Shown piece by piece: positions 1-64,000 of a DNA stretch of 64,000 nucleotides. The stretch spans positions 20,456-84,455 of the forward strand of contig JAMPDF010000004.1 of NCBI GenBank assembly GCA_023665755.1, in the 5' to 3' direction. The notes below the pieces were generated by a model, which ran no database searches, was not told the origin of the DNA, and saw only the letters and a program-made list of their open reading frames with translations. Positions within the stretch are counted from its first letter, which is position 1; each line of letters starts with the position of its first letter. The position numbers and the translations under genes were made by a program. The DNA is from Prevotella sp. Its GTDB lineage: Bacteria; Bacillota_I; Bacilli_A; ML615J-28; CAG-313.

Positions 1-650
1 AATTGGTTAATGGAAATCCAATCATTTTGATCTTCTTGACGATAACTACCATCTACCTTTAATCGATATACCATTGGAATCTCATTCTTATTTTGTTCTT
101 TAAATAAAATATCAATTGAAACTGCCTTTGGATTATTATTGGTTAACATAAATGTATATATTGCACGCTTTCCTGGATAAATTACTCTATCAAATGAATT
201 TTTACCAAATATATTCCATTGTGTAGTTACAATTCCTCCATCCGTTTCACTGATAATCAGGTCTGTTGGTCGTGAATTATTCTGTGTTTTTTGCAATACA
301 ATAAACATAATCAACAAAGTCAATAAAGCAAGTAACGCACATCGAATAACAAATAATAAGGCTTTTGTTGCATGATATAATGAACCAAAATATTGATGAT
401 CAATCGTAAATAGATTATAATATTGATCACTGCTACCTAATACTTGATTACTTCTTTGATCTATAATCGTATACCGAACAGCTTTATGTTCTAATTTCAA
501 GTTCGGAATGGGTTGGATGAGACGGATAAATTCATCATCATCTATTAGAATTGATTGATTTTTTATTCTTCCAATTGTCTTTCCTTTCGCATTTTTAATA
601 ATATGAAAATACACATAATAACTTAATATTTTTCTTTCTTTTTTTTTCAT
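1..650 (-). CDS. Hypothetical membrane protein (partial, N-terminal part; continues past window start)
   Basis: Open frame from the ATG at 650..648 (revcomp) to position 1 with no stop. Starts MKKKERKILSYYVYFH and has one TM segment (ALLFVIRCALLALLTLLIMFIVL). Lies directly downstream of the sipW and tasA-like genes on the same strand. Not in the ORF track because it is truncated at the window edge. Confidence 0.45.
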   Translation of the reverse strand, partial: MKKKERKILSYYVYFHIIKNAKGKTIGRIKNQSILIDDDEFIRLIQPIPNLKLEHKAVRYTIIDQRSNQVLGSSDQYYNLFTIDHQYFGSLYHATKALLFVIRCALLALLTLLIMFIVLQKTQNNSRPTDLIISETDGGIVTTQWNIFGKNSFDRVIYPGKRAIYTFMLTNNNPKAVSIDILFKEQNKNEIPMVYRLKVDGSYRQEDQNDWISINQ

Positions 651-850
651 ATGATACTCCTTGAAATATTCATTTTGAATTTCTACCAAAATAGACACAC
701 TTGAATCCACTTTGGTAGAAATGTGATATAATCATCACCTACATCTTTCATTTGAACTAAAAATCATCTGTATAGATATAGAGAAGCCACAATTACTCTA
801 TACCTATACATGATTTGTGGCTCTTGTTAAAAGTTTTTATAAAATACAAA

Positions 851-1420
851 TTAATCTACTTGTACGAATTCTACTATTAATTTAACTGAAACTTGTGGTG
901 CAGTTGTTGCCGTACCTAAAGTAGTATCTGTGCTATCATTACCACTAAAAGCCCATGCCCAATTCAATTCCCATGTAGTTCCGGTAGTATCATTCATATC
1001 TAGCGTTATTTCAGCTTGATATGAATTTCCGTCTGCAAAAAGTGTTTCTTCACCTAAAGTAAATGTAAGTGGAATATTACTAGTATTTGTCAATTCAAGT
1101 TTTACAATTGCTTTTGCATTTACTTCACCTGTATTTTTGAAAGTAAAACTTGCATTACCTTTTGTTCCTGGTGCAATTAAACCTGCCTTTACATCTGTTT
1201 CTTCTTTACCATTCGTGTCTAATATAGTAGCAAATAGATTAAAATCTATAGTATTTGTAGACAAATCTACACCATCAAATGACCATTTCGCTACTGTAGC
1301 TGTACTTGTTCCTGATACTGAACTTGTATATTTTGCCCATGTACTTGAAACTAGAGATAATGAGATGAATGCAACAAAAGTAACAATCAATCCCAATGCA
1401 AAAATTTTATTTTTTTTCAT
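851..1420 (-). CDS. TasA/camelysin-like secreted protein with SipW-cognate type signal peptide
   Basis: True start is MKKNKIFALGLIVTFVAFISLSLVSSTWAKYTSS, with the ATG at 1420..1418 and an AGGAGA RBS. The signal peptide ends in AKYTSS like TasA/CalY-family substrates of SipW. The mature region is Thr/Asn-rich with a TasA-like pattern (T.D..L, PG, F.N.G) and sits immediately downstream of sipW. Confidence 0.55.
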   Translation of the reverse strand: MKKNKIFALGLIVTFVAFISLSLVSSTWAKYTSSVSGTSTATVAKWSFDGVDLSTNTIDFNLFATILDTNGKEETDVKAGLIAPGTKGNASFTFKNTGEVNAKAIVKLELTNTSNIPLTFTLGEETLFADGNSYQAEITLDMNDTTGTTWELNWAWAFSGNDSTDTTLGTATTAPQVSVKLIVEFVQVD

Positions 1421-1498
1421 AATTTCTCCTTTTATAATATCTTCCTTCATATATATCCTCTTGTGTGGCCAAGTTGATATCAAATTATATTCCACTAA

Positions 1499-2200
1499 TT
1501 ATAGTGGAGATTCATCCTTAGTTTCTTGGTTTTCTGAGGATGCTACTTGTGCTTGCTTTAGCAAAGACAACTCTGCTTCAAGCTCTGCCGTTTTCTTTTC
1601 ATTTTTTTTCTTTTCTTTGTTGTTAGTAATCCAGTCTACACCAAGCATTACAAATAGTGGTACACCTAATAGGGTAAGTATGCCCACTGGTGTTTGTAAA
1701 AACATAGCTATACTGCCTATTCCCGCAATTCTGCTTTTGTAAATACCTATGATTTGACTATATTTGATAGTGGAAACTACAGGTGAATTATAATCACCTT
1801 GGGTTTCTAATGCTTTTTCTCCATCATACATTAAGGGATTTCCTTCTTGATCATACATAGTAATAATCCTATGTGTAACAATCAATCCATTATCTTCTTT
1901 GTAAGTAATAATATCACCTACATTTAAATCTTCAGGATTTACCTTTTGTATAAAGATTAAGTCTCCTTCATTAAAGGCACCAGTACCTGTTTTGGGATTA
2001 ATTGTCATAGAGGGGGATAGTACAATCAAAGGGGCAGTATCAAATACCATGGGTATTTGATTGGGATGAATTGCACTTTTTACCACAATAACCATATTTA
2101 CAATAATAATAGGTAGAAAAATGATGATTAAAACTATTCCAATTATGTTAAATATATGAATTCTTCTAGAATTTGTTTTTTGATATAATCGATGAGCCAT
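1499..2200 (-). CDS. sipW: Signal peptidase I, SipW (ER/archaeal) type, with a C-terminal TM plus charged coiled-coil tail
   Basis: SPSM catalytic-Ser motif (IVLSPSMTINP) and a conserved His (LIVTHRI). Likely ATG at 2200..2198 with RBS AAAGGAG; the ORF track begins at an upstream in-frame TTG. Genomic pairing with a TasA-like gene. Confidence 0.75.
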   Translation of the reverse strand: MAHRLYQKTNSRRIHIFNIIGIVLIIIFLPIIIVNMVIVVKSAIHPNQIPMVFDTAPLIVLSPSMTINPKTGTGAFNEGDLIFIQKVNPEDLNVGDIITYKEDNGLIVTHRIITMYDQEGNPLMYDGEKALETQGDYNSPVVSTIKYSQIIGIYKSRIAGIGSIAMFLQTPVGILTLLGVPLFVMLGVDWITNNKEKKKNEKKTAELEAELSLLKQAQVASSENQETKDESPL

Positions 2201-2232
2201 ATTCAAACTCCTTTCTCATTGATTTTATATCA

Positions 2233-2382
2233 TCCATCTATTATTATAATAGGCGCATATAATAATGGTATATTGTAAGAAAGTGGATGAATCATATTAT
2301 TGTTGTCACAAAAAAATATCTTTTATGCCTATAAAATTGTTTTATTAGCCGAAAAAAAAGCCATCTATTATAATAATAGATG
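2233..2382. repeat. Pair of 18-bp perfect inverted repeats (2233-2250 catctattattataatag, 2365-2382 ctattataataatagatg) flanking a 114-bp segment; candidate recombinase-controlled invertible element
   Basis: Read directly from the sequence. Each copy is also internally palindromic (ctattat N ataatag). The pair lies between the sipW start (RBS at 2209-2215) and the tyrosine recombinase gene. The enclosed segment contains TTGTCA ... TATAAAAT promoter-like hexamers pointing rightward in the current orientation. Confidence 0.4.
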
Positions 2383-2477
2383 ACTTTTTTATTAGAATTG
2401 TTTTATTATTTTAAAGATGGGTCAAATAAACCTTGGGGGATGAACAAAATATAATTTTTTACTTTGGAGGTATTTTA

Positions 2478-3416
2478 ATGATATTAAAAGATTGGTTATT
2501 CATTTGGTTAAACAAATATATGAAATATGCTATCAAATTAAAGACATTTATTTGTTATCAAAATATTTGTAATAATCATATTATTCCTATATTAGGAAAT
2601 AAGCAGATGAATGAGTTAACAGTTGATATAATTCAAGAGTTTTTATATCACAAATTAGAAAAGGGGAACTTAAAGACAGGTAATTCACTTTCTATCAATT
2701 CATTACTTGCTATTGTATCTGTTTTGAAACAAGCCTTAAAACAGGCTACTATATTGAAAATTGTTGAACTAGATTGTACCATTGGATTAAAAATTCCTAG
2801 TAGTTATGAAAAGCAAGTAGAAGCATTTGATCGTCACGAACAATCCATAATTGAACATTTTTGTTTGCATCATCCGCATAAAAATTATATTGGTATTCTC
2901 ATTTGCTTATATACAGGTATTCGCCTAGGTGAATTGCTCGCTTTAACCTGGACAGACATTGATTTTGAAAGAGGTTGGTTAACCATCAATAAAACAGTAT
3001 CTTTTATTTGCCAAAATGGGAAATATACAAAATATATAGATTCACCTAAAACAAAACAGTCTAATCGAACAATTCCTCTTTCTAAAGAACTCCTTCTATT
3101 ATTAAAAGAACAAAAAAAAGCCCATTGTTCTATATATGTTTTGTCTACTAAACAGGGTAATATTGTATCTAGTCGCTCTTACCAAAGAACTTTTCAAAAT
3201 CTTTTAGAACGTTGTCAAATTCCCTATAAAAACTTTCATGCTTTAAGACATACTTTTGCTACTCGTGCTTTAGAACTAGGTATGGATGTTAAAACACTTT
3301 CAGAAATTTTAGGACACAAAGATGCAACAATCACACTGAATCGATATTCACATTCTTTAATGGATTATAAAACATCCTTATTAAATAAATTAGGTGAAAA
3401 TTTGGGAAAAATTTAA
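2478..3416 (+). CDS. Tyrosine-type site-specific recombinase (integrase/XerCD family), stand-alone
   Basis: N-terminal SAM-like core-binding domain. Catalytic motifs are present: R in YTGIRLGELLALTW, HxxR in HALRHTFAT, and H plus Y in LGHKDATITLNRYSH. RBS GGAGG precedes ATG 2478. No arm-binding domain; about 312 aa. Confidence 0.8.
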   Translation: MILKDWLFIWLNKYMKYAIKLKTFICYQNICNNHIIPILGNKQMNELTVDIIQEFLYHKLEKGNLKTGNSLSINSLLAIVSVLKQALKQATILKIVELDCTIGLKIPSSYEKQVEAFDRHEQSIIEHFCLHHPHKNYIGILICLYTGIRLGELLALTWTDIDFERGWLTINKTVSFICQNGKYTKYIDSPKTKQSNRTIPLSKELLLLLKEQKKAHCSIYVLSTKQGNIVSSRSYQRTFQNLLERCQIPYKNFHALRHTFATRALELGMDVKTLSEILGHKDATITLNRYSHSLMDYKTSLLNKLGENLGKI

Positions 3417-3508
3417 TTGTCCTTAGTTTTTAATTATACACTTTTTTCATTCATCAGTCAAGATATATTCTTTCATTTTATCTTGATATCCTACTAATTT
3501 CTCCTTTT

Positions 3509-4444
3509 TTATGCAATATATGAGATTTGAAAAGCAGGTAACTGTTCATTACGATTTGTCGATTCATTTAATCCTAATTTTGTGACGCTAAAGTCTATAC
3601 TAAACGTATTTCCTAAATAGTCAAATACAAACATTCCTTTTTCCATTCTACCATTACAATGAGTGATATACCATTCTTTTGTCTTTTCAATCTGCTCTTC
3701 TAGTACTGTAGTTTGACTTGTAATATAATCAGGATAATAGAAAATATAATATCCCTCTTTTGCTTCTGTATCTACATACTTATCTACATTTTGATCCTTT
3801 ACATTCTTACCAATCAATTTGTCTAATTCAATATTATCAGATACGATATATTTGGTATCGTATGGCAAAGGAAGTAGTACGAGTTTATTTGCATTATTTT
3901 TCTTGACAACCATAAATGGCATATGCATATATATCATCATATTTTCCACATAACGATAGACATAATACGTTTTTCCTTCACTCACAAATGTGCGATAGGA
4001 ATAAGAAATTCTTGTACCATCTTCTAGTGTCACTATTATCATTTCTTCTTTAGAAATAGTGCCTTCATCTAAAACTAATCTATCTTTACCTACTCTAGCT
4101 TGAAGTGTATCCTTTTGTTGTTCTACTGAACTTGTTACAATAATCTGATCTTTTTGATATGCTTCTAAATGATTTTTAAAGGCATCACTTAAAGCATATT
4201 GATCATTTTGAACAAAAACAATTTTATTATCAGTTGAATAATTTGAAATTTTTACACCATCATAGTCAAAACGAACCATAGGAAGTGGTGTAGAATATAA
4301 TAAATAATCTTGATACGTCTTTGGAATCGTAATATCTATCCCATGCTCTTTCACAATATATTTATTTTGTAAATTGGAACAACTACATCCTGAAAGAGTC
4401 AATATGCTTATGAGCCCTAAAAATAATCCTATTATCCTTTTCAT
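3509..4444 (-). CDS. Hypothetical lipoprotein
   Basis: Start MKRIIGLFLGLISILTLSGCSCS (lipobox LSGC), with ATG at 4444..4442. No recognisable domain. Confidence 0.5.
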   Translation of the reverse strand: MKRIIGLFLGLISILTLSGCSCSNLQNKYIVKEHGIDITIPKTYQDYLLYSTPLPMVRFDYDGVKISNYSTDNKIVFVQNDQYALSDAFKNHLEAYQKDQIIVTSSVEQQKDTLQARVGKDRLVLDEGTISKEEMIIVTLEDGTRISYSYRTFVSEGKTYYVYRYVENMMIYMHMPFMVVKKNNANKLVLLPLPYDTKYIVSDNIELDKLIGKNVKDQNVDKYVDTEAKEGYYIFYYPDYITSQTTVLEEQIEKTKEWYITHCNGRMEKGMFVFDYLGNTFSIDFSVTKLGLNESTNRNEQLPAFQISYIA

Positions 4445-4445
4445 A

Positions 4446-5591
<1,146 letters not shown>

Positions 5592-5682
5592 CTATATAGT
5601 ATTTTTATTTATTATATCATATTTTGACCCTTTTTTCAATTGATATTACTTTTTAGGATATTCATTATTTCTCCATATAAAA

Positions 5683-5722
5683 AACATATACAAGTTAAAG
5701 AAAAAAAACTTGTATATGTTTT
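5683..5722 (-). terminator. Rho-independent terminator downstream of pgi (13-bp stem aacatatacaagt/acttgtatatgtt with flanking A/T runs, bidirectional)
   Basis: Perfect hairpin followed by a T-run on the minus strand. Confidence 0.6.
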
Positions 5723-5727
5723 ATTTT

Positions 5728-7047
5728 TTATAATCTTTCCTTTAATTTGGCAAGAAGTGCTTCATAACCAGGTTTACCTAAAAGGGCAAACATATTCTTT
5801 TTATAATCTTCTACACCTGGCTGATTAAATGGATTAACACCTAGTATATATCCACTTATACCACAAGCAAACATAAAGAAATAAAGTAAATAACCCAAAT
5901 GATAAGCATCTAATTGTTCTATGTTCAATACTAAATTAGGTACTTCTCCATCTACATGGGCAAGAATAGTTCCTTGCATTGCTTTTTTTGCCACACTATC
6001 TAAATTTCTTCCTTCTAAATAGTTAAGTCCATCTAAATCAGTTGGTTCCTTTTGAAGAACAATATCCGAAGATGGTTGATTAATATTGATAACTGTTTCA
6101 AACATCATTCGTTTACCATCTTGAATATATTGCCCCATTGAATGTAAATCAGTTGAATATACAAGGCTTGCTGGAAAAATACCTTGATGATCTTTTCCCT
6201 CAGACTCACCATACAATTGTTTCCACCATTCACTAATGAAGGATACCTTTGGTTCAAATGTAACAAGTACCTCGGTCATTTTTCCCTTTTGATACAATAG
6301 ATTTCGTATACTGGCATAAAGAAGAGCAGGGTTTTCTAAATAAGATTTTGTAACCGCATCTTGGTATGCCATTTTCGCGCCTTGCATCAATGCATCAATG
6401 TCGATTCCAGCACTTGCAATTGGGAGAAGACCAACTGCTGTAAACCAAGAATATCGCCCACCTACATCATCTGGAACAACAAACGTCGTATAGCCTTCCT
6501 CAATAGCTAAATTTCTGAGTGCTCCCTTTTCTTTATCGGTTGTTGCATAGATTCGCTCAGCTGCACGACCTTGATATTTTTTGTTTAATAGGGCTTTATA
6601 TAATCTAAAAGCTATAGCTGGTTCTGTAGTAGTTCCCGATTTTGAAATTACATTAATTGAAAAATCTTTATTTTCTAAATAATCTAATAATTCTTTATGA
6701 TATGCCGCAGAAAGAGAGTTTCCAGCAAAAATGATTTCTAATTCTTTTTCTTTTGGAAAATAGGGTTGTAATGCTTCAATTACTGCTTTTGCTCCTAAAT
6801 AAGACCCACCAATGCCAATGACTACTAGTACTTCACTATCTTGCCTAATTTTTTTTGCGGCTTGTTTGATTTTTTCAAACTCTACTTGATCATATTGATT
6901 TGGATATTCAATCCACCCTAAAAAATCATTTCCTTTTCCTGTTTTTTCGAGAAGTGTTTTTTTAGCTTCCAATACAACTGATGCGTTCTCTTTTATTTCT
7001 TCTTCGGTCACAAAACCCAATACATTTTTATAATTGATATTTAACAT
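5728..7047 (-). CDS. pgi: Glucose-6-phosphate isomerase
   Basis: Firmicute-type PGI of about 440 aa with [19 protein letters not shown] and [12 protein letters not shown] motifs. Confidence 0.9.
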
Positions 7048-7049
7048 AT

Positions 7050-8762
7050 TTATACCTCCTCAATTGAATCAATCATTTGTAAAATTTCTTGCTTTAATGT
7101 AGTTACTAAAGTTTCTGCTTCTTGTTTCGTATCTGCTTTAATAGCTATATATATTTTTAATTTTGGTTCAGTTCCAGACGGTCTAAGTACAAACCATCCA
7201 CCATCATCAAAAATATATTTTACAACAAATGATTGAGGAAGTGTTAATGAAGAAGTCACACCCTCACTGATACGAATGGATTGTTCATAATCTTCAAACA
7301 CTTGTATATGTTTACCCGCTATATTTTGTAAATTTGCATTTTGAAAATATCGCATAATTTTTTCAATTTTTGCACTACCTTCAATTCCCACTAAAGATAT
7401 ATTATGCACACCCTCTACATAATAGCCAAATTCTTCAAATAAATCATCTAGCACTTGTATTAATGTTTTGCCTTGTGATTTATAATAGGAGGCTACTTCT
7501 GCAAGTAATAATGTTGCTTGAAATGAGTCTTTATCTCGTACAAAATCCTGGATTACATATCCATAAGACTCTTCATATCCAAAGAAGAATGCTTCATTAG
7601 TTCCTTCTAATTTAGCTGCCTGTTCACCAATATATTTAAATCCTGTTAGAGTTTGAACCAATTTCAGTTGATATTTATCACAAATCGCTTTTGCTAAATT
7701 AGATGTAACAATAGTATTGAAAACAACGCCTTGTTTATCTAATTTTTTGAATTTTCCTAGATAATCCAGTAAAATGGCTCCTGTTTGATTTCCTGTTAAT
7801 AATACATACTCACCTTCAGCATTTTTTGCAGCAATTCCCATTCGATCCGCATCAGGATCAGTTGCAATTAAAATATCCGCATTCTTTTCTTTTCCTAGTT
7901 GAATGGCATATTCAAATGCACTTGCTTCTTCTGGATTAGGTGATTTCAGTGTACTAAAATTACCATCTGGCACCATTTGTTCTGTTACTGGATATACAGT
8001 ATAGCCACTTGATTCTAATAGATTTACCATATGAGTGGCACCAGTTCCATGTAGAGGTGTATACACAATACGAATATTATTTTTTTCTACAGGTTGAACA
8101 GAAACTGTTTTTACAGCTTGTAAATAACTCTGATCCACTACTTGGTCAATTAATTCAATCATTCCCTCTGAGACAAGTTGTTCAAAAGGTTTTGTTGCAA
8201 TATGGAACATATCTTCTATTTGATTGATTTCTTCAATCACTTGATCAGCAAGTTCTGGAATCAACTGACATCCTTCATAATCATAAATTTTATATCCATT
8301 ATACATAGGAGGATTATGACTCGCAGTAATCATAATTCCACCTGCGCATTTCAAATGTCGAACAGTATAACTTAACTGAGGAGTAGAACGAATCGATGTA
8401 TATAGGTATGCTTTTACACCCTGACTTGCAATGACTTCTGCCGCATGCTTGGCAAATAAATAGGAATTTTTTCTACAATCATATGAAATAGCTACACCTT
8501 GGGTTTGAATATGAGGGTACTTTTTCATCATATAATTTAAAAATCCCAGTGTTGATTTTCGAACTACATATATATTCATTCGATTTGTACCCACACCTAA
8601 AATTCCTCTTAGCCCCCCTGTACCAAAAGCGATATCTTGATAGAAAGCATCCATCAATGCTGTTTCATCTTGCATCAATGTTTCTAGTTCAACTTTTAAA
8701 TCCTTGTCTAACTCCTTAAAATTAGCCCACATACTTACTTTTTGAAATGTTTTTTGATCCAT
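7050..8762 (-). CDS. pgcA: Phosphoglucomutase/phosphomannomutase (alpha-D-phosphohexomutase)
   Basis: Active-site [15 protein letters not shown], Mg site DPDADR, 570 aa PgcA-like. Confidence 0.85.
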
Positions 8763-9637
8763 TATTTATTCTTCTCCTTGTATTCTATAAAGTTAAAATA
8801 AGCGCCCATCATACCACCATCGTTTCTAAATTTAGCAGTATGTACTTTGGCAGTATATCGAAATCCTGATAATAAATGAGAATTCATAAATTTTTCTACA
8901 TCACTTGAAAAAGTTTCTCTTTTGGAAATTCCTCCACCAATAATGATGGCCTCAGGATTAAATGCATACACCAAATTGGCCATACCAATCCCTAATAAAT
9001 CATAAAATCGACTGACTACTGCCATTGCAATTGGATCATGATTATCATACAACTGGAATAATTCTATACCATTATTGACATCTAATCCAGCTCTCTTGGC
9101 CTCTTTGATTAAAGCAGAGGTGGATGCCACACTTTCCCATTTGGCATTCCCAATCAATATTCTTCCTACTTCTCCTGCGTTATAGTTTTTTCCACGCCAA
9201 ATCTCATCGTTCATGACAATAGCACCACCAATTCCAGTCCCCACTGTAATGACAATAAAATGATCATAATCTTTGCCTGCTCCACTTACACACTCTGCTT
9301 TTGCAAAACTATTGACATCATTATCTGCTATACAGTCTAATCCCACTCCTTCTTTAAAAATGGTTCGAAAATCCCAATCAGAAAATTCAGGAAGTGCATC
9401 TGGAGCAGTATGAATATACGCATGTTCAAAATCTACACTACCTGCACAAGAAATACCAATACCTTCTATTTGATATTTTTCTTTCATTTGTTTAGCTATA
9501 TCTATTAGTTTATTGGTTAAATAGGTCTTGCCTAAATAAGCATCTGTATCAAATAAACCTTTTTCTAAAAATTGTTCTTGTTCAATGACACCATATTTAA
9601 TATTGGTGCCACCAATGTCAAAGCAAAGTACTCTCAT
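8762..9637 (-). CDS. ROK-family sugar kinase (glucokinase-like)
   Basis: N-terminal FDIGGTNIKYGVI ATP-binding motif, ROK-like GIGISCAGSVD, about 290 aa. Confidence 0.75.
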   Translation of the reverse strand: MRVLCFDIGGTNIKYGVIEQEQFLEKGLFDTDAYLGKTYLTNKLIDIAKQMKEKYQIEGIGISCAGSVDFEHAYIHTAPDALPEFSDWDFRTIFKEGVGLDCIADNDVNSFAKAECVSGAGKDYDHFIVITVGTGIGGAIVMNDEIWRGKNYNAGEVGRILIGNAKWESVASTSALIKEAKRAGLDVNNGIELFQLYDNHDPIAMAVVSRFYDLLGIGMANLVYAFNPEAIIIGGGISKRETFSSDVEKFMNSHLLSGFRYTAKVHTAKFRNDGGMMGAYFNFIEYKEKNK

Positions 9638-9648
9638 GCTATTTCTCC

Positions 9649-12600
9649 TTATATTTTTTTGATATGATTGACAATCACCTGAAGGGTTACTCGTCTTTGT
9701 GGTGCTCCACTAACCATTATAATATTTCCTGTTATTAGTGGACGCGCTTCTTGATAAGTTCTAGGAAAGAAAACAAGTTCGATACTAGATTCATCATCCA
9801 TTAATTCAATAAATGCCATTATTTCATTTTGTTTGGTTTTAATTTCTTTTATTTTTTTGATAATTCCTATGGTATGAACTGGTTGATTTTCTTTAATATC
9901 TATAATTTTTTGTAAATGATATTGTGTATAAAACGAAGAAAATTGACGAAAAAAATTATAAACTAAATTAATTCCTAATACTTCTAATTCCTTAGTCTGT
10001 AATAGTCCATATGCAAATTCTTCATTCGTATAATTTCCCTCTAACATATCTTTAATAAAGTGATATTCCGATTTATCAATGATGGCTTGGTATCCTTCAA
10101 TCATTGCTTTTTTTGTTAAACCAAAACAGTCTAATGCACCACTGTAAATAATATTTTCTATGATAGAACTTGCAAAAATATGCTTCGTTCGTATTAAAAA
10201 GTTTTCGAATGAGGTAAATAAACCTTTTTTTCTTTCTTCTAAACACTGCTTTGTTTTCATTTCTCCTAATCCTCTAATAATAGTAAGAGGAAAATAAATA
10301 GCACCATCAATTACCGAAAATTCATCTTGACTTGCATTAATATGTGGTGGTTGAATATTGACTTTTTTTCGAATGGCTTCTTTGGTATATTCTAATACTT
10401 CTGTCGTACTTGCCATAAAAGAAGTCAATAAAGTAGACATATAATAAGCGAAATAATGACACTTTAAATAGGCTGTGAGATAAGCGACCTTAGCATAGGC
10501 AACACTATGCGCTTTATTGAATCCATAATCTGCAAATTTGACAATATAGTCATAAATCATATTCGCATCTTCTTTGGTATATCCGTGTTGAATAGAAGAT
10601 TGGACAAAATTCAATCGTTCTTCTTCAAGTACTTCTTTTTTCTTTTTAGATACAGCACGACGTAATATATCTGCTCTACCCAAACTATATCCTGCAAATT
10701 GGCAAGCAATAAGCATGATTTGATCTTGATAAACAATCATTCCATAAGTTTCATCCAAAATACTTTTTAAATCCGGATGAGGATAACTGACCTGTTCTTG
10801 ACCAAATTTACGCTTGATAAAGGTCGGTATAATCTCCATTGGTCCAGGTCGATAAAGAGCAAGTGCTTGGGTAATATCATCAAAATGAGAAGTATGTAAT
10901 TGCATAATTAGTTTGCGCATTCCCGCTGATTCTAATTGGAATACACCCGTTAAATCACCAGACGCCATCATTTGATAAGTTGCTTTATCATTTTCATCTT
11001 TTGGCAGTGTAAAATGAGGCATATCCTTTTGGATTAATGCTACGGTTTTAGCAATATTGGTTAAATTTTTCAAGCCCAAAAAGTCCATTTTTAGAAGTCC
11101 AAGTGCTTCTAAATCCTCTGCTTCATATTGTGTTTGATAAATCCCATCTAATCCCTCATCAAGAGGTGTATAATTCACTAAATCAAAACGGGTAATAACA
11201 ATTCCCGCCGCATGCGTAGAAATATTGCGAGGAATATCTTGAATCTTAGAAGCAATACTGAGTACTTTGTTAATATCTTCATGATCGGCCATCAACATCA
11301 TTAATTCATCGTTATTTTCAATCACTTCTTTCAAAGATACATTCTCATAAGGTTTGATTTTAACCTGATTACCTATTATTTTATAAATTTGTTTTAACTT
11401 TGTATCACTTAACTGATAAACTCTAGCACAATCATTAATGGCCAATTTCATTCGAAATGTACCAAACGTTAAAATATGAGCCACCTTTTCTTTACCATAT
11501 TTTTCTCCCACATAACGTATGACTTCATCTCTCCTATCATCCGGGAAATCAATATCAATATCTGGCATAGAAATACGTTCTTGATTCAAGAAACGTTCAA
11601 ATAGCAATCGATGATAAATAGGATCAATATCTGTAATTCCTAGGATATAAGCAACAAGTGATGCTGGAGCAGAACCCCTACCAGGACCTACATAAATTTG
11701 ATTCTTTTTGGCAAACTTGACATAATCATATACTATCAAAAAATAATCACAAAATCCCATTTTTTGAATGACATTTAACTCATAAAACAATCGTTCATAG
11801 TATGCATTTAAATCATATGGATATTGAAATTGAGAAATTCTTTTATCTAATCCTTTTTGGCATAATTCTTTTAAATATTGAAAACTATCTAATCCTTCTT
11901 GATAAAGTGGTAGTTGATATTTTCCAAAGACAATATCAACTTGGCACATATGTGCCAAACGATTGGTTTGTTCTAATAAATGAGGATAATCTGCATATAT
12001 TTTGGATAATTCCAATTGTGTATACATATAATGCATTTTTTCAACAGGTGGAAGTTGCATCAACCGACCATTATTCTTAATTGATTTTAAAGTCATGTAT
12101 GCGCCATAATCATCTTGCTCTATAAAACTTACTTTGGGTAAAGCAACCATTGCATAATGTTTACTATTCAATAGGTCATAAATGGGTTGCATATGTGCAT
12201 TTTGAATGGTTTCTGGTCCAAAACCAACAAAACACATGTCATATGTTGCACATAACAATTGCATAGTGGAAAGAGCGTCTTGAATTGCATTTCTATCTAA
12301 ATATCGTTTAAGAATTGATTCTTCAAAGGGAACGATAGCCAAAATACCCATTGTGGCTTTTTGCAAATATTCAAAATCAATAACGCCTCCTGCTAGTTTA
12401 CAACGGCTTGATATCTTCATTAAATTTTTATAACCAAAATCATTGATAGCATAAAGCAACAAACTACTTTCTCTATCGTTATAAGTATAATTTACTTTTA
12501 AACCGATCATGGGATGGATACCTTCTTTTTTACAGGCTTTATAAAAACGAATGGTCCCATACATTGTACCTTCATCTGTAATTGCACAAGAGGTAATTTG

Positions 12601-12690
12601 CAATTGTTTTAACTTTTGAATTAGATCATTTATTTTACAAGCACTTTGTAAAATAGAATATTCAGTTTGTACATACAAATAAGAAAACAT
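9649..12690 (-). CDS. dnaE: DNA polymerase III alpha subunit (DnaE type)
   Basis: N-terminal PHP domain (YVQTEYSILQSA), polymerase core motifs (GLLKMDFLGLKNLT), C-terminal OB fold; 1013 aa. Confidence 0.9.
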   Translation of the reverse strand: MFSYLYVQTEYSILQSACKINDLIQKLKQLQITSCAITDEGTMYGTIRFYKACKKEGIHPMIGLKVNYTYNDRESSLLLYAINDFGYKNLMKISSRCKLAGGVIDFEYLQKATMGILAIVPFEESILKRYLDRNAIQDALSTMQLLCATYDMCFVGFGPETIQNAHMQPIYDLLNSKHYAMVALPKVSFIEQDDYGAYMTLKSIKNNGRLMQLPPVEKMHYMYTQLELSKIYADYPHLLEQTNRLAHMCQVDIVFGKYQLPLYQEGLDSFQYLKELCQKGLDKRISQFQYPYDLNAYYERLFYELNVIQKMGFCDYFLIVYDYVKFAKKNQIYVGPGRGSAPASLVAYILGITDIDPIYHRLLFERFLNQERISMPDIDIDFPDDRRDEVIRYVGEKYGKEKVAHILTFGTFRMKLAINDCARVYQLSDTKLKQIYKIIGNQVKIKPYENVSLKEVIENNDELMMLMADHEDINKVLSIASKIQDIPRNISTHAAGIVITRFDLVNYTPLDEGLDGIYQTQYEAEDLEALGLLKMDFLGLKNLTNIAKTVALIQKDMPHFTLPKDENDKATYQMMASGDLTGVFQLESAGMRKLIMQLHTSHFDDITQALALYRPGPMEIIPTFIKRKFGQEQVSYPHPDLKSILDETYGMIVYQDQIMLIACQFAGYSLGRADILRRAVSKKKKEVLEEERLNFVQSSIQHGYTKEDANMIYDYIVKFADYGFNKAHSVAYAKVAYLTAYLKCHYFAYYMSTLLTSFMASTTEVLEYTKEAIRKKVNIQPPHINASQDEFSVIDGAIYFPLTIIRGLGEMKTKQCLEERKKGLFTSFENFLIRTKHIFASSIIENIIYSGALDCFGLTKKAMIEGYQAIIDKSEYHFIKDMLEGNYTNEEFAYGLLQTKELEVLGINLVYNFFRQFSSFYTQYHLQKIIDIKENQPVHTIGIIKKIKEIKTKQNEIMAFIELMDDESSIELVFFPRTYQEARPLITGNIIMVSGAPQRRVTLQVIVNHIKKI

Positions 12691-12810
12691 TGGTATTACC
12701 TCCTTTTAAATAGTATATCATACAACTTTTTTTTTTACAAGAAAATCAAAAAGAAAAACCACATTGAGAGCTTATATTATTTTTTTCTATTTATCAAGGT
12801 AAAAAATATT

Positions 12811-15018
12811 TTATATTTTTCTTTGCTTTCTTTTTTTATACCACCGATAGCATATCATAATCACAATGATTACTATACTCAAAATAATAGATATATACTG
12901 AATGAGATTTTTCTTTTTAAATTGAAAAGACATTGTCATATCCTTTTCACCAATTTGAACCATTTGAACTTCTAGTTTTTCATTACATAACCCTTGAATA
13001 CTTAGACATTGAAATGTATCTTTTTCAGTTGAAAATACAAGTTGAATGGGAGTCTTACTGCGAGAGGATACTTTGAATTCCATACAAGATATTTTTTGAA
13101 TATGCTGGCCATCATCACACAATAGGTAAATTTTGAGATGGGTAAGACGTTTAGATAATGCTATTGTTTGAGACTGAAAATGAGTATATAGTGTTGATTG
13201 AAGATAGTCATCTTGATAATATTCAATTATACAATCTAAAATAGCACCATCTAAATCAGTCGCTTGATAATGAATATTTTGTTCTAGTGCCTCTATTTCA
13301 ATGTGAGGTAGGCGTTTTAATGTATATATATTCCACACTTTATGAATAGGTATTATTTTTCCATCTTCTAATATCATTTTTGAAATATCATATGTCATTA
13401 CTTGACCCGGTGTAGTTGCTGGAAGAGAAACCCATATATTAGTTCCATCTTGTTCAAATGGATAAGCCGATTGATTTACAATAACCTCCCTTACCCTTTC
13501 ATTTTCTGAAAGTGTGATTTGATAATTCATACTGGTATCTGGCATCAAATACATATCGATTTGATGTAAACGATTTTCAAGATGAGGCACATCCTGATTT
13601 GTAATATATATAGTATACGTAGCCGTTGCTTCTTTCGTTTGATGAATGAGTGTATGCAATCCTAAAGTTTTTAACTTTTCCCCATTATATACTGTTTGTC
13701 CATCTACGATTAGTTCATCTGTGAATAGGAGTGGATATCCTATTTTGTATATACCTAAATTCACTATATTAATATATTGGGGTACAATATAAGGAGTAAT
13801 CATCTCAAAATAAGATCCATCTTCTCTTTTTACCTCATATATTGCTTGATAAGTTCCTGACCGAGCAAGTGAAATGACTGTATCATTTTGTTCACTATAG
13901 TTAATGGTTAACTCTTCAAAATCAGATGCTATTTGTATATGGGATGTATCTTTTGGATTTTGATTGTAACGGTTATAAATATAGTCTTCTTGTTTTAAAA
14001 TATGATATTCTGTAACTTCAAAATGCTCACAAGATGAAAATAGCTTTGAAAAAATATGCAATTTTCCTCTTTCAATAGTAGCATAATCCAATCCACTACA
14101 AGGAGCAATTTCATAGTGATTCCATTTTTGATCTCTCCAGACCCCATAATACAATTTGTGATGAAATGTATAAATAAAAATAAACGACTCTGGATGTGAT
14201 TTCACTGACACCACTTTGATATGTTGAAATGAGAATTGTTCTGATAAATTATATTTTTCTATTTTTTGAAGTTCCATATCTAACCTATATAAGTGATATT
14301 GATTCTTCTCATCTTGAAGAATAAAAGCGAGTTCCTCTTCTCCAAAAGCAATATCAAAAAATATTTCGAATCCAGTTTGTTCATTGATATAAAAACTATT
14401 TACAATTTGGAACCCTTTATCCAATTGGACAATAAAAGATTTCATATCATCCATATTACCAACATGCGAAAAAGGGCTTCCCTTGCTATATGCTTTTTTT
14501 TCACCAAATAAAAAAAGCATATCTTCTTTTTGTTCAATATGTACCCATCTTTCTAATGCTTCTCCTCCTAAACAAACCTTTTGGACCAATTGTAAATCAG
14601 TTTGATATACATATATACAAGCATCTTCTGATTCTTCTCCAACTACAACCACTCTTCCATCAAAATAGGTAATATCATATAGTCTAGCCGAAATTACCTT
14701 TTCTCTTTTTTCCTTGCTTTTTAAATTGATTTGATATAAAACGCTATTGGTAGTACCATAGATGATGCCATAAACAGATTCCTCATTTGCCACATATGCC
14801 TCAGTCATCCCCTCTACGATTAATTGATACTGATCAAAATAAGTGTGACTCATACTCACATATGTAAATTCATCTAATACTTTTACAATTTGTTCTTCTT
14901 TTTGAATAATCTGAGAAGTCTGATGAATTACAGAATTTGCTTTACATAAAATACCTTGTTTTATACTTAAACAATAAATAAAACACGTGCAACAGAAAAT
15001 ATAAATACCTTTTTTCAT
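12811..15018 (-). CDS. Large secreted protein with a C-terminal TM anchor, unknown function
   Basis: Signal peptide at MKKGIYIFCCTCFIYCLS (ATG 15018..15016, RBS AAGAGG), a C-terminal hydrophobic segment and a KKRKQRKI tail. No recognisable domain. Confidence 0.5.
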   Translation of the reverse strand: MKKGIYIFCCTCFIYCLSIKQGILCKANSVIHQTSQIIQKEEQIVKVLDEFTYVSMSHTYFDQYQLIVEGMTEAYVANEESVYGIIYGTTNSVLYQINLKSKEKREKVISARLYDITYFDGRVVVVGEESEDACIYVYQTDLQLVQKVCLGGEALERWVHIEQKEDMLFLFGEKKAYSKGSPFSHVGNMDDMKSFIVQLDKGFQIVNSFYINEQTGFEIFFDIAFGEEELAFILQDEKNQYHLYRLDMELQKIEKYNLSEQFSFQHIKVVSVKSHPESFIFIYTFHHKLYYGVWRDQKWNHYEIAPCSGLDYATIERGKLHIFSKLFSSCEHFEVTEYHILKQEDYIYNRYNQNPKDTSHIQIASDFEELTINYSEQNDTVISLARSGTYQAIYEVKREDGSYFEMITPYIVPQYINIVNLGIYKIGYPLLFTDELIVDGQTVYNGEKLKTLGLHTLIHQTKEATATYTIYITNQDVPHLENRLHQIDMYLMPDTSMNYQITLSENERVREVIVNQSAYPFEQDGTNIWVSLPATTPGQVMTYDISKMILEDGKIIPIHKVWNIYTLKRLPHIEIEALEQNIHYQATDLDGAILDCIIEYYQDDYLQSTLYTHFQSQTIALSKRLTHLKIYLLCDDGQHIQKISCMEFKVSSRSKTPIQLVFSTEKDTFQCLSIQGLCNEKLEVQMVQIGEKDMTMSFQFKKKNLIQYISIILSIVIIVIMICYRWYKKRKQRKI

Positions 15019-15019
15019 G

Positions 15020-17005
15020 TTAACCTCTTTTTTTAATATAAATATATGATGCAATTAAAGTAGATAATGGGAGAAAAAGAAACCATACTTGAGGATGTGT
15101 TTTTCTTTGAAAACTATTATGATTTAGCGTATTGTTCAAAGTAACTTGATTTTCAATTGTTTCTTGTATGATCAAGTCTTGGTCTTGTATAGTCAGTAAA
15201 TCTTTTTTCCTCATGACTGCTGCATCTGAAAGGTGAGCAATTCGAAAATGAAGTTCTATTTGCTCTTGTTGGTTTCCTTCTACAACTAGTGTATACTCTC
15301 CTTCATCTTCTATTGTATATCCTGATGGAATAATTTGATTATTTAAATATCCCCTCCCATTGAATGTGAGTTCTATATTTATATCATAAATTTCTTGATT
15401 CGCTATATTGATTTGAGGTAATACCCTTATTTTATCTAAAAATGCAACTTCTACATCTTGTGTCAAAAATACATAATACATATCATAGTCACCAAAAACA
15501 GGACTATTTAATGGCAGATAAGATAATTCTTCATCTATTGTATATACTTCTTGATTGGTATAAAGTGTAGGATAACTTAACGAAGCAAAAGATGATATTT
15601 GCTGATTACTTTTGTATTGCATATATAAAAAAATGATATGATGGACTGATAAACTATTTTGACTTGTCAAAACAAGATCTATGGTAGAATCTCCCACAAA
15701 ACCCTGAATAGATTCGTTTGAACAATATTGCTCGATTTGGGTTTGAACTTCACTATCTTCAATACATTGATATAAATAGCCATAAGGTTTTTCTTGATTC
15801 GGTTGATATAAGCTAAACAATATGATTTGTTCTCGCTCATTTAAAGGAACAAAATCTAAAAATGTAATATTCTCAAAATGATCCCCATATATTTGATAAA
15901 TCAGTTCTTTTTCATAGTTATCCTTTATATGATATAAATTTGTGATATATTTTTGAATGCTATACAAATAATCACTTGTTGCAATATACAATTGATTATT
16001 TTCATCTACTTTTAATTTTAAAAAAGTTTCTGTAAGTGTGGTAGTAAAATATTTTTTCTCTAATTGTGACTGATGCATACCATTGAGATACCAAATATCC
16101 ATTACTTTCATTCGCTTCATTGGATCAAAATATCGTGTAAGAATGACAATGTTTTGGTCTTGAATTGTTGCGTCAATGACATCAGTATCAGCACAATTAG
16201 ATAAATAATGACGACCCACTAGTTGATAATTATTTTTTCGAATACAGAAAACGAACCCACATTTATGCAATTGTTGCGTAAAAAAATATTCATCTTTTGA
16301 TGTAGTTTCACCAATAATATAGTAATTATTTTTATCCATTAACAATTTTTTTCCAAATTCTATTTCACTTCCAAAGTAGCAAGTTTCAAATAGAATTTCT
16401 CCTATCTCATTTAAAACAACTAGATATAAATCTTGCCTTGTTGAGATATTATCTTTTTCTATCAATAAAATTGTTTTTTCTTGATCAACAATAAAGTCAA
16501 CAATCCTTCCTTTTACTTGTGTAAATATGGTCGTTTGAAATAAAATTTCTTCTAAATTGAGTTTCATAATACCTATATCATATGCTTCTTCTTTTCCTTC
16601 TGTTGGCAGAAGATAACTAACTATATAATTCCCATCTTCTGCTTTTTTGGTTTGATGATATATATAATTCTTGTAATTTTTAACATACAATTCTACTTGT
16701 TCTTGTAATACTATCCCATTCATCAAATCATTTTCTGACCTTACCTCTATTTGTTTTTCTATTCTTTCTTTGGTTTTTTCGTCCTCATAGGTAATTTGAT
16801 ATCGTCCACAACAATTGAAATCTACATTAGATGATACAATTCTATACCCTGGATAGGTTAACTGTTGATAATATGATGTACCTACCTTGCACACAAATGT
16901 TTTTTGAATCAATTTATCATCTATAGCCGCTTGAACAGGTTGTAAAAAAGCATAAAACATCCATATATTTAAAATCATTGCAACCCATAATAATATTTTT
17001 TTCAT
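15020..17005 (-). CDS. Large secreted protein with a C-terminal TM anchor, unknown function (tandem to the previous gene, similar architecture)
   Basis: Signal peptide MKKILLWVAMILNIWMFYAFLQPVQA and a C-terminal TM with an IKKRG tail. It stops 1 nt before the next gene's start. Confidence 0.5.
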   Translation of the reverse strand: MKKILLWVAMILNIWMFYAFLQPVQAAIDDKLIQKTFVCKVGTSYYQQLTYPGYRIVSSNVDFNCCGRYQITYEDEKTKERIEKQIEVRSENDLMNGIVLQEQVELYVKNYKNYIYHQTKKAEDGNYIVSYLLPTEGKEEAYDIGIMKLNLEEILFQTTIFTQVKGRIVDFIVDQEKTILLIEKDNISTRQDLYLVVLNEIGEILFETCYFGSEIEFGKKLLMDKNNYYIIGETTSKDEYFFTQQLHKCGFVFCIRKNNYQLVGRHYLSNCADTDVIDATIQDQNIVILTRYFDPMKRMKVMDIWYLNGMHQSQLEKKYFTTTLTETFLKLKVDENNQLYIATSDYLYSIQKYITNLYHIKDNYEKELIYQIYGDHFENITFLDFVPLNEREQIILFSLYQPNQEKPYGYLYQCIEDSEVQTQIEQYCSNESIQGFVGDSTIDLVLTSQNSLSVHHIIFLYMQYKSNQQISSFASLSYPTLYTNQEVYTIDEELSYLPLNSPVFGDYDMYYVFLTQDVEVAFLDKIRVLPQINIANQEIYDINIELTFNGRGYLNNQIIPSGYTIEDEGEYTLVVEGNQQEQIELHFRIAHLSDAAVMRKKDLLTIQDQDLIIQETIENQVTLNNTLNHNSFQRKTHPQVWFLFLPLSTLIASYIYIKKRG

Positions 17006-17096
17006 ATAATTTCTCCTTTCAAAATATATTACGTATGATTATTTCTTTTTTACGCTTTTATTTGTAAATTGCATAATAAAAAAACATGATATCTTA

Positions 17097-19013
17097 CTAG
17101 ATATCATGTCCTTCTATATATAACTTTTTTCTTAATTCTTCTAGAGCAACATTAGTATTTACTGTAGTTGTAACCAATTCAACATCTAAATCTTGTACTT
17201 GTTGTGGCTCCTCATTATAAAATTTTTGAACCGCCTCTACCGCAAGATCAGCCATCGCAGTCATCCCTTTTATATTTGGATGTACTGTATCTACTAAATA
17301 CTCTTTTGAATGAAATGCATTGGCAAAATCAATCAAAGGCAATTGATACTCTTGTGCTAGTTTTTGGATAACTTGGTTAAGTGCTTGCGAATTTGCAATA
17401 TGTTGCAAATAAATGCTTTCTTCTTTAGACTGATAATTGGTTTCATAAGTGAGCGTACACAAAAACAATTGCACTTCTGGATATAATTGATATATATTAT
17501 TTAGCATATTCCGATAAGCTTTTTCGAATTCAGCCTCATTTAATCCATAGGGTGCTGCTAAAGAATCATTCATTCCCATGAATATGATTAAAATATCTGG
17601 TGGCAAATTATCAAATCGCTTAGATTTCAACAATCTTGAAACGGATTCACCTGCAGTAGATGCACCATATTTTTGACTTACACATGTACCACTATACGAA
17701 TTATTGATTCCTAATTTACATCCTATTCGGTCAACAGTCATTTTCCACCAAGTTTGTTCAACTAATAAATCACAGTATTGTGGATAAAAATAACTATATC
17801 CCGCAGGAATATATCCTTTAAACGTCGAAATGCTATCTCCTAAAAATCCCATATATGCATTTTTTAAACTTTTTTCTTCCCATTTTGCATATAGTGTAAT
17901 ATTTCTATGTTCACCCATTTGCAAGATATTATAACGTGCACCACTATAATCCGCCTCTTCATACCAACCTCTAAAATAATATCCTTCTTTGGTTGGTATA
18001 GCAAGAGGAATGGGTTCATACTGAATTTGATTAGGTAAATAAGAAGTCAGTAAATCAGTAGCTATACCCCCGTTTAATTCATATGAAATCGTATAAATTG
18101 GATCAAATCGTGCATACAAATCCATATCCATTGTAATAATTCTACTCATCATAAATACAGTTGTACAAGATTCATCTACACAATAATACATAAATTGATG
18201 ATTTTCTTTAACTGGATCTTCTAACGGATATACAGCCAAAATCGTTTTCCCCTCAGGAACTAAGATTTGAATATTGTCTTCTCCATTATTAGGATGAACA
18301 GTTACAGTATATACACGCGTCCATTTGGCTACCAAATGAAGGTTTTGTGTAATTTTAGTTTCTGGTGAAAACGGCTTACCTGATACATACCACCCCACAA
18401 ATGAATACCCATCTTTTGTAGGTACAACTGGAGTCATGATTTCCTCATAACCGACCTCCTGAGTATCAAGAGGTAAACCGCCATCTGTATCAAAAGTAAT
18501 GGTATATATTTGTTTTTCCCACAATGCATAAAACACACTATTTTCTTTGACCCTATAGGTATCTAGTTGAACTAATTGTTGATCTTTCATCCAACCTTTA
18601 AACACATATCCTTCTCTTTTTGGTGGTTCGATTTGTAATAAATCTCCTGTATTGACAATCATGGTTTGATATATTGCATCCTCATCTTCATAAAAGATAA
18701 CAGTCCGTTGATTGGATTCAAATTTGGCAACCAAAACGATATCTTGTTGGATAGGAGTATCAAAATCAAATTTTGTCCCCTCTTTTTCCCAATGTAAAAA
18801 AGTATAACCTGGTTGAGTAGGTTGATCTATTGGAGATACTGTCTTATTTTTCTTTACCTTTACTATTGTATAGATTTCACCCGTTTCATCTTGGAAAGTG
18901 ACCTGATAAGTTGTTTGACAACTAGACAAAAATAACAAACCAAAAATCATCATACAACCTACTATAAGATATGCTCTATGCCGACCATTCATTTTTATTT
19001 TATTCTTCATCAT
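17097..19013 (-). CDS. Secreted SGNH/GDSL hydrolase with four Listeria/Bacteroides-type (Flg_new-like) repeats
   Basis: Repeats YTFLHWEKEG..VAKF, YVFKGWMKD, YSFVGWYVSGKPF..VAKW and YYFRGWYEE. C-terminal SGNH blocks are GDSIS, GMNDS and DTVHPN. Confidence 0.7.
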   Translation of the reverse strand: MMKNKIKMNGRHRAYLIVGCMMIFGLLFLSSCQTTYQVTFQDETGEIYTIVKVKKNKTVSPIDQPTQPGYTFLHWEKEGTKFDFDTPIQQDIVLVAKFESNQRTVIFYEDEDAIYQTMIVNTGDLLQIEPPKREGYVFKGWMKDQQLVQLDTYRVKENSVFYALWEKQIYTITFDTDGGLPLDTQEVGYEEIMTPVVPTKDGYSFVGWYVSGKPFSPETKITQNLHLVAKWTRVYTVTVHPNNGEDNIQILVPEGKTILAVYPLEDPVKENHQFMYYCVDESCTTVFMMSRIITMDMDLYARFDPIYTISYELNGGIATDLLTSYLPNQIQYEPIPLAIPTKEGYYFRGWYEEADYSGARYNILQMGEHRNITLYAKWEEKSLKNAYMGFLGDSISTFKGYIPAGYSYFYPQYCDLLVEQTWWKMTVDRIGCKLGINNSYSGTCVSQKYGASTAGESVSRLLKSKRFDNLPPDILIIFMGMNDSLAAPYGLNEAEFEKAYRNMLNNIYQLYPEVQLFLCTLTYETNYQSKEESIYLQHIANSQALNQVIQKLAQEYQLPLIDFANAFHSKEYLVDTVHPNIKGMTAMADLAVEAVQKFYNEEPQQVQDLDVELVTTTVNTNVALEELRKKLYIEGHDI

Positions 19014-19028
19014 TTCCTCCTAATAAAA

Positions 19029-19139
19029 AATCTCAACTTAGATCCCCCCACCCACAAGTTACATAAGCTTAAGGCTGCTTCGATCAAGACCTGACCTGGT
19101 TCACCATGGAACCTTGGATGAAGGTATCTAAGTTGAGAT
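19029..19139 (-). ncRNA. ffs: Signal recognition particle RNA (small/4.5S-type SRP RNA)
   Basis: Minus-strand sequence contains the domain IV consensus ACCAGGUCAGGUC...GAAGCAGCC. A 14-bp terminal helix (aucucaacuuagau / aucuaaguugagau) is followed by a U-run. Position directly downstream of tadA matches the Bacillus tadA-scr synteny. Confidence 0.85.
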
Positions 19140-19214
19140 AATTCGAAGTTATAAAAAGAAAGCATTTTTTCTAATTACAAAGATATTATACTATACTTTT
19201 TCATTTTTGTCAAT

Positions 19215-19694
19215 CTATTCTAATGGTTTATTTTTTGCTTTTTGTCTTTTTTCTCTAAAAAATTGTTGTAATAATTGTGCGGATTCTTCTTTTAATACAC
19301 CACTTGTTACTTGCACTTGATGATTAAAAACATCTTGACAAAATACATCCATTACACTCCCCAATACACCAAATTTGGGTTCAAAAGCGCCATAAACTAC
19401 TCTTTTGATTCTAGATTGCAAAATAGCACCTGCACACATTAGGCAAGGCTCAAGTGTTACATAAAGAGTAGCATCTTCTAAAATCCAAGCATTTTGTTGT
19501 TTCGTTGCTTTTTGAATGGCTTTGATTTCTGCATGTCCTAATACGTCATGATATTTTTGTCTTACATTATGTGCCCTAGCGATAATTTGATTATCAACTA
19601 CAATCACACATCCTACAGGGACTTCATCTTGTTCATACGACTTTTGTGCTTCACGAAGTGCCTGTTTCATAAAGTAGTTATCATCTTTTAACAT
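19215..19694 (-). CDS. tadA: tRNA-specific adenosine deaminase
   Basis: HAEIKAI and PCLMCAGAI zinc-binding deaminase motifs. The likely ATG at 19694..19692 shares the TAATG overlap with the tdk stop. Confidence 0.85.
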   Translation of the reverse strand: MLKDDNYFMKQALREAQKSYEQDEVPVGCVIVVDNQIIARAHNVRQKYHDVLGHAEIKAIQKATKQQNAWILEDATLYVTLEPCLMCAGAILQSRIKRVVYGAFEPKFGVLGSVMDVFCQDVFNHQVQVTSGVLKEESAQLLQQFFREKRQKAKNKPLE

Positions 19695-20278
19695 TATTTT
19701 TCCTGACATGGTACTTGATGACAATGCCTACAACGTGATTCATATTTTTCACTAGCACTTACCAAAATAGTTGGATCATCATAACTCGCAGGACGTCCAT
19801 TGATTAGGCGTTGTGTACGTGTTGCTGGAGCACCACAGACCATACAAATTCCTTGTAATTTAGTCACATACTCTGCTCTTGACATCAATTCTGGCATAAT
19901 GCCAAAGGGCTCTCCTCTGAAATCCTGATCTAACCCTGCTACAATCACCCTAACCCCCGAATTAGCCAAGCGCTCAATGACATCAATTAATCCTTTATCA
20001 AAAAATTGGGCCTCATCAAAGGCTACCGCATAGGGTAATTTTTCAATATGAGTCAATACCTCTTTAGAACTCGCAATAGGAATAGAATCCACACGATGAT
20101 TCGAATGAGATACCACTTGTGTCTTATCATATCGATCATCAATGATAGGTTTAAATACTATTACTTCTTTCTTTGCATATTTGATTCGATTAATACGCCG
20201 AATCAATTCTTCCGTTTTCCCCGCAAACATACATCCACAGATAACTTCTAGCCATCCATCTTTACTTTTTAAATCCAT
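19694..20278 (-). CDS. tdk: Thymidine kinase
   Basis: P-loop [11 protein letters not shown], zinc-ribbon cysteines CMVCG...CRHC, 194 aa. Confidence 0.9.
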
Positions 20279-20506
20279 ATTTGCTCCTCTATTTGTCTTC
20301 TATTTTACTTGTCGTATTATAACAAAAAAAGAAAAAAAAGTCATTCAATTGGCTAACAAAAATACGGTCATCATTATCATATTTTTTTATTTTTCCATAA
20401 TTTGGATATTTTTTATACTTTTATAAATGACTATTTTAAAACCACATGATTGATTATTTTGCTTTTTTCAAAGAGCTATGATAAAATAAAGTAGGAGGTA
20501 TCCTAT

Positions 20507-20986
20507 ATGATCAAACAATTGATGGAACAATTTATACAAGGTAGCATTTCTATACCCGATTATTTAAAAGCCATTGTCCCTCTTAGACAACAAGATATAC
20601 AAGATATATATTCCTATAACGATACGACTCATTTAGATGAAATGATGCATGCCTATATTTTACTTTGGAGTTTAAAATATAACTACATTGATTTAACCTA
20701 TCCAAAAGAGCATATCTATCTATCTTATTTATCTAGTTTATTAGAAGATGAATCTATTAAACATGTTTCCTTTTTGGATATCCAGTTTAGTTCAGCCATA
20801 GTTGAAATATTTACTACACAAGGAAATATCTATTTCTTTATCAATCATAGTTTAAAAGAAACCATCTTAAATGTACCCAAAGAGATTCAATATCAAACTG
20901 TATATTGTTTGAATTGTAATGATGATATGACTCTAGGTACTCATTTAGATATGCCTGAATTTAGCTTTTATGCATTTAAAAAATAA
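20507..20986 (+). CDS. Hypothetical protein
   Basis: Good RBS (AGGAGG) before ATG 20507; no recognisable domain. Confidence 0.5.
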   Translation: MIKQLMEQFIQGSISIPDYLKAIVPLRQQDIQDIYSYNDTTHLDEMMHAYILLWSLKYNYIDLTYPKEHIYLSYLSSLLEDESIKHVSFLDIQFSSAIVEIFTTQGNIYFFINHSLKETILNVPKEIQYQTVYCLNCNDDMTLGTHLDMPEFSFYAFKK

Positions 20987-21014
20987 CTTCTGTAACAGAA
21001 GTTATTTTTTATTA
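20987..21014 (+). terminator. Rho-independent terminator (aacttctgttacagaagtt + T-run)
   Basis: Perfect 8-bp stem followed by a T6 run immediately after the stop codon. Confidence 0.7.
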
Positions 21015-21701
21015 TGATTGTATCCTCTTTTGCATATCAATTGTTTTGACTTGTTTATACTTTTCTTTTTGGCGATGCTTGCGATTTTCTTTGTATAACA
21101 CCTTTGTTTGCTCAAGGTCAGTAAGCAAGCAACTATTTTTATTTTCTTGGTAAAGTAACACACTTTGTGTTAACAATTGAATCTGTGTTAACATCTTATG
21201 ATACAAATAACTTGTATCATGATACTGCATATGTAATGTATTATATGTATGAATGCGATCAATTTGAAAGCTATAATAATATGCATAACAAACCCTTGTA
21301 TCTACGATTTGAATTGTCGCCTTTTTTTGTTGAAAAGTACAAATCAATTGTGGATGTATCAATTTCAGTTCATCATTTTCAATTTGAATATCTATATGAC
21401 CAATACATTCTTCTAGTGGCAATATCAAATTTTTTTCAAATAATTTTCTTTCGAAGTCTTTTTTTATTCTTTGATAATAACTACCTTTTCTATTCTTCTT
21501 GGCCTGAATTAATTGTTGTTGATATATTTTAGTTATCAGATAAAAAATAAGAGGGACTAAAACAACAAGAAAAACAAATAGCAAAGAAAGCCCATGGTGA
21601 AATTCAAAATTAGTCGTTATTTTAAATATGACTAAAATAATAATCCACCACAAGAGAATAATGATATTGCGATACATTGCAAGAAATGTTTTAAATTTCA
21701 T
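21012..21701 (-). CDS. Hypothetical membrane protein (2 TM)
   Basis: Likely start MKFKTFLAMY (ATG 21701..21699), two TM helices, overlaps the psuG stop. Confidence 0.45.
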   Translation of the reverse strand: MKFKTFLAMYRNIIILLWWIIILVIFKITTNFEFHHGLSLLFVFLVVLVPLIFYLITKIYQQQLIQAKKNRKGSYYQRIKKDFERKLFEKNLILPLEECIGHIDIQIENDELKLIHPQLICTFQQKKATIQIVDTRVCYAYYYSFQIDRIHTYNTLHMQYHDTSYLYHKMLTQIQLLTQSVLLYQENKNSCLLTDLEQTKVLYKENRKHRQKEKYKQVKTIDMQKRIQS

Positions 21702-22623
21702 GATGATACGCCTTGGCAATTTGAGCCGCTAACTCACAATTGTGATATACCAATTGAATATTGGAAGATAGACTTTCTCCCTTTGTTAAATCTTTAATCG
21801 TAGCCAACAAGTAAGGTGTAGTTTCTTTTCCTTGAATTCCTAGTTGATGCATCATTTCTAAAGCTTGATCGATGGCTTGTTGCATTAGCGTTTCATCTAA
21901 TGAATATGCTTCTGGTATAGGATTGGTGACCAAAACACCACCATGTAACCCTAAATCCCATTTGGTTTGCAACATATGCGCAATTTCTTCTGGTGTATCC
22001 ATTTGATAATCTACTTGATAGGGACTTGTTCTAGTATAAAAAGCTGGCAATATTGATGTTTGATATCCAATCACAGGAACTCCCTTAGTTTCTAAATACT
22101 CTAAAGTTTTTGGTAAATCTAAAATCGCTTTTGCGCCTGCACATACAACTAGTACATCTGTTTTAGCAAATTCATCTAAATCAGCAGAAATATCCATTGT
22201 AACTTCAGCTCCACGATGTACACCACCAATACCTCCTGTTGCAAAAATAGCAATGTTAGCTAGACTAGCAATATACATCGTAGCACTTACAGTTGTAGCG
22301 CCATCTAGTCTTTTAGAAACAATAACAGGAATATCTCGTCTTGATGTTTTCACTACATCTTTTCCTTTTTTAGCAATATATTCGATTTGAGAAGCATTTA
22401 AACCTACACAAATTTTTCCTTCTATAATGGCAATTGTTGCAGGTACTGCCCCATTTTCTCTAATAATAGATTCACACTGAAGTGCAGTCTCTACATTTTT
22501 TGGATAAGGCATACCATGCGAAATAATGGTAGATTCTAATGCAACAATAGGCAAATGATGCTGTAAAGCATATTGTACTTCTGGACTAATTTGTAAATAG
22601 TTTTCTAATGCATTATGCTTCAC
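21691..22623 (-). CDS. psuG: Pseudouridine-5'-phosphate glycosidase
   Basis: Full-length match to the PsuG/indigoidine-synthase-A-like family (LPIVALESTIISHGMPYP, GGIGGVHRGAE). Confidence 0.85.
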   Translation of the reverse strand: MKHNALENYLQISPEVQYALQHHLPIVALESTIISHGMPYPKNVETALQCESIIRENGAVPATIAIIEGKICVGLNASQIEYIAKKGKDVVKTSRRDIPVIVSKRLDGATTVSATMYIASLANIAIFATGGIGGVHRGAEVTMDISADLDEFAKTDVLVVCAGAKAILDLPKTLEYLETKGVPVIGYQTSILPAFYTRTSPYQVDYQMDTPEEIAHMLQTKWDLGLHGGVLVTNPIPEAYSLDETLMQQAIDQALEMMHQLGIQGKETTPYLLATIKDLTKGESLSSNIQLVYHNCELAAQIAKAYHHEI

Positions 22624-24715
22624 TTGCTACCTCCGGCAATAAATGAATAACAGATGTTGATTGATATGTTTTGCCATTTCTTTGTACTTTTACTTGGAAT
22701 TGAACATCTACAGGTTGCTTTACTTCTTTGTTATAATAAAGCCCATTGGCACCCTTTATAAACAAATTATCCAATACGGATTCTGTAGAACTATATGTAT
22801 CAGTTGACAAATCATATGTTACACTAGACTGTCCAAAATATTTTTGAAGTAAATATTCCATCCGAATCATTTCTAAAAATTCTTCATAGCGAGCTGTACG
22901 AATCAAATAGCTTGGACATTCTTTACCTTTTGGATCCATATCATGATGACGTTTTACATTATCCATATTAAGATTATACTTTAACATCAAACTTGCAACT
23001 AGTTTAGCGTTATTTGCTAATGTACCTTCATAATTACCATCTTGATTTACACACATTTCAATACCAATACCATTGTTATTTCCTGTACCTCTTGTTGCAG
23101 TACCATCACTTGCATGCCAACAAATGATATTATCTGCAAAACTTTGATAAATACTATAAGCATCTACTTGATAATTCCAAGAAGCCTCACGTCCACCATC
23201 TTGGAAAGCATAACGATATTGCATACTAGCTAAGAATGCTGCATTTTGCCCATTGATAGTCATTGCACTTTCATGAACCACTACCCATAAAACATTATCT
23301 TCATTTGGCATTTGATAGCCTTCATAAAATCTACTATCTAAAGTACTTTGTGGAACAGTTGGTTTATATACTGTACCTAATGTACCAGAACCAAAAAACT
23401 TAGCTACAAAATCAGTTCTTTTTTCATCAATTAAATATTCCTTGTTCACATTGAGTGGTGTAGTTTGGAATAAATTTAATACACCATATGAGTTGATTCT
23501 TTCTTGATAATCTAAATAAAGCTCATCATTGTATTCTTTATGTAAATGATTAATTGAACCTTTTAATTCTATTTTGCTATAAGCATCTAATAAGGCTTGT
23601 AAATATGTATCCTCATCAATCATTCCGCCCACTTGTTTTAAATCAAATTCCATTGTGCTACTACTACCTTCATATTTAATTACACATTTTAAACGTACAT
23701 CGGTTTTTTCCATTGGTGTCAATACCACTTGATCTAAAACAATAAATTCAGGAACATTTGCACTCCATGCTAAATCTGTTTCATATGTATCACAATATAG
23801 TGGCAATGTGCTTTCTTTTCCTTCTGCAAATGCAGTTACCATTTGTTGAACCTCTGTTTTTGCAAGATCTACTCGCTTTAAGCCACTCCAAGCAGATACA
23901 ATTACTTCGGTAGGATATATAATGGCTATTCCATCTTTGATAACATATATATTTAAAATAACAGTTTGATCTCGTTTACCTTGGGTAATTTCACCCTTTG
24001 ATGTCATAATATTTGAATCTAGGCTCTCATATAAAACAGAACATCCATTGTAATCTCTTGTAATCAATGTTACATTTTTATTTAATGCTTTGGCGACTTT
24101 TGTTTGATAATAATTATATGCATAGTCGTAAGCACCTTTAGATACACTCGTTGTTTTTACTGTAATTTGATAATTTCTTTTGTAAGTTGTTCCATCAATT
24201 GTTATTTCGGCAACTAAAATTACCTCTTTATCCGCATCTTGATATACAAGTGTACCATCATCCAATAATACATCGTGGTCAAGCGATGTCCACTTGATAT
24301 CATACGTTTCCAATTGTTTTGGCAAAACAAGCGCTGAAGAAGTCTCTTGAGGAAGTAGGGATTCCAATTGTTGATCAATTAAATCTTTTGAGAAAACTTT
24401 TTGACAAACAGAACAATAACTTCCCTTATCATAAGTAGCATTCACTATCGTATGTCCTAATGCTTCCCCTTCTGTACTATGACACCTATCACAAGTTTTT
24501 GGATTTTCACAATCTGCATCTTTCCAGTTATGTCCAAGAGGAGAACCCTCCGTTGTTTGACATACACTACACATTTTTGCATTTGTACAAGTAGCCTCTA
24601 CCCATGTATGGCCATTTTGTTCACATTCACTTTTTGGCTTATTCTTTTTGCACCCTATTAAAGAAAGTACGCAAAGTAACATAATTATACATAAACCATA
24701 TCCTTTTTTATTCAT
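22613..24715 (-). CDS. Lipoprotein N-acetylmuramoyl-L-alanine amidase (amidase_2/PGRP domain) with an N-terminal Cys-rich repeat module
   Basis: Lipobox LIGC. There are 2.5 repeats of HxW.EATC....C..C..TEG..LGH. The C-terminal amidase_2 region reads WVVVHESAMT...GIGIEMCVNQDG...CPSY. Confidence 0.7.
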   Translation of the reverse strand: MNKKGYGLCIIMLLCVLSLIGCKKNKPKSECEQNGHTWVEATCTNAKMCSVCQTTEGSPLGHNWKDADCENPKTCDRCHSTEGEALGHTIVNATYDKGSYCSVCQKVFSKDLIDQQLESLLPQETSSALVLPKQLETYDIKWTSLDHDVLLDDGTLVYQDADKEVILVAEITIDGTTYKRNYQITVKTTSVSKGAYDYAYNYYQTKVAKALNKNVTLITRDYNGCSVLYESLDSNIMTSKGEITQGKRDQTVILNIYVIKDGIAIIYPTEVIVSAWSGLKRVDLAKTEVQQMVTAFAEGKESTLPLYCDTYETDLAWSANVPEFIVLDQVVLTPMEKTDVRLKCVIKYEGSSSTMEFDLKQVGGMIDEDTYLQALLDAYSKIELKGSINHLHKEYNDELYLDYQERINSYGVLNLFQTTPLNVNKEYLIDEKRTDFVAKFFGSGTLGTVYKPTVPQSTLDSRFYEGYQMPNEDNVLWVVVHESAMTINGQNAAFLASMQYRYAFQDGGREASWNYQVDAYSIYQSFADNIICWHASDGTATRGTGNNNGIGIEMCVNQDGNYEGTLANNAKLVASLMLKYNLNMDNVKRHHDMDPKGKECPSYLIRTARYEEFLEMIRMEYLLQKYFGQSSVTYDLSTDTYSSTESVLDNLFIKGANGLYYNKEVKQPVDVQFQVKVQRNGKTYQSTSVIHLLPEVASEA

Positions 24716-24864
24716 TTTATATTACCTCTTTTCTACCCTCATATTATAACATATTTTTTTGAAAAAGCAAATACCTAAACCAATAATTTTGCCCTTCTTG
24801 TCTAAACAATACATCTTTTTAATAAAAAAACTTTCCCAATAAGGAAAGTTTCGCTAAATCATTT

Positions 24865-26727
24865 TTAATATCTTGGGCCTCCAAATCCCCCTCCTGGACG
24901 ATTGGGACCTACAGCTTTTCCAATTTGATTTAAAATATTTGTCAATGTTACCGACTGATTATTTGCACCTACTGTAATAGTATACGTGTGTTGTAGGATA
25001 AAATCTGGTAAACTCACAATTAAAGATTGAAATTGTTTTTTGGATATTGTTTCAAATAAAATATCACTAGACTCATTTTGAATTTGCACTTTAGTATTGG
25101 CTGACACCATATTCGATAAATTATATGATACAAAACACTGTTCCGAATTTTTAGATGGGGTCTCAACCATTCCTGATGATCCCATAGCAATTACAATTCC
25201 CCCATTTATTAAAATTCCTCTATCTGCATCAATGGCAGCATCTCCATTAGATACTGGTCCATGAACAATTGTAATGCCCCCTGCAAATTCAATTGTACCA
25301 TTACTATCTATCCCATCTCCTAAGGCATCAATTTGAATATTTCCTCCACCAATATATATATTGAAGTCATATTGTGATAAATCTTTGTTTGCAGCATTAA
25401 GTGCATCATCCCTACTAATGATATCAATTCGACCACCATAAATTTCTACTTTGGCACCTTCAATACCTTCATAACATTTAGAAATGGTTATATCTCCAGA
25501 TACTATTTTGGAAACGTATTCTGCATGAATACCATCATCACCACTTTCTATTTCAAATGTACCACTTTGAATAATCAGATTCCCTTTAGAAGAAATCGCA
25601 TCACTATTGCTATTGATTATATATTTCCCACCATCAATGACAAGCATATAGTTATGCTCACATTGAGAAACTAAATCTATTTTAGTAGTATCGGTTACAT
25701 ATTCAATCCCATCTACTTTTATGGCTTTTCCATCCGCATGATCCGATGAATATTCTGTAATAATATCGGGTGCACCTGTATTGGTCGTAATATCAATAAC
25801 TATATCATCATCATTTTCTATATATAAAAATGAATTGGCTGAAATACCATCATCACCAGATACTATTTTCATTCCTGTATTATGAATATAGATATATCCT
25901 TGATAAGGGTCTTTTGTATATATGTCTTTTTCCTCTTCAGTTTCTGCCTCAATTCCTGTTTTTATACCATCTCCTAAAGCATTAATTTCTAAAGTGGCAT
26001 CTGTCAAGTTGATTCTTTCATCTGCTTTTATCCCATTGTTGGGTACATTCATGTGGATTGTTGTACCAAAAATATCTAATTCTTTTTTTACCTTTAAACC
26101 AGTTGTATCTTCACCTTTTGCATTTAAAATCAATTTACCTTTTCCATTGATAACTAAACTTGACTTTTTAGCTTGAATAATGGCTGAGTCTCCATCTATT
26201 TTTGTATCAGCAGAACTATCTGATAAATAATTTAATGTATTTTCTTGAACAGTCAATATTCTCATTCCATCATTTTTTGCAAATACAAGTGGGGCTTGTG
26301 CTTGATTATCTTTAGTTTCAATTGTTACATTATTTAAAATGATTCTTACGTAACTTGGTTTACCAGAAATAGAAATTGCACCACAAAATGTCGAAGTAAA
26401 CATATATACTCCATCTTTGATAATGGTGAATACATCTTCTTGATACGTATAATAATCTGTATTCTCATTTTCTACTAGTTTGGATAAATCTATTTGTATG
26501 GCGTCAGTTGTAGATGTATCTAACAATTCTTCACTTGGATGCAATACCTTTTCTAAATTGACCAAACTATCTTTTTGAATAGTAGATAGATCTGATTTTT
26601 CACCTGTTTGACCACCTCCTAAATGATCAAAATCAGGATTTTCTTGATTCATTTTACATCCTACTAATCCTATCCCCATAAACACTATCAATGCCAAATA
26701 AACTATCTTTCTAAACATTTTTTCCAT
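24865..26727 (-). CDS. Lipoprotein with parallel beta-helix repeats, Cthe_2159-like carbohydrate-binding family
   Basis: Lipobox LVGC. Repeated GDDGI/GDGI(D/K) motifs (GDDGISANS, GDDGIHAEY, GDGIDSNGT) are typical of beta-helix Cthe_2159-type proteins. Family assignment is from memory. Confidence 0.4.
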   Translation of the reverse strand: MEKMFRKIVYLALIVFMGIGLVGCKMNQENPDFDHLGGGQTGEKSDLSTIQKDSLVNLEKVLHPSEELLDTSTTDAIQIDLSKLVENENTDYYTYQEDVFTIIKDGVYMFTSTFCGAISISGKPSYVRIILNNVTIETKDNQAQAPLVFAKNDGMRILTVQENTLNYLSDSSADTKIDGDSAIIQAKKSSLVINGKGKLILNAKGEDTTGLKVKKELDIFGTTIHMNVPNNGIKADERINLTDATLEINALGDGIKTGIEAETEEEKDIYTKDPYQGYIYIHNTGMKIVSGDDGISANSFLYIENDDDIVIDITTNTGAPDIITEYSSDHADGKAIKVDGIEYVTDTTKIDLVSQCEHNYMLVIDGGKYIINSNSDAISSKGNLIIQSGTFEIESGDDGIHAEYVSKIVSGDITISKCYEGIEGAKVEIYGGRIDIISRDDALNAANKDLSQYDFNIYIGGGNIQIDALGDGIDSNGTIEFAGGITIVHGPVSNGDAAIDADRGILINGGIVIAMGSSGMVETPSKNSEQCFVSYNLSNMVSANTKVQIQNESSDILFETISKKQFQSLIVSLPDFILQHTYTITVGANNQSVTLTNILNQIGKAVGPNRPGGGFGGPRY

Positions 26728-26781
26728 TTTATTATCTCCTTATATTCTTGCATATTCATTATACTTTACCATAATGAATTT

Positions 26782-27423
26782 TTACTGAATAAATTTGAGA
26801 ATATCAGAGAATGTTTTAGCAATCATTTCTACACCATGTACTTTCAAAAACGCTTCTCCTCTAAACCCCCAAGCAGCTCCGATACAAGGTAATTGTGCAT
26901 TTTGTGCAGTTAAAACATCTATATCACTATCTCCTACATATACTGTAGTAGCAGGATCTGCTTGAAGTTGTTTCATTGCTAAATCTACCATATCTCTACT
27001 TGGTTTTTTGGCATAACCTGGTTGTTCACCAATCATTACATCCATATACTTACCAAATAAAGGTGTACATATTTCAGTTACCCCTTGTTGATATTTATTC
27101 GAAACAATGGCCATTCGGATACCTTTTGCTTTCAAAACTGCTAATGTTTCAAATACACCTTGATAAGGTGCTGTTTTATTTGTTTTATTTTTTTCATAAT
27201 GGGTTAAAAAGGTTTGGTAAACCGCGTCAAAATTTTTTATATTTTGAGGAAGGGCTCTTTCAATCATAACTCGAATACCACTACCTACAAAAAATTTAAC
27301 CTCTTCATAAGTATGTGTAGCATATCCCTCTTTTGCCAGTGCATAGTTTAAACTATCAGCCAAATCATCTAGTGTATTCAGTAAAGTACCATCTAAGTCA
27401 AAAATAATTGTTGTATATTTCAT
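26782..27423 (-). CDS. HAD-superfamily hydrolase (phosphatase)
   Basis: Motif I FDLDGTLLNT, motif III K, motif IV GDSDIDV. Confidence 0.8.
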   Translation of the reverse strand: MKYTTIIFDLDGTLLNTLDDLADSLNYALAKEGYATHTYEEVKFFVGSGIRVMIERALPQNIKNFDAVYQTFLTHYEKNKTNKTAPYQGVFETLAVLKAKGIRMAIVSNKYQQGVTEICTPLFGKYMDVMIGEQPGYAKKPSRDMVDLAMKQLQADPATTVYVGDSDIDVLTAQNAQLPCIGAAWGFRGEAFLKVHGVEMIAKTFSDILKFIQ

Positions 27424-27431
27424 TTGCCTAC

Positions 27432-28226
27432 CTATTTGAACTTTCTTCTATCATAATCATATTCTGGATCTATTTCACCAAAAAAGCGTCTTCCAGTTTT
27501 CATTGTAGCAATACTTGCTTCCATAAAAACATCTTTATATTTAGATTTACTTAAAGTAGAATTGCTATATCCTTGTTCAATGATTTCTAAATTCAAAAGC
27601 ACGCCATCTACCCAAACAAACCCCAAATATCTACCATATGTTTCTGTTCTAGCCCCTTCTGCTTCTAGAACAATTGTTTTCGCTTCATTTAATCTTGCTT
27701 TGGTATAACGTGATGCTGCAAGACCCCAAGGATCTTCTCCCGCATATACTTCTGGTGTATCTATACCAAGAAAACGAAGTTTAAATGTTTGCCCTGTAAT
27801 GATATCTTCAAAGGTCGCCGTATCACCATCTGTACCATAAACTAACCTAACTTGACCTACTCCATCTTGAATGAAACTCTTTCCTTCCCATTCAAAATCC
27901 ATTTCTAATGTACTAGATAAAGTAGAAGTTAACGGAAGTACAGTAGTATAAATTGATAGATGTTTATCTTTGGGATACGAATCTCCAGCACAATAACCAT
28001 TTCCATATCGAACAAATTGATTTAATTCATCATCACTTTTAATGATTTGTTTCTCAAAATAAAAAGAATAAGTAATATCATAATCTGCTAATTTTTCTAT
28101 AATTTGTTCTCTTGTCATTCCTGTTAAATCAGGTAATATCAATTTAGTAGAATCTACAATACCTGTTGTACATCCTACAAGTAATAAAACTAAACATATA
28201 TATCCTGTTATCCACAATTTTCTCAT
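27432..28226 (-). CDS. Lipoprotein thermonuclease (staphylococcal nuclease/SNase-like)
   Basis: Lipobox LVGC. SNase core reads VRLVYGTDGDTATF...FLGIDTPE...YGRYLGFVWVDG. Confidence 0.75.
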   Translation of the reverse strand: MRKLWITGYICLVLLLVGCTTGIVDSTKLILPDLTGMTREQIIEKLADYDITYSFYFEKQIIKSDDELNQFVRYGNGYCAGDSYPKDKHLSIYTTVLPLTSTLSSTLEMDFEWEGKSFIQDGVGQVRLVYGTDGDTATFEDIITGQTFKLRFLGIDTPEVYAGEDPWGLAASRYTKARLNEAKTIVLEAEGARTETYGRYLGFVWVDGVLLNLEIIEQGYSNSTLSKSKYKDVFMEASIATMKTGRRFFGEIDPEYDYDRRKFK

Positions 28227-28385
28227 TATACTTTCTCCTTTTTGAATTGTATTATATCATACTTTTTTCTTTTTTTCAATCATTACTTCTCCTTGTAAAT
28301 TTTCTATTTACATATAAGTATTGTTTTTTTTTGATTTATTTGTTATAATAAATTGTAATTTTATAAAAACGTATACAAAATTATG

Positions 28386-28431
28386 ATTTGTAATAAAGCT
28401 GTGAAAACATTTTAAGCTCTTTATTACAAAT
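28386..28431. promoter_or_regulatory. 13-bp inverted repeat (atttgtaataaag / ctttattacaaat) containing a WalR-like direct repeat TGTAAT-N5-TGTGAA, about 230 bp upstream of the CHAP hydrolase gene
   Basis: Read from the sequence. One mismatch to the TGTWAH-N5-TGTWAH WalR consensus. No T-run follows. Confidence 0.25.
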
Positions 28432-28644
28432 GTGTCAATATGTTTTGCATGTTTGCTCTATCCATCTAAATAAGCACAAAATTTTATCTAAAAAATTCTA
28501 CTTTTGCACATTGTGATGTTCATCCATTTCAATTTTGTTGCAACGAGTGTAACAAATTAGATAAAATGTATGAATGGTGTAAAACATTTGAACTATGTTT
28601 TCATAGGCATAATAAATAATTTATTAAAAGAAAGGTAGATGAGA

Positions 28645-30378
28645 ATGAAGAAAAGATTATTTTTTATTTTAATGTTTGCGTTATGTATTTGTACAAGTTG
28701 TAAAAAAACACCCCCAAAAAGTGAGTGCGAACAAAATGGTCATACATGGCAAGAAGCTACTTGTACTAGCGCTAGAACGTGTACTATTTGCCAAAAAACA
28801 GATGGTAATGCTCTTGGTCATGATTGGATAGATGCCACTTGTTTTTCACCCAAAACTTGTTCTGTTTGTCATGCAACAGAAGGAACTGCTCTTAATCATA
28901 TTTGGGCAGAGGCTACTTGTACTTTGGCAAAACACTGTACACTATGTAATATGACAGAAGGATTACCGCTTGAACATCAATATACAGAACCTACTTTAGA
29001 TGATCCTGCAACTTGTACTTTGTGCGGACACACTAAAGGAACCCCCTTATCTCCAATTCAATACGATTTGATAATAGACTATATATCCATCGATGAGACT
29101 ACAATGATTTGGATAGATGATTATTTTGAACTCGATCCTTTTGATATCACTTACACTCAAGATAATATTATTCAAATTGATCGTTTTGGCACAATTAAAG
29201 CTCTTCAAGTAGGAAAAACCAAAGTAAAATTTACCTTAAAAGCTAATCCACTTTTGTATTTCGAATTTGATTTCGAAGTTATTCCTAAGATGCCGAGTAT
29301 TTATGTTACTTATGAAAAAATGACCATTGGCGATAGTACTCATATTTATTTTAGAGATAAATCTATGTGCATTGACGATTACGATATTACATTTTCTAAT
29401 CATTCTTTAGTACTAAAACCCGACTTATCAATTGAAGCTGTTCAATATGGTTCTAGTAAGATTACTATTACATCTAAACTAGATCAACGGTTAACCGCAA
29501 CTTGCGAAGTATCTGTTGTTAATAAAGATAGCTTTTTATTACTATATGCGGAAAACAAGACAGAATCAGTTCCTGCTGGTGAAAGATTTAGAATGTCTAA
29601 TTCTTTCAATTTGTCTAATGATAATTTGGTATGGATTAGTTCTAATAAAGAGGTTGCTGTAGTATCGGATAAAGGCGTTATTACCACAAAATCAGAAGGA
29701 TACACTATTATTAGTGTTTATGATAAAAACAACATCAATGATAAATCCAAAAAAACTAACTTTTATCTAGATGTGACTGGTTCTATTGAAGTCGATTATT
29801 TAAGTCGGTTTATCCTAACCGCTCTTGAAGAAAACGGGACAGAGGAAGTTGGAAATAACATTCAAAAATATGGTGAATGGTATCCGAACAATGGTCAACC
29901 TTGGTGTGCAATGTTTGTATCTTGGTGTTGGAATCAAGCAGGTTTATCCACAGATATTTTGTGTAAGTATCAAGGATGTACTGCAGGTATGAAATGGTGT
30001 ACTGAAAATGGTATTATGCATTACGTTCAAGATTTCCGCTTTAGCGAACCATTAGAACAAGGGGCTTCACAAAATCAATATAAAGAAGATTATAAACCTG
30101 TAACAGGAGACATTGTGTTCTTCTTAAGTAGCGGAATGTCTCATACTGGCATTTGTATTTATGCAGACGATACCTATCTATATACCATTGAGGGCAATAC
30201 TTCAGATCGTGTGGCCATTAAGAGATGGTCTTTACAAGATGCTAGAATTACTGGTTACGCTCATCCAAAATATCCTGAATATAGTGGTGTTCGAGAAGAT
30301 TTTAGTTGGATTAAAGAACTCAAAAACGATGGTACTTACTGGTGGACAAATGTTTCTGAACAACAAAAAGTAGATTAA
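28645..30378 (+). CDS. Lipoprotein peptidoglycan hydrolase: Cys-rich repeat module, two Big_2-like Ig domains, then a C-terminal CHAP domain
   Basis: Lipobox CTSC. Four repeats of HxW.EATC....C..C..TEG..L. The CHAP catalytic Cys/His context is GQPWCAMFVSWCW...SHTGICIY. Confidence 0.7.
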   Translation: MKKRLFFILMFALCICTSCKKTPPKSECEQNGHTWQEATCTSARTCTICQKTDGNALGHDWIDATCFSPKTCSVCHATEGTALNHIWAEATCTLAKHCTLCNMTEGLPLEHQYTEPTLDDPATCTLCGHTKGTPLSPIQYDLIIDYISIDETTMIWIDDYFELDPFDITYTQDNIIQIDRFGTIKALQVGKTKVKFTLKANPLLYFEFDFEVIPKMPSIYVTYEKMTIGDSTHIYFRDKSMCIDDYDITFSNHSLVLKPDLSIEAVQYGSSKITITSKLDQRLTATCEVSVVNKDSFLLLYAENKTESVPAGERFRMSNSFNLSNDNLVWISSNKEVAVVSDKGVITTKSEGYTIISVYDKNNINDKSKKTNFYLDVTGSIEVDYLSRFILTALEENGTEEVGNNIQKYGEWYPNNGQPWCAMFVSWCWNQAGLSTDILCKYQGCTAGMKWCTENGIMHYVQDFRFSEPLEQGASQNQYKEDYKPVTGDIVFFLSSGMSHTGICIYADDTYLYTIEGNTSDRVAIKRWSLQDARITGYAHPKYPEYSGVREDFSWIKELKNDGTYWWTNVSEQQKVD

Positions 30379-30382
30379 AATG

Positions 30383-30415
30383 AAAAGATAAAGCGAGTTG
30401 CTTTATCTTTTTTTA
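30383..30415 (+). terminator. Rho-independent terminator (gataaagcgagttgctttatc + T7)
   Basis: 8-bp stem and a U-run right after the CHAP gene stop. Confidence 0.7.
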
Positions 30416-30454
30416 GAATTGGTATATAATGTTAGCGTTTGAAAAAACATATAT

Positions 30455-30536
30455 ATCCTAATGGGGAGCATCTGCTGAGAGGTTATTTAGTTAACGACCC
30501 AAAACCTGATCTAGGTAATGCTAGCGTAGGGAAACA
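30455..30536 (+). promoter_or_regulatory. TPP (thiamine pyrophosphate) riboswitch, THI element
   Basis: UGGGGAGC...CUGAGAGG...AACCUGAUCUAGGUAAUGCUAGCGUAGGGAA matches the THI-box consensus (CUGAGA and ACCUGAUCUGGAUAAUGCCAGCGUAGGGAA). A hairpin atgcaaatt..aatttgcat follows as the expression platform. Confidence 0.85.
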
Positions 30537-30625
30537 TGCAAATTTTCATTTTGTTGAATTTGCATATCTTAGCAATGTTCTTTGGATAAAACCAAAGAAT
30601 TTTTTTGTTAATAGGAGGTTTTATA

Positions 30626-31207
30626 ATGAAACATATTTTTGGTTTTACTGTAAGAGATATAGCTGAAATTGCTATATTATGTGCTATCGCTGTAGTACTA
30701 GACAAATTTGTGAAATTGTCTATTGGTGCAACAGGTGGATCTATCAATATTGCCATGGTACCACTTTTTATTATTGCTTTAAGACATGGCTGGTTTAAAG
30801 GCTTAATTGCTGGAGGACTCGTTTATGGTCTTATTAGTTGTTTATTAGATGGATACGGCCTAATTACTTATCCACTAGAATATCTTGTTGCTTTTGGATC
30901 AGTTGCAATTACTGGTTTAGTGGCAAAATGGATTAATCAATTCTATTTGAATAAAACTACAAAAAGTGTTATACTATCTTTCTTATGTTTAATCGGTTCT
31001 ATGCTTGCTGCATTTATCATTCGTTTCATCTGTGGTTCAATAGACTCTGTTCTTCTTTACGATTATACTTGGTCAGCTGCTTTTGTTTACAATGCCCCAT
31101 ACGTATTTATATCTGGTGCTGCCGTAGCAGTAATTATGTGTCTTCTTTTACCTAGTATTGTTTTACTAAATCGTGAATATCCTACTCAATATTTAAAAGG
31201 TGAATAG
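30626..31207 (+). CDS. thiT: ECF-transporter substrate-specific (S) component, probable thiamine transporter
   Basis: About 190 aa with 6 TM, typical of ECF S components, and directly downstream of the TPP riboswitch. RBS AGGAGG precedes ATG 30626. Confidence 0.6.
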   Translation: MKHIFGFTVRDIAEIAILCAIAVVLDKFVKLSIGATGGSINIAMVPLFIIALRHGWFKGLIAGGLVYGLISCLLDGYGLITYPLEYLVAFGSVAITGLVAKWINQFYLNKTTKSVILSFLCLIGSMLAAFIIRFICGSIDSVLLYDYTWSAAFVYNAPYVFISGAAVAVIMCLLLPSIVLLNREYPTQYLKGE

Positions 31208-31261
31208 TTTTGTTTATGATATAAAATGACTGTACAATATGTACAGTCATTTTTTCTTTTT

Positions 31262-32740
31262 TTATGCATCTATTTTGGTTTCTTCAAATGGTTTTGTTTC
31301 TTTAGTTTGTTCTGGTTGTGTATTTTTATCTTGTTTTACTTGAGTAACTAATTTCCCACCTAAATATCCAGCAAGAATAGATTTAATATCAATACCTAAC
31401 GTTTGTTCTAAACTTTGTATCAATTGGGATCCATTACTAGTAACTTCTTTGGCTAATTTTGCTGTATTCCCTTCTCCATACATTGTAATCGAACCAATTT
31501 GACCATATGCTTCAGCAAGAGGTTCTGAATAAGCCTTGACAACGTCTGGTAATACACCCGAATTTAAAATCAATTCAAGGACGGATGCTTCACCCATCTT
31601 CTTCATAGCCTCAGCCTTTTTCTCAATAGCTTCAGCCTCTGCTTCACCTTTTGCAAGTATACCGGCTGCTTCTTGTTCTGCTGCATATCTAGATGCCTCA
31701 GATTGTGCTTTTAACGCATAAGCACGTTGTTCTTCTTCATAGCGAGATGCTTCTGCTGCTTTTTGTCGTTTAAATAATTCTGCTTGAGCAATTTGTTCTG
31801 CTGCATATTTTTCTGCATCTGCTGTTTTCTTGATTTGAGCTTCTAATTGGCGTTCTTGAAGTTCGACTTCTTTTTGTCCAAGTTCGACTTCCCTTTCACG
31901 CTTAGCAATATCTGCATTTACTTTTGCAACATTGATTTCTTGTTGACGTTTTTGCTCTTCGATGGAATAGGCCGCATCTGCTGTTGCTCTTGCTGTATCA
32001 GTTTTCATTTTTAACTCTGCTTGACGAAGAGCAAGACTTGTATTTTGTTCAACAATAAGCGTTTCTGCATCTATTCTAGCCTTATTTGCTGTTTCGTTTG
32101 CTTCTGACTGTGCAATGGCAACATCTCGTTCAGCTTGGGCTCTTGCTATACTTGCATTTTTTGAAATTTGTGCAATATTATCTACACCAAGATTTTCAAT
32201 TACACGATTATCATCAATAAAATTTTGGATAGTTAAATTAATGATTTGAAGTCCCATTCTTGCCATATCTTGTGTTGCATTTTCTTTTACTTTTTCTGCA
32301 AATAAATCACGATTATGAACCAAATCCTCTAATTTCATTTGCCCAATGATTTCACGCATATTTCCTTCTAAAACTTCTTTTGCAATAGAACGAATGCCAT
32401 CTAAGTTTTGTTGTAAGAAAATTTGTGATGCTTTTGAAAGCGCCTCAGGTTCTGAATCAATTTTAATATTAGCAACACCATCTACAAAAATATTAATAAA
32501 TTCTTTTGTTGGCACTGCATTAGATGTTTTAATATCCACTTGGATTAAACTAAGTGGTATTTTATCTACTCTTTCTAGTCCTGGGAATCGAAATCCTGCT
32601 CGACCAATTAATACTCTTTGTTTGAATGGGCCTGTAATAATAAAAGCAGTATCCGGTGGTGCTTTTACATACGATATGCCAATTAAAATTAGCACAATGA
32701 GTACTATGGCAGCAATAATAATATAAGTTATGTAGTCCAT
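31262..32740 (-). CDS. Flotillin-like protein (SPFH/band-7 family, FloT/YuaG-like)
   Basis: N-terminal TM, SPFH domain, and a long Ala/Glu-rich coiled coil (EA-repeat flotillin region); 492 aa. Confidence 0.8.
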   Translation of the reverse strand: MDYITYIIIAAIVLIVLILIGISYVKAPPDTAFIITGPFKQRVLIGRAGFRFPGLERVDKIPLSLIQVDIKTSNAVPTKEFINIFVDGVANIKIDSEPEALSKASQIFLQQNLDGIRSIAKEVLEGNMREIIGQMKLEDLVHNRDLFAEKVKENATQDMARMGLQIINLTIQNFIDDNRVIENLGVDNIAQISKNASIARAQAERDVAIAQSEANETANKARIDAETLIVEQNTSLALRQAELKMKTDTARATADAAYSIEEQKRQQEINVAKVNADIAKREREVELGQKEVELQERQLEAQIKKTADAEKYAAEQIAQAELFKRQKAAEASRYEEEQRAYALKAQSEASRYAAEQEAAGILAKGEAEAEAIEKKAEAMKKMGEASVLELILNSGVLPDVVKAYSEPLAEAYGQIGSITMYGEGNTAKLAKEVTSNGSQLIQSLEQTLGIDIKSILAGYLGGKLVTQVKQDKNTQPEQTKETKPFEETKIDA

Positions 32741-32900
32741 TTTATTTTCTCCTTTTCTTTAATCTACACTTATATTATACAATATTTGTAAAAATATGTC
32801 AATGTATTTTTATGTATTTTTTGTATTTTTCTTCTAAATCCTATTATTCATAAATATAAATAATAAAAAGATTGCTAAATAAAAGCAATCTTTTTTCATT

Positions 32901-34667
32901 TTATTCTTCAGCTAATAGTTTTTCTAATTCTTCTACAAGTACATCCATTCTTTCTACTACTGCCATATAAGCATCTTTTTTGGTAAAATCTACACCTGCT
33001 TCCTTCACTTGCTCAACTGGATATTTAGATCCTCCAGAACGAAGCAATTGAATATACCGATCGAATGCACCTGGTACATTATCTTTGACATCTTTGTAAA
33101 TTTTAAAACTTGCTGCAAAACTAGTTGCATATTGGTATACATAAAATGGTGTATAGAATAGATGTGGAATATATGCCCAAACGTATTGTTTTACACCTTC
33201 TTTAGTAATATCCATACCATAGTATTTTTTATACAAATCTATCATAATGCTAGATAACACTTCATAATTGATAGGTTTACCTTGCGCTACTTCTTGATTA
33301 GCCAAATACTCATATTCAGCAAATAAAGTTTGGCGATAGAAAGTACTCATAATTTCATCAATTGCTTTTTGAATTACCATAATTTTTTCTTCTTTAGATG
33401 CATTAGGTAAGGTTAAAAAGTAATCAAGCAATGCGTGTTCATTAAATGTAGAGGCAATCTCTGCTACGAAAATAGTATAATCTTGTAACATTGTTGGTTG
33501 TGTTTCTGCCGCATACATAGAATGAATAGAATGTCCTGCCTCATGTGCTACTGTAAATACACTATCTAAGGTCTTATCATAATTCAATAAAATGAATGGA
33601 TGCAAATTGGCAACACTTGAAGAATATGCCCCTGTTGCTTTGCCATCGCGTTCTTCTACATCAACAAAACCATCTTTTAATACTTCATGCGCTTTTTCTT
33701 GAAAATCAGCTGGAAAATTTTGAATAGATGTGAAGAAGAGATTCTTTGCCTCTTCATATGTATATTCTTTATTAGAATGAGCAAGTTCAAGAAAACGGTC
33801 ATATGTACAATATTTTTTTAAGCCCAGTGCTTTTTTACGTAATTTAATGTATTTTTTAACAGATTGATTATGCTTGCCGGCTACATTAATTAAATTCAAA
33901 AAAACAGATGTGTCAATATTATTATTATATAAATAACTTTCTAATACAGATGCATAGTTTCTTGCTTTAGCACTAGCTTTATTATCTTGTAATACATTAT
34001 TATAAATGCTAGCATAAGTATGCTTGTGTGCTTCGAATGTATTAAACACAGCTTCAAAAATCTTTTTACGATCACTTGCTTCTTTAGATTGAGCAATCAA
34101 TGCACGATAATTGCCTTGTGTAACTGTAACAACTTGCTTGTTTTTCAATTTGACTTCTACACTTTTTCCATCCCCCACAGCTAAAGCACTATAAAGTTCT
34201 CCTGCTGATGATGTTACTGGCGCATATAGCGAAAGTAATTTTTCACTTGCACTATCTAAAACATGCTTACTTCCCCTAAATAATTTTTCTAATGAAAAAC
34301 GAAACTCTTCAATTTCTTTATGTCGACTAAGCATCTCCATTACTTTTTCTTCACCAATTGATATCAATTCTGGTTCAACATAAGCAGTTGTCTCAGATAA
34401 TGTATAAAATGCCATTCTGCATCTATTGAGCGCTGCAGCATTTTCTACATCTTTTTTATTTAAATCACTTTTTAATGATGCATACTGATAAACGCGTGAA
34501 GCTTCTTCTTCAAATTTTTTCATCAATAAGCAATAAGCAACAAAAGAATCCTCTTCTCCAAGATGTCCTTGAAATGTTGCAAATTGATTAACCATTTGAT
34601 AGACACCCTGTAAGGCTTCCTCAAATGCTTCTTTGGTATTAAAATGATAAGTTAAATCCCATTGCAT
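32901..34667 (-). CDS. pepF: Oligoendopeptidase F (M3B family)
   Basis: HEAGHSIH zinc motif and PepF-length conservation across 588 aa. Confidence 0.85.
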   Translation of the reverse strand: MQWDLTYHFNTKEAFEEALQGVYQMVNQFATFQGHLGEEDSFVAYCLLMKKFEEEASRVYQYASLKSDLNKKDVENAAALNRCRMAFYTLSETTAYVEPELISIGEEKVMEMLSRHKEIEEFRFSLEKLFRGSKHVLDSASEKLLSLYAPVTSSAGELYSALAVGDGKSVEVKLKNKQVVTVTQGNYRALIAQSKEASDRKKIFEAVFNTFEAHKHTYASIYNNVLQDNKASAKARNYASVLESYLYNNNIDTSVFLNLINVAGKHNQSVKKYIKLRKKALGLKKYCTYDRFLELAHSNKEYTYEEAKNLFFTSIQNFPADFQEKAHEVLKDGFVDVEERDGKATGAYSSSVANLHPFILLNYDKTLDSVFTVAHEAGHSIHSMYAAETQPTMLQDYTIFVAEIASTFNEHALLDYFLTLPNASKEEKIMVIQKAIDEIMSTFYRQTLFAEYEYLANQEVAQGKPINYEVLSSIMIDLYKKYYGMDITKEGVKQYVWAYIPHLFYTPFYVYQYATSFAASFKIYKDVKDNVPGAFDRYIQLLRSGGSKYPVEQVKEAGVDFTKKDAYMAVVERMDVLVEELEKLLAEE

Positions 34668-34814
34668 ATATATTTTCTCCTTTTTTCTCTGTATTATTTT
34701 ACCACATTTTCAATATTTTAACATAGCAAATGGTAATAAAAATAAATATACAAGGAAGATAAATATATTTTTACTTACCCTATAAAAAAGAAAATAGGGC
34801 TTATGCCCTACTTT

Positions 34815-36875
34815 CTATTGAGGATTATATTTATCTCCATTATTGAAATAACCAAAAGTAAATGCCATACCTTGATAATACATACATAGATATTCACCTT
34901 GATATATTGCATTCGTTGGATCTACAATTTGTGAATTGGTAATATCAAATAAACCATTTGTTGTACCATATGCATATCCTGCAGTTGCTGTAGCTGCAGA
35001 AGTTTGGAATACAGGTGCACCTTGTCCACCTGCTTGTGCAAGCAAACCTGCAATATATGGATTATTTTCACCAAATTCAAATGCTTGGTAATTATCAAAT
35101 TGAAGTGATCCTTTGATAATGTCATTGGTTAATCCTTCAGCATCACCTGATTTATTGACACAGATTAAATTCATATATGTTAATGTATTATCTAAATTGC
35201 TCTTTAAGAATGAACGACCAAATGGTGTAAATAGCGCATTTAATCCTTTGATTTGTGGTACAAAAGCACTTGCTTTTACCACAGTAAACCAACCTTCACT
35301 ACCTGTTACATAAGATTCTAATGTAGAATTTTCAATAAATGTTTTAGCAGGATATCCACCATTAGCCGATTTTGGACTTACATGGTCTTGAATAATAACT
35401 GGACCACCAGCACCAATCATTTCAGAATCCTTAATAGTTACTTTGTCAGAACCCCAGTTATATACAAAGCAGTTGAAAGAATCATATGCACGACATTTTT
35501 CAATCAAATATGGTTGAGATGTACGATTAGGGAAATATGCAATAAATGAACAAGATGTAATATTGTTATAAGCAGTGAATGTACCTGCTTCTACCTTCAT
35601 GAAAATTTGACCACCTGATTTGATTACATTTTCAACGCGTGGTGCATTACCAATGATGTTCACGCCTTCAATTGAAGATGTAGCTGTTTCAGCGCCTCGT
35701 AATTTAATTAATGTAGCATGAGAAATCACTTCTCCTTCTGCAACAATTTTATTGTCACCACGAACTACTTCTTTAAAAGATTGTGTATCTAATGTAAAAT
35801 AGTTTCCATAGATATGTAGTTCTTCATCATCTACTAATTCTCTAATATAAAAATCCATCCAGTCTTTCATAGAACCAAGTGCTCTTTCATAGTCAGAATC
35901 AGATTTTGAAAGTTCATGTTCTTGATAGAAGAAATAGCTTGGTACATCTTTTGCGGTAAGAACAATATCATTTTGGAAAATAAATGCTTGTGGATGAAAG
36001 TCAAGTTGTAATCCATTTTCAGTCTTGAATGCATTCCATGCCTCTGCTTCATTACCACTTTTTCTATTTTCTAAATAAGCAAGTTCTTTTGATGTATAAA
36101 CGTTATATCCGTCTACTACATCAAATTCATACGTTACTGTATATTTTTCTTTATTTTCTAATTGCTTTTCAGTTAATCCTTTTGGTAATACAGAGATTTG
36201 GAATGATTGACCAATTGCTTCTTCTGAGAAGTCTACTGTGCAAGCAACATAATCTAATTGTTCTACATAACGATTCAAATTTGTTTCATCTAAAACAACA
36301 TAATCACCATTTTCTAAAATAGCAATTGTAATTTCATATTCCCAAGATTCTACTGTAGTTGGTGTTGTTTTTCCTGTTGCAAGTTCATATTTTACAAAAC
36401 TAACCTTAGGTTCTGCACGCCAAGGATTATCATCACCTACTAAGTAATTTTTTGTCAAATCCATAAATTCAATACGCTTATTGTCTTTTTCTTTTTTATT
36501 GGCTTGATATAGCACAATATTAGAAGGCAATTGTACATCATTGATTAGTATTTTATTTTGTGATGCATCTACTTCCCATCTTGCATATAAAGTAATACTT
36601 TCGTTTACTACTTCTTCAAATGTATATTCAGTTGCATATGTTTTTTCTAAATACCAACCTTTAAATTCATACCCTTCTCTTGTAGGGTCTTCTGGCTTTT
36701 CAACCTTTTGACCTTCTTCTACTTCAACTTCTTTAATGGTGGATCCACCCATTGTGTCAAATGTAACCTTATATGTCTTGGTTTCTATACATGAAGCCAT
36801 CAAAAGACCAAAGACTACAAAGATGCCTAATAAGAAAACTTTTTTTAAACTCTTCATATTTTTCTCCTTTTTCAT
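34815..36875 (-). CDS. Surface lipoprotein with one Listeria/Bacteroides-type repeat and a large uncharacterised (beta-helix-like) domain
   Basis: Lipobox LMASC. Repeat YKVTFDTMGGS...YEFKGWYLEK...LYARW. The remainder has no recognisable catalytic motif. Confidence 0.5.
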   Translation of the reverse strand: MKKEKNMKSLKKVFLLGIFVVFGLLMASCIETKTYKVTFDTMGGSTIKEVEVEEGQKVEKPEDPTREGYEFKGWYLEKTYATEYTFEEVVNESITLYARWEVDASQNKILINDVQLPSNIVLYQANKKEKDNKRIEFMDLTKNYLVGDDNPWRAEPKVSFVKYELATGKTTPTTVESWEYEITIAILENGDYVVLDETNLNRYVEQLDYVACTVDFSEEAIGQSFQISVLPKGLTEKQLENKEKYTVTYEFDVVDGYNVYTSKELAYLENRKSGNEAEAWNAFKTENGLQLDFHPQAFIFQNDIVLTAKDVPSYFFYQEHELSKSDSDYERALGSMKDWMDFYIRELVDDEELHIYGNYFTLDTQSFKEVVRGDNKIVAEGEVISHATLIKLRGAETATSSIEGVNIIGNAPRVENVIKSGGQIFMKVEAGTFTAYNNITSCSFIAYFPNRTSQPYLIEKCRAYDSFNCFVYNWGSDKVTIKDSEMIGAGGPVIIQDHVSPKSANGGYPAKTFIENSTLESYVTGSEGWFTVVKASAFVPQIKGLNALFTPFGRSFLKSNLDNTLTYMNLICVNKSGDAEGLTNDIIKGSLQFDNYQAFEFGENNPYIAGLLAQAGGQGAPVFQTSAATATAGYAYGTTNGLFDITNSQIVDPTNAIYQGEYLCMYYQGMAFTFGYFNNGDKYNPQ

Positions 36876-36932
36876 TTTTTACCACATTTTTTTAATCTAC
36901 ATTATTCTTTTTGTGGTGTAAAAGAATATGTT

Positions 36933-37388
36933 TTAAAACCAATCATTATCCATTGCATAGATTTCTATTTCTATGCTTTTTTTCTTGTTATCTGTCGCAC
37001 GAATAATAATGGTTGCGGTACCCTTTTCATGAAACTCAATGGTTGCGGTACCATCAGCATTTTCAGTAACACTGAATACTCTTGATTTTTCATCATATGC
37101 ATATTCCAATTTTTGATTGGTTGCATTATCTGGTTTCAATTGACATTTGATGACAACCTTTAAACCAGGTGTAAATTGTTCACTGATATACCCTTCAATC
37201 CCTTGATCGATTTTAGGCTTTTCATCAGGCTTTAATGGGTCATATTTTGTATATCCATCTGTAATGCATATAATTTCCTCAACATACTTTGTTTCATTAT
37301 ATACTCTCATTCTAAGCCCAATGAAACCAGGAACAACAATAGCAATAATAAATATCACACCTATTGTTAAAATAACTGATTTTTTCAT
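36933..37388 (-). CDS. Small membrane-anchored (signal-anchor) protein with an Ig-like extracellular domain, hypothetical
   Basis: N-terminal TM ILTIGVIFIIAIVVPGFIGL; in an operon with the ABC transporter genes. Confidence 0.45.
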   Translation of the reverse strand: MKKSVILTIGVIFIIAIVVPGFIGLRMRVYNETKYVEEIICITDGYTKYDPLKPDEKPKIDQGIEGYISEQFTPGLKVVIKCQLKPDNATNQKLEYAYDEKSRVFSVTENADGTATIEFHEKGTATIIIRATDNKKKSIEIEIYAMDNDWF

Positions 37389-37393
37389 AGCAA

Positions 37394-39067
37394 TTACCCC
37401 TGTATTTCATAATAATATGCTTTAATTTTTTTCAAAAACATATATAAACTAGAGCCAAAAATAACTAAACTAATCAATAATAACTTCACAAAACCAATCG
37501 TCAAATCATTATTATATAAACTAGCCTCTGATAATAGCTTATAGGCAACAACCGCATAAATAATAGAAATAATAAATGCAAGTCCTGTAGATTTATTTTC
37601 ATTTGGGTTATCAATGGAAACACCAGTTGTGGCATATTGCTCATTTTGAGGATGAATGATATCTAATGTAGCACTATATATCATGTGACCTATATGTAAA
37701 AATAAGATTGCAAAACCAAATAAGACAATATCACCTACATGAAACTGCACAGAATGACCAAAAATAGCTACAGTTGCAAATACGCTTGGTATAGAAAACA
37801 AGATATTAAAGAATAACTTAGCAAGTAGCGGATAAACCGCATCAATAGGCTTTGTTTTCTTCATATATCCGGCACGTCCTTCTCTACTATAATAAGTAGA
37901 AATCAGTGCATTAGAAGCCAAAAGCGGTAAACAAATCAATAATACATTAAATGTATAAATTAGCCAATTTCCTAGTTCTCTTGTATCCATAGCTTTATAA
38001 ATGGCGTTTAGTAGTAGAATTAAAATAGGTACAATAATATAAACCATTAAATAATTAATTGATATATCAATTGTTCTTAAATTAATCTTAAATTCTTTAT
38101 TGACAAAAGTCAAATAATGCCCATGCTTTTTATTTTTTCCATTTGTTTTATTGCTTTTGTTTAATTCAAAATTTTTAGCCATCATCACAAAGAATAATGG
38201 TCTAGACGCAAAATAAGATATAAAGAATAAAATAGCAGATACTCCAATTAAAATAGCAAATTTACCTATGGTAAAGAAATTGATACCAAAAGCGCCACCT
38301 TTTGACTGTTCACCAATCATAATTCGAATCAACTGATTCATTAGAAATAATTTTTGTTCTACAAGTAGTAAAAATTCACGAATACTATTTCGAATGGTTG
38401 GCCATTGGTTAATCAAATCAATATTTTCTGGGATAAGACCTATCAAGTATACTGCAAGCCAAATAAGTCCAGCAAGTACGAGTAGAAAAACAATAAACTC
38501 TATGATTGCGTTTTTCTTCAAAAATCTATAGATATATAATACCGGTATAGAGAAAATAGCACCAAGCAATACTGGAAGCGCTACAATCAACAATAATGGT
38601 ATCCACATCCAAATATATACCCAAAATGAACAATAACCCTGTGTAAATAATAACGTAATACAAGACAAGCTAATAGGTATTAATAAACTAAAACTTTTCT
38701 TTAATTCATATACATAAAATACAATAATCTTAGAAATAAAAATCTGATTGGCTCTAACGGGTAAAGTAATTAATACTCTATTATCTTCTGCAAAATATAA
38801 ATTTTTCATTAATTCTACTGTACAAGAGATAAAAGATAAGGCCAGTGATATAGTGAGTACAAGTACCATAATCCGTGGTGATTCATCATATAAAAAGATA
38901 CCAAATCGATTACACAATGATAAAATAATATATATAACTGCCGTAATAATAAGAAATTTAACCAAGGATAAAATGACTTTTCGTAAAGCTTCTTTCTTAT
39001 TTTTAATCCACCCTAAATCAATCTTATCCCGAAGTTGCATCACGACAAGTGTCTTCAAGTGATTCAT
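37394..39067 (-). CDS. Polytopic membrane protein, putative ABC-2-type permease partner
   Basis: At least 12 predicted TM helices over 557 aa; the start is adjacent (3 nt) to the stop of the ABC ATPase gene. Confidence 0.45.
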   Translation of the reverse strand: MNHLKTLVVMQLRDKIDLGWIKNKKEALRKVILSLVKFLIITAVIYIILSLCNRFGIFLYDESPRIMVLVLTISLALSFISCTVELMKNLYFAEDNRVLITLPVRANQIFISKIIVFYVYELKKSFSLLIPISLSCITLLFTQGYCSFWVYIWMWIPLLLIVALPVLLGAIFSIPVLYIYRFLKKNAIIEFIVFLLVLAGLIWLAVYLIGLIPENIDLINQWPTIRNSIREFLLLVEQKLFLMNQLIRIMIGEQSKGGAFGINFFTIGKFAILIGVSAILFFISYFASRPLFFVMMAKNFELNKSNKTNGKNKKHGHYLTFVNKEFKINLRTIDISINYLMVYIIVPILILLLNAIYKAMDTRELGNWLIYTFNVLLICLPLLASNALISTYYSREGRAGYMKKTKPIDAVYPLLAKLFFNILFSIPSVFATVAIFGHSVQFHVGDIVLFGFAILFLHIGHMIYSATLDIIHPQNEQYATTGVSIDNPNENKSTGLAFIISIIYAVVAYKLLSEASLYNNDLTIGFVKLLLISLVIFGSSLYMFLKKIKAYYYEIQG

Positions 39068-39070
39068 ATC

Positions 39071-41191
39071 TTATTCCTCATGACTTTCAATGGTATCTAA
39101 ATAAAATTGCTCAAGCGTAGTTCCTGATGATTCAATTTCTTCTAATGTTTTTATGCATTGAATCTGTCCTTTTTTGATGATAGCGATTCTTCCACAAAGC
39201 TTTTCTACAATGTCAATCAAATGAGAACTAAAGAAAACAATATTTCCTTCTGCGGCATGTTGTTTCATGCACTCTTTGACTTGATAAATACTTGTTGGAT
39301 CAAGACCTGTAAGAGGTTCATCTAAAATCCACACTTTTGGATTGTGAACAAGTGCAGACATAATCGTAATTTTTTGTTTCATTCCATGAGAATAAGTTTT
39401 AATTTTACTATCAATAGAACCTTGTAATTCAAATATTTGAATGTATTTTTCAATCCGAGTATTTCGATCTTCTTCTGATACATTATAAATATCGGCAATA
39501 TAATTTATATATTCTCTTCCAGTTAATTTTTCATATAATGCATAGTGGTCAGGTACATAACCAATATTAGATTTTGCATCTACTGGTGAAGTGGCTACAT
39601 CATAACCACAAATTTCAATAGCTCCTTCTGTAATCGGTTGTATACCTACTGTGCTTTTGATAATAGTTGATTTACCTGCTCCATTAGGTCCAAGAAAACC
39701 AAAAATTTCACCTGCATGAACCTCTAAATTGGCATCCTTTACTGCGTATACTTTACTAGTCGCATATTTTTTTGAAAAATGCTTTAACTCCATTTTTGCT
39801 TCAATTGATTCATTCATCTTATTCTCCTTTCCTATACCAGCACACAAGGCAGCATACTCATGTAATCGAATGGCTCTTAATTTCATATGTAATTCATAAT
39901 GACTATCTGCTATTCTAAAGAATTCACCATAAATGAACCACACCCCAAGTCCAAGCGCTACATAAACTAAGAAAAAAACAAGTTGATATAACGGATGAAA
40001 TTCAAGTTCTAATCCCGCTATATGAATAGTCGTACTTAAATTAAATATTTTTTCTGCCCATGTACCCAGTTTATCCGCAACATAATCGCTATTGATAAAG
40101 AAATAATCAACTGGATGTCCTTTTGCACTAAACACAACATTGAGTACCAACACTAAGAAAAAGTAACCAAAAAACCAAATCATTGACCATTTGAATTCCT
40201 TTAATGTAGGACGCTTGAATTGTTTTAATGCAACAAGTAAAATTGGCATAAAGAAAGCAATCCAGTGGTTGTACCAAAAATTGAAAATACGCATACTAAA
40301 CAAATTCACACTATCTGGATAGTTTGGCATAAGCATAGCAATCAATGCACCCATTACATTGATAAAATAAGTAAAATAAAATAAGCGCTTGCGTTTAAAG
40401 ATTAAGCAAATTGGAATAATGAACATTGCTGTATTGCAAAGATGAAATGGCCATGTCCAAGGTTCCAAAAAGTTTGTATAATTAAAATTAACTAAAAATC
40501 CAACCATTGTTGCTATACTAATAAATATTAAACTAAATCGAATTACTTCTTCTCGTTGATTACGTAGCGTAAAATATAACACAAAAGGCACAATAATACC
40601 AATGTATATTAATATACGATGTGCAAAACTAATATCCTTTACAACAATAGAAGCTTTTGCCTCACCCAACATAAACTGTGGTAAATAAGATGGTAAACAT
40701 GCGATAAGCAATAATACAAATATACCAAGCATTTGAAAAATATCTTGTGCTCGCGTTTTCATCCCTCTATCTATAATCAAATAATAGATACTTTCTATTA
40801 TACCGATGATTGCCTCTAGCATATATACAATACTCAATAAATGGATTCCTGTTTTACCACACAACAATTGCGAAATAGGTAAGGCTAGTACTAAATTGAG
40901 AATATGAATAGGTAAACAAGCAAATCTAGCTAAATTTTTAGCCGTCTTAAAATGAAAGAAAGGTCTCATTAATATAATTAAAATAGCCACAAAGTTAAAC
41001 CATATCGCAAGTAAGCAAATAATCGTTAACCCTTTATTTGCTAGTGGAGATGTATCTAACCCTACATACCCACCGATTGTTTGTTGATAGCAAAATAAAC
41101 GAAACGTAAATAATGCCATAAAAAAGAAAGGAATAATTCTTTCAAATATTAATTTCCGTGTTTTCATAGAAATCTCCTTTTTACTCCTCAA
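39071..41191 (-). CDS. ABC transporter ATP-binding protein fused to a large N-terminal polytopic membrane domain of unknown function
   Basis: The C-terminal 230 aa carry Walker A GPNGAGKST, the signature SHGMKQK, and Walker B ILDEP (DrrA/ABC-2-like). The N-terminal roughly 440 aa hold about 10 TM helices unrelated to canonical 6-TM exporter domains. Confidence 0.7.
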   Translation of the reverse strand: MRSKKEISMKTRKLIFERIIPFFFMALFTFRLFCYQQTIGGYVGLDTSPLANKGLTIICLLAIWFNFVAILIILMRPFFHFKTAKNLARFACLPIHILNLVLALPISQLLCGKTGIHLLSIVYMLEAIIGIIESIYYLIIDRGMKTRAQDIFQMLGIFVLLLIACLPSYLPQFMLGEAKASIVVKDISFAHRILIYIGIIVPFVLYFTLRNQREEVIRFSLIFISIATMVGFLVNFNYTNFLEPWTWPFHLCNTAMFIIPICLIFKRKRLFYFTYFINVMGALIAMLMPNYPDSVNLFSMRIFNFWYNHWIAFFMPILLVALKQFKRPTLKEFKWSMIWFFGYFFLVLVLNVVFSAKGHPVDYFFINSDYVADKLGTWAEKIFNLSTTIHIAGLELEFHPLYQLVFFLVYVALGLGVWFIYGEFFRIADSHYELHMKLRAIRLHEYAALCAGIGKENKMNESIEAKMELKHFSKKYATSKVYAVKDANLEVHAGEIFGFLGPNGAGKSTIIKSTVGIQPITEGAIEICGYDVATSPVDAKSNIGYVPDHYALYEKLTGREYINYIADIYNVSEEDRNTRIEKYIQIFELQGSIDSKIKTYSHGMKQKITIMSALVHNPKVWILDEPLTGLDPTSIYQVKECMKQHAAEGNIVFFSSHLIDIVEKLCGRIAIIKKGQIQCIKTLEEIESSGTTLEQFYLDTIESHEE

Positions 41192-41261
41192 TATTTTACA
41201 TCAATTTGACATAATTTGCAATACTCTTTCAACTAGGTGGCATAAATTGCTAGGTAAAAGG

Positions 41262-41300
41262 CATTAAAAAAGACTATTTATGAAATGAAATAGCCTTTAT
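41262..41300 (-). terminator. Rho-independent terminator downstream of the small membrane protein gene
   Basis: Minus-strand hairpin gcuauuucauuucauaaauaguc followed by U6. Confidence 0.55.
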
Positions 41301-41311
41301 TTTTGTTCATG

Positions 41312-41785
41312 TTATTGTTTTACTTTGTGAAAGAGTAAACTCAATAATACAATATTAATAGCGGATAATAGAATGGCACTCGCACACATTAGAATAATGA
41401 TAGTAGATTGATGTTGAATCAAAGATACAAGCATATATATAACAGCCACACAAAGTGTAACTATTTCCAATACAAATAATGCTATAGCTGACGTTTTAGG
41501 ATATATCTTTTTAAAGACCAAATTTTTAGACAATAATAAATATACTAATCCAATGATAAGTACGATACCAAAGGCAATCAAACTAAAAACACCTATTACT
41601 TTTGCACAACCTTCAGCAATTCCCGCCCCAATTTCTCCAACAGGCTGGTTTGGATCTGGAGTAACGGCTGAGCCAGTAATGAGTCCAATTCCACTAAATA
41701 ATAATACAATTGCACCTACTAATAATACTATACTTTTAATAAATAATAAAATACCTGATATTTTTTGTAATTGCTGTTTATCCAT
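41312..41785 (-). CDS. Small integral membrane protein (4 TM), hypothetical
   Basis: 157 aa with four hydrophobic helices; strong RBS AGGAGGA before ATG 41785. Confidence 0.55.
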   Translation of the reverse strand: MDKQQLQKISGILLFIKSIVLLVGAIVLLFSGIGLITGSAVTPDPNQPVGEIGAGIAEGCAKVIGVFSLIAFGIVLIIGLVYLLLSKNLVFKKIYPKTSAIALFVLEIVTLCVAVIYMLVSLIQHQSTIIILMCASAILLSAINIVLLSLLFHKVKQ

Positions 41786-42004
41786 ATTTATCCTCCTGAT
41801 AAATCGATTTTAAATGAAAACCCAGATGAGTCGTTATCACAGGATGCGCAACCGCATCTAGAATAAGGTGGTAAACTTGAGTCATATATCGGGATTCCTA
41901 CATCCAATAGGAGCAAGCTTTCGACACCAATATGACAATCGTTTCCTAAGTTGTTTTGTTCGGGCCGCTAAATAAAAAGTGAAAATGCGAGCTCTCCAGG
42001 CACC
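41786..42004 (-). promoter_or_regulatory. GC-rich structured 5' leader (riboswitch-like, class unassigned) transcribed from a consensus sigma-A promoter on the minus strand
   Basis: The promoter is TTGAAA (42036-42031), a 17-nt spacer, then TATAAT (42013-42008). The TSS falls at about 42001, where GC content jumps to roughly 45% versus about 30% background. The leader has a multi-helix fold (closing helix GGUG/CACC, 7-bp GUCAUAU/AUAUGAC, internal hairpins), and mutually exclusive hairpins GAUGCG..CGCAUC and AGAUG..CAUCU precede the RBS. Confidence 0.4.
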
Positions 42005-42167
42005 AATATTATATCATATCTATATTCCTTTTTCAACCATATGCTTATAATTTTATTTGAAAAAATGTACCAATTCTGCTAACTGAATTAAAAACATTGG
42101 GATGACCTATTTTTATTTTTTCCAAATTCAGATTTTTTATACCTATTTTTTCCTTTTCTTTATTTAC

Positions 42168-42196
42168 TTGCAAAAAAGGCGTTTTTTCAGTATAAT
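42168..42196 (+). promoter_or_regulatory. Sigma-A promoter of the ttcA-like gene (TTGCAA-17-TATAAT)
   Basis: Near-consensus hexamers with a 17-nt spacer, 28 nt upstream of the RBS/ATG at 42224. Confidence 0.6.
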
Positions 42197-42223
42197 AATA
42201 AAATCAAAGATGAGAGGAAAAGT

Positions 42224-43078
42224 ATGGAAAAATATCAACAAATTGAACATTCAATTATTACAAAATTTAGACCCACCATCTATCGATTATTTGTTCGTGC
42301 CATTGAAGAATATCAATTGATTCAAGATGGGGATAAAATTGCTGTATGCATATCAGGTGGTAAAGATTCTATGCTGCTTGCTAAGTGTATGGAGGAATTT
42401 CAAAAACATGGCCCGATTTCATTTGAAGTTATCTATATGTGTATGGATCCTGGTTATAGTCCAAAACATTTAAAACAGTTGTTAACTACCGCAAATCTAT
42501 TGCATATTCCCTTAGATATTTTTCAAACAGATATTTTTCATATTGTCCATGAAATGAAGGATTCACCTTGTTATATATGTGCAAGAATGCGAAGGGGACA
42601 CCTATATGCAAACGCCAAAAAAAGGGGATGCAATAAAATTGCTTTAGGTCATCATTTTGATGATGTAATTGAAACCGTATTGATGAGTATGATTTATGGA
42701 GCAGAATATAAAACAATGATGCCTAAAATCTTGAGTGAAAATTATCCTGGTTTAGAACTTATTCGACCACTCTATTTGGTTAAAGAAGAAAATATAAAAA
42801 AATGGGTTACCTACAATCAATTAGAGTTTTTGCAATGTGCTTGCCGTTTTACAGAAGAAAATCATATGTCAGCACAAGGTTCATCTAAACGTCAAGAAAT
42901 CAAAGCACTGATTCAACAACTTCGCGCCAATTATCCTAATAGTGATATCAATATTTTTAGAAGTTTCCATGATGTCAATCTCAATACTTTAATCGGATAT
43001 CATACAGATAAAATGACATACCATTTTTTAGACGACTATCAAGATCGAAAAGAAAAGCAAAAACAAAAAGAAGAGTAA
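42224..43078 (+). CDS. ttcA: PP-loop ATPase of the TtcA family (tRNA 2-thiocytidine synthetase-like)
   Basis: PP-loop CISGGKDS and the CYICARMRRG CxxC..RRG motif, as in TtcA. Confidence 0.65.
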   Translation: MEKYQQIEHSIITKFRPTIYRLFVRAIEEYQLIQDGDKIAVCISGGKDSMLLAKCMEEFQKHGPISFEVIYMCMDPGYSPKHLKQLLTTANLLHIPLDIFQTDIFHIVHEMKDSPCYICARMRRGHLYANAKKRGCNKIALGHHFDDVIETVLMSMIYGAEYKTMMPKILSENYPGLELIRPLYLVKEENIKKWVTYNQLEFLQCACRFTEENHMSAQGSSKRQEIKALIQQLRANYPNSDINIFRSFHDVNLNTLIGYHTDKMTYHFLDDYQDRKEKQKQKEE

Positions 43079-43187
43079 CTTATTCTATTTAATGTATGCG
43101 TTTTCATTTTATTATTATTTTAGTTGAAAATTTTCTTATCTTTTAGTATAATGAAAAAAGTATGAATTGACTATATGAGGTGACATT

Positions 43188-43805
43188 ATGGAAATAAAAA
43201 AGAAGAGCACTATTTTATTCCTTGGTGATTGTATTACTGGAGCAGATCGTAATCTTGAAGATCCAAATGATTTAGGCCATGGTTATGTGGCACGGATCAA
43301 TGATGCTTTAAAAAATTATCGAATTAAAATTGTAAATCGTGGACTTGATGGAAATCGTACATTACATTTACTTGAACAATACGAAGAAAATGTACTTCAA
43401 GTTCAGCCAGACTTTATTACCATTTATATAGGAATGAATGATGTATGGCACCACTATTCTAGAAATATTGAAACAAGTAATATTGCATTTGAACAACAAC
43501 TGCGAACCCTACTTGAAAAAATCAAACAAGATTTAAATGTGCCAATTTTAATTATTGAACCATTTATTATTGATATTACACCTGAACTAACCAAGATGCG
43601 TGAAGAGTTATGGCAAAAAGTTGATATTATCCGAAAACTAGCTAGAGAATATGCCTCAGAATATGTTGCATTAGATGGATCATTTGCCAGTGCTTGTATC
43701 AAACATGAACCAACCTTTTATTCCATTGATGGAGTACATCCTACTGAAGAGGGGCACAAATTTATTGCTAGACGTTGGCTTAGAAATGTAATTGTTGAAG
43801 ACTAA
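43188..43805 (+). CDS. SGNH/GDSL-family hydrolase (cytoplasmic)
   Basis: Block I LFLGDCIT, block III GMNDVWH, block V DGVHPTEEGH. Confidence 0.75.
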   Translation: MEIKKKSTILFLGDCITGADRNLEDPNDLGHGYVARINDALKNYRIKIVNRGLDGNRTLHLLEQYEENVLQVQPDFITIYIGMNDVWHHYSRNIETSNIAFEQQLRTLLEKIKQDLNVPILIIEPFIIDITPELTKMREELWQKVDIIRKLAREYASEYVALDGSFASACIKHEPTFYSIDGVHPTEEGHKFIARRWLRNVIVED

Positions 43806-43816
43806 CGAAAAGAAAA

Positions 43817-43856
43817 GAAGTTGTACGACTAAACTCGTACAGCTTCTTCTTTTTTT
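43817..43856. terminator. Bidirectional Rho-independent terminator shared by convergent GDSL and antiporter genes
   Basis: 13-bp imperfect stem gaagttgtacgac/ctcgtacagcttc flanked by an A-run and a T10 run. Confidence 0.6.
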
Positions 43857-45094
43857 CTCTTTACTTCTTGGGGAATTTCTCCCGATTTGGCTAGTGCTAT
43901 TTTGGTAATAACAGGTCCAAACAATTCATAAATCAATGTTGCACAAAGCACAATGGTAACAACACTTGTAGCAATACCCATTGTTGCAGAATGACTACCA
44001 AATTTCTTGGATACCATTTGGGCCATACCAATCGCAACACCTGCTTGTGGAAATAAAGTTAATCCTAGATATTTCACAACATTTTGATCAGCATGAACTG
44101 CCTTTGCGCCAAAATAAGCACCAAAATATTTTCCTAAACATCTTGCAATTAAATAAACAACGCCTACTACACCAATTTTAGCTAGATTACTCATATCTAG
44201 TTCTGCACTTGATAAAATAAAGAATAACATAAATAGTGGCGGAGTCCAGCGCTCACATCCATCCATAATGCCCAGCGCTTCTTGGCTAAGATTACAAAAT
44301 GTGGCACCAATCATCATACAAAGAAGTAACGATGATAATCCAAATGGCAAATTTAATGTTTCAAATAACTCACAAAGTCCTACTCCTAAAAAGACTGCTG
44401 TAATCATTAAAATAAGACGATTGGCACGAGATTTAAACCATTTTGTAGCAAACGCAAGCATTGCTCCTATGATTGCTCCTATCCCTAATGATACAACAAT
44501 TTCCACAATTGGCCATACTAAAATATTTAATACAGTCAATTGTTCTCCTGTGGCAAATGCCTTGGCAAGAGCAAAAGATAATGAAAAAAACATAAGACCA
44601 AATGCATCGTCTAATGCAACTACGGGTAAAAGCGTATCTGTAACAGGGCCTCTTGCCTTATATTGACGCACGACCATTAATGTAGCCGCAGGAGCAGTTG
44701 CTGTAGCGATAGCACCTAATACAAGAGAAAGTGCTAAATTTTCATTATTATATGATTTCATACATACAAAGGTAATTACAACAAATACATCTACTAAAAC
44801 TAATGCTGCCATACTTTGAGCAAATGTAATTGAAAAAATACTTTTTCCTAGTTTTTTCAAACTTGAAATTTTAAACTCACCACCAATAGAAAAGGCAATG
44901 AAGCCTAAAGCCAAATCCACAATAATAGTGAATGCTTGAATACTATCTTCTGTTAATAGATTAAAACAAGATGGTCCTATCAATAATCCCACTACTAAGT
45001 ATCCCGTTACATTTGGCAAATGTAATATCTTCACAATTCTAGTCGACAAAAGTCCCGCAACCAGTGCAATAACAATACTCAATATTGGTGACAT
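43829..45094 (-). CDS. Cation/proton antiporter, CPA2 (KefB/KhtU-like) family, membrane domain only
   Basis: N-terminus IVIALVAGLLSTRIVKILHLPNVTGYLVVGLLIGP is typical of the Na+/H+ exchanger family. About 12 TM, and no fused RCK/KTN domain. Confidence 0.75.
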   Translation of the reverse strand: MSPILSIVIALVAGLLSTRIVKILHLPNVTGYLVVGLLIGPSCFNLLTEDSIQAFTIIVDLALGFIAFSIGGEFKISSLKKLGKSIFSITFAQSMAALVLVDVFVVITFVCMKSYNNENLALSLVLGAIATATAPAATLMVVRQYKARGPVTDTLLPVVALDDAFGLMFFSLSFALAKAFATGEQLTVLNILVWPIVEIVVSLGIGAIIGAMLAFATKWFKSRANRLILMITAVFLGVGLCELFETLNLPFGLSSLLLCMMIGATFCNLSQEALGIMDGCERWTPPLFMLFFILSSAELDMSNLAKIGVVGVVYLIARCLGKYFGAYFGAKAVHADQNVVKYLGLTLFPQAGVAIGMAQMVSKKFGSHSATMGIATSVVTIVLCATLIYELFGPVITKIALAKSGEIPQEVKRKKEEAVRV

Positions 45095-45095
45095 A

Positions 45096-45428
45096 TTATT
45101 CTATACCTTCTAAGAAGTCAATTGGTAAAGCATACATAAATCCTTTATCTTTGATACCACCAGTTGCCTCATTAATTAAACGGGCAAGTGTCTTTACTTC
45201 TTCATCTTCTTTGACAACAACAAAAACCATAGGCCTTGGCGAGTGATCATATTCAATGACTTTACTGATACCACCAAACATAGGCACAGGTTCATTGTGA
45301 TTATTTAGCAATGCTTTCTTAATGCTTAGTGTTGGCATTACACTACCATGGAAGTTATGATCAGATAATTTTTTCAAAATTTTAGGCATATATTCGCCTT
45401 CCACTAATACTGTAACAAATAATTTCAT
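45096..45428 (-). CDS. PII-like small signalling protein, DarA/PstA (YaaQ, DUF970)-like
   Basis: MKLFVTVLVEGEYMPKILKKLSDHNFHG aligns with B. subtilis DarA [27 protein letters not shown] (sequence recalled from memory). The C-terminus LPIDFLE matches DarA LPVDEF. 110 aa. Its stop overlaps the antiporter ATG (TAAtATG). Confidence 0.5.
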   Translation of the reverse strand: MKLFVTVLVEGEYMPKILKKLSDHNFHGSVMPTLSIKKALLNNHNEPVPMFGGISKVIEYDHSPRPMVFVVVKEDEEVKTLARLINEATGGIKDKGFMYALPIDFLEGIE

Positions 45429-45588
45429 TAAAATTCCTTCTTTCTTCTAGTTATATATTATAGCACTTTTTCTCTATATATTGCAAGATTTTTAAATTAG
45501 AAAAGTTTTTACAATAAATAAAAAAACTACCTTAAAATAGTTTCTCCTATTGTTAAAGTAGTTTTTTATATTTCATTTATTTACTTAT

Positions 45589-46350
45589 TTATTTTGTTGC
45601 GTTTTGATATGCTCTTTGTGCAACTTTATAATAATCTAATGCATCAGTCAATGTAGCTTGTGATGTAACACCATCAAAAGTCCATGTATTGCCTTCTTTT
45701 ACAATTTTGCTTTCTGCTGCATCCATTTTTGTACCAACAAGTGCATCTGATAAATATTGCATATTTTTCTTCCAACCAAGACCACTTCCACCTGCAGGCC
45801 AATAGTTAGCTGCAGTTTTTGTGAAACCACTTGTCTTACCATAGAAATCGAATGTAGCTTCTTTGAATGTAGCATCTGCAACTTTTGCATTTTTTGCAAG
45901 TAATGCTTCAGCATACCATTTTGCATTTTCTTCACTTTCTTGTATATAAGCTGTTAAATCAGCAATTCCTTCTGCGCTATATGTTACAGTATAAGTTAAA
46001 TCATCACCTTCACCACTAGCAGTTGAAGTTCCTGTAAATTTCTTATCACCAATCAAAATATATTTAGCAAGTTGAACATGACTGCCATGTGATGTATAAA
46101 GAATAGTTAAATCTTCTGATACACCTTCACCAGTTACTTGTGCCCATGTAGATGGTAAAAATACTTCTTCAAAAGTAAGCTCAGTTACTCTTTCTTTTTT
46201 AACTTTCATTGTTGCGATGCCTACATAGCCTTTGTTATGAACAAGACCATATCCAACACCTTCTGTTTCCTTGCTCTTCTTACATCCTGTTGCAAAACTT
46301 AAAGTAAAAAGAAGCACCATTGTCATTAAAATAAAAACTCTTTTTTTCAT
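45589..46350 (-). CDS. Hypothetical lipoprotein (Ala/Thr/Gly-rich)
   Basis: Lipobox FATGC; no recognisable domain. Confidence 0.5.
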   Translation of the reverse strand: MKKRVFILMTMVLLFTLSFATGCKKSKETEGVGYGLVHNKGYVGIATMKVKKERVTELTFEEVFLPSTWAQVTGEGVSEDLTILYTSHGSHVQLAKYILIGDKKFTGTSTASGEGDDLTYTVTYSAEGIADLTAYIQESEENAKWYAEALLAKNAKVADATFKEATFDFYGKTSGFTKTAANYWPAGGSGLGWKKNMQYLSDALVGTKMDAAESKIVKEGNTWTFDGVTSQATLTDALDYYKVAQRAYQNATK

Positions 46351-46438
46351 CTTTGTTTCTTTTCCTTTCTTTATTGTTTTTATTATATGTAAGTAATATT
46401 ACTTCATACCTATTTTATCTTTGATAAGTTTTTGCCTA

Positions 46439-47542
46439 TCATTTTAGTTGAAATTTCATATATACAGGATTATGATCGCTGTATAAAAAATCAGTATCTA
46501 CGTTGATAATTTCTTCAACCACTATATTATCGGATACAATAAATCCATCTAATACGACTGTATAATTTTCGCCTTTTTGGTAAGGCATATCGGTACTTCT
46601 ACAAGTAGGGATTTGATTGTTTGTTGCAAAAGTATAGTGATTCGTTAAATCATTTTCTTTTAACACATAAACCCAGTCTGGTTTTTCTTGAGTAGTTTCA
46701 AAAAGCCCCACACTATCTGCAATATCATGGTTAAAATCTCCACCACAAATCACATAATTTCCTTTTTGGTATTCTTCATCTAAAAAAGTATTGAGCGTTT
46801 CCCATTGTTTCTTTCGATACACTCCACCCTCATCATATGCAGATAGATGTACATTGACAATGACTAAATCATGATCTGTCTCAGTTGCAATATAAGTTGC
46901 GGAAAAACAGCGGTCTAAATCAAAAAACTTAGTAGGGAAAGCATCACTGATTTCTAAACTATGACGAACAACTTGTTTGACTTGATAACTAGAAAATGTT
47001 GCTATACCACTATTGACTTGTCCATGAGGATTAAGCAATGGATAAAACAAATAGGCTGAGTGAAAATTAGAAACATGCACATTGGCCATATCGACAAAAG
47101 ATTGGCATAACATTTCAAATTGATTCACTTGATAACTTCTACTAGCCGCAGTATCTACTTCTTGAAAAAAACAAAAGTCTGGCTCTAATTCTTGAATCAC
47201 TTGTATAGCACCAGTAGTATTTTGAATGACAGTTTGTTCAGAAGCTGCTCGTGAACCTGTTCCAGATACTTTTTTTCCATTTTTCATCGTACCACTATCC
47301 ATAAAAAAGGAGAAATTATGACTATATGCACCAAACCCAATATTATATGTAGTAATACCATAATGCGTATTTAAAGATACTTGTTCATTTTGATTTTGCT
47401 TGACCGTCTGAGTATAATCTTTTAAATCTTCTATTCGATAATATTGAATGGAAATATATACCACATAAGTAATGAGTAGTAAGATTATACACGCAAAAAA
47501 ACCTATAATCAATCGCAATGCAATTTTAAAATTTTTATTCAT
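46439..47542 (-). CDS. Endonuclease/exonuclease/phosphatase (EEP)-family protein with N-terminal membrane anchor
   Basis: N-terminal TM, and the C-terminal EEP signature LYSDHNPV. Confidence 0.65.
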   Translation of the reverse strand: MNKNFKIALRLIIGFFACIILLLITYVVYISIQYYRIEDLKDYTQTVKQNQNEQVSLNTHYGITTYNIGFGAYSHNFSFFMDSGTMKNGKKVSGTGSRAASEQTVIQNTTGAIQVIQELEPDFCFFQEVDTAASRSYQVNQFEMLCQSFVDMANVHVSNFHSAYLFYPLLNPHGQVNSGIATFSSYQVKQVVRHSLEISDAFPTKFFDLDRCFSATYIATETDHDLVIVNVHLSAYDEGGVYRKKQWETLNTFLDEEYQKGNYVICGGDFNHDIADSVGLFETTQEKPDWVYVLKENDLTNHYTFATNNQIPTCRSTDMPYQKGENYTVVLDGFIVSDNIVVEEIINVDTDFLYSDHNPVYMKFQLK

Positions 47543-48791
47543 ATGCTTTTAGTACAATGTCCGTATATCCCTCTTGGGTTAATTTTTCTTTTTGAAATTT
47601 GAAATTTTTAGATTTATATACAACTAAAACTTGTTTATTTTCTTGTTCTCGCAAACGCTTTGCTTCTTGTAGGGTTTCAATTAATGCTACTTTAGATATA
47701 TTTTTCTCAATAACAAATGCTACTTTTTCAGCATCATCAATAGGTAGATGGTGTTCCTTTTCTTTTAAAATGGTAATTATGCGTTCAAACCCAATGGAAA
47801 AACCACATGCAGGTACATTCATATTGGTAAATTTTTCAATCATTTTATCATACCGACCACCTCCAGCAACACTACTTGCTAGCTCTATCATTTCAATTTC
47901 AAAAATAGTACCCGTATAATAAGACATTCCTCTTACTAAAGTTGGATCAAAAGTAATATCAAATTGTTGATGCGATGTAGCTTCTGTTGTATCGATGATT
48001 TGGTCAATGTTTTCTAATACATCTGCTTCAATACAGTCAATATCAATGCTTTGAAAATAAGATTTTGCATTACCTATAAAACTTTCTTCTTTAAATAGTT
48101 GCATATATTTTTCTAAGGATTTTTGTTCATAACCTGCATCTAATAGTTCTTGGTAAACACCTGATTTTCCAATCTTATCCATTTTATCTAAAATAATAAA
48201 TATAGCATCGCTTTTTTCTTCTGGTAATCCACAATATAAAGCCATTTGTTTGAGAATTCTTCTATCATTGACTCTAACCTTAAAATTAGAAAAACCAATT
48301 TTAGTAAGCAATGTAGTTGTCGCTTGAATCAATTCTATTTCCGCTAAATTGCTTTTTTCACCCAAAATATCAATATCACATTGCATAAATTGACGAAACC
48401 TTCCTTTTTGGGGACGTTCTGCTCGCCATACATTGCCAATTTGTAAACCTTTAAATGGGCTTGGTAATTTGGCCATATTATTGGCATAATATCTTGATAG
48501 TGGAACAGTTAAATCGTAACGCATTCCCATATCTACTAAATCATTTTCCGTTTCAATATGGGTTGTATCTAACTTTTCCCCTCTTTTTAGTATTTTAAAA
48601 ATTAATTTCTCATTATCCCCACCTTGTTTTGAACACAGATTTTCAATATGTTCCATACAAGGTGTTTCAATAATATTGAAACCAAACTTGCCATATGTAT
48701 CTTTAATTTCTCGAATTACATATTCTCTTAATCGCATTTCATCTGGTAAAAATTCATTCATTCCTTTTACAGGTATTTTGATAAACGCCAT
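47535..48791 (-). CDS. hisS: Histidine--tRNA ligase
   Basis: Class II motifs: E. coli-type KGMNEFLP, RAERPQKGRFRQFMQ, GGGRYDKMI, plus a C-terminal anticodon-binding-like domain; 418 aa. Confidence 0.7.
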   Translation of the reverse strand: MAFIKIPVKGMNEFLPDEMRLREYVIREIKDTYGKFGFNIIETPCMEHIENLCSKQGGDNEKLIFKILKRGEKLDTTHIETENDLVDMGMRYDLTVPLSRYYANNMAKLPSPFKGLQIGNVWRAERPQKGRFRQFMQCDIDILGEKSNLAEIELIQATTTLLTKIGFSNFKVRVNDRRILKQMALYCGLPEEKSDAIFIILDKMDKIGKSGVYQELLDAGYEQKSLEKYMQLFKEESFIGNAKSYFQSIDIDCIEADVLENIDQIIDTTEATSHQQFDITFDPTLVRGMSYYTGTIFEIEMIELASSVAGGGRYDKMIEKFTNMNVPACGFSIGFERIITILKEKEHHLPIDDAEKVAFVIEKNISKVALIETLQEAKRLREQENKQVLVVYKSKNFKFQKEKLTQEGYTDIVLKAYE

Positions 48792-48807
48792 AGTGCACCT
48801 CTTCTAC

Positions 48808-49509
48808 TTATTGTATTTTTTCTTCTAAAATATTGGTTGTAACATAATCTACTCCAAAATTGAGTAGTTTTTGATAGATTTCTTGATCATCTACGGTCCA
48901 TACATTGATCTCAAGACCTTTTTGATGAAAACGATTAACCAATTCTTGTGTTACTAAATCATATCGAATATCTAAACTAATACCCTCTTCTAAGCATTTA
49001 TTGATAATATCTTCACTATACAACATTCCCAACAAAAATTGAATATGATAATCGGGATATGTTTTTTTAATATATAAAACTGTATCAAATGTATAACAAA
49101 TTATCATACTTTTATCATACATATCTTCATCTAATAATAAACGCATTAATTCATCAACAGCTTGATTATCAAACCCCCATTTGAGTTCAATCACAGGATA
49201 CTTTTGATAGTGCTTACAAATTCTTAAATATTCTAATGGAGTTGTAATATGGTAATGATAAGTGTGGTAGTTTCCTTTTGCATTTAACTCTATACGTAAA
49301 GCTTCTTTATAATTGAGATTTCTAATGGCAATATCTTGCCCTGCAAGACGTTTTAAATCATCATCATGAAATAATACCATAGAACGATCTTTTAATAAAA
49401 CAACATCTGTTTCAATTCCAAAATAGGAACGATTTGCTGCAGCAAGAAAAGCTTCTTTAGTATTTTCCAGCTCATATTTAGAATACCCTCTATGTGCTAT
49501 CATTTTCAT
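48808..49509 (-). CDS. Glycerophosphodiester phosphodiesterase (GDPD family)
   Basis: IAHRGYS...ENT...GIETDV...FHDD motifs. Likely ATG at 49509 with RBS AAGGGG. Confidence 0.8.
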   Translation of the reverse strand: MKMIAHRGYSKYELENTKEAFLAAANRSYFGIETDVVLLKDRSMVLFHDDDLKRLAGQDIAIRNLNYKEALRIELNAKGNYHTYHYHITTPLEYLRICKHYQKYPVIELKWGFDNQAVDELMRLLLDEDMYDKSMIICYTFDTVLYIKKTYPDYHIQFLLGMLYSEDIINKCLEEGISLDIRYDLVTQELVNRFHQKGLEINVWTVDDQEIYQKLLNFGVDYVTTNILEEKIQ

Positions 49510-49636
49510 ATCTACCAACCCCTTAATTTTCCAATCCAGCAATATTTTACCATATCTTTATTTTATTTTCAACAACTATAATCTAAGATGTTATTAAGTG
49601 ACTATTATGTGTTATACTATTGACGGGGTGACACAA

Positions 49637-50317
49637 ATGAAAAAGAAATATATCATTTATCCTTACCTAGGAATCCATATTATCTTATACCTTCTAATTT
49701 ATGTAGTACAAATTTTTCCCTATGATATAGAAATTGCTATAGACTATAATATTATTGTCAGTTGTTTTTTGATGGTATTGTTCTTTTTGTGTATAGAAAA
49801 AAAGGTTTCCTCATTTTTGTTGTGTATAGCCTTTTTCTTTACTGTCATATCCGATACCATTCTATTATGGCTTGATAGTGATTATGAATGGGCTCTTCTT
49901 TCATTTATATTTGTACAATTTACGTATTTTATATATATACTTCACAAATTGTATGATAAAAGCGACTGGAAAAAACAAATTGATTATCGCTTAGGAATAG
50001 TTGTTCTTTTATGTATAATCTACTTTTTTTTAGATTTTCCAAACCGACTTTTCATTTGTTTGGTTATATTTTACATGATTCAATTGTTGTGGAATGTCAT
50101 TTTAAGTCTAAGAACAAAAAATAAATTCCTTTCTCTGGGACTGATTTTATTTTTATTATGTGATATATGTGTAGGATGTATGAATATAATTGATTTTTTT
50201 CCTACTTTATCTTCTAATTTTTTGAATACAATTGCCCACTCAGCCATCAATTTTTCATGGTTATTTTATCATCCATCCCAAGTACTCCTCTCTCTTTGTG
50301 ATTACGATTTTTTCTAA
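49637..50317 (+). CDS. Polytopic membrane protein, hypothetical (YhhN-like?)
   Basis: About 7 TM, aromatic-rich. Start MKKKYIIYPYLGI at ATG 49637; the ORF track began at an upstream GTG. Confidence 0.4.
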   Translation: MKKKYIIYPYLGIHIILYLLIYVVQIFPYDIEIAIDYNIIVSCFLMVLFFLCIEKKVSSFLLCIAFFFTVISDTILLWLDSDYEWALLSFIFVQFTYFIYILHKLYDKSDWKKQIDYRLGIVVLLCIIYFFLDFPNRLFICLVIFYMIQLLWNVILSLRTKNKFLSLGLILFLLCDICVGCMNIIDFFPTLSSNFLNTIAHSAINFSWLFYHPSQVLLSLCDYDFF

Positions 50318-50406
50318 AAAATGGTAAGCATTTTCATATGTAATCTCTTCTACTCTTTTTTGGTTTTATGCTACAATACTACACGATAAGAGGTGAATTA
50401 TAGCAT

Positions 50407-50802
50407 ATGAAAATTTTTAAACAAATAGCCTTAATTACAGGATTTTGCCTCATTGGTGAGTGTATTTCTTTTGGGCTTTCCAAACTGATTCCAGGATTTT
50501 TCTTTCCTGGCTCTTTAATTGGAATGATTGTTTTATTTATATTATTATATTTAAAAATTATTCATTTTGAATGGATTGCAGAAGTAGGCACATTTTTTGT
50601 AGACAATATGGGATTTTTCTTTGTTCCTGCTGCGGTATCTGTTATGAGTTATTTTGATATTATCAAACCCAATCTTTGGAAAATGCTTTTACTTTGTATT
50701 ATTTGCTTTTTCACAACGTTTACAGCAATCGCATTATCCGTACATATAACATTACTCATTCAAGAAAAAATTCATGAAGAAAAGGGGCATGGCCATGAGT
50801 AA
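50407..50802 (+). CDS. lrgA: LrgA/CidA-family holin-like protein
   Basis: 131 aa with 4 TM and LrgA-family conservation (FPGSLIGMIVLF), paired with lrgB. Confidence 0.75.
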   Translation: MKIFKQIALITGFCLIGECISFGLSKLIPGFFFPGSLIGMIVLFILLYLKIIHFEWIAEVGTFFVDNMGFFFVPAAVSVMSYFDIIKPNLWKMLLLCIICFFTTFTAIALSVHITLLIQEKIHEEKGHGHE

Positions 50803-51472
50803 TATCTTCAATAGTCCACTATTTTATATTTTTTTCACTTTTGGATTATATGCCTTTTTTACATATATCTATAAAAAGGTCAAATCTCCCTTTTGCAATC
50901 CTTTGCTCCTTACTACTGTTTGCATTATCCTCTATTTGGTCATCACTTCATTTCCTGTAGAGCAATATACAGAAAGTCTCTCTATGATTGGTTATTTCTT
51001 GTCTCCACTAACCGTTTGTCTAGCTATTCCTGTATTTAATCGCATTCAAATTGTCAAACATTACTGGCTTCCTATTTTAGTAGGTACAATAGTAGGTGCT
51101 GGGGTTTCTATTGGTAGTGTACTTCTATTTGGACATTTACTTGAATTAGATGAAAATATCATTATGTCATTTGTTCCAAAATCAGTAACTACACCAATCG
51201 CCTTAGAAGTATCAGAAAAATTAGGTGGTATCAAGGGAATTACTGTATCTGCAGTTATCCTAACTGGAATTTTAGGTGCATTACTTGGTCCACTCATTTT
51301 AAAACTATTACATATTAAACGTTCTCCCGCAGTGGGTATGTCACTTGGTGGTACATCACATGCAGTAGGGACATCAAAAGCAGTAGAAATGAGTGCTAGA
51401 GCTGGGGCTATTTCATCTGTTGCCATTGTAACAAGTGGAATTGCTACAGTAATTATTGCTTTATTTTTATAA
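50795..51472 (+). CDS. lrgB: LrgB/CidB-family membrane protein
   Basis: About 225 aa polytopic protein overlapping the lrgA stop, with a Gly-rich LrgB pattern (GGTSHAVGTS). Confidence 0.75.
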   Translation: MSNIFNSPLFYIFFTFGLYAFFTYIYKKVKSPFCNPLLLTTVCIILYLVITSFPVEQYTESLSMIGYFLSPLTVCLAIPVFNRIQIVKHYWLPILVGTIVGAGVSIGSVLLFGHLLELDENIIMSFVPKSVTTPIALEVSEKLGGIKGITVSAVILTGILGALLGPLILKLLHIKRSPAVGMSLGGTSHAVGTSKAVEMSARAGAISSVAIVTSGIATVIIALFL

Positions 51473-51474
51473 AG

Positions 51475-51510
51475 GATGCTTGATTTTTCAAGCATCTTTT
51501 GATTTATAAT
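51475..51510 (+). terminator. Rho-independent terminator after lrgB (aggatgcttga..tcaagcatct + T-run)
   Basis: Perfect 9-bp stem followed by a T-run. Confidence 0.7.
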
Positions 51511-51542
51511 AGGGTTAATATGAGATATAAAAATAAAATACG

Positions 51543-51582
51543 AAAACAATCTAGTACTGGTTTTCGTATTTTTTATAATTTT
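51543..51582. terminator. Bidirectional terminator (atacgaaaac..gttttcgtat) serving the convergent gltS-like gene
   Basis: 10-bp stem flanked by an A-run and T-run. Confidence 0.6.
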
Positions 51583-53016
51583 TTATTTGTGCTCTTGCTT
51601 TTGATTTTTCTTAAAAATTTGTTCCCTAAATAAAATAACAAGCAATAAAATCAACAAAACTACAATAATGCCAAAACAAATCCAAGTAGCCATTCTACTT
51701 TTTGGTGCGTAACTTGCTAAAAACATAATTGGAAGTCCAAAAATGATAGCTGGTAAATTTTGATAGACCAAATTGTCTGATACGGGAGTTTCAAAGTTGG
51801 GATCAATTTCACGAAGTAAAATAATACCTGTACTTGCGGTACCAGTAAGCATACCATACATGGCAAAAAATTGTTCATATTGATATTGTGGGAAAAGAGT
51901 TTTGCTAACCCATTTAATATATATAAAGGTAATGACTGCACCTAACACCCCCATAATAATAACCAATGCCCAGTATTGCCTAATCACTTCTAAGTCTATT
52001 GCTGCAATACCTGCTACAATCATGATATCAAAGGCAACGCCACCTATTCTATTCATCATAAAATTATTGACATATTCCCTTTTAACAATATTTTTCTTTT
52101 TTAATCCTTGTAAGATTATTTTGAACAATACCGCAATCAATGTTCCAATTAAAAAGTTAAAACCATATATAGTAGCTTTTAATCCCTCTCCAACAATACT
52201 ACCTAATCCATGCATAATAAAATATGATACTGCATATATGCAAACCACTATTGCTAATTGAATGGTAAATTTATCAATGGATCCATTTACTGGTATTTCG
52301 TTTTTTTCTTGTACATGTTCTAATGTTAATGCTTCTGCCTCATCTACATTTTTTATTTTTAGTTTATTTTTTCTTCTTAAATAATTTAGATAGATAACTC
52401 CACCTAAACTTGCTGATAAAAATCCTAAAGCGGCAATCGTTAAACCAAAGTTAGCTCCTCCTACAAACCCATATGTGTTTTCGTATATTCTACCATAATT
52501 TAAAGCTTGACCTGTACCTTGTCCATATCCTAAAGCCAAAATAATGCCTGATGCTTCAATCAACCCACTCATTTTAGGTGCTAAACATAATGTTAATGTA
52601 AGACCAATTAAGGCTTGAATAAGATATGTGGATACGGTTGTCACACCTGTATTGAATATTTCTTTTGTTCGTTGTTTCGACTTTTCCTTTTTATTGTGTC
52701 TTAGAGCCATAGCAATAAATCCAATAGCCAAGCAATGGTATGTAATGGTTTCTAAAATAGCACTACCACTCATTACGTTGCCACTATCACTAGCAATTGA
52801 GAATATGGCCAATTCAAAAAGCGATTCCTTTGTAATGGCTTTATAGATAGTTGTAATGAGTAAAATAATTAAACCACCCAATACGGAAGCAGGAATCAAT
52901 GAATGTTTTAAAAAAGGCAAATTGCGTTTCAATATATGCGCAAGTATCATGCTAAATAACAATACTGCTATGAGCAAAAGAAACGACCATATGTTATAAT
53001 CCCAAAAATTTGTCAT
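51583..53016 (-). CDS. gltS: Sodium/glutamate symporter, GltS (ESS) family
   Basis: N-terminal LKRNLPFLKHSLIPASVLGGL resembles the E. coli GltS FLKKYTIPEPVAGGL, and the mid-protein has a GYGQGTG..GFVGGANFGL block. Confidence 0.6.
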   Translation of the reverse strand: MTNFWDYNIWSFLLLIAVLLFSMILAHILKRNLPFLKHSLIPASVLGGLIILLITTIYKAITKESLFELAIFSIASDSGNVMSGSAILETITYHCLAIGFIAMALRHNKKEKSKQRTKEIFNTGVTTVSTYLIQALIGLTLTLCLAPKMSGLIEASGIILALGYGQGTGQALNYGRIYENTYGFVGGANFGLTIAALGFLSASLGGVIYLNYLRRKNKLKIKNVDEAEALTLEHVQEKNEIPVNGSIDKFTIQLAIVVCIYAVSYFIMHGLGSIVGEGLKATIYGFNFLIGTLIAVLFKIILQGLKKKNIVKREYVNNFMMNRIGGVAFDIMIVAGIAAIDLEVIRQYWALVIIMGVLGAVITFIYIKWVSKTLFPQYQYEQFFAMYGMLTGTASTGIILLREIDPNFETPVSDNLVYQNLPAIIFGLPIMFLASYAPKSRMATWICFGIIVVLLILLLVILFREQIFKKNQKQEHK

Positions 53017-54244
53017 CTATATTCTCTCCTTTTTCAATCTTGTATTTGTATAACAATTGCACATATTTAATCGCATTAAAGTGAACATCAGATTTGATTT
53101 GATACGCTTCATCCTTAGTAAAGAAACTAATTTTATTGCGTCCAAATACCCCAGCAGAAACTATATCATCAAAGAAAAATACATATTCATCAGTGCAGGA
53201 TGAATCTACCATCTTCCACCGATTAGGGTAGATTTCTATTTTCACATTTTTCATTAATAGTTGCTTCTTCTTTCTAGGTATATAGGCATACAAAGAAACC
53301 CTATCCTCAGATAAAACTTGATTTATATCATATTGTAACAATTGCATTTGGTATAGACTTTCTTTTTGATATTCATACCAATCATTGAGTGTTTCAAATG
53401 GAGAAACTCCTTCGACTCCTTCAAAATGATTATATTCATTATAAATCCAACTTGTATGGCAGGTTGTACAAACCAGTCGATCTTGGTGAGAAAGAAAATG
53501 CGTTATACCACAAGTAGGGCATCGATAAATCACACGCTCTAAATACTCTGCACTATGTTTTGACTTATACCTTTGATGGATTCTCGATTCGTCTACATAT
53601 AAATTATGCTGAATCAATTGATTCAATTCATCTACTGACATTTCTTTGTAATCTTCATACTCATATACTTGGTATACATATCCTTGACACTTTCCTTTTC
53701 TTGGTTTGTCAGCAAATCTTGGATGTACACCAAATCCTCCCTTGATATGGATAAATACTAGTGGTAATTTTAAAAATTGTACCATTTTTGCAGTAGAAGG
53801 TTTAATATATTCCGTCTTCCCACTAAAGGTGCGATTTCCCTCTGCTGCTATAGCAATGGATCCGCCTTCATTTGCTACCTTCTTACAATTCTTTAAAATA
53901 GAAAAATCAGTAGAAGACTTCTTATAGGGAATGGGATGGACTAAAAAAGATAGTACACGGGATACAAAAGGAATCGACGCTAAATCATCACTCATTACAT
54001 AATAGGTTTTATGATTACAAATGAGTCCAACAAAAAATTGGTCCATCACAGTTTGATGATTATATAGAATTAGACAAGGCCGATTATGCCCTTTATATTT
54101 TTGATAATGATACCCATATTTTAAACGCAAATATGGTCCCATAATCATTTTGGCAAGTTGAATCACTACTTTATGCCGGAAATGTATCCATTTTTTTGGC
54201 ATATAAATGCACCCCATTTTCTTAAATAAGTATTTTTTCATCAT
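52994..54244 (-). CDS. Lysophospholipid acyltransferase-family protein (PlsC-like) with an extra C-terminal domain
   Basis: HX4D motif NHQTVMDQF. Confidence 0.55.
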   Translation of the reverse strand: MMKKYLFKKMGCIYMPKKWIHFRHKVVIQLAKMIMGPYLRLKYGYHYQKYKGHNRPCLILYNHQTVMDQFFVGLICNHKTYYVMSDDLASIPFVSRVLSFLVHPIPYKKSSTDFSILKNCKKVANEGGSIAIAAEGNRTFSGKTEYIKPSTAKMVQFLKLPLVFIHIKGGFGVHPRFADKPRKGKCQGYVYQVYEYEDYKEMSVDELNQLIQHNLYVDESRIHQRYKSKHSAEYLERVIYRCPTCGITHFLSHQDRLVCTTCHTSWIYNEYNHFEGVEGVSPFETLNDWYEYQKESLYQMQLLQYDINQVLSEDRVSLYAYIPRKKKQLLMKNVKIEIYPNRWKMVDSSCTDEYVFFFDDIVSAGVFGRNKISFFTKDEAYQIKSDVHFNAIKYVQLLYKYKIEKGENIDDKFLGL

Positions 54245-54406
54245 ATACTATATATGTATATTGTATTGCATTTTTAAAATTATCGCAAATAATATACTTT
54301 GGACAAAAGTTAAATCAGTTCTTTTTTTCATTATAAAGAAAAAACATCTTTTCATGATTATATTCTCCAACATTACTATTTAATTTTTTCCTATTTTTAT
54401 TTATAC

Positions 54407-54447
54407 AAAAAAAGAACTATCCTATTTCTAAGGATAGTTCTTTTACA
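54407..54447. terminator. Bidirectional terminator (agaactatcct..aggatagttct)
   Basis: 11-bp perfect stem with A-run and T-run flanks, downstream of the GH18 gene. Confidence 0.65.
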
Positions 54448-54492
54448 TCAACCAATAATCATATTTTATTTGACTTGAATATTTGTATTCTA

Positions 54493-56733
54493 TTAGCCTC
54501 TTGACTCAAGGTACGCCATACGATTACAAATCGCATCTGTTAAAATGTTATCATAATCATATCCATACTCCCAAAACATAATACCCATTCCATTTTGGAA
54601 AGCATAATCAGTTTTGGCAATTAAAGACTCTTCATCTTCATATGTAATAAAAATCGCTTTAGATTCACTATACAAATAAGGAACTTGAGCAGCAGTATCA
54701 TAATAACGTATATAAGAACTATCATTTAAAATATTACTAGCAATCCATTTATAGGTTACCGTTCCTGATTGGTACTGTAAGTGAATAAGCTCTGCAGATG
54801 CACCAAGCCCAGGATACTTAGTTGGATTTTGAGCAGTTCCAATTACCTTATAGGCTTTACCATAAAAGGCACCACCAATAATAATTTTATTTGGATCAAG
54901 TCCTGCTTTTGTAAATTTTTCAATCCCATCGTCAATACCATATCCTACGTTTCCATCATTAAATGCTTTGAATAATGGGCAAAGATGTGTTGTTTTTCCT
55001 GCCGCATTCATATCATAAGACATCATATTCACATAATCTAAATATTCATTTAATGTTTTTAAATCAAATTTCGAATAAGATGCATGAGATGGAATAGCTG
55101 CAGTGAGTAGATATGGTGTACAGTTTTCACCAGTCATTGCATTTAATTTCAATCTTAGGCTTTGGCAAAGTAAATTCATATTGATTTGATCCTCACCAGT
55201 AGATGGAAATTCCCAGTCTATATCTACACCATCTAAATTGTGTTGTTTTACATAAGCTAAAATATTATCAGCTACTTTACTTGGTCCTACTCTTCTACAT
55301 GCTTCACTAAAATTATCTGCTCCTCCAGCAACCGATAAAACCATTCGAATGCCTCGTTTTCTAAGTTCTTTTGCATCACTTACAAAGTTATTAAAACCAG
55401 TTATACCTTCTACAGATACTCTACCTGTTGCATCTACTTTGACAAATGCATAATAGGCAATATCCAAATTTTCAAGTACTGCTTCTGTTTTAGTTGCAAT
55501 ATTAATCGTATAGAAATAACCTGCTACAGGATTATCCACATCATCAAAATGAATAGCCTCAATTGTCACTTCCTTAGATAATGAGAAAATTTCATCTTGA
55601 AAAGTAATTTCAACAGTTATGGTTGCTGTTTTATTTTGATGAGATTGATATATATTTCCTTTTGCATCAATAATACTAAAATCAGAACTATTCCAATATA
55701 ATTTTGTACCTTGATATTCAATTGGAAGTGTTAAATCATCATAAGTTTGATCCGGTACAATTTCATTTAAAATGACATGAACATAATTTTTATCTATCAG
55801 ATTCCATTTAGCATAATAAGTTTGATTGCCTTTGGTGTCTCCATTTTGAACCCGAACAGGATCTGTTGTAAAAGTATCATCTGTATACCAACCCAAAAAT
55901 TCAAAACCTTCTTTAGTAGGTATTGGCAGTTGTTTAATAATGCCTTCATAATAAGCATCATTTTCTGGTTGATCCATTACACCACCATTTACAACAAGAT
56001 GAAGTTCACGTAATTCCCCAGGTCTACGATATTTAGCCATAACGACCATATCTTGGGTTACTTTCATACCTTCTTCAACATAAACACCACTTGAATAATC
56101 ATACCAACCATTAAATAAACGTTCACCCGCAGTAGGAATTTCTCCGTATGAAAAAGGTGTATCCGATTTGGCATAAATCACTTTTTCGCTTGTACCATCT
56201 AAAAACATTCCTGTCATAGTACGATATGTGATTTTATAAGCTACTTCTTGCAAATCCGCAACAAGTACCATATCCTCTGTAACTACATCACTTGCTTTTA
56301 TCTCTTCTTCTGTATTTTCCTTCACCCATCTAACTAGCGTATAGCCAGAAACGTCGACATCTGGAAACTGGATAGACTCTTCATACGCAAATGATTGTGT
56401 ATGATACACTTCTCCATTTACTTTATATGTAACATGACATACTTCAGGTCCCCACTTAGCTACTAAATGCATATCTTTTTCTACCTTCATATTTTCTTTA
56501 CAAATCGTACCATCTAGCATCCATCCGACAAATACAAACGATTCTTTCGTTGGCCCTTCACTTAAAACCAAATTTCCCCCCTTTTTATATTTCTGGGTAA
56601 ATGTGATTGACCCATCTGAAAATTTTCCCCCATTTGCTTCGTAAGTTACTGTATATTTTTTACCACAACCAGTAAGCATAACTAAACCAATTGAACATAT
56701 CATCAACAATACTACATATAAACTTTTTCTCAT
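54493..56733 (-). CDS. Lipoprotein glycoside hydrolase family 18 (chitinase/endo-beta-N-acetylglucosaminidase-like) with Listeria/Bacteroides-type repeats
   Basis: Lipobox LTGC. Repeats YTVTYEANGG..FVGWMLDG..VAKW. GH18 catalytic motif DGVDIDWEFP, plus MSYDMN and GGAFYG. Confidence 0.8.
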   Translation of the reverse strand: MRKSLYVVLLMICSIGLVMLTGCGKKYTVTYEANGGKFSDGSITFTQKYKKGGNLVLSEGPTKESFVFVGWMLDGTICKENMKVEKDMHLVAKWGPEVCHVTYKVNGEVYHTQSFAYEESIQFPDVDVSGYTLVRWVKENTEEEIKASDVVTEDMVLVADLQEVAYKITYRTMTGMFLDGTSEKVIYAKSDTPFSYGEIPTAGERLFNGWYDYSSGVYVEEGMKVTQDMVVMAKYRRPGELRELHLVVNGGVMDQPENDAYYEGIIKQLPIPTKEGFEFLGWYTDDTFTTDPVRVQNGDTKGNQTYYAKWNLIDKNYVHVILNEIVPDQTYDDLTLPIEYQGTKLYWNSSDFSIIDAKGNIYQSHQNKTATITVEITFQDEIFSLSKEVTIEAIHFDDVDNPVAGYFYTINIATKTEAVLENLDIAYYAFVKVDATGRVSVEGITGFNNFVSDAKELRKRGIRMVLSVAGGADNFSEACRRVGPSKVADNILAYVKQHNLDGVDIDWEFPSTGEDQINMNLLCQSLRLKLNAMTGENCTPYLLTAAIPSHASYSKFDLKTLNEYLDYVNMMSYDMNAAGKTTHLCPLFKAFNDGNVGYGIDDGIEKFTKAGLDPNKIIIGGAFYGKAYKVIGTAQNPTKYPGLGASAELIHLQYQSGTVTYKWIASNILNDSSYIRYYDTAAQVPYLYSESKAIFITYEDEESLIAKTDYAFQNGMGIMFWEYGYDYDNILTDAICNRMAYLESRG

Positions 56734-56869
56734 AGATGCCTCCTTCTATTTTTTATATTATACTAAAATGAAGTAGTGATGTCAATCTTTTGGGTCTAAA
56801 GAAATATGGTTATTTTTTCCCCATTTTATTGCTGTGTAAAAAGAATGAAAAATAAATGAATGTTTTCTA

Positions 56870-56905
56870 AACAAAAACAAAGATACTTTTTAGGTATCTT
56901 TGTTC
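56870..56905 (-). terminator. Rho-independent terminator of the dfx operon
   Basis: Minus-strand 10-bp stem acaaagauac/guaucuuugu followed by a U-rich tail. Confidence 0.55.
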
Positions 56906-56915
56906 ATACTATGTA

Positions 56916-57188
56916 TTATTTACAACTTGTCGTATGTTTTACTCGGTTTTCCACTTCATCTCGTTTAGCATCATTAAAGCGATCTAATGTGCCTACTAAA
57001 TATCCTGTAATTCTTCGAATACGCTGAAAGGGAATTGGACTAGTATGATAATGTAGATTGACATATTCTCCATCCACTTCAATATCAATGGCTTCTAAAT
57101 GATTCCCATACTTTTTTAAACCTCTATCAATATAGGCTTGTTGTTCTTCTTTGGAAATTTCTCCCCCTGTGATATGTAATTCCACCAT
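56916..57188 (-). CDS. Small hypothetical protein co-transcribed with dfx
   Basis: Likely start MVELHITGG, whose ATG shares an A with the dfx stop (TAATG). Confidence 0.4.
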   Translation of the reverse strand: MVELHITGGEISKEEQQAYIDRGLKKYGNHLEAIDIEVDGEYVNLHYHTSPIPFQRIRRITGYLVGTLDRFNDAKRDEVENRVKHTTSCK

Positions 57189-57556
57189 TATTTCACCCAC
57201 AATCCATGTAAATTGCAATAAGCATATACATGTAATAGGGTTTCATCTGCTTCTAGTGTGAATGTAGCCTCTGGAGATTCTCCAGGTAATAATTTTCTTC
57301 TTTTAGCGCCTTTATCAGTTTCTGCAATAATCCATTCAATATAGTGTACATCTTGCATAGGGTGAGCAACAGATCCCACTGTTACATATACTTGATTTCC
57401 TTTTACTTCCACTACTGGGATATGCTTTTCATGAGCAGCTTCTACTGCACCTGGAACAAGTTCTTCCATAACTTCATTACAACAAATGGTATCAGTTGGT
57501 ACTTCATTTACCATTGCTACTATTTTTTTACAATGTTTACAAATATAAAATTTCAT
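57188..57556 (-). CDS. dfx: Desulfoferrodoxin (2Fe superoxide reductase)
   Basis: N-terminal desulforedoxin CxxC...CC (CKHCKK..ICC). SOR centre EKHIPVVE..H..H..CNLHG. ATG at 57556 with RBS AGAGGTG. Confidence 0.85.
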   Translation of the reverse strand: MKFYICKHCKKIVAMVNEVPTDTICCNEVMEELVPGAVEAAHEKHIPVVEVKGNQVYVTVGSVAHPMQDVHYIEWIIAETDKGAKRRKLLPGESPEATFTLEADETLLHVYAYCNLHGLWVK

Positions 57557-57647
57557 TTTTGTCACCTCTTTTTATTTTACTTTTTTGATATATTATACTA
57601 TAATAATGTTATCATGTATGTTGTTTTTGCAACAAAAGGAGTTTTTT

Positions 57648-58316
57648 ATGCATCAAAATGATCATTCCCTATCCTCATGCCCTCTATTTACTCATATGGC
57701 AGATTTGGATATACATAACTTATTTCATTGCTTTCAAATTCAAGAGAAAGTGTTTCAAAAAAATGAATACATCATTCAAGCAGGTATGCCTATTACAGAT
57801 ATTATACTCATTGAAGAAGGACTTGCTCACATTGTGGAAGATGATTACTGGGGAAATCGTACCTTAATTGATTGTGTCAATCAGCACAGTGTCTTTGGTA
57901 TTGGTTATGCCTATTCTCCTTTTTCTATTTATCCTGTATCCTTAGTTGCCAAAAAGAAAACAAAAGTGCTCTTTATCAATGCCACTAAAGTATTTACCCC
58001 TTGTGGAAATCACTGTATGCATCATCAACAATTGATTCAAAATGCAGTTTCTATACTAGCTCATAAAAACGTTGGATTAATTGATAAAATTACTCATCTA
58101 TCCAGAAGATCAACCAAAGACAAAATTCTTTCCTTTTTGTCATTTTATAGTAAAAAAGTTGCTTCTGATGATTTTTATATCCCATTTGATAGGCAAGAGC
58201 TAGCAGATTATCTATCTGTCGACCGAAGTGCTTTATCTAAAGAACTAGGCAAACTCAAGCAAGAAGGCATCATTGATTTTGAAAAGAATCACTTTATTTT
58301 GAAATATAAACATTAA
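57648..58316 (+). CDS. Crp/Fnr-family transcriptional regulator (divergent from dfx)
   Basis: cNMP-binding beta-roll plus C-terminal HTH (RQELADYLSVDRSALSKELGKLKQEGII). RBS AAAGGAG precedes ATG 57648. Confidence 0.75.
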   Translation: MHQNDHSLSSCPLFTHMADLDIHNLFHCFQIQEKVFQKNEYIIQAGMPITDIILIEEGLAHIVEDDYWGNRTLIDCVNQHSVFGIGYAYSPFSIYPVSLVAKKKTKVLFINATKVFTPCGNHCMHHQQLIQNAVSILAHKNVGLIDKITHLSRRSTKDKILSFLSFYSKKVASDDFYIPFDRQELADYLSVDRSALSKELGKLKQEGIIDFEKNHFILKYKH

Positions 58317-58320
58317 ACTT

Positions 58321-59313
58321 TTACCGATTTTGTTCAATATACCATATAATATTGTCCTTTAAATGTAAGGTGTCAATATTACCTAGATTCGTTAGAAAAA
58401 TACACTGAATATCATAATCTTTAGAAAAAAGAATCAGCGTATTCGTACCAATCGTATCTCCCCAGTGGTAATAGATTTTCTTATCTTGAATAGAAATAAC
58501 TCCCATACCCATTCCATATGCTGTATCTAACCCATTTGCAAGTACATATGTACAAAACATTGTGTTTTGAAGGGCTTCTTCTTGATTTAATAAATAATTT
58601 ATCCAACGCTTTAAATCTGCTATAGTAGAATAAATTCCTCCATCCGCAATCGTTGCACTACACCAATACTGATCTTGAATGATCAGTTTTTTATTTTCTA
58701 AAACATGACCATAAGCCCTATTCTTGATTTTTGTAATCCCTTGGTGATTCACAAGTGTATCTTGTAAACCTGCCTTTTCAAACACATGGATTTTGAGGTA
58801 ATCATCTAATGTTGTACTTGATACCGCCTCTATAACTCTCCCTAGTAATATATATCCAGTATTACTATAGCGATACTGTGTCCCTGGTGTAAAATAGGTT
58901 GTTGTGGTTGTTTTTAAAAATGGAATAATATCTTCATCATGAATTTGAGGATCCATATCTTGGTGTGGCATATCTTCATAATCTAAAATGCCTGATGTGT
59001 GATGAAGAAGTTGAAAAATAGTAATCTCTTGAAAATAGGCAGGTAAATCGGTATATATATCTAAAATCGGTGTATCGAACCTAAGATTTCCACTTTCAAC
59101 TAACTGGATGATGGCATAAGCAATAAACTGTTTAGAAATAGAAGCAAGACGAAAATGCGTATCAAATGTAATATTGGCACTTAAACTATCTTTTTCCTTT
59201 CCATTGCATAATGAAAGAATCTTACCTTTGTGTTCAAAATAAAATGCATATCCTTGATAAGGATGTATAATGATATCTTGGGATAACTGAAAAAATAAAT
59301 CCTGTGGATGCAT
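58321..59313 (-). CDS. Serine hydrolase of the beta-lactamase/PBP-like (class C-like) family
   Basis: SxxK motif RLASISKQF, YxN-like YSN, 330 aa. Confidence 0.65.
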   Translation of the reverse strand: MHPQDLFFQLSQDIIIHPYQGYAFYFEHKGKILSLCNGKEKDSLSANITFDTHFRLASISKQFIAYAIIQLVESGNLRFDTPILDIYTDLPAYFQEITIFQLLHHTSGILDYEDMPHQDMDPQIHDEDIIPFLKTTTTTYFTPGTQYRYSNTGYILLGRVIEAVSSTTLDDYLKIHVFEKAGLQDTLVNHQGITKIKNRAYGHVLENKKLIIQDQYWCSATIADGGIYSTIADLKRWINYLLNQEEALQNTMFCTYVLANGLDTAYGMGMGVISIQDKKIYYHWGDTIGTNTLILFSKDYDIQCIFLTNLGNIDTLHLKDNIIWYIEQNR

Positions 59314-59448
59314 ATAATGACCTCCTATGATTTGATTAAGATATTAATTCTTTATATACATTACATTATAACACAAATAAAAGCCATTTTTAAGCAAAAC
59401 GAAAAGTATTTCTTTAAAATTATGGCATAATACATATGAGGTGACGCT

Positions 59449-60168
59449 ATGAACACATTAGAAAAATTGAAACAAATCATTGAAACTTCTTCATCCATTG
59501 TTTTCTTTGGAGGTGCAGGGGTTTCAACTGAAAGTAATATTCCTGACTTTAGAAGCACGAATGGTCTTTATCAAAAAAGGAATTATCCATATCCTGCAGA
59601 GCAAATTCTATCTTATAGTTTCTTTACTCACCATAAAGATATCTTCTATGAGTTTTATATTCATGAAATGATTTATCCAAATGCCCTACCTAATCTTGCT
59701 CATCATGCTCTTGCAAAACTTGAAGCAAGCGGAAAGCTCAAAGCCATTATCACCCAAAACATTGATGGACTCCATCAAATGGCAGGAAGTTTAAATGTGA
59801 TTGAATTACATGGAAGCATCAAACGCAACCATTGCCTTACTTGCAATGCCTTTTATGATGAACATATGGTGATGAAAACCAAAGGCATATGTCCAAAATG
59901 TAATGGCTATATCAAACCAGATGTTATCCTATATGAAGAATTATTAGACGATGATGTAATAGACCAAGCTATCTACTATCTTTCTTCTTGTGATACCTTA
60001 ATAGTAGGTGGAACTTCACTACGCGTCTATCCCGCAGCAGGACTTATCCGCTATTTTAAAGGAAAACACCTTGTTCTCATCAATAAAGAAAAAACACCCT
60101 TTGATGAGGATGCAGAGATTGTTATTCATGATAGTATTGGACAGGTTTTAAATGAAGTAATAAAGTAA
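59449..60168 (+). CDS. cobB: NAD-dependent protein deacylase (sirtuin, CobB-like)
   Basis: GAGVSTESNIPDFRS, QNIDGLH, Zn cysteines CLTC...CPKC. Confidence 0.85.
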   Translation: MNTLEKLKQIIETSSSIVFFGGAGVSTESNIPDFRSTNGLYQKRNYPYPAEQILSYSFFTHHKDIFYEFYIHEMIYPNALPNLAHHALAKLEASGKLKAIITQNIDGLHQMAGSLNVIELHGSIKRNHCLTCNAFYDEHMVMKTKGICPKCNGYIKPDVILYEELLDDDVIDQAIYYLSSCDTLIVGGTSLRVYPAAGLIRYFKGKHLVLINKEKTPFDEDAEIVIHDSIGQVLNEVIK

Positions 60169-60169
60169 A

Positions 60170-60208
60170 ACAGGATGATACCCAATGTAGGTATCATCCT
60201 GTTTTACA
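60170..60208 (+). terminator. Rho-independent terminator after cobB
   Basis: aacaggatgatacc..ggtatcatcctgtt 14-bp stem plus a T-run. Confidence 0.75.
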
Positions 60209-60367
60209 ATATAATTTTTTATTTATGCAAATTTTTGCTAAACTGTTTGTCCATTCTTCTTATTATCTTTCTTTCCCTTACTTATAAAATCACCATAGCA
60301 TATCCGTTTTTTACAATCTATTTAGCTTGCAATATATTATACATTCATTATATAAAGAAATCTTATT

Positions 60368-61018
60368 TTACTCCTCATTTAATACATCCTGATATATTAA
60401 ATATTCATACTGCAATTTATCTAATTCTTTTATTTTTTGTTCAAATTCTTTTTTATTTATTTTTATCATATTCCCCCTATTCATCTTATTATCTAAATAT
60501 CCAGAATACATGGTAAAATATTGCCCCCTTTTTTCATTTATAAACAAAATATACTGATTACAATTTCCATAAGCACTTTCAATTGGTGTATACATACCTC
60601 TCCATTCTTCTATAGTTTGAAGTATTTGATCTAACATTTCATATGTATGAAAATCATACTCTTCTTGGTCATCTTCCTCTAAATCATCTTCTGAAAAGAA
60701 AGATAATGCATCTAAATAATTAAATATTTCTGATTTTATGATTTGCTGTATTATATTCTCTTTATATAATCTTTTCATTGTACGTTTACTAAAGCCACCA
60801 TTAATTATCCAATTATATAAATTTGCCCAACTTGCTAAATAGCAATCTGTCACTTCTTTATTTAAATATTTATCAATAGCTTTTTTAATCATCTTTACTT
60901 CATAATATTTTTCAAATGGTTTTTCTTTGTCATAATGAAGACTAGTTGTAGAAATATTAATCTCATCAGATGTAGCTGTTACATTACATATTTTTTCTAT
61001 TAATTCTTTGTCAACCAT
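60368..61018 (-). CDS. Hypothetical acidic protein
   Basis: 216 aa with an Asp/Glu-rich segment; no recognisable domain. Confidence 0.4.
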   Translation of the reverse strand: MVDKELIEKICNVTATSDEINISTTSLHYDKEKPFEKYYEVKMIKKAIDKYLNKEVTDCYLASWANLYNWIINGGFSKRTMKRLYKENIIQQIIKSEIFNYLDALSFFSEDDLEEDDQEEYDFHTYEMLDQILQTIEEWRGMYTPIESAYGNCNQYILFINEKRGQYFTMYSGYLDNKMNRGNMIKINKKEFEQKIKELDKLQYEYLIYQDVLNEE

Positions 61019-61137
61019 TTTTAATTTTCCTATCCCTATATTTATATTCCTTATTTAAAGACTAATTATACATCATTATACCAAAACATCCTATATTTAT
61101 CAAATAACTTATCTTTATTGGGAATACATATTACAAT

Positions 61138-61938
61138 TTATATCCACCATTTAGGTGTAAGTTCTCCTAGTGTAACTATCTCCCCTGTTTCATAATCTAC
61201 CATAATTTCAATTTCTTGATAGTTATTGGGCATCAGTTGTACCATCAATTCCCGACAAGCCCCACAAGGTGTGCCTGTTTTTCCATTGGGCATAATTGCA
61301 AGTACTTTTTTGATTTCTTTTTCTCCATTTGTAATCATTTGAAATATGGCATTTCTTTCTGCACAAATACCAAGAGTAGAACAAGTATCTATACATACAC
61401 CAGTATAGATTGTACCGCTTGTAGAAAGGATTGCTGCAGCAACACCTCCTGCTTCAACATATTTAGAAATGCTTCGATCATTTTGAACTGCTTTTGCTGC
61501 AAGGTATAGTTTTTCCCATATAGAATCTACTAATTTTATCCTTTCTGCTTTCCATATACATTGTATTTGTTCTATTGCTTTGGCATCTGCTTCTGCAAAA
61601 TCAACAGTATTTAATTGCTCAATGTTACACCATATACTATCTTGATGTTCTACAAGTTCTATTTTTCCTTTTTCTAATGTGCAAAAATATATATACATTG
61701 TAATAGAAAAAGTCTCATACTGATGATTGATTGTAGTAATGTATTGATCTACTCTAATTTCCACATTTAATTCTTCTTGGATTTCTCTAGTCAATGCTTC
61801 TTGATGGGTTTCACCTTGTTCAATTTTTCCACCTGGAAATTCCCATTTGTTAGGACACTCTTTTTCTTTGTTTCTTTTACAACAAAATATTTTCCCATTT
61901 TGTTCTATTGCTGCAGCAACAACATCATAATGTTTCAT
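61138..61938 (-). CDS. NUDIX hydrolase (MutT-like) fused to a cytidine/deoxycytidine deaminase domain
   Basis: N-terminal NUDIX box GGKIEQGETHQEALTREIQEELNV. C-terminal CDA zinc motifs CAERNAI and PCGACREL in Cdd-like context. Confidence 0.7.
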   Translation of the reverse strand: MKHYDVVAAAIEQNGKIFCCKRNKEKECPNKWEFPGGKIEQGETHQEALTREIQEELNVEIRVDQYITTINHQYETFSITMYIYFCTLEKGKIELVEHQDSIWCNIEQLNTVDFAEADAKAIEQIQCIWKAERIKLVDSIWEKLYLAAKAVQNDRSISKYVEAGGVAAAILSTSGTIYTGVCIDTCSTLGICAERNAIFQMITNGEKEIKKVLAIMPNGKTGTPCGACRELMVQLMPNNYQEIEIMVDYETGEIVTLGELTPKWWI

Positions 61939-62197
61939 AGTTTTATTATTCTCCTTCTATCTTTATGCATTATATCACACTTTTAAATTATTCCATACAA
62001 AATACACGATATTAATTTGAACATTTATATTATATTCCCTTATATACTTTATAAAATAACAAAAAAGAGCAGCAAGTCTTGAAATACTGTATGGCATTTT
62101 AAGATTTGTTGCTCCAATTTAATTTTTATAATTAAATTCAATCGTAATAACTTTTTACTTCTACTAACACTCATGTTAGCATCTTTTTCTAAAATCT

Positions 62198-63028
62198 CTA
62201 TAATAGTTTTTCTATTACTTTTTCTATATCGTCATTAATACAAATAGATTGATTTTGAATTTCTGTTGGTACTGCTATTTCCCCAAGATTAATACAAGCA
62301 TAAGTAGCATGAGGATAGGCATAAGTCATTTGCCAAAAGGGATATTTAATAATGACTGGTGTATTGTACCCAACCCCTAGTTCTAAAAATAATATCTTTT
62401 TTTGTTTCCTTGTTTGAATGAACTCTCTATATCTTTTAGCAGCTTGATGCCATCCTTCATCTTCTACAAAATATTCATCTTTTCTTAAATTCGTATCCAT
62501 TTCCTTTCCACATACCGGACAAATTGGTATCAAATTTGTAGGGATTTTACCACCCTTTGCTTGCTTCACCATTGACATGATTACTTCTTGATTATCATAT
62601 GTTTTAAAGTGACAGGCATTTGAGCATTGAAATAATCCATAATCTCCTTGAGTATAAAATAATCTATCTTTATCAAATCCAGCGAGTTGAAATTGATGAT
62701 CGACATTAGTAGTAATAACAAAATAATCTTTGTTTTTTATCAGTTGTAATAATTGTTGATATAACGGAGTAGCACCTTTGCTATACCGATTAAGATATAT
62801 AAATTTGGACCAATATCCCCATTTTTCTTCACTAGTTGGAAACGAATGGAACCCTGCAGTATACATATCCTGATACCCATACTGATCATACATATATTTG
62901 AAATGTTTTAAAAATGTTTTGTCACCATATTCAAATCCGGCCGCACTAGATAATCCAGCTCCTGCGCCAATCACAATCACTTCTGCATTATCAAGACATT
63001 GTTTCAATTGTTTTATAGTAGACATCAT
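62198..63028 (-). CDS. Sirtuin-family protein, macrodomain-linked (SirTM-like) type
   Basis: Rossmann motif GAGAGLSSAAG, TTNVDHQF (catalytic His), Zn ribbon C..C...CPVC. Overlaps the upstream macro-domain gene. Confidence 0.55.
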   Translation of the reverse strand: MMSTIKQLKQCLDNAEVIVIGAGAGLSSAAGFEYGDKTFLKHFKYMYDQYGYQDMYTAGFHSFPTSEEKWGYWSKFIYLNRYSKGATPLYQQLLQLIKNKDYFVITTNVDHQFQLAGFDKDRLFYTQGDYGLFQCSNACHFKTYDNQEVIMSMVKQAKGGKIPTNLIPICPVCGKEMDTNLRKDEYFVEDEGWHQAAKRYREFIQTRKQKKILFLELGVGYNTPVIIKYPFWQMTYAYPHATYACINLGEIAVPTEIQNQSICINDDIEKVIEKLL

Positions 63029-63746
63029 AATCCTCCTTGCTGAAGACGTCAAATATAATCTTTATACTTTGGTCTTGTTTTATATAATCACTTACCGCTT
63101 TTAATGCAATCTTTGCTGCCTGTTCAATTGGATAACCATATAATCCTGTTGAGATAGAACAAAATGCAACCGAATTTAAATGATATGCACTAGCCAATGT
63201 TAAACATGAATAATAGCAATGATATAAATCTTGTTCATCCTCTTTACTTGGGTTTTGCTTGATGATAGGTCCTACCGTATGTAAAATATACTGAGATGGC
63301 AGATTATGTGCTTTCGTTATTTTAGCTCTTCCGTTTGGTTCATCATATCCTTGCTCTTGCATTATTTTTAATAAATCTCTTCGAACTTGAAGACCTGCAT
63401 AAGAATGAATGGCATTATCAATACAACTATGTAAGGGTTGAAAACAACCAAGCAATTTGCTATTACAAGCATTGACAATGGCGTCACACCGAATAAGAGT
63501 AATGTCTCCTTGATATAAATATATATTCGGTTTTAATGGTGTTAAATCAGATATATCTACTATCTTTTTTTGACAAAGTAATTCTTGTAATACTTTATTC
63601 TGTCTCTCATAATAGATATCACTCAAATGAAATGGCATTGTAATATTCATTAGTGCTCTAAATAACTCTATAGGAGGTAACAAAACGTCTTTTTTTATAT
63701 AATTTACTTGCTTTAAATAATCGATACAAAAATCAATATCTTTCAT
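62991..63746 (-). CDS. Macro-domain protein (ADP-ribose binding / ADP-ribosylhydrolase)
   Basis: GDITLIRCDAIVNACNSKLLG...NAIHSYAG...ILHTVGP macro-domain signature. Confidence 0.75.
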   Translation of the reverse strand: MKDIDFCIDYLKQVNYIKKDVLLPPIELFRALMNITMPFHLSDIYYERQNKVLQELLCQKKIVDISDLTPLKPNIYLYQGDITLIRCDAIVNACNSKLLGCFQPLHSCIDNAIHSYAGLQVRRDLLKIMQEQGYDEPNGRAKITKAHNLPSQYILHTVGPIIKQNPSKEDEQDLYHCYYSCLTLASAYHLNSVAFCSISTGLYGYPIEQAAKIALKAVSDYIKQDQSIKIIFDVFSKEDYDVYYKTIETMS

Positions 63747-63790
63747 TTTATTTCCTCCTTATATACGATATTCAAAATAGTTCAATAGAA

Positions 63791-64000
63791 TTACTTTGAA
63801 ACTACGCTAATTCTTTCTCTAATGTGCTTTGCATTTTCAATTTCATCTACTAAAGCAATGGCATAATCTGCATAAGAAATCATACTTTCTCCTTTAGAAT
63901 TGAATATTAATTCTTCTCCACCTAAAGTGTATTCCCCTGTTCTTTCTCCATCAGCAACAAAATCACAAGCAGGAGATAGATATGTCCAATATAACTGATT
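63791..64000 (-). CDS. NAD(P)H-binding protein (atypical SDR, YwnB/NmrA-like), C-terminal fragment; gene continues beyond window end
   Basis: Minus-strand translation ...GERTGEYTLGGEELIFNSKGESMISYADYAIALVDEIENAKHIRERISVVSK* matches the YwnB-family C-terminus. Confidence 0.55.
   Translation of the reverse strand, partial: NQLYWTYLSPACDFVADGERTGEYTLGGEELIFNSKGESMISYADYAIALVDEIENAKHIRERISVVSK

Follow-up and report, generated by a model that had tools for sequence, protein, structure and literature searches.

The question raised by this locus is whether the short region between the gene for a SipW-type signal peptidase (sipW, positions 1499-2200, minus strand) and the gene for a tyrosine recombinase (2478-3416, plus strand) acts as a switch, in which a DNA segment is turned over by site-specific recombination and the sipW operon is turned on or off with it, as the original prediction proposed. 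In the window (the whole stretch of 64,000 nucleotides analysed here), this region carries a left inverted repeat arm at 2235-2252 (CATCTATTATTATAATAG, with the core CTATTAT-T-ATAATAG) and a right arm at 2365-2382 (CTATTATAATAATAGATG), which are complementary at 18 of 18 nucleotides (100%) with a spacing of 112 nt. The perfect 18-nt repeats that had been predicted are present, and the right arm lies where it had been placed, but the left arm had been set 2 nt off, at 2233-2250, so that the segment between the arms measures 112 bp (2253-2364) rather than 114 bp. We refer to the arrangement found in the window, with the putative promoter directed towards the recombinase, as the reference orientation.

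This repeat is far beyond what chance would produce, because both the motif counts and the shuffle maxima set it apart from the background. Across 300 dinucleotide shuffles of the 277-bp intergenic region (24% GC), perfect inverted repeats reached at most 13 nt, compared with the 18 nt observed. When up to three mismatches are allowed, the arm motif occurs in the whole 64 kb only at these two sites, with 0.42 expected, and a count of four matches was reached in none of the 100 shuffles of the control. The caveat attached to the original prediction, that each arm is itself palindromic, is justified: the 15-nt core CTATTAT-N-ATAATAG is self-complementary except for its central base, which is T in the left arm and A in the right one. 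The arms nonetheless have a polarity, which is given by this asymmetric centre together with the outer CAT/ATG bases. The left arm is unchanged in contigs L008 and L031-L049, and a 46-nt deletion has removed the right arm from L043.

The 112-bp segment inverts in natural gut populations, and the locus is thus a genuine phase-variation switch. The window orientation is seen in ten full-length contigs, of which the window is one. On the other hand, contig L049 (ERZ28437000) carries sipW, the left arm and then the whole segment as the exact reverse complement (111/111); in L036 the right junction is inverted, the sequence before the right arm, ATTATATGCGC, being that of the left inner flank in reverse complement (11/11 nt), and in L133 the left junction is inverted, with ATGACTTTTTT following the left arm (11/11 nt). 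These orientations were read from assemblies, and the inverted cases come from related strains with proteins ~88-95% identical rather than from the isolate of the window. In one sample, ERR13984881, an inverted left junction (L133) and a reference right junction (L040) were found together. Moreover, contigs tend to break at the arms: L038 starts precisely where the right arm begins, L034 starts within that arm, and L046 stops exactly at the inner edge of the left arm. It is unlikely that the inverted contigs are assembly errors, because the k-mers used (k = 119 and k = 31) are both longer than the 18-nt arm. The circumstance named beforehand as fatal to the idea, a single orientation in all populations, is accordingly not what L049, L036 and L133 display, and the invertible segment that had been predicted is seen both ways round at the locus of the window.

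It could be argued that the two orientations are merely fixed differences between strains, left behind by rare and ancient inversions, and that the recombinase perhaps does not act on this site. The orientations do come from assemblies of different samples and strains, mostly in one orientation, L043 has no right arm, and in a sister lineage the recombinase is truncated. However, we regard this explanation as very unlikely: the one sample mentioned above contains junctions of both types, in many contigs the break falls exactly on an arm, and the inverted segment is an exact reverse complement with zero accumulated changes. In addition, three lineages each have both orientations with otherwise identical flanks, one of them split 5:5, and the catalytic residues of the recombinase are intact.

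The protein that probably catalyses the inversion is the 312-aa recombinase encoded beside the switch, behind a ribosome-binding site GGAGG at 2466-2470. It consists of the core-binding and catalytic domains only, with matches to Phage_integrase (PF00589, 9.6e-28) and Phage_int_SAM_3 (PF14659), and its residues R149, K172, H254, R257, H280 and Y290 are invariant across 19 homologues, which indicates an intact catalytic set. Its scores against the NCBIfam equivalog models of XerC (60.3 bits, cut-off 335.15) and XerD (43.1 bits, cut-off 329.6) are far below the cut-offs, which distinguishes it from the chromosomal Xer proteins, as the original prediction required; the NCBIfam models for "tyrosine-type DNA invertase" give it 22-23 bits against cut-offs of ~221. 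The nearest solved relative of the catalytic domain is the Tn1549 integrase, and the best phage match is 39.7% identical. Look-ups of the exact sequences of this recombinase and of SipW returned no match, and clusters of homologues were used in their place. The description of the recombinase as standing alone, away from any phage, ICE or tRNA, holds for the open reading frame 2478-3416: there are no tRNA genes in the 64-kb window and no phage or ICE genes near the recombinase, only housekeeping genes lie downstream, and the locus, with tgt, pgi and pgm as neighbors, is syntenic across strains. The hallmarks of the integrase of a phage, an ICE or a transposon (an att-bounded element, a tRNA, element genes and an arm-binding N-terminal domain) are missing here. 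What ties the recombinase to the flip is co-occurrence, in that the repeat geometry follows recombinases that are at least ~52% identical to it.

The same observations bear on the suggestion that there is no switch at all, and that the repeats are a static bidirectional terminator, operator palindromes of the SinR type, or att sites belonging to a mobile element. Together with its A-run and T-run, the right arm does resemble a bidirectional terminator, and the near-palindromic arms are operator-like. Nonetheless, the plain terminator and the SinR-like operator, which the original prediction had kept as alternatives, are contradicted by the natural contigs in which the segment is inverted; the geometry is conserved together with the recombinase across differing cargos, and the genomic setting, devoid of tRNA, phage and ICE genes and followed by housekeeping genes, is not that of a mobile element. 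The chance that this interpretation is right appears to us close to nil.

The candidate promoter -10 region within the segment, TGCC-TATAAAAT (2326-2337, plus strand, with the -10 box at 2330-2337), aligns with the extended -10 element TGnTATAAT of the family, in which 13 loci keep the succession of TTGnt, 17 nt, TGnTATAAT, a GC stem round the right arm and a T-run; in the family alignment, the relatives have TTGAT or TTGCT at 17 nt from the -10 element. Of the predicted promoter facing the recombinase, the -10 box is family-conserved, whereas the -35-like hexamer that had been assigned to it, TTGTCA (2303-2308, plus strand), lies 21 nt upstream of TATAAA, a non-canonical spacing. The right arm is embedded in a larger palindrome at 2354-2390, which ends with a T6 run (2385-2390) and forms a terminator-like hairpin on the plus strand: the segment contributes an A-run and GCCAT, then comes the right arm itself, and GAC with T6 lie outside the segment. 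The hairpin is complete in the reference orientation only. Its predicted RNA fold has an energy of -13 kcal/mol (z = -2.98), and U6 comes next; once the segment is flipped, what follows the hairpin is GAUGAUAUAAAAUC, which contains no U-run. In the related lineage P0055, described below, the folding differs only weakly between the two orientations.

A consensus promoter scan did not call the TTGTCA/-10 pair in the window, and in the inverted contig it found no sigma-70-type site with 16-18-nt spacing directed towards sipW; likewise, a terminator scan with a G+C rule did not call the AT-rich hairpin at 2354-2390. The argument for the promoter and the terminator therefore rests on family conservation and on folding. 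Other candidate promoters were considered and rejected: neither a -10 box formed by the TATAAT within the arms nor a leftward promoter located at the segment's left inner end has a matching -35 element or is conserved, and the -35 hexamer of TTGTAA-16-TATTAT at 2273-2300 is not conserved in L031.

Taken together, we consider it very likely that a site-specific DNA inversion switch (an inverton) controls the sipW fibre operon. According to the mechanism we propose, the 312-aa recombinase would recombine the two 18-nt arms and thereby flip the segment 2253-2364, which would carry a promoter (-10 box at 2330-2337) firing outwards. In the orientation of the window, this promoter would point at the recombinase, and its transcript would at once meet the hairpin and the T-run (2354-2390), to which the segment's inner end, the right arm and the fixed flank all contribute. 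sipW would then be promoterless (OFF): the left arm lies only 34 nt (2201-2234) from its start codon, and the original claim that sipW has no room for a promoter of its own is borne out for this interval. In the inverted orientation, the promoter would be directed towards sipW and could drive it, and the hairpin of the left arm, having no U-run, would allow read-through into sipW, the gene for a 189-aa putative fibre subunit and the genes downstream (ON). In this reading of the sequence, the hairpin at 2354-2390 may act as an orientation-dependent terminator, and the predicted ON/OFF polarity of sipW follows the direction of the promoter. The window most likely represents the OFF state, because the -10 box faces the recombinase and the hairpin of the right repeat precedes a T-run.

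An alternative arrangement, modeled on the cwpV switch of Clostridioides difficile (PMC2784873), would place the promoter of sipW outside the segment, on the side of the recombinase, and let the orientation determine if leftward transcription is met by a terminator. A weak minus-strand site, TTGACC-17-AACAAT (2425-2397), lies just beyond the right arm, and the minus strand from 2390 to 2354 reads as a hairpin followed by U8, a good leftward terminator in the reference orientation only; the predicted polarity is also the same, with the window OFF. However, the external -10 box AACAAT is poor, and an internal extended -10 element that is conserved in the family, keeps a constant spacing to the right arm and is canonical in the relatives is hard to reconcile with an external promoter. 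Hence, we find this arrangement unlikely, although of the alternatives it is the one we would be least surprised to see confirmed.

It is highly improbable, in our opinion, that the switch chiefly regulates the recombinase or a tiny RNA, while sipW is transcribed from elsewhere, e.g. by read-through. The majority orientation does have the promoter directed towards the recombinase, the promoter and the hairpin would yield a transcript of ~45 nt, and the region 2327-2391 has a sub-threshold Rfam match to the Mycoplasma sRNA MCS4 (27 bits vs a gathering score of 56, E = 0.33). Yet the hairpin and the T-run stand between the promoter and the recombinase, the MCS4 score is far under the threshold and is the only match found, and sipW has no other upstream space. 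Throughout the family, moreover, a divergent cargo gene invariably starts next to the left arm, 1-66 nt away.

As for the nature of this cargo, the first gene encodes a 233-aa signal peptidase I of the archaeal/ER type, which matches the NCBIfam model TIGR02228 (archaeal-type signal peptidase I) with 60.1 bits (cut-off 51.85). The ribosome-binding site predicted for it close to the left arm is present, as AAAGGAG 7 nt before the ATG at 2200, but at 2208-2214 rather than at 2209-2215. The next gene (851-1420, minus strand) encodes a secreted beta-sandwich protein of 189 aa, which has a signal peptide at its N-terminus and contains the conserved motif TWAKYTS. The TasA fibre is its top Foldseek match among solved structures, and the TasA/camelysin HMMs give no match; the protein is a probable SipW-processed fibre subunit. 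The third gene of the cluster (2-650, minus strand) is cut by the start of the window, and its counterpart in L031 encodes 283 aa. The order of sipW and genes for proteins of ~200, ~280 and ~410 aa is kept in L031, L037, L135 and L139. HMM searches with the 189-aa, 283-aa and 408-aa cargo proteins returned nothing significant. Two distant sipW operons, P0154 and P0137, have neither an adjacent recombinase nor a clean repeat.

The module is not restricted to the lineage of the window. Recombinases 53-61% identical to the one described here share it, with repeats of 14-18 nt and spacings of 103-132 nt, and those less than 50% identical, which were excluded from membership of the module, have no comparable inverted repeat within 450 nt in the metagenome scan. 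The P0002 recombinase (61% identical) is accompanied by 18-nt arms with a spacing of exactly 112 nt, and two P0002 contigs start precisely where the right arm does; the P0055 recombinase (56% identical) is accompanied by 17-nt arms, also with a spacing of 112 nt. Both orientations were found in two further lineages beyond that of the window. In the P0055 lineage, 10 independent assemblies with identical flanks comprise five forward segments and five exact reverse complements. In the other lineage, the segment of L058 is the reverse complement of those of L063 and L066 (105/105 and 104/105). In the sister lineage L001, a 5'-truncated remnant of the recombinase persists and the switch is absent; this was the one close locus returned by a scan of genome contigs, and it is uninformative on orientation. 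The cargo beside the switch in the relatives is almost always a DNA methyltransferase, and the sipW fibre operon is found in the lineage of the window only. It is tempting to regard the recombinase with its ~112-bp switch as a self-contained, horizontally portable phase-variation cassette, equipped with an invertase of its own, a promoter directed outwards and an orientation-dependent terminator formed on one of the repeats, which has been placed before at least seven unrelated types of cargo in gut Firmicutes (mostly DNA methyltransferases or R-M/defence operons), and before a SipW-dependent fibre operon here, which would then be the first TasA-type matrix/fibre system shown to be phase-varied by DNA inversion. 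We advance this scenario tentatively, as one that falls a little short of even chances.

Among known systems, the fimS switch of Escherichia coli is a 314-bp segment flanked by 9-bp repeats and served by two small (~200 aa) dedicated recombinases. Like the switch described here, fimS with FimB/FimE combines short inverted repeats, a small segment bearing a promoter (a putative one in our case) and an adjacent tyrosine recombinase, and it exerts the kind of ON/OFF control over a surface-fibre operon that we propose for sipW. Unlike fimS, the present system has a recombinase with an N-terminal SAM-like domain, whose closest solved relative is the Tn1549 integrase, as well as an orientation-dependent hairpin with a T-run on one of the repeats. 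fimS is summarized as the classical invertible promoter in PMC2784873, together with cwpV, in which the inverted region contains no promoter and a terminator forms in a single orientation. The C. difficile switches governed by RecV (cwpV, flgB, cmrRST) likewise belong to a Firmicute and use a tyrosine recombinase, and cwpV further shares with our locus an intrinsic terminator in one orientation only (here in silico) and a surface-protein cargo. However, RecV, which we compare by description, is encoded elsewhere and serves several switches, whereas here the recombinase is adjacent, the module is self-contained and the -10 box lies inside the segment. Surveys of gut invertons with approaches of the PhaseFinder type have revealed invertible promoters adjacent to recombinases in bacteria of the human gut, with both orientations present in metagenomes and with associations to methyltransferases and surface structures (PMC11892184, PMC11741434); unlike the module described here, they concern mainly promoters of Bacteroidota or hsdS shufflons, and they report few invertons in Bacillus-like Firmicutes, with a median of 0 per genome (PMC11892184). 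The locus resembles the tapA-sipW-tasA operon of Bacillus subtilis in having a SipW-type signal peptidase beside a small secreted beta-sandwich subunit, but here sipW comes first, the accessory genes differ and the subunit has no TasA/camelysin HMM match. The B. subtilis operon is under the control of the repressors SinR and AbrB and is not known to be subject to DNA inversion. In our literature search, we came across no account of this recombinase family, the ~112-nt geometry or sipW cargo under inversion. The switch thus belongs to a known kind, the inverton, and it is the sipW fibre cargo that we have not found described under such control.

With these results, a guess made from the sequence alone has become a validated phase-variation switch in an uncultured lineage of gut Bacilli, a group for which surveys report very few invertons (PMC11892184). 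They imply that the production of a SipW-processed surface fibre would be bet-hedged by DNA inversion, as opposed to the TasA paradigm of control by repressors; the fibre probably plays a part in adhesion or in building a matrix, and both phages and immunity are likely to encounter it. At the level of the family, the results point to a compact cassette of ~1.3 kb by which many different DNA methyltransferases and R-M systems would be switched ON and OFF, a matter of relevance to epigenetic phase variation and to the defence of gut bacteria against phages. The same cassette might also be used as a genetic toggle that is small and self-contained.

The intergenic region between the divergent sipW and tyrosine recombinase genes (2201-2477; 277 bp, 24% GC) contains two 18-nt arms (2235-2252 and 2365-2382) that, according to the repeat search, are 100% complementary to each other and lie 112 nt apart. 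The original prediction that inverted repeats bracket this segment holds, save that it placed the left arm 2 nt off and that the segment measures 112 bp rather than 114; the remainder of its observation is right. The longest inverted repeat in dinucleotide shuffles of the region was at most 13 nt, compared with the 18 nt of the arms, and the 64 kb contain no further copy of the arm motif. Each arm has a 15-nt core, CTATTAT-N-ATAATAG, palindromic save for its centre (T on the left, A on the right), and the right arm is enclosed by a larger palindrome (2354-2390) with an A8 run on the inner side and a T6 run on the outer side. On the minus strand, sipW (1499-2200; ribosome-binding site AAAGGAG at 2208-2214) encodes a 233-aa archaeal-type signal peptidase I that passes the NCBIfam model TIGR02228 (60.1 bits, cut-off 51.85). 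On the plus strand, the recombinase gene (2478-3416) encodes 312 aa with Phage_integrase and Phage_int_SAM_3 domains and is followed by a lipoprotein-like ORF, tgt, pgi and pgm; the 64-kb window has no tRNA genes. A low-complexity 201-aa plus-strand ORF (1137-1742), antisense to sipW and the putative fibre-subunit gene, is almost certainly not a gene. After the fibre-subunit gene, a 200-nt gap (660-850, minus strand) contains the hairpin GAGCCACAA ... TTGTGGCTtC, which might act as an attenuator separating the major subunit gene from the accessory genes downstream of it.

Contigs of the same locus, collected from many samples via members of the 90% clusters of the window proteins, share the order sipW operon, switch, recombinase, 311-aa ORF, tgt, pgi, pgm. 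Ten distinct contigs carry the full-length switch in the window orientation (the window itself, L008, L031 (=L041), L032, L037 (=L130), L039, L042, L044, L047 and L048); by eye, L131 and L132, which are not counted among the ten and may overlap earlier contigs, read likewise. The opposite orientation also occurs. L049 (ENA ERZ28437000, a k = 119 contig) runs from the sipW start through the left arm and the whole flipped segment into the start of the right arm, and its segment matches that of L041 in reverse complement at 111 of 111 positions. L036 (Logan SRR29547554) starts with ATTATATGCGC directly followed by CTATTATAATAATAGATG, so that the right arm comes directly after the left inner flank in reverse complement (11/11), forming an inverted right junction. 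The end of L133 (Logan ERR13984881) is an inverted left junction, the left arm and then ATGACTTTTTT, and L040 from the same sample has the reference junction, AAAAAAGTCAT followed by the right arm; therefore, both configurations co-exist in ERR13984881. The 18-nt arms fall below the k of the assemblers, so a flipped segment cannot arise during assembly unless reads support it. Several contigs break at the arms (L038 begins with the right arm's first base, L046 stops on the last base of the left arm, and L034 begins inside the right arm), which is what a mixed-orientation bubble in the assembly graph produces. A single orientation throughout natural populations is excluded by L049, L036 and L133: the DNA inverts, in support of the originally proposed switch.

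Two other variants were observed at this locus. L043 (ERZ28436646 NODE_269; 1230-1500) lacks 46 nt (window 2348-2393), among them the entire right arm and the hairpin; short direct repeats AAATTGTTT(T/G)ATTAG (window 2334-2348 and 2395-2409) flank the deletion, and the variant would be locked with the promoter towards the recombinase and no terminator between. The sister MAG L001 (5200-6560) is alignable, at ~89% DNA identity, only from window position 2853 on; its recombinase is a 138-aa 3' remnant, found identically in several samples (P0125, P0132, P0133), and in place of the switch and the sipW operon it has a 254-aa ORF, a gene for a secreted protein of 724 aa, ftsW and murG.

The recombinase is not the XerC/XerD orthologue, the case that would have told against a dedicated switch: its scores with the NCBIfam equivalog models, 60 bits for XerC and 43 for XerD, are far below the cut-offs of 335 and 330. 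It also falls outside the FimB/FimE invertase family (22-23 bits, cut-offs ~221). Its catalytic residues R149, K172, H254, R257, H280 and Y290 are invariant in 19 homologues. Among solved structures, Tn1549 integrase catalytic domains come nearest (E = 6e-24), with XerA and XerD much weaker matches, and the top match in phage genomes is 39.7% identical. Relatives of ~310 aa number in the thousands. P0121, a 312-aa protein from the recombinase's 90% cluster, and P0249, 100% identical to the window's 189-aa protein (851-1420), come from NCBI MAGs labelled 'Prevotella sp.' and 'Staphylococcus sp.' (locus tag NC182_06235). These labels look wrong, because the gene content and a sister MAG labelled 'Bacilli bacterium' point to low-GC Bacilli.

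The repeats and the inversion recur with the relatives of this recombinase. Next to P0002 (61% identical) the arms CGCCTATTTGCTTAATAG and CTATTAAGCAAATAGGCG lie exactly 112 nt apart, and two of its contigs begin on the first base of the right arm. P0055 (56% identical) has 17-nt arms, again 112 nt apart, and its ten independent assemblies, identical in their flanks, divide evenly: five have the segment forward and five have its exact reverse complement (112/112). In a third lineage, the segment of contig L058 is the reverse complement of those of L063 (105/105) and L066 (104/105). As a rule, relatives from a metagenome scan with ~52% identity or more have 14-17-nt arms, 103-128 nt apart and 100-240 nt upstream of the recombinase start; those below 50% have no comparable arms. 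Common to the arms is the pattern C-TATTw-NNN-TAATA-s, whose centre is variable and asymmetric.

An alignment of the promoter-proximal segment end from 13 loci yields a consensus that begins with TTGnt and, ~17 nt further on, has an extended -10 box (TGnTATAAT). An A-rich stretch comes next; the right arm then lies between two complementary half-stems, the first of them short and G+C-containing, and a T-run closes the series. In the majority orientation the promoter would aim at the recombinase and run at once into a hairpin and T-run. The window's -10 box TATAAAAT (2330-2337) aligns with the family element, but the -35-like TTGTCA is at a distance of 21 nt; a consensus scan calls neither this promoter nor the AT-rich hairpin. 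In RNA folding, the reference orientation of the window gives -13 kcal/mol (z = -3.0) followed by U6, and the flipped one a hairpin followed by GAUGAUAUAAAAUC without a U-run; the corresponding L009 structures are -18 kcal/mol (z = -4.9) with a U-run, and a shorter hairpin without a proper U-tract. In the P0055 lineage both folds are weak and differ little. In every family locus, 1-66 nt separate the left arm from the divergent cargo gene's start (34 nt in the window), and therefore the cargo has no room for a promoter of its own. It is possible that, as in a cwpV-type switch, an external leftward promoter at 2425-2397 drives sipW and the terminator alone depends on orientation; on the minus strand the hairpin has a U8 run behind it and would stop leftward transcripts in the reference orientation only, which yields the same polarity. 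An internal promoter combined with an orientation-dependent terminator is the best model, and the window would be OFF for sipW; in the OFF state the promoter and hairpin would give an RNA of ~45 nt. Regulation of sipW by the switch, and the role of the recombinase as its invertase, are well-founded inferences. In Rfam, the stretch from the -10 box to the hairpin (2327-2391, plus strand) matches the Mycoplasma sRNA MCS4 below threshold (27.1 bits, gathering 56, E = 0.33), probably owing to no more than a terminator-like composition.

Among the family loci, sipW adjoins the left arm only in the window lineage. Elsewhere this position is held by DNA methyltransferases of varied class: N6_N4_Mtase with a DEAD/ResIII helicase (and HamA in L009), EcoRI_methylase, C-5 DNA_methylase, Eco57I / N6_Mtase, N6_Mtase, and an MmeI-like enzyme; the 700-aa cargo protein of L058 matches no Pfam family, and its segment occurs in both orientations among L058, L063 and L066 (about 1600-3720). 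Where switch relatives precede the Type III-like N6_N4 methyltransferase and DEAD/ResIII helicase (L019-L028, 1-3651; L009, 1-4662), methyltransferase length differs (583, 629, 656 aa) among strains with identical recombinases, which suggests swapped target-recognition domains on top of ON/OFF switching. More distant Bacilli MAGs conserve the sipW cluster (sipW, then ORFs of ~200, 280 and 410 aa), there with neither an adjacent recombinase nor a clean repeat; therefore, the switch is a lineage-specific acquisition. The identity of the 189-aa protein as a TasA-like fibre subunit is plausible but tentative.

Mechanistically the switch is an inverton, probably of the fimS type with the promoter inside the segment, and its predicted orientation-dependent terminator resembles that of cwpV (PMC2784873). 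Surveying gut bacteria for invertons is well established (PMC11892184, PMC11741434, PhaseFinder); in open-access full text we found no report linking sipW/TasA-type systems to DNA inversion, nor, in the surveys consulted (PMC11892184, PMC11741434), a description of this recombinase family or the ~112-nt geometry. The kind of switch is already known and the sipW cargo is new; to see the family as a portable cassette is the more novel reading.

Follow-up and report, generated by a model that had tools for sequence, protein, structure and literature searches.

Two lipoprotein peptidoglycan hydrolases, encoded by a divergent pair of genes that we call A and B, carry the same tandem array of 26 aa Cys/His repeats immediately after a short N-terminal cap, and we favor with modest confidence the interpretation that this module is a short, rigid, variable-length stalk of metal-binding Cys3-His knuckles and that the two hydrolases attack other bacteria. 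The stalk would be a rod running from the lipid-anchored Cys up to the enzymatic part of each protein (amidase_2 in A and CHAP in B), and its rigidity and length are properties that we infer. The genes lie as an inverted pair in the 64-kb stretch of DNA that was analyzed (the window), with three other genes between them, as follows (nucleotide positions in the window; the unit coordinates of A and B were checked by translation):

22613..24715, minus strand: gene A, lipoprotein N-acetylmuramoyl-L-alanine amidase, 700 aa (ORF, Pfam and AF2); signal peptide, cap, three Cys/His units, helix, aBig_2-like beta domains, Amidase_2 and C-terminal beta domain
24650..24715, minus strand: A signal peptide with lipobox LIGC (MNKKGYGLCIIMLLCVLSLIGC); Cys22 is the predicted lipid-anchored residue
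24611..24649, minus strand: A N-cap KKNKPKSECEQNG, with Cys31 as proposed fourth ligand in site 1
24533..24610, minus strand: A repeat unit 1 (HTWVEATCTNAKMCSVCQTTEGSPLG)
24455..24532, minus strand: A repeat unit 2 (HNWKDADCENPKTCDRCHSTEGEALG)
24380..24454, minus strand: A terminal unit (HTIVNATYDKGSYCSVCQKVFSKDL); His1 and CxxC are kept and Cys8 is absent (Tyr95)
22910..23296, minus strand: A Amidase_2 catalytic domain (Pfam PF01510, 61.7 bits, cut-off 26; fold match to XlyA, PlyL and PlyG)
24865..26727, minus strand: Cthe_2159-family lipoprotein, lipobox LVGC (Pfam E 1e-47); a variable insert of the locus
26782..27423, minus strand: HAD phosphatase without signal peptide; kept in the locus among relatives
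27432..28226, minus strand: SNase-type nuclease lipoprotein, lipobox LVGC; adjoins B in all relatives
28639..30378, plus strand: gene B, lipoprotein CHAP peptidoglycan hydrolase, 579 aa (ORF and Pfam); signal peptide, cap, four Cys/His units, Ig-like region with Big_2, and CHAP
28639..28701, plus strand: B signal peptide with lipobox CTSC (Cys21); orthologs have TSC lipoboxes
28702..28740, plus strand: B N-cap KKTPPKSECEQNG; Cys30 is the proposed cap ligand, and AF2 predicts a short helix at aa 29-33
28741..28974, plus strand: B repeat units 1-3 (28741-28818, 28819-28896 and 28897-28974)
28975..29052, plus strand: B terminal unit (HQYTEPTLDDPATCTLCGHTKGTPLS); His1 and CxxC are kept and Cys8 is absent (Leu120)
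29887..30198, plus strand: B CHAP catalytic domain (Pfam PF05257, 33 bits, cut-off 26); putative catalytic Cys in PWCAMF and His in MSHTG

A preliminary description of this DNA had proposed that two lipoprotein hydrolases share a post-lipobox cap and ~26 aa repeats, each with three Cys and one His, fused to two different peptidoglycan hydrolases, and the ORFs, lipoboxes and Pfam domains of both genes bear this out; its calls for the genes between them (Cthe_2159-like, HAD and thermonuclease) also agree with Pfam, the nuclease being an SNase lipoprotein. Its count of 2.5 or 4 repeats holds as to tandem 26 aa units and is better given as two full units plus a terminal unit without Cys8 in A (HTW..., HNW... 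and HTIVNATY...) and three full units plus one terminal unit in B (HTW..., HDW..., HIW... and HQYTEPTL...). After the lipobox both proteins read KK..PKSECEQNG, in which PKSECEQNG is the common cap, followed by units of the consensus H-x-W-x2-A-T-C-x5-C-x2-C-x4-G-x3-G (26 aa). The first unit begins 13 aa past the lipobox Cys, the array ends ahead of the enzyme body, and in the 64-kb window the motif is found in the A and B ORFs only. Lipid anchoring is predicted for both proteins from a signal peptide and lipobox (LIGC22 in A and CTSC21 in B), and C22 of A is invariant in an alignment of 64 homologs. Pfam places aBig_2 at aa 128-188 and Amidase_2 at aa 474-602 (E 1e-16) of A, and Big_2 at aa 320-371 and CHAP at aa 417-520 of B. 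The amidase domain has a zinc site with a catalytic Lys, its residues H481, H590, K598 and C600 are invariant across the 64 homologs, and Foldseek matches it to the endolysins XlyA (E 1.7e-11), PlyL and PlyG and also to AmiA/AmiE, in keeping with a T7-lysozyme/PGRP fold. B itself had no exact match in public assemblies.

How widespread is the repeat, and has it been described? A profile of double repeats, a search that the preliminary description had proposed, matched 9,718 cluster representatives (50%-identity clusters); these matches, together with E values down to 7e-27 for the module in unrelated metagenome proteins, place the repeat far beyond chance. HMM scores of the units in A and B themselves carry no weight here, since the model was built from those units. 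When A, B and repeat-rich relatives were scanned, the repeat had no Pfam-A or NCBIfam family above cut-off and no PDB counterpart, and the matches to C1_1, rubredox_RCKP and zf-C2H2 in Pfam/NCBIfam, all below cut-off, were judged spurious. The module is thus novel in having no such counterpart, as had been claimed, but it is not peculiar to A and B. Its carriers are mostly secreted proteins or lipoproteins with many mutually unrelated partner domains (LRR_5, dockerin, cohesin, SBP_bac_3, M23, trypsin, transglutaminase and others), and those identified are strict anaerobes (Clostridia and Anaeroplasma). Secreted proteins of all kinds in anaerobic Firmicutes carry it, typically straight after the lipobox (the first unit lies no more than 12 aa from the lipobox Cys in 40/71 short hits and 35/150 long hits), and the unit also exists as a long variant of ~40 aa. 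By sequence, the repeat is a very large, uncatalogued family carried by surface proteins of anaerobic Firmicutes. Our literature search found no description of extracellular or tandem zinc-ribbon repeats, nor of Anaeroplasma lytic enzymes, and a survey of fibrillar-adhesin stalk domains does not mention a Cys/Zn stalk.

The case for a stalk comes from 99 lipoprotein homologs of the amidase body, in which 17 to 341 aa separate the lipobox Cys from that body. Plain or G/E/P-rich linkers fill this stretch in 49 of them and 1-8 knuckles in the other 50, and spacer length tracks knuckle number with r = 0.98. Because the same position can hold anything from a 17 aa linker to 341 aa of repeats, we read the module as a stalk of variable length. 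Tandem repeats stand between the anchor and the functional domain in A, B and the homologs, and copy number varies (0-8 knuckles among the 99) with the functional domain conserved. At closer range the unit numbers of A and B are identical in the window and in relatives L001 and L002, and the L003 ortholog of B differs in unit composition. Two observations speak against a stalk: half of the amidase homologs work without one, and a rigid stalk is not obviously useful on a substrate-binding lipoprotein that also carries the repeats (P0090).

Such a stalk would be similar in plan to the periscope proteins (SHIRT, Rib and the G5-E repeats of SasG/Aap), which have surface stalk repeats (PMC8201768, PMC9704523). 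In both cases a run of tandem repeats separates the anchor from the functional domain and differs in copy number among homologs; the array presumably fixes how far that domain stands off the cell surface. Periscope repeats differ in being Ig-like/beta-sandwich folds of 70-130 residues without structural metal sites, in proteins that are wall-anchored at the C-terminus, and they are near-identical in DNA, whereas the units here are 26 aa long and Cys/His-based, the DNA of A and B is ~54-74% identical beyond the cap, and a scan of positions 22000-31000 found no direct-repeat family over the units.

Might the repeats instead be a targeting or adhesion module, comparable to LysM, SH3b or choline-binding repeats, that binds a wall component, a glycan or a partner protein and so brings the hydrolases to their substrate? 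Their fusion to two different peptidoglycan hydrolases in one locus would suit such a role, as would the conservation of several non-ligand positions and the presence of SH3_3, M23 or Hydrolase_2 domains in some family members. We nevertheless consider it unlikely, since the identical type of repeat precedes unrelated domains (ABC substrate-binding proteins, LRR, dockerin/cohesin and proteases), orthologous amidases have G/E/P-rich linkers or nothing in its place, and a membrane-proximal location is the worst one for substrate binding. The known wall-binding families also give no match: the LysM, SH3b, CW_binding_1/2, SLH, PG_binding_1 and SPOR profiles are absent from A and B at E <= 1 in Pfam/NCBIfam.

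If the repeats form a stalk, what would hold so short a unit together? Among 832 distinct internal units, defined by CxxC spacing alone, the potential zinc-knuckle ligands His1, Cys8, Cys14 and Cys17 are 100% conserved, Ala6 is 95% and Gly22 96% conserved, and the CxxC lies at a beta-turn in the AF2 models (below); a CxxCG motif placed there is classically the mark of a zinc knuckle. Conservation is also high at roughly half of the non-ligand positions (T7, P11, K12, T13 and T20), and this could point to a binding surface and not to structure alone. Cys8 is absent in 0/1445 units that are followed by a further His1 and in 43/128 that are not (Fisher p = 8e-51), and in a looser test H...CxxC follows 1430/1495 units with Cys8 and 1/39 without it (p = 6e-47), p-values that overstate independence because the 1,614 units in these statistics are related sequences. 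The 39 units without Cys8 are all distinct and belong to 35 proteins, and loss of Cys8 is confined to the last unit of an array. At the other end, an extra Cys or His lies upstream of 174/261 first units versus 5/1128 internal units, and position -2 is Cys in 30% and His in 20% of first units and either one in 0% of the internal units (n = 1128). Interchange of Cys and His is typical for metal ligands and not for disulfides.

The module probably binds metal, and these patterns suggest a scheme in which Cys3His sites are probably interleaved between adjacent repeats, not one to each sequence repeat: a site would be made of Cys8 of unit n-1 with His1, Cys14 and Cys17 of unit n, the fourth ligand of the first unit would be the cap Cys or His directly upstream, and each unit would most likely have one Zn(II) bound. 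This arrangement uses each module Cys exactly once, with 9 Cys and 3 His forming three sites in A and 12 Cys and 4 His forming four in B. Two other assignments were considered and rejected. With one site per unit, made of its own His1, Cys8, Cys14 and Cys17, the cap Cys would have no role and each terminal unit would be short of one ligand, and a site of CxxC(n) with His1(n+1) and Cys8(n+1) does not fit the terminal units, which keep CxxC and lose Cys8. The zinc-knuckle reading of the preliminary description is therefore favored by the sequence statistics as regards metal, but its placement of one site in each repeat probably does not hold. In the interleaved scheme each unit would be a three-stranded beta meander with its two turns pinned by two successive metal sites, so that the units would be stapled end to end into a rod.

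AF2 models of the N-terminal module, which had also been suggested at the outset, are compatible with this scheme as far as the protein chain is concerned (AF2 does not model metals). In B (aa 1-145) the pLDDT over the repeats is 94-98, and in A it is 82-92 over the repeats and 91.5 for the full length. Each unit is predicted to have three short strands with CxxC at the beta2-beta3 turn, and the resulting course of the chain (forward, back, forward) is the one that interleaved sites would need. The repeat has weak Foldseek matches, almost all of which are to Zn domains (Parkin IBR/RING, RNA polymerase zinc ribbons, C1 and TFIIB), and no significant sequence or fold likeness to a described zinc-ribbon family (Zn_Ribbon_1, DZR, rubredoxin etc.). 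With zinc ribbons and knuckles (TFIIB, the Rpb9/A12 ribbons, rubredoxin knuckles), which are among these weak neighbors, the repeat shares short beta strands, a beta-hairpin turn that bears the CxxC(G) knuckle, and a set of four Cys/His ligands in every ~25-30 residues; it differs in being tandem, exported and lipid-anchored, and its proposed Cys3His ligands are supplied by two adjacent units and not by the two knuckles of a single domain. The H-x12-C-x2-C spacing is also the start of the C1 motif, and in C1 and cross-braced Zn domains (RING and IBR) the ligands of neighboring sites are likewise interleaved along the chain. Membership of Pfam C1_1 (PF00130) was rejected: A reaches 16.4 bits (E 0.008), below the cut-off of 26.5, over profile positions 1-24 of 53, and the score of repeat-rich relatives is a sum of N-terminal fragments with no significant stretch. 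Overall only the first ~19-24 of the 53 positions align, the repeat lacks the second half of the full C1 motif (H-x12-C-x2-C-x13/14-C-x2-C-x4-H-x2-C-x7-C), and C1 is a closed, two-site intracellular domain, whereas the repeat is an open-ended extracellular array.

Cys-rich repeats outside the cell are as a rule held by disulfides, and the A and B modules are exported, so a stalk or spacer held by disulfide bonds rather than by metal must be weighed. We judge it distinctly improbable, given that the Cys number is odd (3 per unit, and 9 in the mature A module), that His1 varies no more than the Cys residues do (it is present in 100% of the 832 units), that the cap position accepts Cys or His interchangeably, that CxxCG at a beta-turn is a zinc-knuckle signature, and that the known carriers are strict anaerobes, in which thiols stay reduced outside the cell.

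What, then, would the proposed stalks of A and B hold their enzymes out toward? Anaeroplasmas have no cell wall, and the Mollicutes are a class defined by the absence of one. From its sequence relationships the host is an Anaeroplasma, a wall-less rumen/gut mollicute of a classically bacteriolytic kind: window proteins are 97% identical to those of an Anaeroplasma bactoclasticum MAG (the window DNA is only ~92% identical to the MAG of that name), the nearest genomes are Anaeroplasma and Acholeplasmatales, and NCBI taxonomy places these in the Mollicutes. The Gram-positive setting assumed in the preliminary description thus does not apply, and with such a host A and B are unlikely to be autolysins. 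They probably attack other bacteria, in what would presumably be lysis of prey, and together with the neighboring nuclease lipoprotein they would most likely act on the walls and contents of those bacteria (bacteriolysis and nutrient scavenging), the cell's own envelope not being their target. The catalytic domain of A resembles that of XlyA, PlyL and PlyG (36% identity and TM 0.82 with XlyA; Zn ligands His/His/Cys plus Lys conserved), but A differs from these endolysins in being a lipoprotein that has, besides its signal peptide, a stalk and several aBig_2-like domains, in having no SH3b, PG_binding or Amidase02_C wall-binding domain, and in lying outside any phage context. That A and B are nevertheless ordinary autolysins that remodel the wall of an effectively walled Firmicute seems very improbable; Amidase_2 and CHAP lipoproteins are common Firmicutes autolysins (PMC6403190) and our view of the host covers the 64-kb window and its MAG relatives only, but the nearest genomes are mollicutes, a scan of the ten largest window ORFs turned up no wall-synthesis genes, and the amidase domain is of the endolysin type. 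Anaeroplasmas are anaerobic mycoplasmas, some of which are bacteriolytic (PMC5981327, PMC5165256, PMC8941964).

The 5' portions of A and B are also similar in DNA. The near-identical inverted stretch of ~36 nt that had been reported is real: it codes for PKSECEQNGHTW, is identical at 33/36 positions with all three differences synonymous, and lies within inverted arms of 185 nt (24468-24652 and 28699-28883) that are 72% identical and have longest perfect runs of 11 nt. A-to-B identity is ~0.8 in the cap and 0.54-0.74 beyond it, with no difference between the window, L001 and L002; orthologs are 0.8-0.98 identical, well above this. Because the A-B identity is equal across genomes and far below ortholog identity, the similarity is old and kept by selection at the protein level. 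The suggestion that the shared segments arose by duplication or gene conversion in recent times and, as inverted repeats, cause the intervening 4-kb block to flip is scarcely credible in spite of the 185-nt arms, their core and an unusual cap (Cys at -5) that A and B share and the L003 orthologs lack, since codon identity is not clearly raised in the cap (10/14 identical codons versus 18/29 in the remainder), the window is collinear with each of the three related genomes, none of which shows a second orientation, long identical inverted repeats are lacking, and no recombinase gene is seen among the Cthe_2159, HAD and nuclease genes between the arms. The Cthe_2159-family gene is missing from the corresponding position in L002 and L003.

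A broader proposition, possible but in our view doubtful, is that the 26 aa unit and its ~40 aa variant make up a very large, undescribed class of extracellular metal-stapled rods of strictly anaerobic Firmicutes, with Cys3His sites shared by adjacent units, and, jointly, that A and B are the bacteriolytic enzymes of A. bactoclasticum-like mollicutes. Counting against the second part, and against a bacteriolytic role of A and B in general, the classical lytic factor of A. bactoclasticum was reportedly diffusible, and A and B are lipoproteins. Were the rod class real, this type of stalk would suit strict anaerobes, in which thiolate-metal sites survive outside the cell, and interleaved Cys3His sites would be an unusual case of zinc-finger-like structural chemistry outside the cell, giving rods of adjustable length. 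About ten thousand protein clusters from gut and rumen anaerobes carry the repeat without a Pfam-A or NCBIfam entry or a solved structure, and in places it is mislabeled today as a eukaryote-type C1 domain; defining the family would improve the annotation of many large surface proteins. A and B are candidates for the bacteriolytic activity behind the name Anaeroplasma bactoclasticum, and through these two genes that old observation becomes testable.

The repeats that the preliminary description had placed on two lipoprotein peptidoglycan hydrolases, encoded as an inverted pair, are confirmed by the open reading frames, their translation and the DNA similarity between the two genes, which are the following:

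22613-24715, minus strand: gene A, 700 aa, signal peptide ending LIGC22, Pfam aBig_2 and Amidase_2 domains
28639-30378, plus strand: gene B, 579 aa, signal peptide ending CTSC21, Pfam Big_2 and CHAP domains

These divergently oriented lipoprotein genes are separated by three others that encode a Cthe_2159-family lipoprotein, a HAD phosphatase and an SNase-type nuclease lipoprotein, the last of which adjoins B in all relatives examined. After the lipobox both proteins continue with KK..PKSECEQNG (PKSECEQNG is called the cap below) and then with 26-residue units of consensus H-x-W-x2-A-T-C-x5-C-x2-C-x4-G-x3-G; by translation-checked coordinates the full units number two in A and three in B, and each array closes with a terminal unit, which in A lacks the first Cys (ATY; PTL in B). 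Among the ORFs of the 64-kb window only A and B contain the motif. At its 3' end the amidase gene runs 11 nt (22613-22623) into the start of a pseudouridine-5'-phosphate glycosidase-like gene (21691-22623); the two also adjoin each other in L001 and L003, which are related genomes, and in a metagenome gene call (P0311) PF04227 is fused with Amidase_2.

The repeat is real, well defined, very widespread and uncurated. Neither Pfam-A nor NCBIfam holds a family for it, and their sole matches, all sub-threshold, are to positions 1 to ~20 of the eukaryotic C1 profile, which opens with an identically spaced H-x12-C-x2-C. A sequence search of PDB chains gave no match (the best, E 0.042, is a C1 domain), and literature searches found no description of the repeat. 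The claimed novelty stands in these respects, but the repeat is not private to this locus: a profile built from eight double repeats and searched against 1.84 billion cluster representatives matched 9,718 proteins at E ≤ 1e-3, of which 2,041 reach E ≤ 1e-30. Some matched proteins exceed 6,000 aa and have dozens of units each; the N-terminus is hydrophobic in 132 of the best 150, and the first unit starts at most 12 residues from a lipobox-like Cys in 40/71 short and 35/150 long ones. Partner domains are varied extracellular modules (BspA-type LRR, DUF6273, dockerin, cohesin, Flg_new, SH3_3, M23, trypsin, transglutaminase and ABC substrate-binding proteins), and the few carriers with organism names are Clostridia (Hominenteromicrobium, Acutalibacteraceae, "Clostridia bacterium"). 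The repeat is akin to zinc knuckles and surface stalk repeats and is not a categorically new system.

A long variant of ~40 residues (H-x10-C-T-x2-G-x5-CxxC-x10-LGH), also without a Pfam family, is mixed with the short unit in many proteins and substitutes for it in one B ortholog. The two are interchangeable in orthologs (L003 6550-8238; a further locus, L004 1751-10936; database proteins P0242, P0258, P0272 and others), and the long variant prevails in giant proteins, among them one of 3061 aa from Acutalibacteraceae. One amidase homolog (P0352, a homolog of A) has a third, ~22-aa mini-repeat with a CxC knuckle, HTHEY[IV]xG[IV]CSCGEKDPxY, in the same stalk position. Pfam C1_1, the eukaryotic phorbol-ester/DAG-binding domain, scores spuriously on the family (40/78 proteins at E < 1e-3) by summing matches to its first ~19 positions, and it is present in precomputed annotations; the proteins concerned are P0074 and 39 others of the repeat-rich alignment A3, and P0011, P0013 and P0015. 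Such labels are likely a systematic error in the annotation of bacterial proteomes.

How might the Cys and His residues be used? Among 832 distinct internal units, picked solely by their 26-residue CxxC spacing, all have His1 and Cys8, conservation of Ala6 and Gly22 is ~95%, and 93% have an aromatic residue at position 3. Cys8 is missing in 0/1445 units that have a following unit versus 43/128 without a following His (p = 8e-51), and any downstream H...CxxC accompanies 1430/1495 Cys8-containing versus 1/39 Cys8-less units, the latter from 35 proteins (p = 6e-47). At the position two residues ahead of His1, 30% of first units have an additional Cys and 20% a His, whereas no internal unit does; a short H-x6-CxxC cap closes some arrays. 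The simplest reading is that each site would consist of His1, Cys14 and Cys17 of one unit and Cys8 of the preceding unit, a cap residue serving as fourth ligand for the first unit. Under this interleaved scheme every Cys of the window modules is used once, with proposed sites C31/H36/C49/C52, C43/H62/C75/C78 and C69/H88/C101/C104 in A and four such sites in B. Disulfides in place of metal are less favoured, since Cys and His exchange in the cap, the His never varies and the Cys count is odd, all of which argues for a metal site. The array-end effects are left unexplained both by a scheme in which each sequence repeat forms its own site and by one that pairs CxxC with the His and Cys8 that come next.

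In the AF2 models (pLDDT over the module 94-98 in B and 82-92 in A) each unit has three short strands, and CxxC lies where strand 2 turns into strand 3; this forward-back-forward path would be the one required if successive sites pin each unit's two turns. Foldseek neighbours of the module are non-significant and nearly all Zn domains; the metal and the geometry of the putative sites we infer.

The body of A (aa 116-700), used as query, retrieved a family of aBig_2 plus Amidase_2 lipoproteins; in 99 of them, 17 to 341 residues separate the conserved body from the lipid-anchored Cys. Forty-nine of these 99 homologs have a short or G/E/P-rich linker without Cys and the other 50 have 1-8 knuckle units, segment length following unit number with r = 0.98; the repeats thus take the linker's place and vary freely beside a conserved enzyme. 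A substrate-binding module fits less well than a spacer or stalk, given that the repeats vary like a linker, have partner domains unrelated to one another and lie close to the membrane.

The inverted DNA similarity between A and B spans 185 nt at 72%, and the near-identical core of ~36 nt in the preliminary description has 33/36 bases the same. The Cys of their common cap is at -5, unusual relative to the common -2 and absent from the 58%-identity orthologs (L003), so the two modules share an origin within the Anaeroplasma lineage. The recent duplication or gene conversion proposed from this similarity is not borne out: A-to-B DNA identity is equal in the window, L001 and L002 (~0.8 in the cap, 0.54-0.74 beyond) and below that of orthologs (0.8-0.98), and identical codons among identical residues are 10/14 in the cap versus 18/29 elsewhere, with no sign of recent or ongoing conversion in either comparison. 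Nor is inversion of the intervening block supported, as each of the three related genomes aligns collinearly with the window, differing just in the presence or absence of two genes. The Cthe_2159-family gene (24865-26727) lies between the HAD and amidase genes in the window and L001 and is missing there in L002 and L003, and is thus an indel in an otherwise conserved locus. L001 encodes a 374-aa GNAT-like protein (5182-6306) directly upstream of its CHAP gene; window 28368-28638 retains just ~160 nt and ~60 nt of that gene's two ends, so it has been deleted here. A 22-nt inverted repeat (28386-28431; 82% complementary, 2-nt loop) in the nuclease-CHAP intergenic region falls within this remnant.

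Full-length A is modelled at pLDDT 91.5, and its catalytic domain resembles the endolysin amidases XlyA (E 1.7e-11, 36% identity), PlyL and PlyG; none of H481, H590, K598 and C600 varies among 64 homologs, and the CHAP Cys and His are present in B. Closest to the window is an Anaeroplasma bactoclasticum MAG (97% protein, ~92% DNA identity), followed by one from uncultured Bacilli (93%) and one from Acholeplasmatales (58%). Anaeroplasma is placed in the Mollicutes, which are wall-less, and the ten largest window ORFs include further surface hydrolases (GDSL lipase, GH18) and no wall-synthesis genes. For these reasons A and B, with a nuclease lipoprotein alongside, are more likely directed at other bacteria or at scavenged wall fragments. 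Lysis of other bacteria is on record for some anaeroplasmas (PMC5165256 citing Robinson et al. 1975; PMC5981327; PMC8941964).

The large surface proteins at 17097-19013, 34815-36875 and 54493-56733 (GDSL lipase, GH18 glycosidase and one without assigned function) bear Listeria-Bacteroides (Flg_new) repeats, not Cys/His units, and suggest a rich set of surface degradative enzymes. For the large ORFs 12811-15054, 15020-17005 and 37394-39067 (747, 661 and 557 aa) Pfam gave nothing at E ≤ 1e-5; the first two also adjoin each other in L001.

The module is most readily taken as a metal-stapled stalk of variable length with interleaved Cys3His sites; here it bears two peptidoglycan hydrolases, and the host is a wall-less mollicute that is probably bacteriolytic. 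The weight of the finding lies in the size of the unannotated repeat family, in an unusual extracellular metal chemistry, if confirmed, and in a testable tie between A and B and Anaeroplasma bacteriolysis.
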